Shown here piece after piece: positions 1 to 32,000 of a DNA stretch of 32,000 nucleotides (positions are counted from its first letter, which is position 1; each line of letters opens with the position of its first letter). The stretch spans positions 1 to 32,000 of the forward strand of contig DASRFS010000026.1 of assembly GCA_035651435.1 (NCBI GenBank). Direction: 5' to 3'. The translations under genes were made by a program, and so were the position numbers. The notes under the pieces are model-generated. The model saw only the letters and a list, made by a program, of their open reading frames with translations, did not search any database and was not told the origin of the DNA. Source of the DNA: Patescibacteria group bacterium (GTDB lineage: Bacteria; Patescibacteriota; Microgenomatia; Levybacterales; UBA12049).

Positions 1-1
1 A

Positions 2-721
2 ACGATTATTAAAGACTTAGTTGCTGGTAAAAGAACGCTTGATGCACAAGAAAAAGCCGACATGGCTACATTTTTGTCAGCTTTATATTTAAGAGTACCC
101 GATTCATTGAGAAAAACCGAGGAAATGAGTACAAAAATGACAAAAGAAGTTATGAGTAAGATAGTTAGGTTTGATAAGCATTTTCAAAAGACAATGGATG
201 AAATTGAAAAGAAGCATGGAACAAAAATAAGCCAAAAGGAAAGAGAAGATATACAGGATACATTCGCAAATAAAAAATACGACTTACGTTTTCCAAAAGG
301 ACACATGCTGGGAGTGATGATGAAAATGTTTCAGGAGTTTTACTTCATTATGGCTCAAATGGAATGGGTCATACTTGAAGCCCCTAAAAATAAAGCGTTT
401 GTTGGTTCTGACCATCCTGCGCTTACTTTTAATGTAAGACCAGAGGGATTTTGGGGCAGTGGAATAGGCATCTTAGCTCCGAATTGCGAAACAACGGCAA
501 TTCTTACACCAAAGCTGTGTATCTTTATGTCCCAAAAACACAATCCTGACTCGGTTGAATTTGCCAAAGCTAACCCGGGTCTAGTTGATAACATCAACTT
601 TCGTACTGCTGTGTGTTCATCACGCTTTCTTATTTCTCATAATCAAGCTCTACTTAAAAAATGGGTTAAGAGAACACAACTAGATAAAAGAGGTCTTTAT
701 AGTGCGGTGGATGTAAGCTGA
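2..721 (+). CDS. DUF4238-like protein, 5' end cut by the window edge
   Basis: The frame is open from base 2, with no stop before the listed ATG at 62, so the gene begins left of the window. The motif WVILEAPKNKAFVGSDHP resembles the W.il...f.tSDnP core I associate with DUF4238. This is recalled, not searched. Confidence 0.6.
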   Translation, partial: TIIKDLVAGKRTLDAQEKADMATFLSALYLRVPDSLRKTEEMSTKMTKEVMSKIVRFDKHFQKTMDEIEKKHGTKISQKEREDIQDTFANKKYDLRFPKGHMLGVMMKMFQEFYFIMAQMEWVILEAPKNKAFVGSDHPALTFNVRPEGFWGSGIGILAPNCETTAILTPKLCIFMSQKHNPDSVEFAKANPGLVDNINFRTAVCSSRFLISHNQALLKKWVKRTQLDKRGLYSAVDVS

Positions 722-881
722 TAGAGGCCGCTTTATTGAGAAGTTAAATAACTATTTTAATTTGCATAAGCGAATAAATGTTCACTATAATAAGTTCCGA
801 CATAGTCAACTAGAGCCAGCCAGTACGGACTATAAACCCTAAAGCTAATATCGGAAACTTTTAATATTTCCCCATTCGAGC

Positions 882-887
882 TATAAT
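882..887 (+). promoter_or_regulatory. Candidate -10 box TATAAT, 5 nt upstream of the ATG at 893 (leaderless-type arrangement)
   Basis: The sequence gagcTATAATaaaatATG carries no Shine-Dalgarno motif between the box and the start. No convincing -35 was found. Confidence 0.3.
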
Positions 888-892
888 AAAAT

Positions 893-1234
893 ATGATAAT
901 TACAAAATCGGAACCTTTTACAAAAGAAGAAATTAAAAGATTGAGAGAACTGTTTGATGTTTATATTAAAACAGTCATAGATATTAAAAAGAAAATCTGC
1001 TCAGCAGGAGCAGATAGGCATTTTGAATCAGAGAAGATTTTGTTAGAAGATGGTTCAAAACAATCTAACCTTTGGGGCGGAGGAATCGATATTGAAGCAA
1101 AAATTATAGACTGTAATTCATTCATTAACGTTAGGCCAATAGATAAAAATACAAGTAACGAGATTCAAGATCCGCAGTTAAGAAAACGATTTGAAGAATT
1201 ATCTAGACATTTTTTTAAGGAAATTTATGAATAA
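893..1234 (+). CDS. Small hypothetical protein, possibly DUF5674-like
   Basis: 113-aa ORF. The central segment ICSAGADRHFESEKILLEDGSKQSNLWGGGI resembles my recollection of DUF5674 proteins (...GGelHaD.E.lLle.GSkq.dlWG...). Unverified. Confidence 0.55.
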   Translation: MIITKSEPFTKEEIKRLRELFDVYIKTVIDIKKKICSAGADRHFESEKILLEDGSKQSNLWGGGIDIEAKIIDCNSFINVRPIDKNTSNEIQDPQLRKRFEELSRHFFKEIYE

Positions 1235-1496
1235 TAAACAAATTTTAGGAGCACTTGCATTGGATTTAAAAAGAGCAGCTATTGGATATTTTAGAGGTTC
1301 GACTACTATGTCTGAAATATTTTTCGAGGAAGCAATAAAAAGAAGGAAAGAATTAGAAAATTCAAGCTTAAAACCATATTTAATTAAATTGTTAAAAAAT
1401 ATGGAAAACCTTAAGAAAGAAAAAAATGACAGAGCAGCAGAAGATGCATTGCTTTATAGCACTATTTTCCAAAATGCATCTGTCTCTCAGTTATAA
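1227..1496 (+). CDS. Small helical hypothetical protein
   Basis: The ATG at 1227 has an AAGGA Shine-Dalgarno at 1217-1221 (5-nt spacing) and overlaps the upstream stop by 8 nt. The listed 1191 start would overlap 44 nt and has no SD. No recognisable domain. Confidence 0.5.
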   Translation: MNNKQILGALALDLKRAAIGYFRGSTTMSEIFFEEAIKRRKELENSSLKPYLIKLLKNMENLKKEKNDRAAEDALLYSTIFQNASVSQL

Positions 1497-1557
1497 AGAC
1501 TAACCGGTCCTAGACCGGAATGCTCAGCCGATTTTGGTAGATATTTAGGCCCATTTT

Positions 1558-1566
1558 TGGTATAAT
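1558..1566 (+). promoter_or_regulatory. Extended -10 promoter element TGgTATAAT upstream of the DEAD-box helicase
   Basis: tttTGGTATAAT at 1558-1566. It implies a leader of roughly 130 nt before the ATG at 1704. Confidence 0.35.
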
Positions 1567-1703
1567 ACGTTATTAGCCCGCAGGTTGTATACGAATACAT
1601 CTGCTTCATTTGATTTAGTTTTTAAACAGATAAAAGATACCTCAATTTTCTACACTGTATCTTCTTAACACCTAAAACAACTTCACTTTGAGCAGAGATA
1701 TTT

Positions 1704-2903
1704 ATGTACAACTACTACAGAGGAAACCATAAAAACCGTGGAAACGGCTTTTCTTCCCATGGATCAAGACCCCGTTTTCGAGGCAATTTTAGGAGAAATG
1801 AAAAGAAATTAGATTCTAACCTATTTATTAGGAAAGGGAACGGAGAAAATGTTGAAGCTCCTTTTGTCCCTCAAGTAAAGTTTGAAGACTACAATATTGC
1901 CGAAAAAATAAAGCGCAACATCTTAGATCATGGTTACACACTCCCAACCGAAATACAGGATAAAGCGATCCCTCAAATCCTCGAAGGCCGAGATGTTATT
2001 GGAATAGCAAATACTGGTACCGGTAAAACCGCAGCCTTTTTAATCACACTTATTAATAAGTCCTTTCTGGACAGGAATCAAAGAACCTTGATCGTTGTCC
2101 CAACACGCGAACTCGCAGTGCAAATCGGAGACGAATTCCGCTTGTTCGCTAAAGGAACGGATCTAGAAATAGTTACGGCAATTGGAGGAGCTAACATAAG
2201 GCGCCAAACTTACGAGTTAAGGCACAGGCCACATTTTGTAATTGGAACTCCGGGAAGATTAAAAGACCTTATCGAACGAAGAGAATTAAATTTGTCTATT
2301 TTTCAAAATGTAGTTTTGGACGAAGTTGACAGAATGGTTGATATAGGATTTATAAAAGACATTAAGGAAATAGTTTCTCTTCTCCCTAGAATTCGTCAAT
2401 CTTTATTCTTTTCTGCAACTGTTGGAAGAGAAACACAGGAAATCCTAAGAAGTTTTGTTACAAATCCTGTAACCGTTTCCGTAAAGCAACAGGACACAGC
2501 GGAAAATATAGACCAAGATATAATCCGTGTAACAAAGAATTCAAAAATGGAAGTTTTAGATAGATTACTCAGACAACCCGGATTTGATAAAGTTTTGGTT
2601 TTCGGAAGAACAAAATGGAGTATGGAAAAACTTTCACGAAATTTAATACAACGGGGGGTAAAGGCCGCGGCAATCCACGGAAACAAATCACAAAATCAAA
2701 GACAAAGGGCTCTTGATGAATTTAAAGATAATAAAATACAAGTATTAATTGCAACCGATGTTGCCTCAAGGGGACTTGATATACAAGACGTAACTCATGT
2801 AATAAATTACGACGCACCAACATCCTACGACGACTACATCCATAGAATCGGAAGAACCGGACGTGCGGGGAAAAAGGGCTTTGCGCTAACTTTTGTAGAA
2901 TAA
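1704..2903 (+). CDS. DEAD-box ATP-dependent RNA helicase (DEVD variant of motif II)
   Basis: Q-motif region (PTEIQ), motif I ANTGTGKTAAF, Ia PTRELA, II LDEVDRM, III SAT, VI HRIGRTGRAG. The N-terminus is Arg/Gly/Asn-rich. Confidence 0.93.
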   Translation: MYNYYRGNHKNRGNGFSSHGSRPRFRGNFRRNEKKLDSNLFIRKGNGENVEAPFVPQVKFEDYNIAEKIKRNILDHGYTLPTEIQDKAIPQILEGRDVIGIANTGTGKTAAFLITLINKSFLDRNQRTLIVVPTRELAVQIGDEFRLFAKGTDLEIVTAIGGANIRRQTYELRHRPHFVIGTPGRLKDLIERRELNLSIFQNVVLDEVDRMVDIGFIKDIKEIVSLLPRIRQSLFFSATVGRETQEILRSFVTNPVTVSVKQQDTAENIDQDIIRVTKNSKMEVLDRLLRQPGFDKVLVFGRTKWSMEKLSRNLIQRGVKAAAIHGNKSQNQRQRALDEFKDNKIQVLIATDVASRGLDIQDVTHVINYDAPTSYDDYIHRIGRTGRAGKKGFALTFVE

Positions 2904-2910
2904 ATCTCCA

Positions 2911-2919
2911 TGGTATAAT
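2911..2919 (+). promoter_or_regulatory. Extended -10 element TGgTATAAT, 12 nt upstream of the ATG at 2932
   Basis: ccaTGGTATAATcaacctgagattATG, the same 9-mer as at 1558-1566. Confidence 0.35.
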
Positions 2920-2931
2920 CAACCTGAGATT

Positions 2932-3648
2932 ATGGCATTACACGAAGGAAAACCACAGACATTGGAAGTTCGTCAACCCATTCGGTGGGAACAGACTTCT
3001 GCAAAATCTTTTGAAGATATCTCAAGATATATTGAGCTTCCAAAAGACGTAAGTGGACTTAGCTTTCTCGACATTGGTGCGGGAGGATCAGATTTTACTG
3101 CAACACTTCTTGAAAGAGGCGCTAATGCCTTTGCGATTGATCCTTTATACAAAAGCAGATCCGATTTAAAAGGGAAAATGAAAAATTTCTTTGAACTTTC
3201 ACGCAAAAGAAAACTTAACTTTCTTCCTAGACAGGAAAGGGCATTTGAAAGATTTTATGAGTCTATAAAGACTAATCCTGACCATTATAAAGCCGCTCAA
3301 GCCGAAAACCTACCTTTCCCGGATAATTATTTTGACTACGTTATTTCAATAACTGCTATAACGCAATATTTAGATTCTAATAAAGATACTCTTTTTGCTG
3401 CGGTAAAAGAGGCTATAAGAGTAACCAAACCGCATGGATTAATCCAGATATTTCCATTCCAAGACGAGTATATCTCTGCCGTTTCTCCAATTTCTCCATA
3501 TAGAGAAGCGTATGATACGCTTTATGAAGTTAGACAGAAAAACCAACGGGCCCTTTTAAAGGTTTTGGAAGATAACCAGGCGGTAACTATAAACGTCAGT
3601 CCAACATATGAAGGAAGTAAGCTGGAGATATTAAAAGCAGCGGCTTAA
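2932..3648 (+). CDS. Class I SAM-dependent methyltransferase
   Basis: Motif I FLDIGAGGSDF followed by an acidic residue in AFAIDP. A Methyltransf_11-like segment runs NLPFPDNYFDYVIS ... ALKEAIRVTKPHG. Confidence 0.8.
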   Translation: MALHEGKPQTLEVRQPIRWEQTSAKSFEDISRYIELPKDVSGLSFLDIGAGGSDFTATLLERGANAFAIDPLYKSRSDLKGKMKNFFELSRKRKLNFLPRQERAFERFYESIKTNPDHYKAAQAENLPFPDNYFDYVISITAITQYLDSNKDTLFAAVKEAIRVTKPHGLIQIFPFQDEYISAVSPISPYREAYDTLYEVRQKNQRALLKVLEDNQAVTINVSPTYEGSKLEILKAAA

Positions 3649-5456
3649 ACAATTCCCTGGGAGCGTTTTCTTTTTTCCTCAACCATATCCAAAATCTTTT
3701 TTCTTATCCTGATATTTTTAGGAGTTACCTCTACTAATTCGTCGTCTGCTATAAACTCAAGCGCATTTTCCAAACTCATTACTTTTGGGGTATTAAAATG
3801 CTCCATTCCGCCTTCTCCTTTGGATCTCATATTGCTCAGTTGTTTTTCTTTACAAACATTAACCGCCATATCATCCGATCTGGAGTTTTGTCCGATAACT
3901 TGGCCTTTATATACATGCACCGCAGGCCCGACAAACAATTGTCCTCTGTCCTGCGCGTTAATAAGTCCGTATAAAGAAGTAACACCGGTTTCGTGAACCG
4001 TCAAAGACCCTTGTTCTCTTTCGTGGAAATATCCATTATCTTTATCGTACTTTTCAAAAGAAGTATTAATAATTCCAAGACCTCTTGTATCCGTTACGAA
4101 TTCGCTCCTATATCCAAAAAGCCCCCGTGTTGAAATTATAAATTCCATATAAGTTATTCCGTTTTCGGATTTCATATCCTGTAACTCTCCGCGTCTTCCC
4201 CCGAGCTTTTGCATTACGGTTCCGCTGAATTCATCTGGAGTTTCAATAAAAACCCGCTCATATGGAACTAACCTTTCTCCGTCTATAACTTTGTCTATAA
4301 CCTGAGGTCTACCAACCTGGAATTCGTAACCCTCTCTTCTCATTCTCTCGATAAGAATTGCCAAATGAAGTTCTCCTCTTCCCGAAACCGTCCATCCGCC
4401 TTTTGGATTATCCTCGACTCTTAAAGCCATGTCTGTTTCAAGTTCCTTATGCAACCTCTCTCTAATTTGCCTTGATGTTTTGTATTCTCCTTCTTTGCCT
4501 GCAAACGGCGAGTCGTTAACCATAAAAGTGACGCGGATTGTTGGCTCTTCCACATCCAAAAGCGGCAACGCCACCGGATTCTCTACATCCGCAATCGTTT
4601 CTCCGATTGCAGGAACTTGAATTCCGGCTATTGCAACAATATCCCCGCTTGATGCTTCTTCAACTTCCACCTTTTCCAGTCCAACAAATGTAACAAGAGA
4701 AGTAATCTTGCTTCTTATAAATTGATTCTCTCTTGTAATTTGGATAACGTCCTGGCCGTTTTGGATTTTTCCGTTGTAAATTCTTCCGGTTGCGATTCTG
4801 CCTTTATGAAGATCGCTGCCAAGACTTGTTATTAAAAACTGCAGTGGTTTTTTTTCGTCTCCCGATGGAGGAGGAACTTCTTTTAGGATTGTTTCAAAAA
4901 CCGGAGAGATATCTTTCATTGCGCTTAAATCAGGGGTCAAGCCTGCCTTACCAAGCTTTGCGGATGCAAAAATCGTTGGAAAAGTTGCAACTTCATCGCT
5001 TGCTCCCAAGTCTAAAAACAGATCGAGAGTTTTATCCAAAACATAATGAACTCTCGCATCGGACTTATCGATTTTATTAACAACAACAATTATTTTGTGC
5101 CCCATCTTTAGTGCCTTCTTTAAAACAAATCTTGTTTGGGGCATCGGACCTTCCTTTGCATCCACCAAAAGCAGGCATCCGTCTGCCATCTTTAAAACTC
5201 TTTCTACTTCTCCACCAAAATCGGCATGTCCCGGGGTATCGATTATGTTAATTTTTGTGTCTTTCCAAACAACAGAGGCGTTCTTGGAGAAAATTGTGAT
5301 TCCCCTCTCTTGTTCCAGCTCGTTACTATCCATAATAAGAGAGTCGGAAACACTTTTATTTAGCTTGGTTTGCGATTGCTTTAAAAGCGCGTCGACTAAA
5401 GTCGTCTTTCCATGGTCAACGTGAGCGATAATTGCAATATTTCGAATATTTAACAT
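3645..5456 (-). CDS. typA: Translational GTPase TypA/BipA
   Basis: N-terminus IRNIAIIAHVDHGKTTLVDALL, DTPGHADFGGEVER, NKID. The 603-aa length is typical of BipA. AGGA SD lies 4 nt before the ATG. Confidence 0.95.
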   Translation of the reverse strand: MLNIRNIAIIAHVDHGKTTLVDALLKQSQTKLNKSVSDSLIMDSNELEQERGITIFSKNASVVWKDTKINIIDTPGHADFGGEVERVLKMADGCLLLVDAKEGPMPQTRFVLKKALKMGHKIIVVVNKIDKSDARVHYVLDKTLDLFLDLGASDEVATFPTIFASAKLGKAGLTPDLSAMKDISPVFETILKEVPPPSGDEKKPLQFLITSLGSDLHKGRIATGRIYNGKIQNGQDVIQITRENQFIRSKITSLVTFVGLEKVEVEEASSGDIVAIAGIQVPAIGETIADVENPVALPLLDVEEPTIRVTFMVNDSPFAGKEGEYKTSRQIRERLHKELETDMALRVEDNPKGGWTVSGRGELHLAILIERMRREGYEFQVGRPQVIDKVIDGERLVPYERVFIETPDEFSGTVMQKLGGRRGELQDMKSENGITYMEFIISTRGLFGYRSEFVTDTRGLGIINTSFEKYDKDNGYFHEREQGSLTVHETGVTSLYGLINAQDRGQLFVGPAVHVYKGQVIGQNSRSDDMAVNVCKEKQLSNMRSKGEGGMEHFNTPKVMSLENALEFIADDELVEVTPKNIRIRKKILDMVEEKRKRSQGIV

Positions 5457-5473
5457 AGTTCCTGATTAGAATA

Positions 5474-5496
5474 TAAAAAAACCGCCATTTGCGGTG
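5474..5496 (-). terminator. Short intrinsic terminator (ACCGC-loop-GCGGT plus a T7 run on the minus strand)
   Basis: The minus strand reads ACCGCaaatgGCGGTttttttt. It lies between the small membrane ORF and typA. Confidence 0.45.
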
Positions 5497-5501
5497 TTCG
5501 T

Positions 5502-5510
5502 ATTATAGCA
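5502..5510 (-). promoter_or_regulatory. Extended -10 element TGcTATAAT upstream of typA
   Basis: The minus strand reads cgTGcTATAATacgaac, immediately 5' of the terminator hairpin. Confidence 0.3.
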
Positions 5511-5532
5511 CGATTTGTGCTCAATTGAGGAG

Positions 5533-5754
5533 TTAAAATCTTAAGTGTGGAATTCGGAAATTATCCCCTTTATTTCCTTTGCTCGAAAGAATAATTGCTA
5601 AAATTCCAAGCGAAAAAAATTGAATAATTCCGGACTGAAACATCTTATATGTTTGGGTGTAGGAATTCGGAATCAGAAGCAACATGAATCCCTGTCCAAA
5701 CACAGAGAAAGTCAAAGCAACAATAAGTGAAATTGGCAAAAAGTATCTTCTCAT
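5533..5754 (-). CDS. Small hydrophobic protein (2 predicted TM helices)
   Basis: The listed start at 5772 is TTG; the first ATG is at 5754. Two hydrophobic stretches are present. No homology recognised. Confidence 0.3.
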   Translation of the reverse strand: MRRYFLPISLIVALTFSVFGQGFMLLLIPNSYTQTYKMFQSGIIQFFSLGILAIILSSKGNKGDNFRIPHLRF

Positions 5755-5820
5755 GGCAAAGCATTTATACAAGCTGAAACAAAGCGGTTGGTAAAAATTT
5801 AGTAAAGCAAACGAAAGAGT

Positions 5821-7017
5821 TTAGGAGAGTCTCTTAAGAGTTTCTTCTTTTCCCAAGATTTCCAAAGATTGAGGCAGCGGAAGCCCGGACTCGGATCCCG
5901 TAAAGATTTTGTAAAATAATTTCATTCTCACTCCCTCTTTTTCAAGAACATTTTTAAATGCAAAAAGAATATCCTCAGCTTTCCAGATTTTAAGATTTTT
6001 AAGCTCGAGATGTAGAACTTTTACAACTTTTTTTTCTTTGTCCGAAAATTTTACATCCGGTTTTTCAGAGAAAAATCCGGTGAGTTTTTCAAAATCTCTA
6101 AGCGTTGTCATTCTCGATTGCGCAAGAGAAACCAAATCCTCCTTTTTTGAATCTAATCGCTTTGCCAATTCCGAAACCGGGAGTTTTCTAATCCATTCTC
6201 CATTCATCCACGCGAGTTTCCCAATATCAAAAACCGGGTTTGCGACGTTTATATCTTCCAGTTTGAATTTCTTAACCATCTCACCCATCGCCATAATCTC
6301 TTCGTCTCCTCCCGGATTCCAGCCCAAAAGAGCCGTGTAATTATTGACTGCTTCGGCTAGATATCCTTCGTCTCTATAATCCAGCGCAGATTTCGCACCA
6401 TGCCTTTTAGAAAGTTTTGTATGGTCGTTCCCTAAAATAACGGGGAGATGGCAAAAAACTGGGACATCCCAACCAAAAAGTTCATAAAGATAAAGATGCT
6501 TGGGAGTTGATGATATCCATTCTTCTCCTCGCATAACGTGGGATATTTCCATAAGATGATCGTCCACGACATTTGCCAAATGGTAGGTTGGGAATCCATC
6601 GGACTTCAGAATAACAAAATCCTCGACATCTTTTCCTTTAAAAGAAATCCTTTTGTTCCCCACCGCGTCCGTCCAAGAAAATTCTCTTTCTTCCGGCAAG
6701 TGAATATAAACCGCACCGTCTTTTTCGTAGGCTTTTTTTGTTTTAATGAGTTCGTTAACGTGCTTTTTATAAATTTCGATCCTTTCGGATTGTTTGAATT
6801 TTTTATCGGGCACTAGATCAAGCCATTTTAGGATTTCGTCAATTGCTTCCTCTGAACCCTTTACCAATCTTTTTTGATCCGTATCTTCAATCCTTAAGAA
6901 AAACTCACCTTTGTTTGCCTTTGCCAGAAGAAAGGAAAAAAGCGCTGTTCTGGTGCTTCCAATATGAGGGATTCCTGTTGGGCTTGGGGCAAATCTTGTG
7001 CGAACCATCATTTGCAT
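5821..7017 (-). CDS. gltX: Glutamyl-tRNA synthetase, compact form
   Basis: RFAPSPTGIPHIGSTRTAL (HIGH-type), KLSKRHG (KMSKS-type), DDHLMEISHVMRGEEW, and a C-terminal anticodon-binding-like tail ending LGKEETLKRL. In-frame alternative ATGs lie at 7011 and 7008. Confidence 0.9.
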   Translation of the reverse strand: MQMMVRTRFAPSPTGIPHIGSTRTALFSFLLAKANKGEFFLRIEDTDQKRLVKGSEEAIDEILKWLDLVPDKKFKQSERIEIYKKHVNELIKTKKAYEKDGAVYIHLPEEREFSWTDAVGNKRISFKGKDVEDFVILKSDGFPTYHLANVVDDHLMEISHVMRGEEWISSTPKHLYLYELFGWDVPVFCHLPVILGNDHTKLSKRHGAKSALDYRDEGYLAEAVNNYTALLGWNPGGDEEIMAMGEMVKKFKLEDINVANPVFDIGKLAWMNGEWIRKLPVSELAKRLDSKKEDLVSLAQSRMTTLRDFEKLTGFFSEKPDVKFSDKEKKVVKVLHLELKNLKIWKAEDILFAFKNVLEKEGVRMKLFYKIFTGSESGLPLPQSLEILGKEETLKRLS

Positions 7018-7041
7018 TGTACTCTACCCTCAAACTATACT
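7012..7041 (+). promoter_or_regulatory. Candidate promoter TTGCAT-18-TATACT ending 6 nt before the ATG at 7048
   Basis: The -35-like TTGCAT (7012-7017) lies inside the gltX start region. TATACT is at 7036-7041. No SD precedes the ATG. Confidence 0.35.
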
Positions 7042-7047
7042 CAATAT

Positions 7048-8064
7048 ATGCCTACCTTAAGTCAGCTTACCGGAGAAACACGAACAATTTTTAAAATATC
7101 TGGAATTATTTTAGGAGTTATTTTTATAGTCTTTATCGCTGTGACCATAAAAAACATTCTTTTTCCTCCGCCCCCTCCCCCTCCTACGGTAACTTTTGGA
7201 AAAATCCAAGTAAGCTTACCAACTTCTTCAAAAGTTTTCGATTATAAGATCGATACTGTAACAAATTCTCTTCCAAAAATAGTTTCTCAGGAAAAGGTTT
7301 ATAAAATAGAGGATCAAAAAGCCGATCTTCTGGCGCTAAGCCGTGCTACCGATAGAGTTAGACAGGTAGGGTTTACCGACAAGGGAATAAAAATTTCTGA
7401 AAACGTTTATCAATGGCTGGATTCTTCAACCGGACGAACCCTTACTATGAACATTATGGACAATAACTTCAATATGATTTCAAATTTCATTCAAGGACAA
7501 AATACGCCGCAGTTTGTGGGGAATGCCAACACTGCAATTTCCGCTGCAAAAGATTTTTTAACCAGAATGGGTCTTTATAAACCAGACTTTGATGATTCAA
7601 AAACACAGGTTGCGCTTTTCTCCGTAAATAATTTTGCTCTAGCCCCTGCCAGCAGTATCTCGAACACACAAGTTATAAAAGTTTCTTTTTTTCAGAAAGA
7701 CATAAATGGAACTCCTGTTTTTTATCCCCAGACCGTCACGTCCCCTGTAAACCTTCTTATCGGAACCGTAAGGGGAGAAAATCAAGTTGTCGAGGCAAAC
7801 TTTTTCTTCCAAAAACCCTCCGCAACAAGCTCAACCTATCCGTTAAAAACAACTCAAGAAGCTTTTGATGATCTCAAAAGTGGGAATGCGTATATCACGT
7901 CCTACGCCGGGCAAAATCAAACTGTTTCGATTAGAAGAGTTTATTTGGGGTACTTTATCTCGGAAAAGAAACAGGACTTCTTATTCCCAATCGTGGTTTT
8001 TGAAGGAAACGATTCTTTCCAGGCTTTTGTATCCGCAGTTAAGGATGAATGGGTAAATAAGTAA
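7048..8064 (+). CDS. Membrane-anchored hypothetical protein with a poly-proline spacer
   Basis: The start was moved to the ATG at 7048, because the listed 6964 start overlaps gltX on the other strand. It has an N-terminal TM helix (ISGIILGVIFIVFIAVTI), then PPPPPPP, then a roughly 290-aa extracytoplasmic region with no recognised domain. Confidence 0.65.
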   Translation: MPTLSQLTGETRTIFKISGIILGVIFIVFIAVTIKNILFPPPPPPPTVTFGKIQVSLPTSSKVFDYKIDTVTNSLPKIVSQEKVYKIEDQKADLLALSRATDRVRQVGFTDKGIKISENVYQWLDSSTGRTLTMNIMDNNFNMISNFIQGQNTPQFVGNANTAISAAKDFLTRMGLYKPDFDDSKTQVALFSVNNFALAPASSISNTQVIKVSFFQKDINGTPVFYPQTVTSPVNLLIGTVRGENQVVEANFFFQKPSATSSTYPLKTTQEAFDDLKSGNAYITSYAGQNQTVSIRRVYLGYFISEKKQDFLFPIVVFEGNDSFQAFVSAVKDEWVNK

Positions 8065-8941
8065 TGTTTCCCGAAACCATAGTGAGAAGTTTTTCCGTGT
8101 CCAAGAACCTATCCTCACTACCCATTACTACAATAATTAAAGTGTGACCTTTTTCAATTTTTGACGTAACCAAAACTTGCCCTGCGCCTTCGGTGTACCC
8201 TGTTTTTATTCCGTCTACTCCATCGACTCCTAAAAGTTTATTCAGATTTTTTACGCTATAAGTATTTCCGCTTAAATCAGCGACAACTTTTTCCTTGGTT
8301 GAAACAATTTTAGCAAAGACCTCATTTTGGATCGCAACCGATGCAAGCCTTGCCAAATCTAAAGGTGTGGTGTAATCCCCTTCGTCCTCAAGCCCAGCCG
8401 GATCTTGGAAATGAGTATTATATAAATTATATTTCAAAGCGTTCCGGTTCATTGCTTTTACAAATTCATTCGGATCCTGGGAGTAATTCTGCGCAATTGT
8501 CTGAGCAATGTCATTTGCCGACGGAAGTAAAAGCCCGTATAAGAGATTTTCGAATGTCATTTGCTGGCCGCTTTTGAGGCCCAAGATTACTCCCTCCGTA
8601 GTCGCATCCTTTACTGTAAGCACTTCATCTAATTTAAAGTGGTCCAACGCGGTTAAGGCTGTCATTATCTTGGTTGTCGAAGCAGTAGAAAACCTTAAGT
8701 CCGGATTTTTCGAATAGAGAATGACTTTTGAATCGGCGTCTATAACTATCGCCCCTTTTGCGGAAATCTGAGGAAAATAAGTGGTTTGTAAGATTGGATA
8801 ATTGGTAATATTATCCGCGGAATCACTAAGAACTTTAACTTCTTTGAAGTCAGCCCTAGCTTTATAATCCACTCCCAGAAGGAGTGTGCAAAGAAGAATT
8901 AAACCTATGTAGAATTTACCTCTGATTTGAAAGTCTTTCAT
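8039..8941 (-). CDS. Serine-type D-Ala-D-Ala carboxypeptidase (PBP5/S11-like)
   Basis: SxxK (STASTTK), SxN (SAND) and KTG (KTGYT) motifs occur in the expected order. An N-terminal signal or anchor is present. Confidence 0.88.
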   Translation of the reverse strand: MKDFQIRGKFYIGLILLCTLLLGVDYKARADFKEVKVLSDSADNITNYPILQTTYFPQISAKGAIVIDADSKVILYSKNPDLRFSTASTTKIMTALTALDHFKLDEVLTVKDATTEGVILGLKSGQQMTFENLLYGLLLPSANDIAQTIAQNYSQDPNEFVKAMNRNALKYNLYNTHFQDPAGLEDEGDYTTPLDLARLASVAIQNEVFAKIVSTKEKVVADLSGNTYSVKNLNKLLGVDGVDGIKTGYTEGAGQVLVTSKIEKGHTLIIVVMGSEDRFLDTEKLLTMVSGNITYLPIHP

Positions 8942-10223
8942 CTACCCTTTCCATATCCCGTGGATAAAGGCTTGCTTCCCTGACGTTTCCAAGCCCCATA
9001 AGCTTCATGGTTATTCTTTCCAGTCCAAAAGAAAATCCGCCTTCGGGAGGCATTCCGTAGGCAAAAGCCATACGATACATTCCGAAGTTTTTTGGATTAA
9101 GTCCCCTGTCTTTCATCATTTGAACCAACTGGGAATGGTCATTAATCCTCTGCGAACCGCTTGCTATCTCCAAGCCTCTAAATAAAACATCGTAACTTAG
9201 CGAAAAATCGGGATTTTTAGGGTCAGGCATAGTGTAAAAAGCTCTTTTTCTGGTTGGAAAATGGTGGACTATCAAAAGGTCGCTCTTATGCTCTTTTTTT
9301 GCCCACTCCCAAAGATCAATTTCGTCTTGGGGCGATAGATCGGGCGAGCTTTCCTTTTTGAGTAATTTGAAAGCTTCCTCAAGACTAATTCTGGGTACTT
9401 TGACTGGAATTAGGGGTTTATTTGGCAGTTTGACTTTACCTGAAGTTTTTTTGAGCATCTCAACCGAAACAGCCTCGAGAAGATTAAGGAGTTCGTCGAA
9501 CTCAACGAAGCCGAATTCGCAATCCATTTGGGTATTTTCCGAAAGATGCCTTGTGGTAACCGAAGGCTCCGCCCTATAGGCTTTGGATATGGTGTAGACC
9601 CGCTCAAAGACCGGTACCATCATTTGCTTATATAGCTGGGGTGACTGGGTAAGAAAGGCCTTGTGGCCGTAATAATCGAGCTTAAATACCTCTGCACCGC
9701 CTTCCGAGGCTCCGGAGGCTATAGCAGGCACAAAAATCTCTGTACAGTCAAGCTCGCGGCTTGCTTCTCTAAATGAGTCGACAACAGCTTCCTGCACCTT
9801 AAAAATCGAGGCTACGGAAGGATGTCTAAGAGTAAGAGAACGATGATCCAAAAGCGTGGGAAGCTCTAAGCCTAACTCCTCACCCCCCATATCAAAAGGT
9901 AGAGTTTCCGCTTTTGATAGTACTTTTAGGCTTTTAGCCTCAAGCTCGACTTCTCCCGAAGCTAGGTCTTTATTAATGGTTCCCTCGGGCCTCTTTTTAA
10001 CTTCACCCTCGATCTCCACCGCGTCTTCCGGCCTAAGAGTACCAGCTACTCCGTAGGCTACTTCCGAGGCTTTTGGACTCACTACAACCTGCAAAAGACC
10101 CGATCTGTCTCTGATATCTAGGAAAATTAGCTTCCCGTGATCGCGTCGCAAGCGTACCCAGCCTTGAATGAGCGCTTGTGAACCCACGAGCTTGGGGGTT
10201 TCCGAGGCTAAAGTTCTTTTCAT
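8916..10223 (-). CDS. aspS: Aspartyl-tRNA synthetase, archaeal/short type
   Basis: OB-fold N-terminus (IQGWVRLRRDHGKLIFLDIRDRSG) and class II motifs (FRAEPSVTTRHLSE; GGFSFGLERI). The start is set at the ATG at 10223 because homologues start about 20 aa before the GWV motif. The listed extension to 10283 contains promoter-like elements. Confidence 0.88.
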   Translation of the reverse strand: MKRTLASETPKLVGSQALIQGWVRLRRDHGKLIFLDIRDRSGLLQVVVSPKASEVAYGVAGTLRPEDAVEIEGEVKKRPEGTINKDLASGEVELEAKSLKVLSKAETLPFDMGGEELGLELPTLLDHRSLTLRHPSVASIFKVQEAVVDSFREASRELDCTEIFVPAIASGASEGGAEVFKLDYYGHKAFLTQSPQLYKQMMVPVFERVYTISKAYRAEPSVTTRHLSENTQMDCEFGFVEFDELLNLLEAVSVEMLKKTSGKVKLPNKPLIPVKVPRISLEEAFKLLKKESSPDLSPQDEIDLWEWAKKEHKSDLLIVHHFPTRKRAFYTMPDPKNPDFSLSYDVLFRGLEIASGSQRINDHSQLVQMMKDRGLNPKNFGMYRMAFAYGMPPEGGFSFGLERITMKLMGLGNVREASLYPRDMERVDERLSNQR

Positions 10224-10232
10224 CTGAAGTTG

Positions 10233-10261
10233 ATTAAAGCACAGTTTTAAGCTATTGACAA
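10233..10261 (-). promoter_or_regulatory. Candidate aspS promoter TTGTCA-17-TGcTTTAAT
   Basis: The minus strand reads TTGTCAatagcttaaaactgTGcTTTAAT, then 9 nt, then the ATG at 10223. Confidence 0.4.
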
Positions 10262-10283
10262 GCCAGAATTCCGGTGGTAGCAT
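10255..10283 (+). promoter_or_regulatory. Candidate plus-strand promoter TTGACA-17-TGgTAGCAT
   Basis: The plus strand reads TTGACAagccagaattccggTGgTAGCAT. Its -35 overlaps the -35 of the divergent aspS promoter (TTGACAA is near-palindromic). Confidence 0.35.
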
Positions 10284-10322
10284 TCGAATTAGTGAACCAG
10301 GGTTTCAAGTTTTTTATTATTT

Positions 10323-10376
10323 AACTTCCTTAAGGCAGGATAAATAGACTGTTAGGTTAAGGAAGTTTTTTATTTT
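10323..10376 (+). terminator. Intrinsic-terminator-like hairpin (11-bp stem AACTTCCTTAA/TTAAGGAAGTT, 23-nt loop, TTTTTTATTTT tail)
   Basis: A perfect 11-bp inverted repeat at 10323-10333 and 10357-10367 is followed by a T-rich run on the plus strand only. It sits upstream of ORF 10413. Confidence 0.5.
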
Positions 10377-10412
10377 GAGTCCTGGCGAGAAACAAGGTAC
10401 TTATTTTAGAAT

Positions 10413-10907
10413 ATGGCTTTATCAAAAGAAGCACAACCAAATTATCAAAGACTGGCTGACATGGCTGTCGCTAATCATGCGGCTGAACTTAGCATGCCCA
10501 TCTCCCATGTTGGTGAGCATATAGAAGCCGCTCATATCGATATCGCAGGTGGAGAGGATCCATGGGAAACTAATTATCTGGGGGCCTCCTATGTTCAAAG
10601 GTTGACTCCAGAACCTGCACATAGAAGGGCAGCAAGAAAACCCGGGGAATTTAGTCAGTCATTCGAACCAAAACATACTGTGACGCCTTTTAAAAGCGCT
10701 GAGGAAATAGAGAAGGCAAAGAATAAATTGAAGATAATCTGGAGGGCTCAAGGTGTAGGCAAATCCGACAGAGAAAAACAATTGAAAAGGTTTGAACTAT
10801 GTTGCGGCGAGGGCACAATAGGAAGAGAAGTTTTAGATACAATCAAAGCTGTGGAGTCTGCTCTTAAACCACGACCTTTTGGAAGCCAAGCTACTGGAGA
10901 AGATTAG
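10413..10907 (+). CDS. Orphan hypothetical protein (164 aa)
   Basis: This is a long ORF for a low-GC genome. No domain is recognised and no clear SD is present. Its stop overlaps the recJ stop by 4 nt in convergent orientation. Confidence 0.5.
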   Translation: MALSKEAQPNYQRLADMAVANHAAELSMPISHVGEHIEAAHIDIAGGEDPWETNYLGASYVQRLTPEPAHRRAARKPGEFSQSFEPKHTVTPFKSAEEIEKAKNKLKIIWRAQGVGKSDREKQLKRFELCCGEGTIGREVLDTIKAVESALKPRPFGSQATGED

Positions 10908-12532
10908 CTCTTAATATCTTTTAGCTTCAATTGCAGCCTTTTATTCCCATTCCACGAATCCGCGGATAAATTGTAAGCAACCGAGACTTTAGTTCCGATT
11001 TTAAGCTCAGACGACTTATTGCCCATATTGAACCCGATTGCATCGAAAAGTACATCATTTGAACGTAATTTGAATTTGAGGTGTTTTTCTCCTTGTCCGA
11101 CCGCTTTCACGTCTTCTATTACCAAACCTTTACTGGTGAATACCGGGTTGGGATTTCCCATTCCAAAAGGCTCGAGGGCAACGAGCTTAGAATAAAGATC
11201 AAAACTTAGGAGATCCGAAGGTAATTCGCAGTCTATTTTTAGAGTTTGTGTTAAAAGTTTTTTAGTAACTTCCTTGAGGGCTATTTCCTGAAGTTTTTTC
11301 TCAACGAGTTCAATTTTTGTAGTTTCGACCGTAAAACCTGCGGCCATTGGATGACCTCCGGCATCAACCAAAAGGTCAGAAGCCTTACGAATGAATTCAA
11401 TTATATTGAATCCCATAATTGATCTTGCCGACGCTTTGCTATAGATGTCCCCTTTTGAAACCACAATTGAAGGAAGATAATACTGCTCAACCAGTTTACC
11501 CGCCACAAGCCCGATTACTCCCTGCTGATAAGTTTCGTGACTAATGAAAAGCAGCTTTCCAAGTTCCGTCTGAGATTTAACTTGCCTAATCGCGTGGAAA
11601 ACGGCTTGCTCGGTTAGATTCTGGCGCTCCAGATTTGTTGAACCCAGTTTTCTTGCCAATTCATGCGCGCGGCCTCTATTTGTAGTACATAAAAGGCGAA
11701 GGCTGTCCATAGCCGACTCTAGTCTTCCCATCGCGTTAAGCCTAGGAGCTATGATGTGCCCGACTTCATAGACTCCGATTTCTTTTTGGACAAGTCTGCA
11801 TTCACGGAATAACTCGACAAGGCCAATTCTTTTCGATTCCCGCAAATTTAATAAACCCAGCTTAGTGATTATCCTGGATGGTCCAACGAGAGGAACCAAG
11901 TCGGCAATTGATGCCAGGGCCGTAAGACTTAAATGGTCCTCTATGACCGAAAACTCGCGTACCAACATCCAGCCGACTGCCGCGCCGCAAAGCTTGGTTG
12001 TATGAATAATCGAATAAGCCTTGGGTAATTCACTACCGGGGGCATGATGGTCGGTTATTATTACATCTATTCCCTTTTGACTTGCGAAATCTACCGCAGG
12101 CTTTGCCACAATACCGTTATCAACTGTAATAATTAATTTAGTTTCGGGGAGTTTTACCAAAAGATTTTCAATTCCTTTTATGGAGAGTCCATAACCCTCG
12201 TCGATTCTATTCGGAATATAGGGAAGAATTTTTGCGCCTCCCTTACTTAAGCTTTCCCATATAATGGCCGAGCCGCAAATTCCATCAACATCGTAATCAC
12301 CAAAAACTACTATCTGCTCTTTATTTTTAATAGCCTTTTTGATTCTGGTTTTTGATTTTTCGAATTCTTTAAGATCGATTCCTACGCTTTTTGGCGTTAT
12401 TCTAGAAAGATCGGGGCTTAAGAATTCTTCGATATCTTTTGCTTTAATCTCCCGATTTTTGAGGAGAGTTTTAATTACATCATCTGCGCTGGAATTTTGA
12501 GGGAGTTTTCCGAGGACTAACCATTTTTTCAT
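10904..12532 (-). CDS. recJ: Single-stranded-DNA-specific exonuclease RecJ
   Basis: DHH-family motifs VVFGDYDVDGICGSAI, ITVDNG, ITDHHAP and GGHPMAAG (DHHA1), plus a C-terminal OB-like domain. Confidence 0.92.
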   Translation of the reverse strand: MKKWLVLGKLPQNSSADDVIKTLLKNREIKAKDIEEFLSPDLSRITPKSVGIDLKEFEKSKTRIKKAIKNKEQIVVFGDYDVDGICGSAIIWESLSKGGAKILPYIPNRIDEGYGLSIKGIENLLVKLPETKLIITVDNGIVAKPAVDFASQKGIDVIITDHHAPGSELPKAYSIIHTTKLCGAAVGWMLVREFSVIEDHLSLTALASIADLVPLVGPSRIITKLGLLNLRESKRIGLVELFRECRLVQKEIGVYEVGHIIAPRLNAMGRLESAMDSLRLLCTTNRGRAHELARKLGSTNLERQNLTEQAVFHAIRQVKSQTELGKLLFISHETYQQGVIGLVAGKLVEQYYLPSIVVSKGDIYSKASARSIMGFNIIEFIRKASDLLVDAGGHPMAAGFTVETTKIELVEKKLQEIALKEVTKKLLTQTLKIDCELPSDLLSFDLYSKLVALEPFGMGNPNPVFTSKGLVIEDVKAVGQGEKHLKFKLRSNDVLFDAIGFNMGNKSSELKIGTKVSVAYNLSADSWNGNKRLQLKLKDIKS

Positions 12533-12546
12533 AGGAGCACTTGTTC

Positions 12547-12555
12547 TGATATACT
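12547..12555 (+). promoter_or_regulatory. Extended -10 element TGaTATACT upstream of cca
   Basis: ctTGaTATACT at 12547-12555. AAGGA SD is at about 12569-12573 before the ATG at 12583. Confidence 0.3.
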
Positions 12556-12579
12556 AACACCAGATTGTAAGGAACGCAA
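12551..12579 (-). promoter_or_regulatory. Candidate recJ promoter TTGCGT-17-TGtTAGTAT
   Basis: The minus strand reads TTGCGTtccttacaatctggTGtTAGTAT. Its -10 occupies almost the same base pairs as the plus-strand cca -10. Confidence 0.33.
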
Positions 12580-12582
12580 CAA

Positions 12583-13929
12583 ATGAAGTTTGATATCCCT
12601 GCCGAAGTTTTAGAAGTCTATAAAAAATTCAAAGAAAATAGGTTTGAAATATATCTCGTAGGAGGATGCGTTCGGGGACTCCTGGGAAAACATAAAGTTT
12701 TGGATTGGGACTTTACCACGGATGCAACTCCTGCGCAAATGTTAAAACTTTTTCCAAAAGCTTTTTATGACAATAAATTCGGAACTGTGGGGATTCCGGT
12801 TGCGGAATCAAAAGTCGTCGAAGTTACTACGTACAGGACTGAAGAGGGTTATAAGAATAGGAGGCATCCAGATAAGATTTCCTGGGGGCAAACGATCGAA
12901 GAAGATTTATCAAGAAGGGATTTTACAATAAATGCGATGGCCATGGATCTGGATACCGATGAGATAATCGATCCATATCATGGACAGGAAGACCTTGATA
13001 AAAAAATTATAAAAGCAGTTGGAGATCCTTCGATGCGGTTTGAAGAAGATGCCCTAAGACTTCTTAGAGCGGTAAGAATCGCGACCCAATTGTCTTTTAA
13101 AATTGATCCAAAGACTTGGGAAGGACTACAAAAAAACGCAAAATTATTATCCGAAATTTCAAAAGAAAGGGTGCGGGACGAGCTTATGAAGATACTCTCG
13201 TCCGATTTTCCTTACGAAGGGATAATCCTACTTAAAGATTCAAAATTACTTGAACAAATCGTACCTGAACTTTTGGAAGGGGTGGGAGTCGAACAGGCAA
13301 GACCCGGGAGGCACCACACGGAAGATGTTTTTACACATAATCTTTTATCTTTAAAATTTTGTCCATCAAAAGATCCGATTGTTAGGTTTGCGACCTTAAT
13401 TCACGACATCGGAAAACCTAGAGTGAAGGGAAAAGACGAGGAAGGCCATGTTATCTTTTATAACCACGAAATAGAAGGAGCAAAACTTGCTTGGGAAATT
13501 TGTGAAAGATTAAAATTTTCAAAGAAAGATAAAGAACGGATTGTAAATTTAATAAGATGGCACATGTTTACGGTTGACGAAAAAATAACCGATTCTGCAA
13601 TTAGAAGATTTATCCGAAGAGTCGGAGTTAAAAATGTAAAAGACATGATGGATCTTCGAGTTGGAGATAGGTTGGGCGGAGGGACACAGACCGCAGAAAG
13701 TTGGAGGCTTAAAAAATTCAAAGAAAGAGTCTCAGGAGAGCTTGCTCCCAAGCCATTTTCTATGAACGACCTTGTTGTAGATGGAAAGGATGTAATGAGA
13801 GTTTTGAATATAAAGCCCGGACCGAAGGTTGGAGAAATTCTTCAGAAATTATTCGAATATGCAGATGAAGATCTTTCGAGAAACAAAAAAGAGGAACTCG
13901 AAAAGAAGATAAAGGAGTATAATAATTGA
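12583..13929 (+). CDS. cca: CCA-adding tRNA nucleotidyltransferase with HD domain
   Basis: LVGGCVRGLL, DWDFTT, RRDFTINAMA, EDALRLLRAVR, and an HD motif (LIHDIGKP). Confidence 0.9.
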   Translation: MKFDIPAEVLEVYKKFKENRFEIYLVGGCVRGLLGKHKVLDWDFTTDATPAQMLKLFPKAFYDNKFGTVGIPVAESKVVEVTTYRTEEGYKNRRHPDKISWGQTIEEDLSRRDFTINAMAMDLDTDEIIDPYHGQEDLDKKIIKAVGDPSMRFEEDALRLLRAVRIATQLSFKIDPKTWEGLQKNAKLLSEISKERVRDELMKILSSDFPYEGIILLKDSKLLEQIVPELLEGVGVEQARPGRHHTEDVFTHNLLSLKFCPSKDPIVRFATLIHDIGKPRVKGKDEEGHVIFYNHEIEGAKLAWEICERLKFSKKDKERIVNLIRWHMFTVDEKITDSAIRRFIRRVGVKNVKDMMDLRVGDRLGGGTQTAESWRLKKFKERVSGELAPKPFSMNDLVVDGKDVMRVLNIKPGPKVGEILQKLFEYADEDLSRNKKEELEKKIKEYNN

Positions 13930-13932
13930 GTC

Positions 13933-14382
13933 ATGACTAAGGCAGATTTACAGAACGATCTAAAAAATTCAATGCTCGCAAAAGACGAGTTGAGAACATC
14001 GACATTGAGACTTTTATTGTCTGCAATTAACTATTACGAAATTCAAAAAGGCGGAGCGGGATACGAAGCTTCGGAAGATGACATTTTAGCCACAATTCAA
14101 ACACAGGTTAAACAGAGAAAAGATTCAATCGAACAATTTACAACCGCGGGGAGGCAAGAATTAGTTGATAAAGAAAAAAAAGAGATGGAGATTCTACAAA
14201 GTTACCTTCCATCACAAATGAGCGAAGAGGAAATAAAGAAAAAGGTTGAAGAAGCAGTAAAACAAACAGGAGCAACTTCTATCCAAGACATGGGAAAAGT
14301 AATGGGGGCACTTGCATCTCTTCGCAACCAAGCAGACATGGGATTGGTTAGCTCAATCGTTAAATCAACGCTTACTTCGTAA
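13933..14382 (+). CDS. yqeY: GatB/YqeY domain protein
   Basis: LKNSMLAKDELRTSTLRLLLSAINYYEI and the 149-aa length are typical of YqeY. Confidence 0.85.
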   Translation: MTKADLQNDLKNSMLAKDELRTSTLRLLLSAINYYEIQKGGAGYEASEDDILATIQTQVKQRKDSIEQFTTAGRQELVDKEKKEMEILQSYLPSQMSEEEIKKKVEEAVKQTGATSIQDMGKVMGALASLRNQADMGLVSSIVKSTLTS

Positions 14383-15252
14383 ATTCTGCCAGACAACAAG
14401 AAGAGGCGACGCGTTAAAGATAGAAGAATAAGTTCCGGATGTTACTCCGATAAGAAGCGCAACCACAAACCACCTAATACTTTCTCCGCCAAACAAAAGA
14501 AGCGCGACCAAAACCATAATTACTGTCAGCGAAGTATTTAACGAACGGACTAAGGTTTGATTAATCGACTCATTAACAACATTTTCAAAGTTCCCTGCCC
14601 CCATCCTTAGAAGATTTTCTCTAATCCTGTCAAAGACAACTATAGTATCGTGGACAGAAAAACCAATAATTGTTAGAAGCGCGGTAACGAAAAGTGAATC
14701 AATCTGGACTCCGAAAAAGTGCCCCAATATGGAAAAGCTTCCTACGACAACCAAAACGTCGTGAACTAGCGCGATTATTGCGCAAATTCCAAATCTCAAA
14801 GAACTGGCAGGTTTAGGAACACTCCTAAACGACCACGTGATATATATAACAATTAGAATTGATGCCAACGTCAATGCTTTAAGGGCGTTTATGGTGGTTT
14901 CTTTTCCGATAGTTGGGCCTACCGTTGCAAATTCTTCCTCCCTAACGTTTAGGTTGTTAGCTCTATTGACAATTGCTTCATTCTTTTTTTGATCTATAAC
15001 TTGTGTCGAAAAGGAAACGGACTTTTCAGAAGGTTGAATGTTATAAACTTTCACTTTCTCCAAAGAGAAAATATTTTTTATTTCGGTCATTTGTTTTTGC
15101 TCGATTCTGCCATTTGAAGAAAAAGTTATCTTTGATCCTGGAACAAAATCAATCGATAAATTAAGTCCCCACAAGAATAATGTAATTAGTCCCGGCACAA
15201 TAACCAAAAGTGAAAGCGCGAAATACCAATTTCTTTTTTGAATAATATTCAT
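14365..15252 (-). CDS. secF: Protein translocase subunit SecF
   Basis: A six-TM pattern with VHDTIVVFDRIREN. ATGA overlap with the secD stop. Confidence 0.92.
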   Translation of the reverse strand: MNIIQKRNWYFALSLLVIVPGLITLFLWGLNLSIDFVPGSKITFSSNGRIEQKQMTEIKNIFSLEKVKVYNIQPSEKSVSFSTQVIDQKKNEAIVNRANNLNVREEEFATVGPTIGKETTINALKALTLASILIVIYITWSFRSVPKPASSLRFGICAIIALVHDVLVVVGSFSILGHFFGVQIDSLFVTALLTIIGFSVHDTIVVFDRIRENLLRMGAGNFENVVNESINQTLVRSLNTSLTVIMVLVALLLFGGESIRWFVVALLIGVTSGTYSSIFNASPLLVVWQNLRSKR

Positions 15253-16490
15253 CGGTAGATAAACCTCAAAAGTGTTCTAGTGACGACTATTGCAGAAAAC
15301 ATTGACACCAAAACTCCAATTGCCAAAACTAAAGCAAAACCTTTTACCGGCCCTGTCCCAAATTCGTAAAGAACAGCGCTCGTTATAATGGATGAGATAT
15401 TCGAATCCCGAATAGAAGGAAAAGCCCTTGAAAATCCAAGCTCTATTGCATTTTCTTTTCCTCGGCCTTGTCTTTCTTCTTCCTTCATTCTTTCAAAAAT
15501 TAAAATATTTGCATCAACTGCCATTCCAATTGAGAGAATAAAACCTGCAATACCGGAGAGGGTTAAAGTTATTCCATAAGGGCTGGCGGACGAAAGCTTA
15601 AAAATTGATAAAACCAATAAAACGTAAAGTGTTAGGGCAAGACTTGCGATTCCTCCAAGTTTTCCATAATTAAATATCATAAATAGGACAACTATAATAA
15701 ATCCAATACCTCCGGCAAAAAGGCTTTTTTGAAGAGAGATTTGGCCAAGAGATGGTCCGACTTCTCTGCTACTTAAAATAGAAAATGGAATCGGTAGTGC
15801 TCCGGCGTTTAAATAATCCGCTAATTGTTTTGTTCCTTCTTGAGTAAAATTTCCTGTTATCTGCCCGCTATCTCTAATCGAGCTTTGAACAACGGGTGCT
15901 GATATGAACTGCTGATCAAGATAAATCACCATAGGCTTTCCTATTAAACTTTGAGTAACATTTGCGAACTGGTCTTGGCTTTTATCAGCAACTCTAAAAG
16001 AGACTACCGGTTTTCCGGTGCTCGAATCAAAGGAGGGAGAAGCGTCTTTTAAATCTGCTCCAGTTAAACCTGTCGGGTTTGTGTTTTCGTACGGAATAAA
16101 AGCGGAGGTTGTCGCTTGGACAACTTCACGGAATTCTAATTTTGCTGTTCTGCCTACTAAACCTAATGCCTGATTTAGCGGAACTCCGGGAAGTTCAACA
16201 ATAACTCGGTAATCTTGGGCCTTTGCAGTTTGAACCAATGGCTCCGAAACTCCGAATATATTAATTCTTCTTTCGATAACAAACTTTGCAGATTCCAAAG
16301 CATTATCTCTTTGATCAGGCGGGATATCTTTCATATCAGCCAAAAGAGTAATACTTGTTCCGCCTTCCAGATCCAGCCCTTTCTTAAATTTAAATTTGTT
16401 ACTAAAAGGATTATTTAGAGGAAGTTGAATAAGAAGCGAGGAAATTGCCAAAAAAATTATCAACCAGAGCAGGTACCGAGGTCTTCTCAT
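15249..16490 (-). CDS. secD: Protein translocase subunit SecD
   Basis: LGLDLEGG-type N-terminus (KGLDLEGG), a periplasmic domain, and a C-terminal TM bundle with AVDANILIFERMKEE. Confidence 0.92.
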   Translation of the reverse strand: MRRPRYLLWLIIFLAISSLLIQLPLNNPFSNKFKFKKGLDLEGGTSITLLADMKDIPPDQRDNALESAKFVIERRINIFGVSEPLVQTAKAQDYRVIVELPGVPLNQALGLVGRTAKLEFREVVQATTSAFIPYENTNPTGLTGADLKDASPSFDSSTGKPVVSFRVADKSQDQFANVTQSLIGKPMVIYLDQQFISAPVVQSSIRDSGQITGNFTQEGTKQLADYLNAGALPIPFSILSSREVGPSLGQISLQKSLFAGGIGFIIVVLFMIFNYGKLGGIASLALTLYVLLVLSIFKLSSASPYGITLTLSGIAGFILSIGMAVDANILIFERMKEEERQGRGKENAIELGFSRAFPSIRDSNISSIITSAVLYEFGTGPVKGFALVLAIGVLVSMFSAIVVTRTLLRFIYR

Positions 16491-17062
16491 GAAAGCATGG
16501 ATTCCTCGTCGCCAATGACCATTACCCTGGAACCGTGAAGTATCTGGAGAACGAATGGGTCGCTTTTCTTTTTTCTAAAACCGAATTCATCCTCGGTCAT
16601 AACAGTATAATTAATTTCTGTGTTTAATCTTTTTTCCTCTTCGCGAACCAATAGAGAAAGTTCAGGCAGAACAACAGTCCCGACTACTAATAAATCCACT
16701 TCATCCGGCTGTTCTTTTATTCGTCTCGTAAATTTACCTGAAAACATTGCATATTTTATTTTCCCGAGTTTTACTCTGTTTTTGAGAATTGCTTCGCCTA
16801 TACCTACCGATTTCGAACCAAGACGGAGAAGATCGTAGTAGAACGGATAGTTTTTGTTAAGGAAATAATAAACCCTGTTTGCCCTCGGCTCTCTTTCTAA
16901 GACTCCATTTTTCTCAAGGTACGCAAGTTCGCGCCTTACAGCATTAATCTCATCTCCGGTTCGTCTGACCAGTTCTCTTACATGGTACATTTGCCCAGGC
17001 TCTGTCAGGAAAACCCCTAAGAGTTTTACCCTCGCTTTCGAAGTAATAAGATCTGCAAACAT
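16487..17062 (-). CDS. Winged-helix DNA-binding protein with a C-terminal nucleotidyltransferase-like segment
   Basis: The N-terminal wHTH (YHVRELVRRTGDEINAVRRELAYLEKNGVL) is ArsR/MarR-like. A DLLVVG segment lies in the C-terminal half. ATGA overlap with the secD start. Confidence 0.65.
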   Translation of the reverse strand: MFADLITSKARVKLLGVFLTEPGQMYHVRELVRRTGDEINAVRRELAYLEKNGVLEREPRANRVYYFLNKNYPFYYDLLRLGSKSVGIGEAILKNRVKLGKIKYAMFSGKFTRRIKEQPDEVDLLVVGTVVLPELSLLVREEEKRLNTEINYTVMTEDEFGFRKKKSDPFVLQILHGSRVMVIGDEESMLS

Positions 17063-17063
17063 A

Positions 17064-18245
17064 TTATTTTATAGAGGCAACTCCATCCGTGGGCAGAATA
17101 CTAAACCAAATGAGACCTCTGTCTAATTTAATCGGCGAACCATTGCTATCAAAAAGCAAAGTTCTTGAAGTTCGCTTGTCTTTTCTCCATGTCGCATTAA
17201 TTTTTTTGCCATCCATAACTACAATTGCATTTCCGGTTCCTTTATCCCCGTAGAGCAGATGGACGTTGTTCTCGTATCCGTCGTTCGCATTATACTGCTG
17301 CATGAACAAAATTACCAAATTCTTCGCCGAGAGCTGTTGCTTGTTATCCAAATCTATATGCGGCTGTCCTCCGTTCACTCTCTTGTATGTATTTGAAGTT
17401 TTATCATAATTCCAATCTACAAAATAATCCGGCGTACTTGACCAGAATTCCAAATGTACTTTTTGGCCTGCCGGCCGGTCCGAAAGAGAGGCATCGTCTT
17501 TAAAACTATAAGAAACAAACCCTTGGTCCCAAGAATCTCCGTTTTTATCTACGTTTGAAAGCCCACGATTTGTTTTTGCATAATCCCAAAGTTTTTGAGT
17601 TGTGGAATACATTGTATGTTCCGTATCTGTCGGATGGCCCAACCTGTTGTAATCTCTCCAGAAGGTTGGAAATCCAATTGAAAACTGATTCATGTCGTTG
17701 TATCCTCCCCAACCATAACTATCGATTTGAGATAGAGCATCTGCCGGGCCGGGCTGGTTTGCTCCCCCCACGTGAGTATATAAAGGATTTGTTCCGTACT
17801 CCGAGATAAAATCCAAAAAGTAAGTTCGAGCAGATCTTATCGGGCCCACGGTTCCGGCATCCTGGCAATAGAAAACCGAAAGAAATCTTGTTATTCCACC
17901 CTCTGCCACCACTTCGTAAACAACGTCTGCTGACGATAATCCAGATTGTGGCCTCGCGTTTTGATGGTTCTCGATCATTACTCCCAAAGGACGATGGCCC
18001 TCCCACCAATTTTTCTGCTCTTTGGAATATAAAGCTCCATTCAAGGGGCACGCTTCGGTTTTGGGAGCGGTTTCATTAAATACCAACTTATCACCACTAA
18101 TTTTGGTAAGCGCAGAAGGAGTTGATGTATTTATTATCTTAGTTGAAAAATTGGAGAATACGAAATAAGAAAGACCGGCTACCACAAAATAAACTGCCAG
18201 TGCTAAAATTACGATCGTTGTTTTTCTTTTATCTATTTTTGGCAT
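17064..18245 (-). CDS. DUF3048 (YerB-like) secreted or anchored protein
   Basis: N-terminal TM anchor; the motif GVMIENHQNARPQSGLSSADVVYEVVAEGGITRFLSVF matches my memory of DUF3048. Confidence 0.75.
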   Translation of the reverse strand: MPKIDKRKTTIVILALAVYFVVAGLSYFVFSNFSTKIINTSTPSALTKISGDKLVFNETAPKTEACPLNGALYSKEQKNWWEGHRPLGVMIENHQNARPQSGLSSADVVYEVVAEGGITRFLSVFYCQDAGTVGPIRSARTYFLDFISEYGTNPLYTHVGGANQPGPADALSQIDSYGWGGYNDMNQFSIGFPTFWRDYNRLGHPTDTEHTMYSTTQKLWDYAKTNRGLSNVDKNGDSWDQGFVSYSFKDDASLSDRPAGQKVHLEFWSSTPDYFVDWNYDKTSNTYKRVNGGQPHIDLDNKQQLSAKNLVILFMQQYNANDGYENNVHLLYGDKGTGNAIVVMDGKKINATWRKDKRTSRTLLFDSNGSPIKLDRGLIWFSILPTDGVASIK

Positions 18246-18249
18246 TTTT

Positions 18250-18711
18250 TTAACTTCCCGAAACTTCCTTTAAAGCTTTTTTTTCTTCTTCCGAAAGATC
18301 GTGATCTACAGATTTTCCATCAACGATTCTTTTTGCATACCATCTCGTTCCCGATCTTGAGTAAAGTCCCGAAATTATTACACCCGTATTTTTTCCGTCT
18401 ATAAGAGACAATATGAAGCTTTGATCTCCTCCCGTGTCTTTAAAAGGATTAAATCTTAACAGACCAACTTTTTGTATATGTAAAAGTCCTTCCTTTTGAA
18501 TAGTATTGCAATAGTTTTTTAAATTGTCCAGTTCTTTTTTTGTAAAATTTATATCTTTAAGAAGATTTTCCAGAACCGATTTTAGTGTTCGTTGCGTTGT
18601 GCCGGCTGTGAGTTTGTTATAGTGAGAAATTATGTTCCAAGTTAGGATTGATAGTATTAAGAGCCAAATAAAAAAAATCGCGCCCCCTAGCAACACTAAA
18701 TTGGACACCAT
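18250..18711 (-). CDS. DUF4446 family membrane protein
   Basis: N-terminal TM helix; the C-terminal LLRFNPFKDTGGDQSFILSLID...GVIISGLYSR pattern is typical of DUF4446. Confidence 0.75.
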   Translation of the reverse strand: MVSNLVLLGGAIFFIWLLILSILTWNIISHYNKLTAGTTQRTLKSVLENLLKDINFTKKELDNLKNYCNTIQKEGLLHIQKVGLLRFNPFKDTGGDQSFILSLIDGKNTGVIISGLYSRSGTRWYAKRIVDGKSVDHDLSEEEKKALKEVSGS

Positions 18712-18723
18712 AGTTATTCATAC

Positions 18724-18752
18724 ATATTAGCCTCTTGACAGCCTCGTGTCAA
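18724..18752 (-). promoter_or_regulatory. Candidate promoter TTGACA-17-TAATAT for the DUF4446-secF operon
   Basis: The minus strand reads TTGACAcgaggctgtcaagaggcTAATAT, then 12 nt, then the ATG at 18711. Confidence 0.45.
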
Positions 18753-18763
18753 TAGTGTAATCT
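18735..18763 (+). promoter_or_regulatory. Candidate divergent promoter TTGACA-17-TAATCT
   Basis: The plus strand reads TTGACAgcctcgtgtcaatagtgTAATCT, then 11 nt, then the ATG at 18775. An alternative -10, TGTAAT, would give a 15-nt spacer. Confidence 0.35.
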
Positions 18764-18774
18764 AGCCTCACAAC

Positions 18775-19008
18775 ATGGCTAGGAAAACTTTGAAAGAAAA
18801 AACGCTTTCTGACCAACGCCTTCTCTACAGATTCGAAAAGATTCAAACTATCCACCCTTCGGTTCAAAAAGTCACAACAGATACTCGTACCTTAGTTATC
18901 AAAGATCTAAGGAAAACAATGTCTATTACCTTCGTCATTTTAATGCTTCAGATAGTTCTTTTTCTCTTTTTAAAGAATCACTTAATTAATTTGTGGATTT
19001 CGTATTGA
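18775..19008 (+). CDS. Small hypothetical protein with a C-terminal TM helix
   Basis: 77-aa ORF with a basic N-terminal half and hydrophobic ITFVILMLQIVLFLFL. No homology recognised. Confidence 0.4.
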   Translation: MARKTLKEKTLSDQRLLYRFEKIQTIHPSVQKVTTDTRTLVIKDLRKTMSITFVILMLQIVLFLFLKNHLINLWISY

Positions 19009-19029
19009 TAAAGGAGGTGATATTTTAAT

Positions 19030-19173
19030 ATGGCATCAATGTATTGTGTTAAATGTAGAGCAAAGAGAGACGACCCAGCAGCAGTTAAGGTTACTATGAA
19101 AAATGGTAAACCTGCAATGAAAGGAAAATGCCCAGTTTGTGGTACAGGAATGTACAGAATTGGTTCTGCTTAA
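19030..19173 (+). CDS. 47-aa zinc-ribbon protein (DUF5679-like), absent from the supplied ORF track
   Basis: It translates to MASMYCVKCRAKRDDPAAVKVTMKNGKPAMKGKCPVCGTGMYRIGSA, with CxxC...CxxC. It has the strongest SD in the window (AGGAGGTGA, 19012-19020) and is followed by a terminator. Confidence 0.8.
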   Translation: MASMYCVKCRAKRDDPAAVKVTMKNGKPAMKGKCPVCGTGMYRIGSA

Positions 19174-19196
19174 AGTTTCTTTTGAAGCTTATGAAG

Positions 19197-19238
19197 CCCT
19201 CGTATTAAAGCTTGCTCTAGTACGAGGGTTTTCTTTTT
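19197..19238 (+). terminator. Rho-independent terminator (CCCTCGTA ... TACGAGGG plus TTTTCTTTTT)
   Basis: An 8-bp GC-rich stem at 19197-19204 and 19221-19228 is followed by a T-run on the plus strand. Confidence 0.7.
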
Positions 19239-19262
19239 AGACCCTCAGGTCGCAAGCTTCGC

Positions 19263-20789
19263 TTATTTTCCGGTGTAATGGACTAATTTGAAAACCTTTA
19301 CAACCGAAACATCCCACTCGCCTGCTATATTTGCTCTTCCAAAATTTGAAATCTCAAACTGTGGGTAACCCAGAGGCTTACAGGTTGTATCTTCACAAAT
19401 TACAAGCAGCTGATCCGTGACAGTAGTTCTTTTCGGATCGTTCATTATATTTTCTATCTGTACGGGTTTGTGACCTAGGATTTCAAAATAATATCTATAA
19501 GCATGATCCGAATTATGCGCTGTTATGAGTGCGAAATTAAACGGCTTAGCATCGGTTCTTGCTAAAACGAACTCAGAAATTTTCCTGACCTGGTCTTTTT
19601 GCCTGTTGGGTTCAAATCTAAACGGCGCCCCGGAAAGATTGACCAGAATAAGAGCTATGAATATACCTATCGATAGAATCTTGAACAATAAATTTTTAAA
19701 CTCAAACGTCCTGGATAAGAAATTCCCCACAAGTATGAAAGGAAGAGGAAACATAAAACCGAAATAATAATCGTAAATTGGTTTCTTATAGAATCCGAAT
19801 AGAAAGATTCCAAAGAAAATCCAAATCTCAAGCAAAAATTTTACTAGCCTGGACTTGGCCTTAAAAATAAAAAACACAGAAAGTATTCCCAACAAAACCG
19901 TGGAATATTGCCAGATCGAAATCTGCGAAGGGCTATACCACGAGAAGTGATCGTTGGGGGGGAAACTCGTAACCAATTTCCCAAACAGCCTGAAGAATAC
20001 GTCTTTAACAATGTAAACAAATGATACGTTGTCGCCGTAGCCTTTCTGGAAAGTGTTTGTGAAAATAAAACCAATGATCGTTTTAATATTTGGGAAACCG
20101 TGTCTTACCTCAAAACCTAAGAAGGGAGAAAATCCAATTAGAAATCCGAGTAGAACCTGAAGATATTCGCTAAACAACAGCTTAATTTTCTTTTTTAGAT
20201 AAAAGTCGGCAGTGAAAATATACGTACCGATGATAATTATTAAGAAGATAGCTAAATAATGAAGCTGTAGGGCTATCCCAAGGAGCACTCCTATTGAAAT
20301 AAATTTTTTAAAGGATGGGCTTTGAACCGATTTATAGGTTAAATATAAAGTTAGGAGAGAAACAAAAGGCATTGGGTTTGGATTCCAAGAAGATCTGGAA
20401 TACGCAACTACCAAAGGGGAGATTGCATAAAGTGCCGAGGAAAAAATAGCCGCACGCACCCCGAAAAATTCTTTGGTGACTTTATAAATTAGAAAAACGG
20501 TGGCAATTCCAATAAGAGCAACCATGACTGCAGGCCCTACCGGATCGAGTTTGAAAAGCCATAAGAATGGAGCCATAAAATAGTAGTAGATAGGACCTAG
20601 AAAAAAATCTCCCGCGGAAGCTCGAGGGCCAAGAAGCGTTAAATGTCCCTCTAAAATTCCCTTTGCTACAAGAACATCTCTTCCCTCGTCCCCCAAAAAT
20701 GTCATGTAATCGGAAATTCTGTAAAGTCGAAAGAAAGCTGCGACAATTAAAATCGTGGGAAGAATCAGGAACTCGATTTTTTTCCTCAT
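19263..20789 (-). CDS. GT-C fold glycosyltransferase, ArnT/PMT-like (GT39/GT83 type)
   Basis: It is polytopic, with more than 10 hydrophobic segments, and has a first-loop DE motif (FLGDEGRD). The listed start at 20807 is TTG. The ATG at 20789 forms an ATGA overlap with the upstream stop, so I prefer it. Confidence 0.8.
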   Translation of the reverse strand: MRKKIEFLILPTILIVAAFFRLYRISDYMTFLGDEGRDVLVAKGILEGHLTLLGPRASAGDFFLGPIYYYFMAPFLWLFKLDPVGPAVMVALIGIATVFLIYKVTKEFFGVRAAIFSSALYAISPLVVAYSRSSWNPNPMPFVSLLTLYLTYKSVQSPSFKKFISIGVLLGIALQLHYLAIFLIIIIGTYIFTADFYLKKKIKLLFSEYLQVLLGFLIGFSPFLGFEVRHGFPNIKTIIGFIFTNTFQKGYGDNVSFVYIVKDVFFRLFGKLVTSFPPNDHFSWYSPSQISIWQYSTVLLGILSVFFIFKAKSRLVKFLLEIWIFFGIFLFGFYKKPIYDYYFGFMFPLPFILVGNFLSRTFEFKNLLFKILSIGIFIALILVNLSGAPFRFEPNRQKDQVRKISEFVLARTDAKPFNFALITAHNSDHAYRYYFEILGHKPVQIENIMNDPKRTTVTDQLLVICEDTTCKPLGYPQFEISNFGRANIAGEWDVSVVKVFKLVHYTGK

Positions 20790-21922
20790 TTCGAAGAGTT
20801 TTTCCAAATAATTCGGCTGTATACAGTGAAGTTATAAATAAGCAAGACTCCGGTAGCTAAGACAAAATATATGTAAGGACGAGGAAAATCTCTACCAAAT
20901 AGTATCTCTCCTAATTGAATTAATCCAGATTGAATGATGAGTACACCGATGTTTGACGTTGCAAAAAAGAATACCATTTTTTTAAAGTATAAAATTGGAT
21001 TGCTTGCTTTTGCATGTCTAAAGGTCCACAAATTGTTAAGATTATAGTTCGAGAAAATTGCAAGCTGGGCGGCTAAAAGATTTGATAATCCGAGAGGAAG
21101 AGTTGATTTTGAAATTAAGGCACGATAAACGAGGAGTTGAATAATAAATCCTGTTCCTCCAACTACCAAAAACTTCCCGAATGGCCCGGTGACAATTTCT
21201 TTTATCCGTGCGATTATGATGTATTTGAGAAGGTCAACAATATATTTGGTAGGAGCAATTTTCGAACGACCCAAAGTTCGATCGGTAAAATTTATTGGGA
21301 CTTCACCTATCTTAAACCCATCCCTTGCAGCCTTATGCAAAAAAGAAACTTGAAAAGTATACCCTTTAAAAGAAGTCAGCTCTTGTTTTTCTTTTAGGAA
21401 AACTTCCTTTTTCAATGCCCTGTATCCGCCTGTCCAGTCATGAATTTTAAATCTCATTAGAATTGTCCTAACCAGGAGATTTCCAAAAACAGAGAATGCC
21501 TTACGCTGAATAGGCCAGTTTGCAGGAATTGATCCTCCTTCGCTATACCTTGTTCCGACAACCATATCAAAACCATTATCCAATTTTTCTAAAAACTGAG
21601 GAATTTTATAAGGATCATGGGAAAGATCAGCATCCATTTCAAACATCACATCGGCTCCCATCTTTTCTATAGCATAAGTCATTGCCCTAACGTAGGCAGC
21701 ACCTAAACCTTGTTTTTCACCAACAGAGAGCTCAATATTCTTCCACTTTTTAGCAAGCTCCTTAACAACAGTTGAAGTCCCATCCGGCGAAGAATCGTCC
21801 GCAACTAAAATGTTCATATTATGGCTCTTTATCTTTGGGAAAATTTCCTTCTCCAAGATCTCGACTAACTTTTCTATATTACCTTTCTCGTTATACGTAG
21901 GAATTATTACTACAACTTTCAT
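20786..21922 (-). CDS. Polyprenyl-phosphate glycosyltransferase (GT2) fused to a C-terminal GtrA-like membrane domain
   Basis: VVIIPTYNEKGNI, VADDSSPDGT, EMDADLSHDP (DxD/DAD region), then four TM helices with NYNLNNLWTFR typical of GtrA. The ATG at 21922 gives an ATGA overlap with the uxs stop. Confidence 0.85.
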   Translation of the reverse strand: MKVVVIIPTYNEKGNIEKLVEILEKEIFPKIKSHNMNILVADDSSPDGTSTVVKELAKKWKNIELSVGEKQGLGAAYVRAMTYAIEKMGADVMFEMDADLSHDPYKIPQFLEKLDNGFDMVVGTRYSEGGSIPANWPIQRKAFSVFGNLLVRTILMRFKIHDWTGGYRALKKEVFLKEKQELTSFKGYTFQVSFLHKAARDGFKIGEVPINFTDRTLGRSKIAPTKYIVDLLKYIIIARIKEIVTGPFGKFLVVGGTGFIIQLLVYRALISKSTLPLGLSNLLAAQLAIFSNYNLNNLWTFRHAKASNPILYFKKMVFFFATSNIGVLIIQSGLIQLGEILFGRDFPRPYIYFVLATGVLLIYNFTVYSRIIWKNSSK

Positions 21923-22863
21923 ATTTGAAAATATTCGATTGTCTTCTTTAATCCTTCCTCTACCGCAATCTTCGGTTCCCATCCCAAAATCATTTTTGCC
22001 TTAGAAATGTCCGGCTTCCTCTTCTTTGGATCATCCTCCGGCAATTCTTCAAAATCTATCCTAGACTTGGAATTTGTCAATTCCAAAATTTTATTAGCGA
22101 TTTCAAGAACAGTCAGTTCCAAAGGATTTCCTAGATTAATAATTTCACCTTTTGCTTCATTAGTAAACATCAATTTTTTAAGCCCCAAAACCATATCGTC
22201 AACAAAACACAAGCTTCTGGTTTGAGATCCATCCCCATAGACGGTAATGGGGTCGTTCTTTTTAGCTTGCTTTATAAAGTTAAAAATTACTCTTCCATCG
22301 TCCGGCATTTTGGGCCCGTACGTATTAAAAATCCTCGCAATCCTGACGTCTGAACCAAACTTTCTAAAATAAGCCATCGTCATTGCTTCTCCAAATCTTT
22401 TCCCTTCATCGTAGACGGAACGGATTCCGACAGGGTTTACATTTCCGAAATAGTCCTCGCTTTGAGGCGAAACGCTCGGATCCCCATATGCTTCCGAAGA
22501 AGATGCAAAAACAAATTTTGCGTTGTTTTTCTTGGCAAATTCTAAAAGATTTTGAGTTCCCAAAGAATTCACCAAAAGAGTTTCGATTGGCATGTGAATA
22601 TAGCTTTTAGGATTTGTCTTGCTTGGGGACGCGGGAGACGCCAGATGGAATACAAAGTCAATTTTTTCCGATAAATCTAACTTAGAAGTTACGTCTTTTT
22701 CGATAAATTTAAAATTTTGGTTGTCGAGAAATTCTTCGATATTTTTTTTGTCACCGGTTACAAGATTATCAATACAATAAACTAAAAAGTTTTCTTCAAG
22801 AAGAGAATTGCATAAGTGGGAACCGATGAATCCTGCTCCTCCGGCAACGACAGCAGTTTGCAT
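21919..22863 (-). CDS. uxs: UDP-glucuronate decarboxylase (UDP-xylose synthase)
   Basis: Near-collinear resemblance to UXS: GGAGFIGSHL, DNLVTGDKKN, HLASPASP, YDEGKR, ARIFNTYGPKM..DGRV, GDGSQTRS, DDPKKRKPDISKAK. The listed start at 22902 is TTG. The ATG at 22863 places the GxGxxG motif at residues 9-14. Confidence 0.9.
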   Translation of the reverse strand: MQTAVVAGGAGFIGSHLCNSLLEENFLVYCIDNLVTGDKKNIEEFLDNQNFKFIEKDVTSKLDLSEKIDFVFHLASPASPSKTNPKSYIHMPIETLLVNSLGTQNLLEFAKKNNAKFVFASSSEAYGDPSVSPQSEDYFGNVNPVGIRSVYDEGKRFGEAMTMAYFRKFGSDVRIARIFNTYGPKMPDDGRVIFNFIKQAKKNDPITVYGDGSQTRSLCFVDDMVLGLKKLMFTNEAKGEIINLGNPLELTVLEIANKILELTNSKSRIDFEELPEDDPKKRKPDISKAKMILGWEPKIAVEEGLKKTIEYFQI

Positions 22864-22867
22864 AAAT

Positions 22868-25127
<2,260 letters not shown>

Positions 25128-25135
25128 GAATTTAT

Positions 25136-25981
25136 TTAGGGACTTTTGAAATCAAGAAGACCTTCTTGCAAGGTCTTCATTTTGATCCCCAATCTACTAA
25201 TTTTATCATTTTTTAGGTTCAAATGAAAACCCCTTTCAGCTCTTCCTTTAAAATAATCTGCTCTCGTTGTTTTAGCAATCTTAGATTTACTAAAACCAAA
25301 TGTATCGGCAATTAAAACTGCCGTATCGAAAGGAGAAATGGGCTGGCTCCCCGTAACATGGAATACTCCGGTTTGTTCTTTTTGAACAAGTGAGTCTAAC
25401 GCAAAGGCAATATCATCGATAAACGTAGGGACCATAATATGGTCTGTTACCATCGTGAGGTTTTCGCCTTTTTTGAATTTTTCAATCAACGCTCTAATAA
25501 AATCAGTCCGGACAAACTTCGTTCTATACGGATAAGCAATTCTTGCAATTATATATTCCGCTCCGGAATTTTGAACAGCAAGTTCTCCTTCGTATTTTGT
25601 CTTTCCGTACCAATTTATGGGATTGGGCGTATCGTCTTCGACATAACTTTCCTTTTCCCCATCGAAGACAAAATCAGTCGAAACATAGATCAATTTTTTT
25701 TTGAGTTTTAAACATGCCTCGGAAACGTTCTTTGTTCCCTCAACATTTATTTTCCATGCTTCCCCTTGCTCTCCGAGATTCTTGTCTTCTTCGCAACCGT
25801 CAACATGGGCTTTTGCGGCCAAGTGAAGAACTATTTGGGCATTTGAATTTTCTATGCGATTTTGAATTGAGTCCTTTTGGGTTATATCTTCTGTCGAGGA
25901 ATCAAATTCGTAATTGTCTTTTAGAAGTTCTACAATTCTCGATCCAACTAAACCTGATCCCCCTGTAACTAAAATCTTCAT
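25136..25981 (-). CDS. rfbD: dTDP-4-dehydrorhamnose reductase-like NDP-sugar 4-ketoreductase (RmlD family)
   Basis: MKILVTGGSGLVGS, STDFVFDG, YGKTKYEGE (YxxxK). ATGA overlap with the rfbB stop. Confidence 0.8.
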   Translation of the reverse strand: MKILVTGGSGLVGSRIVELLKDNYEFDSSTEDITQKDSIQNRIENSNAQIVLHLAAKAHVDGCEEDKNLGEQGEAWKINVEGTKNVSEACLKLKKKLIYVSTDFVFDGEKESYVEDDTPNPINWYGKTKYEGELAVQNSGAEYIIARIAYPYRTKFVRTDFIRALIEKFKKGENLTMVTDHIMVPTFIDDIAFALDSLVQKEQTGVFHVTGSQPISPFDTAVLIADTFGFSKSKIAKTTRADYFKGRAERGFHLNLKNDKISRLGIKMKTLQEGLLDFKSP

Positions 25982-28071
25982 GCATTATATTGTCTTTTAT
26001 AGTAATCTTTATAATCTCCGCTTTTTATTCTCTTCCACCAGTCCTCATTCTTTTTGTACCAATCGATAGTTTTCTCCAACCATTCATCAAAGTTATGCAT
26101 CGGATGCCATCCCAATTCATTTTTAACCTTAGACCAATCAACAGAATATTTTCTGTCATGTCCGGGTCTGTCTTTTACAAACTCAATATAACTTTCATCT
26201 TTTCCTAAAATTTTCAAAATCTTTTTTATTAAAGTCAAATGATTCATATCTTCCGTCATTCCTCCAACACAATAGGTTTCACCTATTTTCCCTTTTTCTA
26301 AAACTATCTCTATCGCTCTTACATGATCCTCGACATAAAGCCAATCTCTGACGTAAAGACCATCCCCATATAAAGGAACTTTTTTCTCTTCCAACAAATT
26401 GGTAATAGCAAGAGGAATTAACTTTTCCGGAAACTGATATGGACCAAAGTTATTTGAACAATTTGTAATAGTAATAGGAAGCTCATAAGTATGATAATAG
26501 GCATTTACCAAATGGTCGGATCCTGCTTTGGTTGCCGAATAAGGACTTCTTGGATCGTATTTTGTTTTTTCATTGAATTTTTCTTTTGACTCAAGGGTAA
26601 GCGCACCAAATACTTCGTCCGTATTGCCACAAAAAACAAATGTTCCATTTCGTTCTACAAGTAAGTTTTTATTTAGCGGAACCTTAATGCACCAAATTTT
26701 CCCATTATAATAACTTTTTGATACTTGTTGTAATTCTTTGCTTATTCGTATCGATCTATGTTGCCTTGTAACAGTTATGACATAGCTTTTCTTTCCCTTT
26801 ATAAATCTCCCTTTATAATAATTTCCTTCGATCTTTCTCTCAAATACATGGGGTGTAATACCTAGTTTTATACAAAGCTCGGAAAATGTTTCTACCAATC
26901 TCCAGCTTGATGTATATAATCTCGGATTATTGTTCCAGGATCCATCTGAATCAATTAATCCATCAAATAGCGCTTGTAAACTTTCTCTATCTGCTTCCAA
27001 CGCCCATTCAGGTATTTTTTTATTCAGTGCTCCTTTTCCGCAATCCTTGAGTATGCCCGAATAAGATTTTGAAGAAAAGTATAAGTGCTCACCAGCTTTT
27101 CCAGTGTGAGCATGCCAATTAATTTTTAAATCTGTAAGTGTTTTCTCCAGTCTATTTCTCCCCTTATCTTTAACTGGTATATCCAAAAATACTCTATATG
27201 AATGACTTATTGTATGCTGTTGATATCCGATATGGCTCATAGCTAAAAACTGACCTGTTTGAGAATCTCTTGATTGATACACATATTCAGTTTTACTTAA
27301 GCCAGATTTATTGGTGAATTTCTTTTTTTGATAGGCAAGAAAACCATCTCCTATAAAAACCCCAAGTAGATACATGAAGTTTTTATTAATTTTTACGTTG
27401 CTTTCCCATACTCCCTCCGGGAGAGAATTTACTGATCCAAGTTGACGAGCTTCTTTGAATATAAGTTTCTTTGTTTTAGTCGTCTGCAGGAGCATTCTAT
27501 GATTTGGTGTAACTTTCATATGTAATTTATTGGAATTAATAGCTATCATATCCCCTTGATAATCTTGTATAATAATTTTTTCTATCTTCTTCCACTCCAT
27601 GTTTTTCGTTTGCATATTGAGGGTCAAAACCTCATCTGTTTTTTCTAATTCCCAATAATACTTAAGACCTCTTTTTGTTAAAGCCCGCGTTTTTTCATCA
27701 TAGCAAGATATATGATGAAATCTTTTTACGTTTGCTTTTAGCGCAGCATCGAGCAAAATCTGGGTTCCTAAAACATTAGTTGTAACAAAAGGCGAAGGTT
27801 CTGAAATTGAGCGATCAACATGACTTTCTGCTGCGAAATGAACAACAGTATCGATTCCTGCCATGAGATTATTTACTGTCTGGGTGTCGCAAATATCACC
27901 TTTTACAAATTTGTAGTTTTTTGAGCTCTCAATATCCCTAAGATTTTCTAAATTCCCTGCATAAGTCAACTTATCCAAATTTATAACTTGATCTTCGGGA
28001 TGATTTTTGATCCAGTAGAGTATAAAATTTGAGCCGATAAATCCGGCTCCACCTGTTACAAGAATCTTCAT
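25978..28071 (-). CDS. rfbB: dTDP-glucose 4,6-dehydratase interrupted by an in-frame intein (precursor 697 aa; exteins 122 + 214 = 336 aa)
   Basis: The N-extein MKILVTGGAGFIGSNF...VVHFAAESHVDRS...FHHIS is followed, after the insert, by TDEVFG...YSATKAGSDH...RPGHDRKY. The start is set at the ATG at 28071, because the listed 28152 start would overlap rfbA. Confidence 0.9.
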   Translation of the reverse strand: MKILVTGGAGFIGSNFILYWIKNHPEDQVINLDKLTYAGNLENLRDIESSKNYKFVKGDICDTQTVNNLMAGIDTVVHFAAESHVDRSISEPSPFVTTNVLGTQILLDAALKANVKRFHHISCYDEKTRALTKRGLKYYWELEKTDEVLTLNMQTKNMEWKKIEKIIIQDYQGDMIAINSNKLHMKVTPNHRMLLQTTKTKKLIFKEARQLGSVNSLPEGVWESNVKINKNFMYLLGVFIGDGFLAYQKKKFTNKSGLSKTEYVYQSRDSQTGQFLAMSHIGYQQHTISHSYRVFLDIPVKDKGRNRLEKTLTDLKINWHAHTGKAGEHLYFSSKSYSGILKDCGKGALNKKIPEWALEADRESLQALFDGLIDSDGSWNNNPRLYTSSWRLVETFSELCIKLGITPHVFERKIEGNYYKGRFIKGKKSYVITVTRQHRSIRISKELQQVSKSYYNGKIWCIKVPLNKNLLVERNGTFVFCGNTDEVFGALTLESKEKFNEKTKYDPRSPYSATKAGSDHLVNAYYHTYELPITITNCSNNFGPYQFPEKLIPLAITNLLEEKKVPLYGDGLYVRDWLYVEDHVRAIEIVLEKGKIGETYCVGGMTEDMNHLTLIKKILKILGKDESYIEFVKDRPGHDRKYSVDWSKVKNELGWHPMHNFDEWLEKTIDWYKKNEDWWKRIKSGDYKDYYKRQYNA
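26623..27705 (-). mobile_element. Intein, 361 aa, with a LAGLIDADG homing-endonuclease domain
   Basis: It starts with a Cys codon (27703-27705) and has block B VTPNHR (TxxH). The two LAGLIDADG motifs are LLGVFIGDGFL and LFDGLIDSDGS. It ends ...NGTFVFCGN (Asn codon 26623-25), followed by the Thr codon at 26620-22. The exteins rejoin to the conserved HHIS-TDEVFG. Confidence 0.88.
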
Positions 28072-28075
28072 TGAG

Positions 28076-28789
28076 TTACTTTTTCTTAGTTGCCCAGAAG
28101 GAACCCGATTGGAAAAGACTATCGAAGGTTCCGGCATCGCTCCAAAAACCATTGAGCTTTGTCCAATTAAGTTTTCCTTCTTTAAGATATTCCTTGTTTA
28201 CATCGGTTATTTCCAATTCTCCGCGCCCAGATGGTTTTATATTTTTTATATGATCAAAAACCTTCGAATCATAAATATAAAGCCCGGTAATCGCTAGGTT
28301 ACTTTTTGGATCCTTAGGCTTCTCCTCTATTTCTTTAATTTTATCTCCCTCGACTTGAGCAACGCCAAATCTCTGCGGATCTTCGACTTCTTTTAGGAAT
28401 ACTAAAGCCCCGCCTTTGAAGTTCTTAACATCTTCCGAGATATCCGCATCGGTAGTATTGTCGCCTAAAATTACGGTCACGCTTTCTCCGTCTGCAAAAT
28501 CCTCCGCAAGAGACAGAGCATCTGCAATTCCTCCATCCGGTTTTTCCTGATATGCATATTCCAAATGTCTAAGCCCTACCTCTTTTCCGTTTTTTAGGAC
28601 TCCCAAAAAATGTCCGACATGCGGCCCGGATGTAACGATAAGAACATCTTTAATTCCCGCGTTAACAAGAGTTTGTATAGGATAAAAAATCATTGGCTTA
28701 TCGTAAACCGGAAGAAGATGCTTATTTGATACGTGAGTCAGAGGATAAAGCCTCGTGCCCAAACCTCCTGCTAAGATTACACCTTTCAT
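28076..28789 (-). CDS. rfbA: Glucose-1-phosphate thymidylyltransferase, short form (sugar-phosphate nucleotidyltransferase)
   Basis: MKGVILAGGLGTRLYPLT..NKHLLPVYDKPMIFYPI, LGDN, and EKP...SNLAITGLYIYD. At 237 aa it is shorter than the roughly 290-aa RmlA. Confidence 0.8.
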   Translation of the reverse strand: MKGVILAGGLGTRLYPLTHVSNKHLLPVYDKPMIFYPIQTLVNAGIKDVLIVTSGPHVGHFLGVLKNGKEVGLRHLEYAYQEKPDGGIADALSLAEDFADGESVTVILGDNTTDADISEDVKNFKGGALVFLKEVEDPQRFGVAQVEGDKIKEIEEKPKDPKSNLAITGLYIYDSKVFDHIKNIKPSGRGELEITDVNKEYLKEGKLNWTKLNGFWSDAGTFDSLFQSGSFWATKKK

Positions 28790-28792
28790 AAA

Positions 28793-29050
28793 TCAAAGAT
28801 TAAATCCTCCTTTTAAAATAAAGAAGATAACGGCGCCTCCGAGCCCTGCCATTAGCGTATATTCTACCACAATTTTAGCAGTCAAATCGTGATGTATGTG
28901 GTGGTGGACTATCCCCCATAGAATATAAAAAAGCGAAGTGATTGTGATAGTCATAGCCTGAAATTGTTTGTCGGGCGAAGCAGCCGCTATCAAAAATCCC
29001 AAGACCAGAATTAGGACAAGGAAAAAATAATAAAAGACATGTCTTTTCAC
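28793..29050 (-). CDS. Small 3-TM membrane protein with a His cluster (VHHHIHHD)
   Basis: GTG start at 29050 in a GTGA overlap with the upstream stop. Three hydrophobic segments. No homology recognised. Confidence 0.45.
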   Translation of the reverse strand: MKRHVFYYFFLVLILVLGFLIAAASPDKQFQAMTITITSLFYILWGIVHHHIHHDLTAKIVVEYTLMAGLGGAVIFFILKGGFNL

Positions 29051-29886
29051 AGTATCACTCCTCTTGCAATTATGAATATCATTAATAGAATAAGCGACAA
29101 AAATAGTACATGGTCTAAATTATGCCCTACGAATCTTGTCACCTTTTTTCTTTCAATAACAATAAAATCGACGCTTAAAACCAGAATAAAAAGTGAAATT
29201 ATGCCTACTCCTATATTCCGGGAAAGAGAAACACTATCAATCAGTGGCCGGTTGCTGGAATTCAAAACAACCGGCACAGGTTCCTGAGCAGACCTTGCGA
29301 CACTTGGGATTGAGTTTTGGGCAAAACTTGTATTTCCAAGCATTTCAACCACCAAAACAGTATCCTCACCCAAAAGAGTTCCATTTTTGACAGCAAACCC
29401 TACTTCGTTATAATTTCTCGATAACATATTCTCCCTGTGCTCGGGACTAGCCATCCAAGCATCAACAACCGACTTTGAATCGGTAAAACCTCTTGCAAGA
29501 TTCTCTCCCGCGTAAACGTATTGGTAGCCTGCATTTTTTATGAAAACCCAGGGGGTTTTGCCGGTTGGGGAATTATGAGCCCAATAATTTTCGGCAAACA
29601 TATCCTGAGCCTTGTCGCTTGCTGCCTTGTTTAGCTTGTCATTTAGAGACAGCGCCCCTGCGCCATCTTCTTGTCTCTTTTGGTTAGTAAAGCTCAACAA
29701 TTGTTCCGTCGTTACATCCGAGGAAATTCCGAGAACTTGGGGGAAATTTGCTTTAACAAAAGAGAGGAAAAACGTACCCGAAAATAGTAAGACGATAAAA
29801 AGAAGGATTACCCTGTGGTGTAAAAGTTTGGACCTGAAATTGTTATGAAAATGAGGAAAAAACAAATCGTGGAAGAAATTCTTCAT
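29047..29886 (-). CDS. CAP/SCP (YkwD-like) domain protein with N- and C-terminal TM segments
   Basis: The CAP-domain signature region reads YWAHNSP...YAGENLARGF...DAWMASPEHRENML...VGFAV. Confidence 0.8.
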   Translation of the reverse strand: MKNFFHDLFFPHFHNNFRSKLLHHRVILLFIVLLFSGTFFLSFVKANFPQVLGISSDVTTEQLLSFTNQKRQEDGAGALSLNDKLNKAASDKAQDMFAENYWAHNSPTGKTPWVFIKNAGYQYVYAGENLARGFTDSKSVVDAWMASPEHRENMLSRNYNEVGFAVKNGTLLGEDTVLVVEMLGNTSFAQNSIPSVARSAQEPVPVVLNSSNRPLIDSVSLSRNIGVGIISLFILVLSVDFIVIERKKVTRFVGHNLDHVLFLSLILLMIFIIARGVIL

Positions 29887-29891
29887 ACAAT

Positions 29892-30203
29892 TTAAGTATA
29901 CACCGGTAAAACCGATTGGCCAATTTTTCCATTAACGGGAATCTTCAAGGAAAAACCCATCGCGTTAGCAATCGAAACCCCGACTCTTATTCCTGTAAAT
30001 GATCCGGGGCCGGGATTAACTTTTATTTCCGTAAGATCTTGAGGCGTCAATTTATGCTCCTTCAGAAAGCTGCTTACAAGGTTTAACGCAACTTCCTTCT
30101 TGTTTTGCAAAATCTTATTTTTTTTACTGAACTTCTCTCCATTAACTTCAAGTTCTAATATGACTTCGTCTTTATTTGTAGTATCGATATATAAAATTGT
30201 CAT
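29892..30203 (-). CDS. tsaB: tRNA t6A37 biosynthesis protein TsaB, N-terminal-domain-only form (103 aa)
   Basis: ILYIDTT...PGPGSFTGIRVGVSIANAMGFSLKIPV matches the YeaZ/TsaB N-terminal half. The ORF ends 5 nt before the next gene, so no C-terminal half is encoded here. Confidence 0.75.
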   Translation of the reverse strand: MTILYIDTTNKDEVILELEVNGEKFSKKNKILQNKKEVALNLVSSFLKEHKLTPQDLTEIKVNPGPGSFTGIRVGVSIANAMGFSLKIPVNGKIGQSVLPVYT

Positions 30204-30775
30204 AGGTCAATTTTAACTGCTCCTTCTCTTAAAATTTTCCAGGGGTTTTGCGAGCAATCAATAACCGTCGAGGCTTGTTTGAGTTTTGTTTCACCTGGTA
30301 GTACGAAATCCACCAATTTGACAAGTTCAGAATTCAACTGTTGAACAGAGTACGGTGTATCTTCGCCATGGAAATTTGCAGATGGACCGAGAATCGGAAC
30401 ACCGACGCCTTTTATAAGTTCAATTGTGGTCTCATGGTTTGGCACGCGAATTCCAATAGTCGATCCTCCGCCACGAACCAATTCGGGAACTTTTTCCGTT
30501 TTGCACGGAAGAACTATTGTTAATGCTCCCGGCCAATACAATTTCATAAGATTTTGGACATCATTCGGTATTTCCTCAACATACTCTTTTGCCATCTCTA
30601 TTGAACTAACTAAAACTGGCGTCGCTTGATTCACCGGTCTTTTTCTAATATTGAATAATCTTTTAATCGTTTCGTCTTTATCGATTCTGCATCCTATTCC
30701 AAAAGCAGTATCTGTTGGAAAAATTATAATTCCTCCGTCATTGAGTATTTTTATTGCGGTTTGAAGATCATTCAT
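30200..30775 (-). CDS. tsaC: L-threonylcarbamoyladenylate synthase TsaC (YrdC/Sua5 family, single domain)
   Basis: IIIFPTDTAFGIGC, WPGALTIVL, IGIRVPNH, PSANFHG. Confidence 0.9.
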   Translation of the reverse strand: MNDLQTAIKILNDGGIIIFPTDTAFGIGCRIDKDETIKRLFNIRKRPVNQATPVLVSSIEMAKEYVEEIPNDVQNLMKLYWPGALTIVLPCKTEKVPELVRGGGSTIGIRVPNHETTIELIKGVGVPILGPSANFHGEDTPYSVQQLNSELVKLVDFVLPGETKLKQASTVIDCSQNPWKILREGAVKIDL

Positions 30776-31190
30776 GACTGTTAAATTTTATTTCCCTTTC
30801 ATTTCCATTTAGATGTTTGAACCAAATGTCTATTCTTTTGTTCGGCAAATTCTTGAGTTTTTCCGCCCATTCAACAGCAACAATGCTACTGTCATCCTCT
30901 ATTAATTCTGACAATTGTTCGTTAATACTTTCGTCGTTCTCGACTCTATACAGATCTACGTGATAGAAAATTCTGCTTGAACTCATCTCGTGTTTTCTGA
31001 TTAGAATAAACGTCGGAGATGTAATTCTTTCCCGAATTCCCAATCCCCGTGCTAAACCCTGAATAAAACTTGTCTTACCGCTTCCCAAATCGCCATACAA
31101 GGCAAGAAAGTTATTGTATAGATTATGAGCTAATTCCTCACCGAGTTTCTGTGTTTCTTCGACACTTTTTGTTACAACTGTTTTATCCAT
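30768..31190 (-). CDS. tsaE: tRNA t6A37 biosynthesis ATPase TsaE
   Basis: Walker A GDLGSGKTSF, SPTFIL, HVDLYR, VAVEWAE. Confidence 0.9.
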   Translation of the reverse strand: MDKTVVTKSVEETQKLGEELAHNLYNNFLALYGDLGSGKTSFIQGLARGLGIRERITSPTFILIRKHEMSSSRIFYHVDLYRVENDESINEQLSELIEDDSSIVAVEWAEKLKNLPNKRIDIWFKHLNGNEREIKFNSHE

Positions 31191-31972
31191 TTGCTCTTTA
31201 TGTAAAACCCCAGAGACGCAAGAATTATTATAGCCCCAACACCAATAAATATTTTCGATAAATTATTTTCCGAATCTGCAAGAGTTTTAACTTCTTCCTT
31301 TACGGTCTTTGGCGTAGCAAAAGAAGACTTAGTCCCCAGAACGTCTGCCCCAGTTGTTATATCTTTTGTAAAATCCGCTCCAACCTTTGTACCAATCGTG
31401 CTGGAAGTAAGAACTGGTGAATTTTTAGCGGTTGATGTTGGGGATGCTGTTATTGGCGAAGAAGTTGAAGTTAAACTTGGACTCGGAGAAGAAGTAGGTG
31501 TCGGAGTTGCTGCATCGATAGTCAATAAATTCTCATTCGACCAGATATAAGTGCCACCGGCAGTATATCTCCTGACTTTTAATCCATAGCTTCCAGACCC
31601 ATCATAAAACGTAGATGCTACGTCAAGTTTCCCCTTTACTATTCCGCTCCAATTTCCGTTTGAATCTAATATTATTGGTAAATAATTTGTGTAAGTTGAG
31701 TCGTTATGCCAATCGGTTCCATTAAAAGTATATCCAAAATAATTAGTCGAGCCGTTTTTATATAAATTTATTCTGAGATAATTCATTGTATTTGCTGAAC
31801 CACTTGATACTTTGACTTCTACATCAAATGGATCCGTAAAGACAGCCGAGGGAGCATCCGTAACCGTAACTGCAACTGCGAGGGCTTTTTGAGGGAAAAA
31901 ATAAAAGAAGAAAAAGAGGAATAGGCAGAAGCTTGCGAGCAAAGCTCTAAAAATTAATAATACTTTTTTCAC
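31172..31972 (-). CDS. Secreted, C-terminally anchored surface protein with an S/T/P-rich linker
   Basis: The listed start at 31996 is TTG. The GTG at 31972 gives (M)KKVLLIF...PQKALA|VAV, a classical signal peptide. A beta-rich roughly 120-aa domain is followed by ATPTPTSSPSPSLTSTSSPITASPTSTAKNSPVLTSST and a C-terminal TM helix. Confidence 0.6.
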   Translation of the reverse strand: MKKVLLIFRALLASFCLFLFFFFYFFPQKALAVAVTVTDAPSAVFTDPFDVEVKVSSGSANTMNYLRINLYKNGSTNYFGYTFNGTDWHNDSTYTNYLPIILDSNGNWSGIVKGKLDVASTFYDGSGSYGLKVRRYTAGGTYIWSNENLLTIDAATPTPTSSPSPSLTSTSSPITASPTSTAKNSPVLTSSTIGTKVGADFTKDITTGADVLGTKSSFATPKTVKEEVKTLADSENNLSKIFIGVGAIIILASLGFYIKSKWIKQL

Positions 31973-32000
31973 ATCATTGATATATCCTCGCCTCAATTAT

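Follow-up and report, generated by a model that had tools for sequence, protein, structure and literature searches.

In a very small bacterium of the candidate phyla radiation, of Levybacteria type, two adjacent genes encode a DPMS-like polyprenyl-phosphate glycosyltransferase fused to a GtrA-like domain (GT2-GtrA) and an ArnT-like GT-C transferase, which probably form a two-protein version of a three-component extracytoplasmic glycosylation system, with GDP-mannose as the most likely donor. We hypothesize that the GT2 would work at the cytoplasmic face, moving one sugar from a nucleotide sugar onto polyprenyl phosphate, that the fused four-helix GtrA-like domain would serve as the membrane anchor of the GT2 and may in addition carry the product across, and that the GT-C would use the flipped lipid-phosphate-sugar to glycosylate an acceptor outside the membrane, either a surface protein or a wall polymer. 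An earlier interpretation of the same DNA (the sequence-only reading) had seen here the logic of the Arn and Ppm1/Pmt systems. The part of it that holds is the succession of a synthase with a GtrA-like domain and an ArnT/PMT-type GT-C; the part that does not is UDP-xylose as the sugar.

The window, the whole 32,000-nucleotide stretch that was analyzed, carries on its minus strand the genes rfbA, rfbB with an intein, an rfbD-like gene, ugd, gmd, uxs, GT2-GtrA, and GT-C, in this order. From rfbA to GT-C the junctions are a 4-nt gap, an ATGA overlap, an 8-nt gap, two 4-nt gaps, and two ATGA overlaps; these three overlaps and four gaps confirm the eight consecutive genes with overlaps or gaps of at most 8 nt, and their identities, as first described. 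All eight identities are backed by Pfam/NCBIfam matches and PDB sequence searches. Gene starts were taken as in-frame ATG codons matching family N termini; the mechanical ORF list places some starts too far upstream. The GT-C has a 1:1 ortholog (46 to 72% identity) in 38 of 40 relatives, or 39 of 41 genomes with this one, and the same gene order surrounds it in 37 related genomes of the order (Levybacteria/Microgenomates); hence, the arrangement is not due to chance. The GT2 and GT-C genes overlap by ATGA, which supports a pairing of their products, and they are adjacent in 35 of the 37 orthologous loci, all within the window's own order. Their order is therefore conserved in relatives, a point on which the sequence-only reading had made its proposal depend. 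In distant Patescibacteria the GT2-GtrA gene often stands without an adjoining GT-C gene, and the genome studied here has 12 GT-C paralogs, suggesting that one synthase may serve several transferases.

The GT2-GtrA gene (positions 20786 to 21922, minus strand) encodes a predicted DPMS-like polyprenyl-phosphate glycosyltransferase with a cytoplasmic GT-A domain (residues ~1 to 225), interface helices, and a four-helix GtrA-like membrane domain (~247 to 375). It matches PF00535 with 89.6 bits (cut-off, 23.3; residues 25 to 195 of the long ORF) and PF04138 with 52.1 bits. The best match over the full length, in both sequence and fold, is the DPMS of Pyrococcus furiosus (PfDPMS): in the PDB sequence search 5mlz scored 127 to 134 bits, against 45 for ArnC and 36 for GtrB, and the AF2 model (pLDDT, 81), which has four long C-terminal helices, gave 5mlz, 9ep0, and 5mm1 as top Foldseek matches (E-value, 2e−19; 376 columns for 5mlz). 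Read against the PfDPMS study (PMC5526996), the 5mlz alignment locates a DXD-type (DAD) metal site at D97-A-D99, the phosphate-binding residues R125, R140, and S144, and the closing-loop residues R215 and K221, all of them invariant in 37 homologs. Equally invariant among these homologs are the equivalents of PfDPMS Y10, E12, D39, G68-L69, D89-A-D91, H94, R117, R131, S135, R202, and K208, which contact GDP, mannose, the metal, or Dol-P (PMC5526996); the only exceptions among the donor- and acceptor-contact residues checked are Gln93 and Lys178.

There is nothing unusual in the fusion of a synthase to GtrA: type III DPMS is known to have this layout, and Pfam names the domain GtrA/DPMS. Type III enzymes, reported from archaea only, are defined by the motif DADxQHPP (x = L/F/Y), Arg117/Arg131/Ser135 in an SRY context together with Lys178, an Asn248/Asn277 pocket, the gating Phe338, and a fused TM domain (PMC12992685). 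For the archaeal enzymes, translocation of the product by the TM domain was recently proposed, and an upside-down Dol-P-Man is bound in the TM domain of PfDPMS (PMC12992685). The bacterial (Patescibacteria) GT2-GtrA shares with PfDPMS (5MLZ/5MM1/9EP0; PMC5526996, PMC12992685) the GT-A domain, interface helices, and four-helix GtrA-like domain in one polypeptide, the DAD metal site, His94, the Arg117/Arg131/Ser135 acceptor site (in a TRY instead of an SRY context), the Arg202/Lys208 loop, and, in the polar pocket of the TM domain, Asn277. It differs in that the motif reads DADLSHDP, Lys178 (KIL in PfDPMS) aligns to the Thr of GYTFQ, and a Gln stands in place of Asn248, features by which the catalytic domain looks more like eukaryotic DPM1 and, presumably, also more like actinobacterial Ppm1. 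The HMMER alignment ends short of Phe338. An unsaturated polyprenyl phosphate, and not dolichyl phosphate, presumably serves as the carrier.

A cytoplasmic GT2 synthase, a GtrA-family translocator, and an extracytoplasmic GT-C also make up the GtrA/GtrB/GtrC, Gram-positive CsbB/GtcA/YfhO, and streptococcal GacI/GacJ/GacL systems (PMC7389260, PMC5836110). Here, however, a single protein combines the synthase with the GtrA-like module, its synthase part falls in the DPMS branch and not in the GtrB branch, and the GT-C is PMT_2/ArnT-like and not of the GtrC or YfhO type. A separate, unfused set of GtrA, short GT2, and GT-C genes is found on contig C39 of the same genome.

The GT-C gene (19263 to 20789, minus strand) encodes an ArnT/PMT_2-type protein of 508 amino acids from the GT83/GT39 neighborhood of CAZy, predicted to be a lipid-phosphate-sugar-dependent glycosyltransferase. 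It matches PF13231 with 61.1 bits (cut-off, 26.1), and its AF2 model (pLDDT, 86.7; pTM, 0.87) has a multi-helix membrane core and a small C-terminal alpha/beta domain (residues ~397 to 508). All 26 fold-search matches at an E-value of ≤0.001 are GT-C enzymes, with ArnT at the top (5f15/5ezm; E-value, 2e−8; TM-score, ~0.6) and STT3, AglB, PglB, Pmt4, and ALG enzymes behind it; the protein does not group with O-antigen ligases, one of the classifications that the sequence-only reading had named as speaking against its proposal. The sequence D34-E35-G36-R37-D38 directly after TM1 is invariant in 40 sequences, and the positively charged N terminus and the model suggest that its DE motif would lie outside, in the first outer loop. 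We rejected an assignment as PMT (GT39) proper: neither the PF02366 PMT core nor PMT_4TMC was reported for the GT-C at an E-value of ≤0.001, and the fold search places Pmt4 and Pmt1/2 behind ArnT and the oligosaccharyltransferases. A few GT-C homologs carry a precomputed PF02366 match.

The actinobacterial Ppm1/Pmt systems (Streptomyces coelicolor, PMC5882110; Mycobacterium tuberculosis) resemble the pair in that a DPM1-family polyprenyl-P-mannose synthase feeds a GT-C that, in a monoderm-type envelope, glycosylates proteins that are secreted or lie at the surface. They differ in that Ppm1 has no GtrA-like domain, Pmt consists of PF02366 plus PMT_4TMC whereas our GT-C matches only PF13231 and has ArnT as its best structure, and the actinobacterial genes are usually not adjacent.

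Which sugar does the synthase load? The sequence-only reading had proposed UDP-xylose, pointing to the translational coupling of uxs to GT2. The uxs product (21919 to 22863, minus strand; 314 amino acids) is a genuine UDP-glucuronate decarboxylase (UDP-xylose synthase), as was claimed: it matches human UXS1 (2b69) over its full length with 330 bits (E-value, 1.6e−97), and the next non-UXS structure or family scores 143 bits. The gene overlaps the GT2 start by ATGA and lies immediately upstream of GT2 in 29 of the 37 orthologous loci as well as in one more distant locus. Moreover, lipid-phosphate-linked pentoses used by a GT-C outside the membrane have precedents in the mycobacterial decaprenyl-P-arabinose/Emb-Aft and the GT136 pentofuranose three-component systems (PMC11127046). 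These points would agree with ugd and uxs making UDP-xylose (or another UDP-pentose) for loading by the GT2 and transfer by the GT-C, giving a polyprenyl-P-pentose surface modification. However, uxs is absent from seven and truncated in one of the 37 loci, and no UXS ortholog (E-value, ≤1e−30) was found anywhere in six of the genomes (four 96 to 100% complete, one 94%, and one 88%). Genomes lacking uxs keep GT2 at 56 to 64% and GT-C at 50 to 56% identity, with no acceleration of divergence. The gene was lost at least four times while the pair was retained, and it is dispensable to the pair. Tight coupling is general across the operon, where every junction is equally tight, and many other glycosyltransferases could consume UDP-xylose. 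The GT2, with its DPM1/DPMS signatures, also resembles a GDP-mannose enzyme far more than it does ArnC and GtrB, which use UDP-sugars. The precedents themselves differ: there the donor arises from PRPP through a UbiA-type or PRPP-dependent synthase, whereas a GT2 would draw on a UDP-pentose, and a MATE transporter does the flipping. Genes for such a synthase or transporter are absent here. We therefore consider UDP-xylose a very unlikely donor.

The invariance of the contact residues other than Gln93 and Lys178 makes GDP-mannose the most plausible donor, a prediction to which we give somewhat less than an even chance. The genome encodes a ManC-like guanylyltransferase. The DPMS signature residues favor GDP-mannose but do not establish it, since UDP-sugar enzymes have part of them too: DADLQ is also found in GtrB, where Asp39 binds uracil. 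PfDPMS itself is to some extent active with GDP-Glc. Further points against GDP-mannose are that Lys178 of PfDPMS is Thr here and that the most persistent operon neighbor, found in every orthologous locus (n = 37), is ugd and not a mannose gene. In a hand tally of sampled genomes, in which relatives are not independent, ugd occurs in 42 of 58 GT2-positive and 34 of 192 GT2-negative genomes and ManC in 48 of 58 and 97 of 192, respectively; ugd is thus more strongly associated with GT2 than ManC is across the phylum sample. No ManC homolog (E-value, ≤1e−30) was found in ten GT2-positive genomes.

The persistence of ugd and its association with GT2 would fit a synthase whose sugar is a uronic acid, namely GlcA, or GalA where a lineage has a UDP-GlcA 4-epimerase, similar to Rhizobium RgtE and RgtA-D, with ugd as the dedicated supplier. 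Likewise, 11 of 20 distant loci have ugd as an adjacent or nearby gene, and in the one case checked an SDR next to ugd resembles UDP-GlcA 4-epimerase (6zl6, 190 bits). Nevertheless, the same class includes six genomes, closed or nearly complete, that have a full-length GT2-GtrA and no ugd, and distant loci place a second, short GT2, which could be the uronic-acid enzyme, between ugd and GT2-GtrA. The DPMS His94 and the DAD-L-S-H signature are kept, and the association with ugd may only mirror glycan-rich lineages. We regard a uronic-acid donor as quite unlikely. The broader idea of a bacterial, self-flipping DPMS-type GT2 that makes polyprenyl-P-xylose or polyprenyl-P-glucuronate/galacturonate, used by the GT-C for a core and possibly essential envelope modification of Levybacteria/Microgenomates, also appears unlikely; if true, these would be lipid-phosphate donors not yet described for the DPMS enzyme class.

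A further option, in our estimate rather unlikely, is that the neighboring nucleotide-sugar genes are irrelevant and the GT2 loads UDP-Glc or UDP-GlcNAc, as GtrB, CsbB, and GacI do, or that it loads GDP-D-rhamnose made by gmd and rmd. The genome has GalU and a homolog of the GlmU N terminus, some GT2-positive genomes (two are named) have neither ManC nor ugd homologs, as would suit a donor that all cells make, and the GT2 has weak NCBIfam matches to AglJ, PgfS, and PpgS, but the latter are all five- to eightfold under their cut-offs, and the similarity to GtrB and ArnC is far below that to DPMS. As for GDP-D-rhamnose, rmd and gmd are just upstream in most relatives, where Rmd, the usual partner of gmd, is encoded between ugd and gmd (2pk3, 225 bits); however, rmd is missing from this genome and its congener, so the genus has retained GT2 without it.

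We keep GDP-mannose as the preferred donor and propose that the six genes upstream of the pair are a variable supply island for dTDP-6-deoxyhexose, UDP-GlcA, UDP-Xyl, and GDP-4-keto-6-deoxymannose, which probably also feeds the many Leloir glycosyltransferases of the genome. Other consumers of nucleotide sugars include about 10 GT4 and 9 GT2 enzymes and one Bac_transf phosphoglycosyl transferase, whose gene adjoins ManC on contig C10. All six genes are on the minus strand. The rfbA product (28076 to 28789; 237 amino acids), with AGGAGG ahead of its ATG start, belongs to the glucose-1-phosphate thymidylyltransferase family (PF00483, 187 bits) and scores 241.7 bits with the rmlA model TIGR01207, under the cut-off of 360. 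In rfbB (25978 to 28071; 697 amino acids), a dTDP-glucose 4,6-dehydratase, the TIGR01181 match (458.5 bits; cut-off, 365) falls into two stretches with Intein_splicing and LAGLIDADG_3 matches between them; this LAGLIDADG intein is absent from all relatives, where the two extein halves are contiguous. The rfbD-like gene (25136 to 25981; 281 amino acids) encodes a putative 4-ketoreductase of the RmlD family (PF04321, 201 bits; TIGR01214, 189.6 bits, under the cut-off of 224); no RmlC (PF00908) was found in the genome or its 99%-complete congener. UDP-glucose 6-dehydrogenase (ugd, 23841 to 25127; 428 amino acids) has three UDPG_MGDP_dh domains and scores 464.8 bits with TIGR03026, above the cut-off, and 519.9 bits with the TuaD model, and GDP-mannose 4,6-dehydratase (gmd, 22868 to 23836; 322 amino acids) scores 438.1 bits with TIGR01472 (cut-off, 415).

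The combination of Ugd, a decarboxylating SDR, a GT2 synthase, flipping by small GtrA-like proteins, and a GT-C is also that of the ArnC/ArnE-ArnF/ArnT pathway for lipid A aminoarabinose, and no structure matches the GT-C better than ArnT. We nonetheless rejected the operon as an Arn (L-Ara4N) pathway: the decarboxylase is of the UXS type and not of the ArnA type (93 to 98 bits with ArnA-type models; cut-offs, 294 to 777), and no formyltransferase, aminotransferase (ArnB), or deformylase (ArnD) domain was found among the operon genes. In addition, the GT2 resembles DPMS much more than ArnC, and the window, which comes from a Gram-positive-like CPR bacterium, gives no hint of lipid A.

The co-directional tight array extends upstream of rfbA, with six further genes reaching the end of the window: a small 3-TM ORF, a CAP-domain protein, tsaB, tsaC/sua5, tsaE, and an S/T/P-rich surface protein. 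The first of these (28793 to 29050, minus strand), 3 nt upstream of rfbA, encodes a conserved, His-rich membrane protein of 85 amino acids with no Pfam match; a homolog sits at this place in roughly half of the orthologous loci, and the protein is possibly part of the same unit as the operon. The surface protein (31172 to 31996, minus strand) has, by its sequence composition, a signal peptide, an S/T/P-rich linker (24 of 30 residues), and a C-terminal TM anchor. As an S/T/P-rich surface protein within the array, it is a further likeness to the Ppm1/Pmt systems, and one may speculate that it is a candidate acceptor for the GT-C, to which it has no direct link. At least 10 of the 37 related loci have a homolog of it upstream of tsaE.

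The last two genes of the operon encode a predicted lipid-phosphate-sugar synthase and a GT-C transferase; this general reading, proposed from the sequence alone, is supported by the match of the GT2 protein to dolichyl-phosphate mannose synthase (DPMS) and by the ArnT-like fold of the GT-C protein. GT2-GtrA (20786-21922, minus strand, as are all eight operon genes) is a GT2 bearing a C-terminal GtrA/DPMS membrane domain. Its best solved relative by far is Pyrococcus furiosus DPMS (127 to 134 bits, compared with 45 for ArnC and 36 for GtrB). An AlphaFold model of it (37 homologs; pLDDT, 81) matched 5MLZ/9EP0/5MM1 best (E value, 2e-19; 28% identity) over 376 aligned columns, and the match thus takes in the four C-terminal helices. 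The PMT_2 GT-C (19263-20789), one of 12 PMT_2 paralogs in the genome, gave zero matches at an E value of ≤1 in a PDB sequence search, and a fold prediction was therefore needed. The model (pLDDT, 86.7; pTM, 0.87) was most similar to ArnT (5F15/5EZM; TM score, about 0.6), in line with the resemblance to ArnT and PMT noted earlier, followed by STT3/AglB/PglB, the lower-ranking Pmt4, ALG enzymes, and mycobacterial arabinosyltransferases; O-antigen ligases were absent from the fold-search matches. Directly after the first helix lies an invariant D-E-G-R-D, just where ArnT- and PMT-type enzymes carry their acidic catalytic motif. A Pfam search found neither PF02366 (PMT core) nor PMT_4TMC in the protein, and we hence class it as ArnT/PMT_2-like, not as Pmt.

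Which sugar does the synthase load? The local motifs of the GT2 (DADLSHDP, GTRY, GYTFQ, and EVPINFTDRxxGxSK) presumably resemble those of eukaryotic DPM1 and actinobacterial Ppm1. Among the residues that contact the substrates in P. furiosus DPMS (whose numbering is used here), Gln93 at the metal/diphosphate site is Ser in the GT2, a substitution that we take to occur also in DPM1, and Lys178 is Thr. Invariant equivalents exist for the guanosine contacts Tyr10, Asp39, Gly68, and Leu69, the metal/diphosphate contact Asp91, the mannosyl-hydroxyl contacts Asp89 and His94, the Dol-P phosphate contacts Arg117, Arg131, and Ser135, and the closing-loop residues Glu12, Arg202, and Lys208. The residues were mapped with a HMMER alignment and the contacts given in the structural paper (PMC5526996), and invariance was scored over 37 homologs. 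This conservation favors GDP-mannose but falls short of proof, because the DADLQ motif and the Asp39 position are also found in GtrB (PMC5526996). We consider GDP-mannose the likeliest donor, with somewhat less than an even chance, and another hexose or GDP-Rha unlikely. The genome encodes a ManC-like enzyme. A literature search on CPR/Patescibacteria GT-C enzymes or polyprenol-mannose returned nothing specific.

The suggestion that the fused GtrA domain may flip the GT2 product has gained recent support by analogy with an archaeal enzyme: crystallography published in 2026 found Dol-P-Man upside-down in the transmembrane domain of archaeal DPMS, and translocation was proposed (PMC12992685). 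By the strict motif definition of that study, type-III DPMSs are confined to archaea. The GT2 shares the layout and Asn277 with these enzymes but has DADLSHDP in place of DADxQHPP, lacks Lys178, and carries Gln instead of Asn248. We therefore see it as a bacterial variant of the type-III design, and the layout of a synthase with a GtrA-like, possibly flipping, domain thus reaches beyond hyperthermophilic archaea in a version that fails the strict definition.

The contig belongs to a genome of 0.55 Mb that is 77.6% complete, close homologs of its proteins are labeled Candidatus Levybacteria, Microgenomates, or Patescibacteria, and the operon is flanked by housekeeping genes of bacteria, namely, secDF, recJ, tsaE/tsaC/tsaB, and the gene of a d-Ala-d-Ala carboxypeptidase. 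Pfam, NCBIfam, and PDB sequence searches bore out the identities assigned to all eight genes by the sequence-only reading. Ahead of the GT2 and GT-C genes are those for an RmlA-family thymidylyltransferase (rfbA, 28076-28789), RmlB (rfbB, 25978-28071; 458 bits, above the cutoff), an RmlD-family reductase below the equivalog cutoff (rfbD-like, 25136-25981), UDP-glucose 6-dehydrogenase (ugd, 23841-25127), GDP-mannose 4,6-dehydratase (gmd, 22868-23836; above the cutoff), and a true UDP-xylose synthase (uxs, 21919-22863), which matched human UXS1 with 330 bits (E value, 1.6e-97) and the next family with 143 bits. rfbB is interrupted by an intein that carries a LAGLIDADG domain (roughly 26620-27705, from Intein_splicing and LAGLIDADG_3 matches), which is specific to the window genome; the RmlB halves are contiguous in all 37 related loci, including that of the same-genus genome. 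With the starts placed at family-consistent ATGs, the junctions from rfbA to GT-C are 4 nt, ATGA, 8 nt, 4 nt, 4 nt, ATGA, and ATGA, and the observation of tight packing was therefore correct. rfbA is not the first gene of the packed codirectional array, as the junctions upstream are equally tight; there lie a small 3-TM open reading frame (ORF), a CAP-domain protein gene, tsaB, tsaC, tsaE, and a gene for an S/T/P-rich surface protein. The small ORF (28793-29050), which lies 3 nt upstream of rfbA and recurs there in roughly half of the related loci, encodes an 85-aa, three-helix, His-rich membrane protein without a family match. A small CxxC...CxxC zinc-ribbon gene on the plus strand (19030-19173) converges with GT-C, and a hairpin between the two genes probably ends both transcripts. 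A promoter and terminator scan of 18600-32000 gave counts (36 and 13) at the level of shuffled sequence (33.7 and 11.5) and is therefore silent on transcript boundaries.

The locus is a vertically inherited core locus and not a mobile island. One clear GT-C ortholog (46 to 72% identity) is present in 39 of 41 genomes including its own, that is, in 38 of the 40 relatives from the genus, family, and order of the window genome; the two relatives that lack it are 72 to 74% complete. When the window proteins were mapped onto stretches of about 20 kb that surround 37 of these orthologs, the order tsaE-tsaC-tsaB-CAP-(small TM ORF)-rfbA-rfbB-rfbD-ugd-(rmd)-gmd-uxs-GT2-GT-C-...-DUF4446-DUF3048-orf191-secD-secF was kept almost everywhere. 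In most relatives, a further SDR stands between ugd and gmd, an Rmd-type GDP-6-deoxy-d-lyxo-4-hexulose reductase (2pk3, 225 bits) that is absent from the window genome and its 99%-complete congener. RmlC has a patchy distribution in the order (28 of 41 genomes) and was found in neither of the two genomes of the window's genus. With RmlC and Rmd both missing, neither deoxy-sugar route of this genus looks complete (22868-28789; compare L052:9054-10019 and L052:13193-13735, in a related locus). Many relatives have a further gene between rfbA and rfbB that is missing in the window; a hidden RmlC in this gap was ruled out, the gene encoding a NudE-like Nudix hydrolase. Five relatives have a strongly divergent GT2-GtrA (39 to 42% identity) in the same position (L041, L055, L061, L067, and L071, from genomes G005, G002, G017, G012, and G006); these proteins form a separate clade with 100/100 support and adjoin an intact uxs, and in two of the five relatives several kilobases are inserted between GT2 and GT-C.

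UDP-xylose had been proposed as the sugar loaded onto polyprenyl phosphate, in part from the coupling of uxs to the GT2 gene, an argument that is weak given that all operon junctions are equally tight. The expected co-occurrence of uxs, GT2, and GT-C across relatives held for the GT2/GT-C pair and its order but not for uxs, which is missing from 7 of the 37 orthologous loci and survives as a 16% remnant in one more. In the loci without uxs, GT2 and GT-C stay in place directly after gmd or rmd. A whole-genome search aimed at UXS itself, rather than at an ArnA-type decarboxylase that may be among the unassigned SDRs, found no UXS ortholog at an E value of ≤1e-30 in six uxs-less genomes, of which four (one genus) are 96 to 100% complete and the other two 94% and 88%; a seventh has just a 47%-identical paralog elsewhere. 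The GT2 proteins of the uxs-less genomes are 56 to 64% identical to the window protein, and most uxs-containing genomes fall in this range too. In a maximum-likelihood tree they are interspersed with uxs-containing rows at four distinct positions, and long branches are absent, which indicates that uxs was lost repeatedly while the GT2/GT-C pair was neither lost nor visibly respecialized. This is hard to reconcile with UDP-xylose as the obligatory donor, and we regard xylose as the least probable sugar, very unlikely in spite of the true UXS next to the GT2. Possible other users of UDP-xylose in the genome are nine GT2 genes, about ten GT4 genes, and a Bac_transf phosphoglycosyl transferase.

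Homologs of the GT2 (E value, ≤1e-40) occur in 58 of 250 sampled Patescibacteria genomes, about 25 of them full length including the TM domain; the distant homologs are set apart as a motif subfamily of their own (DADFQH and FAYKI versus DADLSH and GYTFQ in that of the window). By hand tally of this phylum sample, in which related genomes are not independent, ManC homologs are present in 48 of 58 GT2-positive and 97 of 192 GT2-negative genomes, and ugd is present in 42 of 58 and 34 of 192. Both are thus enriched with GT2 and neither is universal (no ManC homolog was found in ten GT2-positive genomes), and the pattern is ambiguous. GT2-GtrA is accompanied by ManC but not by ugd in closed genomes from the class to which the window genome belongs. 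A uronic acid donor would fit the neighborhood CAP - GT2-GtrA - short GT2 - ugd - SDR that distant lineages keep, and the SDR of the one case checked (distant locus L083) resembles a UDP-GlcA 4-epimerase; however, the second, short GT2 of these loci may be the user of the uronic acid, and we consider this donor improbable. The most persistent neighbor of GT2-GtrA across the phylum is the CAP-domain membrane protein (directly next to it in at least 11 of the 20 distant loci; L083 to L097), which hints at a functional link. Long ORFs in other Patescibacteria, tried as Rosetta-stone fusions of GT2 and GT-C, turned out to be GT2-GT2 fusions and hence lend no support to GT2/GT-C coupling. Two of these (L099:788-2956 and L101:1240-3480; 722 to 746 aa) join a DPMS-like GT2 domain to a processive-type GT2 (Glyco_tranf_2_3), and in L101 a PMT_2 GT-C gene follows next.

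As for the acceptor, the S/T/P-rich anchored protein encoded at the head of the array (31172-31996) is, by its composition, a reasonable candidate: 24 of 30 linker residues are Ser, Thr, or Pro, and in at least 10 relatives a homolog is encoded at the corresponding place.

To our knowledge, the envelopes of CPR/Patescibacteria are almost uncharacterized, and these bacteria give a large part of their tiny genomes to glycosyltransferases. The operon is one of few glycan loci whose order and position are conserved across the whole order, and its place, with the t6A genes on one side and secDF on the other, marks the surface modification as a core one; the operon also offers a defined protein pair to express and assay. 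The system is a lineage-specific newcomer to the well-known lipid-phosphate-sugar glycosylation family. It does not overturn current understanding but brings a new lineage under the known logic of three-component glycosylation, and its main value is as a conserved, assayable way into CPR envelope biology.

Glycosylation takes an unusually large share of this minimal genome: the 0.55 Mb carry 12 PMT_2-type GT-C genes (10 above the Pfam cutoff), 9 GT2 genes, and about 10 GT4 genes, on contigs C6, C13, C16, C22, C26 (that of the window), C39, C45, C51, and C54. A second, unfused three-component set lies on contig C39 (L078, positions 1-4344), in which GtrA is a gene by itself (118-561), the GT2 is a 238-aa protein that lacks a membrane part and gives weak PpgS/ArnC-like matches (2113-2829), and the GT-C is the paralog closest to that of the window (2802-4337). 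Contig C10 (10164-15381) holds a classical polyprenyl-diphosphate glycan assembly cluster, in which a Bac_transf phosphoglycosyl transferase gene adjoins that of a ManC-like guanylyltransferase, along with three GT4 genes and one GT2 gene; this cluster likely consumes nucleotide sugars made by the window operon.

Follow-up and report, generated by a model that had tools for sequence, protein, structure and literature searches.

A probable LAGLIDADG intein directly before the catalytic threonine of a predicted dTDP-glucose 4,6-dehydratase

Inteins cluster in replication, repair and ATPase proteins, and InBase also records inteins in the UDP-glucose dehydrogenase and GlmS of M. jannaschii. The archaeal-type class 1 inteins, represented by TliVMA/PhoVMA, PI-PkoII, PI-PfuI and PI-SceI, are hosted by ATPase, polymerase and ribonucleotide reductase. 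In class 3 inteins, a Cys at position F:4 serves as the obligate nucleophile and Thr or Ser is typical at +1 (PMC2807308). About 5% of functional inteins lack the His at G:6, and Cys is the second commonest residue at F:4 (PMC4031507). The intein of the mycobacteriophage Bethlehem gp51 RDF, whose penultimate residue is Gly, splices completely, and a Gly to His change slows its splicing (PMC5050341). The dTDP-glucose 4,6-dehydratases carry the catalytic signature [ST]DE-xn-Yx3K (PMC8987622). A literature search yielded no description of an intein in dTDP-glucose dehydratase, in rfbB/rmlB or in a related epimerase or dehydratase; a search on inteins in the Candidate Phyla Radiation returned nothing relevant, and the main text of the Novikova 2016 intein survey does not mention dehydratase or epimerase hosts.

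The stretch of patescibacterial DNA analysed here, 32,000 nucleotides in length and referred to as the window, contains an rfbB gene whose product is a predicted dTDP-glucose 4,6-dehydratase (RmlB, an extended SDR) split by a long in-frame insert (Table 1). The start of rfbB was taken at MKILVTGG, which gives 697 aa, and homologs begin at MKIL; the mechanical open reading frame reaches further, to 28152, and the ATG of rfbB lies 4 nt after the rmlA stop. The product scores 458.7 bits against the RmlB model TIGR01181, whose cut-off is 365.1; the match has two parts, and the C-terminal one begins at profile position 124. Joined without the insert, the exteins form a protein of 336 aa that contains GGAGFIGS (the Rossmann GxxGxxG), YSATK and, across the junction, S/TDE. 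An earlier note on this DNA, made from the sequence alone, had divided the 697-aa frame into exteins of 122 and 214 residues and an insert of 361 aa at 26623-27705, a division that is confirmed here. Its proposal that removal of the insert restores the STDEVYG motif of RmlB is likewise upheld, the joined exteins matching TIGR01181 and aligning to RmlB structures 6bi4, 8du1, 1g1a and others with an ungapped junction, HHIS/TDEVFG standing over vqvSTDEVYG. Thr+1, which the note took to be the active-site Thr, indeed corresponds to the [ST] of the published signature (PMC8987622). The insert follows Ser122 and precedes the catalytic Thr of S-T-D-E-V-(Y/F)-G, and the ligated exteins would have the junction peptide FHHISTDEVFGAL.

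The rmlA-rfbB-rmlD operon is intact, and no rmlC was found among all window ORFs of at least 110 aa. The exact 697-aa protein is present in public collections. In its 90% cluster the NCBI member bears the name 'GDP-mannose 4,6-dehydratase [Patescibacteria group bacterium]', and the intein goes unmentioned; length- or domain-based pipelines will therefore misjudge the gene.

Table 1. Features of the rfbB locus, in window coordinates.
Feature	Position	Strand	Basis or remark
rmlD (dTDP-4-dehydrorhamnose reductase), downstream neighbour	25136..25981	-	PF04321 at 2.8e-59; start overlaps rfbB stop
rfbB/rmlB precursor ORF, predicted dTDP-glucose 4,6-dehydratase split by intein	25978..28071	-	697 aa plus stop; TIGR01181
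C-extein, 214 aa, begins T-D-E (catalytic Thr, acid Asp, base Glu), YSATK further on	25981..26622	-	RmlB structure alignment; PMC8987622 signature
Probable intein, 361 aa, Cys1 to Gly360-Asn361	26623..27705	-	Precursor residues 123-483; 1083 bp missing from syntenic ortholog L043
Block G, TFVFCGN, Gly360 penultimate, Asn361 C-terminal	26623..26643	-	G360 and N361 invariant
Block F, GKIWCIKVPLNKNLLVERNG, with W338, C339 (F:4) and R352	26644..26703	-	W338, C339 and R352 invariant in 41 alleles
Homing-endonuclease domain of LAGLIDADG type, nested in Hint fold, residues ~105-326 (bounds approximate)	26728..27393	-	LAGLIDADG_3; Foldseek
LAGLIDADG motif 2, LFDGLIDSDGS, D254 at position 8	26938..26970	-	D254 in 37/41 alleles and in the window copy
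LAGLIDADG motif 1, LLGVFIGDGF, D120 at position 8	27340..27369	-	D120 in 41/41 alleles
Block B, MKVTPNHRMLL, T66 = B:7, H69 = B:10, R70 = B:11, M71 = B:12	27487..27519	-	T-P-N-H and M71 invariant in 41 alleles
Block A, CYDEKTRALTKRG, Cys1 presumed first nucleophile	27667..27705	-	C1, D3, T10 and G13 invariant in 41 allelic inteins
N-extein, 122 aa, GGAGFIGS to KRFHHIS	27706..28071	-	Matches residues 1-122 in RmlB structures and in intein-free ortholog P0023
rmlA-like nucleotidyltransferase, upstream neighbour, same operon	28076..28789	-	PF00483 at 4.8e-55

The insert consists of 361 in-frame codons, from CYDEKTRAL to FVFCGN, followed by TDEVFG. It is not a product of chance, because an open frame of this length has a probability of about 7e-13 at the given base composition (own calculation), and the domain, fold and comparative evidence is concordant. 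Of the Pfam models, LAGLIDADG_3 (PF14528) matches the insert at 26.5 bits, over its cut-off of 22.5; Intein_splicing (32.7 bits) and Hint_2 (21 bits) fall under theirs, 35.8 and 28.4 respectively, and the match to TIGR01445 is weak (14 bits). An intein profile searched against the PDB found PI-PkoII (5e-16) and TliVMA (1.5e-14), as well as PI-SceI and KlbA. The AlphaFold model of the intein (pLDDT 88.4, pTM 0.84) has TliVMA (2.6e-15), PI-PkoII, PI-PfuI and PI-SceI as its best Foldseek matches, and the endonuclease core matches I-DmoI with E-values of about 6e-07 to 1e-05 among the crystal forms listed. The insert thus shows the Hint and LAGLIDADG similarity whose absence the earlier note had named as refuting. 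Within the endonuclease domain the block-mean pLDDT ranges from 64 to 98, with its minimum near residues 131-170 and 291-330. An acidic residue occupies position 8 of both motifs, which together with the I-DmoI-like fold is characteristic of two-motif monomeric LAGLIDADG enzymes. The insert is thus very probably a 361-residue intein, composed of a Hint splicing domain and a nested two-motif LAGLIDADG endonuclease, that would both splice and cleave. A difference in base composition between insert and host, raised in the earlier note from two short samples, does not hold up: the G+C content is 33.3% for the intein and 36.1% and 34.1% for the exteins, and GC3, at 27% versus 29%, can be considered equal. 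G+C content was therefore rejected as an indicator of foreign origin.

Comparison with homologous rfbB genes, a check suggested when the insert was first noticed, uncovered both an empty site and further copies of the same allele. The closest extein homologs listed with full query coverage are all intein-free, 336-338 aa in length and up to 93% identical (80-93% for the closest). A syntenic ortholog on contig L043 (93% identical in amino acids, 89% in DNA) is devoid of precisely these 1083 bp; its empty site reads AAAAGGTTTCATCATATATCA followed directly by ACGGACGAAGTATTTGGCGCT, and the break between presence and absence falls precisely on a codon boundary. Relative to this empty allele the exteins have a dN/dS of 0.061 at a dS of 0.59, a value that averages both lineages and with which a very recent loss of function would be compatible. 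Within the family, the dN/dS of the intein is 0.06-0.15 over its whole length.

The splicing residues place the intein most likely in class 1, as judged from sequence: it has Cys1, Thr B:7 and His B:10 in block B, and a terminal Asn361 followed by Thr+1. All of the hallmarks listed in the earlier note are present, namely Cys1, VTPNHR (T66, H69), LLGVFIGDGF (D120), LFDGLIDSDGS (D254), Asn361 before Thr+1, and YSATK downstream, but the note overlooked that the set is not fully canonical. The penultimate His (G:6), usual although not obligatory, is absent and replaced by Gly360, which is invariant across alleles. The Asp at F:4 and the His at F:13, also usual and non-obligatory, are absent as well; in the alignment with PI-PkoII ('VYDLSV') C339 falls on the F:4 Asp, and a Lys stands at F:13 in a manual alignment to block F of Ssp DnaB. 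Across 41 allelic inteins C1, T66, H69, D120, W338, C339, R352, G360 and N361 are all invariant. Among more broadly related inteins, Cys is found at position 1 in 186/187 and at F:4 in 120/127, the GN ending in 174/175, and Ser or Thr at +1 in 164/174. The combination of Gly G:6, Cys F:4 and Ser/Thr+1 marks, on these alignments, the whole clade. An invariant Cys F:4 combined with Thr/Ser at +1 recalls class 3 inteins, so the identity of the first nucleophile is uncertain. Membership in class 3 itself is ruled out, as Cys1 is invariant and only one of the three WCT residues (Trp B:12, Cys F:4, Thr G:5; PMC2807308) occurs in the window intein, in which B:12 is Met71, F:4 is Cys339 and G:5 is Cys359; in 4/41 alleles G:5 is Ser.

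The same allele, with the pattern S/C[YF]D...WC...F[CS]GN/TDEV (slashes at the junctions), occurs in no fewer than 42 genomes, which span many phyla of bacteria and archaea. Its carriers belong to CPR, Omnitrophica, Planctomycetota, Armatimonadota, Acidobacteriota, Chloroflexota, Actinomycetota and six archaeal lineages. The genome scan started from an alignment of 5 sequences, junction residues included, and was seeded by F[SC]GNTDEV and E[KN][IVM]IIQDY, so the conservation of those stretches in the 42 loci is partly by construction. The occurrence in bacteria, including CPR, and in archaea, including DPANN and Asgard, points to cross-domain transfer of the allele. The RmlB insertion site is common in metagenome genomes and is undescribed in the literature searched. 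Related inteins reside in NadE, other SDRs, DUF5131 proteins and a methyltransferase, and the nearest intein relative found is 62-68% identical. Intein and extein similarities are incongruent, at 79% versus 63% for one pair of loci (L022/L024) and 66% versus 88% for another (L017/L019). In the mini-intein relatives P0017 and P0019 the endonuclease stretch is deleted; natural mini-inteins are 148-155 aa long and have Thr/Ser+1. In a third pair, L009/L010, the intein and 114 nt of the N-extein are 100% identical, and the C-extein mixes blocks of 83-95% identity with blocks of 100%. Because of this mosaic, homing is not separable from recombination or chimeric assembly, and the pair was rejected as proof of recent homing. 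A phage origin was also considered and discarded, since tblastn against 50,697 phage records gave only generic inteins with about 25% identity. In kind, the element is an ordinary, standard mobile intein.

In the proposed mechanism, the 697-aa precursor would be translated in a form that is inactive before splicing because the intein splits the active-site loop. Cys1 would form a thioester at the N-terminal junction, aided by Thr66 and His69 of block B, after which the N-extein would move onto the side chain of Thr+1. Cyclisation of Asn361 would free the intein (~42 kDa), and an O-to-N shift would rebuild the HHIS-TDEVFG bond to give the active 336-aa enzyme (~38 kDa). Cys339, Arg352 and perhaps Arg70 (B:11) presumably stand in for the usual His G:6, Asp F:4 and His F:13. 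The deoxy-sugar pathway can soundly be inferred to depend on this splicing. At the DNA level the element may spread or persist via homing. Its endonuclease, in which the two catalytic Asp are retained, would cleave rfbB alleles that lack the intein at the conserved junction of TTTCATCATATATC(A/T) and ACGGACGAAGTATTTGG, and repair would copy the intein in.

Other readings of the insert differ in how far they depart from this scheme. It is extremely improbable that the mature enzyme retains the insert as a fused or inserted domain, or that the insert is an intron-borne endonuclease ORF; nothing specific speaks for either beyond endonuclease motifs common to intron-encoded LAGLIDADG proteins, whereas a Hint fold flanks the endonuclease here, the two borders fall exactly at Cys1 and at Asn-Thr, the reading frame runs on into both exteins, the catalytic S-TDE loop is split, and the presence/absence polymorphism respects the exact codon boundary. 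The intein could instead have decayed to a non-splicing form, leaving an rfbB copy that is dead or yields only cleavage products, as might be suspected from the lack of the canonical His G:6, Asp F:4 and His F:13, from the Intein_splicing score slightly under its cut-off and from the failure to find rmlC in the window. Decay is nevertheless very unlikely. The 697-codon frame and the rmlA-rfbB-rmlD operon are intact, the extein dN/dS is 0.06, and splicing is documented for inteins with a penultimate Gly (PMC5050341); moreover, these non-canonical residues do not vary over 41 alleles and a large clade, indicating selection rather than decay. That splicing is kept while the endonuclease is inactive in this lineage, homing having ended in favour of vertical inheritance, is possible but doubtful. 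For it speak the loss of the second catalytic Asp in 4/41 alleles and the existence of mini-inteins without an endonuclease, which show that decay occurs in this family, and the identity of no more than 62-68% to the nearest intein relative found. The window copy, in contrast, keeps both D120 and D254 in a domain that is confidently folded in the model, the low family dN/dS spans the whole intein, and an ortholog with 93% identity is without the intein.

The remaining alternative concerns chemistry and not the presence of splicing. Cys339 might be catalytic, either in a class-3-like relay, with the N-extein passing through a Cys F:4 thioester to Thr+1, or through a disulfide with Cys1 that would make splicing, and hence deoxy-sugar synthesis, redox-dependent. 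Cys F:4 is invariant in the 41 alleles and prevalent in the related inteins, Ser or Thr stands at +1 in 164/174, His G:6 is missing, and class 3 inteins use the same Cys as obligate nucleophile with, typically, Thr/Ser+1 (PMC2807308). This route is nonetheless improbable, as Cys1 is retained in 186/187 inteins along with the standard Thr and His of block B, the class 3 triplet is broken by Met at B:12 and Cys or Ser at G:5, the PDB profile search gave class 1 and 2 inteins and no class 3 structures, and Cys is already a known F:4 alternative (PMC4031507). There is only a small chance that, in the large and apparently undescribed bacterial and archaeal clade to which the intein belongs (Cys1, block B TxxH, invariant Trp-Cys at F:3-4, Gly-Asn end, Ser/Thr+1), Cys F:4 is a working nucleophile or the redox partner of Cys1. 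If that were true, the mechanism of these inteins would stand between class 1 and class 3, or a thiol switch would control deoxy-sugar synthesis.

With class 1 splicing as the preferred reading, the locus adds a well-supported intein site in an NAD-dependent sugar-nucleotide dehydratase, just ahead of the catalytic Thr-Asp-Glu and outside the replication, repair and ATPase proteins in which inteins cluster. What may be new is the RmlB insertion site and the clade signature; a standard mobile intein, as a kind of element, is already known. The clade with Cys1 and Cys F:4, Gly G:6 and Ser/Thr+1 constitutes a natural test of the role of a block F Cys beside an N-terminal nucleophile, and the natural mini-inteins might interest protein engineers.

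Among described systems, the archaeal-type class 1 inteins are the best profile and fold matches. They share with the window intein the Hint fold with the endonuclease at its usual place, Cys1, the block B TxxH, the C-terminal Asn and a nucleophilic +1 residue, and they likewise interrupt a catalytic motif of a conserved enzyme. They differ in their hosts, which are not sugar-nucleotide dehydratases, in sequence, with only 11-17% identity to the window intein in fold alignments, and in the residues at G:6 (Gly, not His, in the window intein), F:4 (Cys, not Asp) and the block F His, which is absent here. The M. jannaschii UDP-glucose dehydrogenase and GlmS inteins are comparable in occupying active-site motifs of metabolic, non-replication hosts, but the host families and sites are different. 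The Bethlehem gp51 RDF intein has the same class 1 layout of penultimate Gly and Cys1 (PMC5050341); its host protein is unrelated, and phage inteins are about 25% identical to the window intein. Class 3 inteins, whose prototype is the mycobacteriophage Bethlehem DnaB intein (PMC2807308), have Cys F:4 and Thr/Ser+1 in common with it. They are without an N-terminal nucleophile, have Trp B:12 and Thr G:5 and lie mostly in helicase or ATPase P-loops, whereas the window intein has Cys1, Met B:12 and, across its alleles, Cys or Ser at G:5, and lies in RmlB.

The rfbB gene encodes a 697-aa precursor in which residues 1-122 and 484-697 resemble dTDP-glucose 4,6-dehydratase (RmlB), leaving an in-frame insert between them. 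The start is placed at the ATG listed in the table rather than at the limit of the mechanical ORF because homologs begin there and the rmlA-like gene upstream stops 4 nt ahead of it. Re-checking on the sequence showed that the earlier note had placed the insert correctly and quoted all of its motifs accurately. The computed probability of a 361-codon frame staying open by chance at the given composition is ~7e-13. The hint, also in that note, that the G+C content of the insert differs from that of the exteins was not borne out (33.3% vs 36.1% and 34.1%; GC3 27% vs 29%).

Coordinates of the rfbB gene and its insert in the window
Feature	Position	Strand	Basis
Mechanical ORF	25978-28152	minus	ORF call
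rfbB biological start	ATG at 28071 (MKILVTGGAGFIGS...)	minus	homolog starts and end of rmlA-like gene
Insert	residues 123-483 = window 26623-27705	minus	361 codons, CYDEKTRAL...NGTFVFCGN, then TDEVFG

The proposed intein identity of the insert is supported by its resemblance to Hint and LAGLIDADG domains in profile and structure comparisons. Pfam matches comprise LAGLIDADG_3 above its cut-off (26.5 vs 22.5 bits), Intein_splicing below it (32.7 vs 35.8 bits), and Hint_2 at 21 bits; NCBIfam intein-containing models (RNA polymerase A'', Tes intein) match weakly. A profile from 15 related inteins retrieves PI-PkoII (5e-16), TliVMA (1.5e-14), AceL NrdHF (1.5e-8), PI-SceI (7e-7), and KlbA (4e-5) from the PDB. 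The AlphaFold model of the insert, built from the same 15-intein alignment, is confident (pLDDT 88.4, pTM 0.84), and its top Foldseek matches are TliVMA (2.6e-15), PI-PkoII, PI-PfuI, PhoVMA, and PI-SceI, with I-DmoI matching the endonuclease core. The evidence supports an intein with a LAGLIDADG homing endonuclease and putative splicing activity.

The host enzyme is identified by TIGR01181, the dTDP-glucose 4,6-dehydratase equivalog, which matches the whole protein in two stretches at 458.7 bits (cut-off 365.1), the C-terminal one beginning at profile position 124. As the earlier note anticipated, the 336 aa left after joining the exteins show no alignment gap at the junction when compared with solved RmlB structures (6bi4, 4e-111; 8du1, 2hun, 1g1a, and 1bxk), with fhhiS/TDEVfGal lying over vqvSTDEVYGsl. 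The motif [ST]DE-xn-Yx3K is the signature of dTDP/UDP-glucose 4,6-dehydratases, in which Asp serves as the acid and Glu as the base (PMC8987622). The insert therefore directly precedes the catalytic residues Thr, Asp, and Glu, with YSATK further downstream, and rfbB function would depend on splicing. Public collections (JGI/IMG, ENA) contain the exact 697-aa protein, on a contig of 62 kb. NCBI HZQ29762.1, a member of its 90% cluster, is named 'GDP-mannose 4,6-dehydratase [Patescibacteria group bacterium]', which conflicts with the equivalog match of the exteins, and its annotation makes no reference to the intein. A relative in JGI is auto-annotated 'nucleoside-diphosphate-sugar epimerase/intein/homing endonuclease'.

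Among the listed matches that span the full query, the nearest relatives of the joined exteins all lack the intein and measure 336-338 aa (P0023, 93% identity; P0024, 85%; many Patescibacteria proteins, 74-84%). In another intein-free homolog, P0026, a segment of ~48 residues (KKIPIYGDGLYVRDW...GGLTQD) is exactly duplicated internally, probably through misassembly. The contig of P0023, L043, is syntenic and contains rmlA, a NUDIX gene, rfbB, rmlD, a gene for UDP-glucose dehydrogenase, gmd, and a gene for an epimerase. At the DNA level, the L043 rfbB and the window exteins share 88.9% identity. The empty site sought among homologous genes is found here: L043 reads TTTCATCATATATCA/ACGGACGAAGTATTTGGC exactly where the window has ...ATATCT/(1083 bp)/ACGGACGAAGTATTTGGT. 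Compared between the two alleles, the exteins give a dN/dS of 0.061 at dS 0.59. This indicates strong purifying selection on the host gene and implies that its product is functional, hence presumably spliced. Within the intein family, dN/dS is 0.06-0.15. Intein and extein identities are incongruent: 79% and 63%, respectively, between L022 (labelled Clostridia) and L024 (Actinomycetota), and 66% and 88% between L017 and L019 (both Armatimonadota). Together with the empty allele, this is the pattern that would be expected of a homing element. The paralogous SDR genes in the window, gmd (ASSSEMFG) and rmlD (VSTDFVFD), contain no intein.

Two further comparisons touch on the history of the element. 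In two NPL-UPA2-type MAGs (L009 4001-5143 and L010 92-1234), the intein and 114 nt of N-extein are 100% identical and the C-exteins are mosaic, with blocks of 83-95% identity alternating with blocks of 100%, which could reflect recent homing, recombination, or chimeric assembly. The RmlB exteins of L038 (Candidatus Altarchaeum) are 71% identical to the bacterial ones of the window, as close as those of CPR relatives (L002, Levybacteria, was also compared), which would suggest whole-gene cross-domain transfer or mis-binning.

A search with the intein sequence by itself returned 22 proteins, mostly extended SDR dehydratases with junctions S/CYDEKTRA...F[CS]GN/[TS][DS]EV. NAD synthetase NadE also hosts related inteins, at GYF/.../TKYGDG; those of P0009, P0011, P0012, P0013, and P0015 are 31-37% identical to the window intein and lie between GY(F/Y) and the conserved TKYGDG, and the joined exteins of P0011 cover positions 2-242 of 242 in PF02540. 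The P0008/P0022 set includes a DUF5131 protein interrupted at ILG/.../CTLETN and a probable DNA methyltransferase with the intein directly after NPPF, its EcoRI_methylase match being weak and sub-cut-off. Mini versions of the window intein, with the endonuclease deleted, occupy the RmlB insertion site in the SDR dehydratases P0017 (155 aa) and P0019 (148 aa), the latter with Ser+1 within a GMD-like SSEVYG motif. An exhaustive HMMER search of a representative library of 1.84 billion proteins gave 7210 matches at E <=1e-3, which represent inteins in general, and 144 at E <=1e-30; the top 150 include many proteins of 640-770 aa whose intein starts at about residue 100-165.

The intein allele was recovered at 42 loci when 185,579 species-representative genomes were scanned. 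Bacterial hosts include Levybacteria, Microgenomates, other Patescibacteria, Omnitrophica, Planctomycetota, Armatimonadota, Pyrinomonadaceae, Chloroflexota, and Actinomycetota, with some MAGs labelled Gammaproteobacteria or Clostridia; archaeal hosts include Altarchaeum, Thermoplasmata, Diapherotrites, Nanoarchaeota, Atabeyarchaeia, and Methanosarcinales. The intein-bearing RmlB of L004 (CAZIPM010000001.1, match 4001-5137) has a ~300-aa C-terminal extension with no match in a Pfam search; its GGFPK...E...LEDDLG is vaguely NUDIX-box-like, and the NUDIX gene of L043 lies between rmlA and rfbB. No intein in RmlB or related dehydratases is described in the literature searched, a scope that excluded InBase. 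The element is of a standard type, an intein bearing a LAGLIDADG endonuclease and placed within a catalytic motif; its insertion site appears to be undescribed but is common among metagenome-assembled genomes.

Housekeeping genes in the window are bacterial (SecD/F, RecJ, TsaE, Sua5, CCA-adding enzyme, BipA, and GluRS- and AspRS-type synthetases). The GluRS-like ORF (5821-7017, minus) is short (398 aa), with its catalytic-domain match split in two stretches, and is overlapped by 54 nt by a 366-aa ORF (6964-8064, plus) with no Pfam match. The glycan cluster comprises rmlA-like, rfbB, rmlD, UDP-glucose dehydrogenase, gmd, SDR epimerase, GT2-GtrA, and PMT_2 genes; despite the adjacent rmlA, rfbB, and rmlD, rmlC (dTDP-4-dehydrorhamnose 3,5-epimerase) was not found among window ORFs of at least 110 aa.

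Every parsed locus of the genome scan (in 40 both junctions fall on the contig, and L036 has just the C-terminal one; L039 was unparsable) reads S/C[YF]D...WC...F[CS]GN/TDEV, although the scan seeds F[SC]GNTDEV and E[KN][IVM]IIQDY bias the conservation of those two stretches. Invariant in all 41 alleles are C1, D3, T10, G13, T66-P-N-H69, and M71 in blocks A and B, D120 and D252 in the endonuclease motifs, and W338, C339, R352, G354, G360, and N361 in blocks F and G; D254 is present in 37, including the window copy. C339 aligns to the Asp found at position 4 of block F in PI-PkoII (VYDLSV). The family therefore combines a Cys at F:4 with a penultimate Gly (G:6). Manual alignment to block F of Ssp DnaB additionally reveals no His in this block. 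These non-canonical residues, which the earlier note did not record, amend its description. In the inteins of the 147 top-ranking representative proteins, Cys occupies position 1 in 186/187, the terminus is GN in 174/175, F:4 is Cys in 120/127, and the +1 residue is Ser (92), Thr (72), or Cys (10). Judged from these alignments, the combination of Cys1, F:4 Cys, a GN end, and +1 Ser/Thr is a mark of the clade rather than of decay.

Across inteins, F:4 is most often Asp, next Cys, and next Trp, and ~5% of functional inteins lack His at G:6 (PMC4031507). Class 3 inteins have no N-terminal nucleophile and carry Trp B:12, Cys F:4, and Thr G:5 (PMC2807308). The family of the window intein shares their Cys F:4 and differs at the other three positions, with Cys1 present, Met at B:12, and Cys/Ser at G:5, and class 3 membership was rejected. 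Given these differences and the precedents for F:4 Cys and G:6 Gly, the most likely reading is splicing by the class 1 route with substitute helpers; less probably, Cys339 has a catalytic or redox role. The penultimate Gly is shared with the Bethlehem gp51 RDF intein, which splices completely and in which Gly-to-His substitution slows splicing (PMC5050341).
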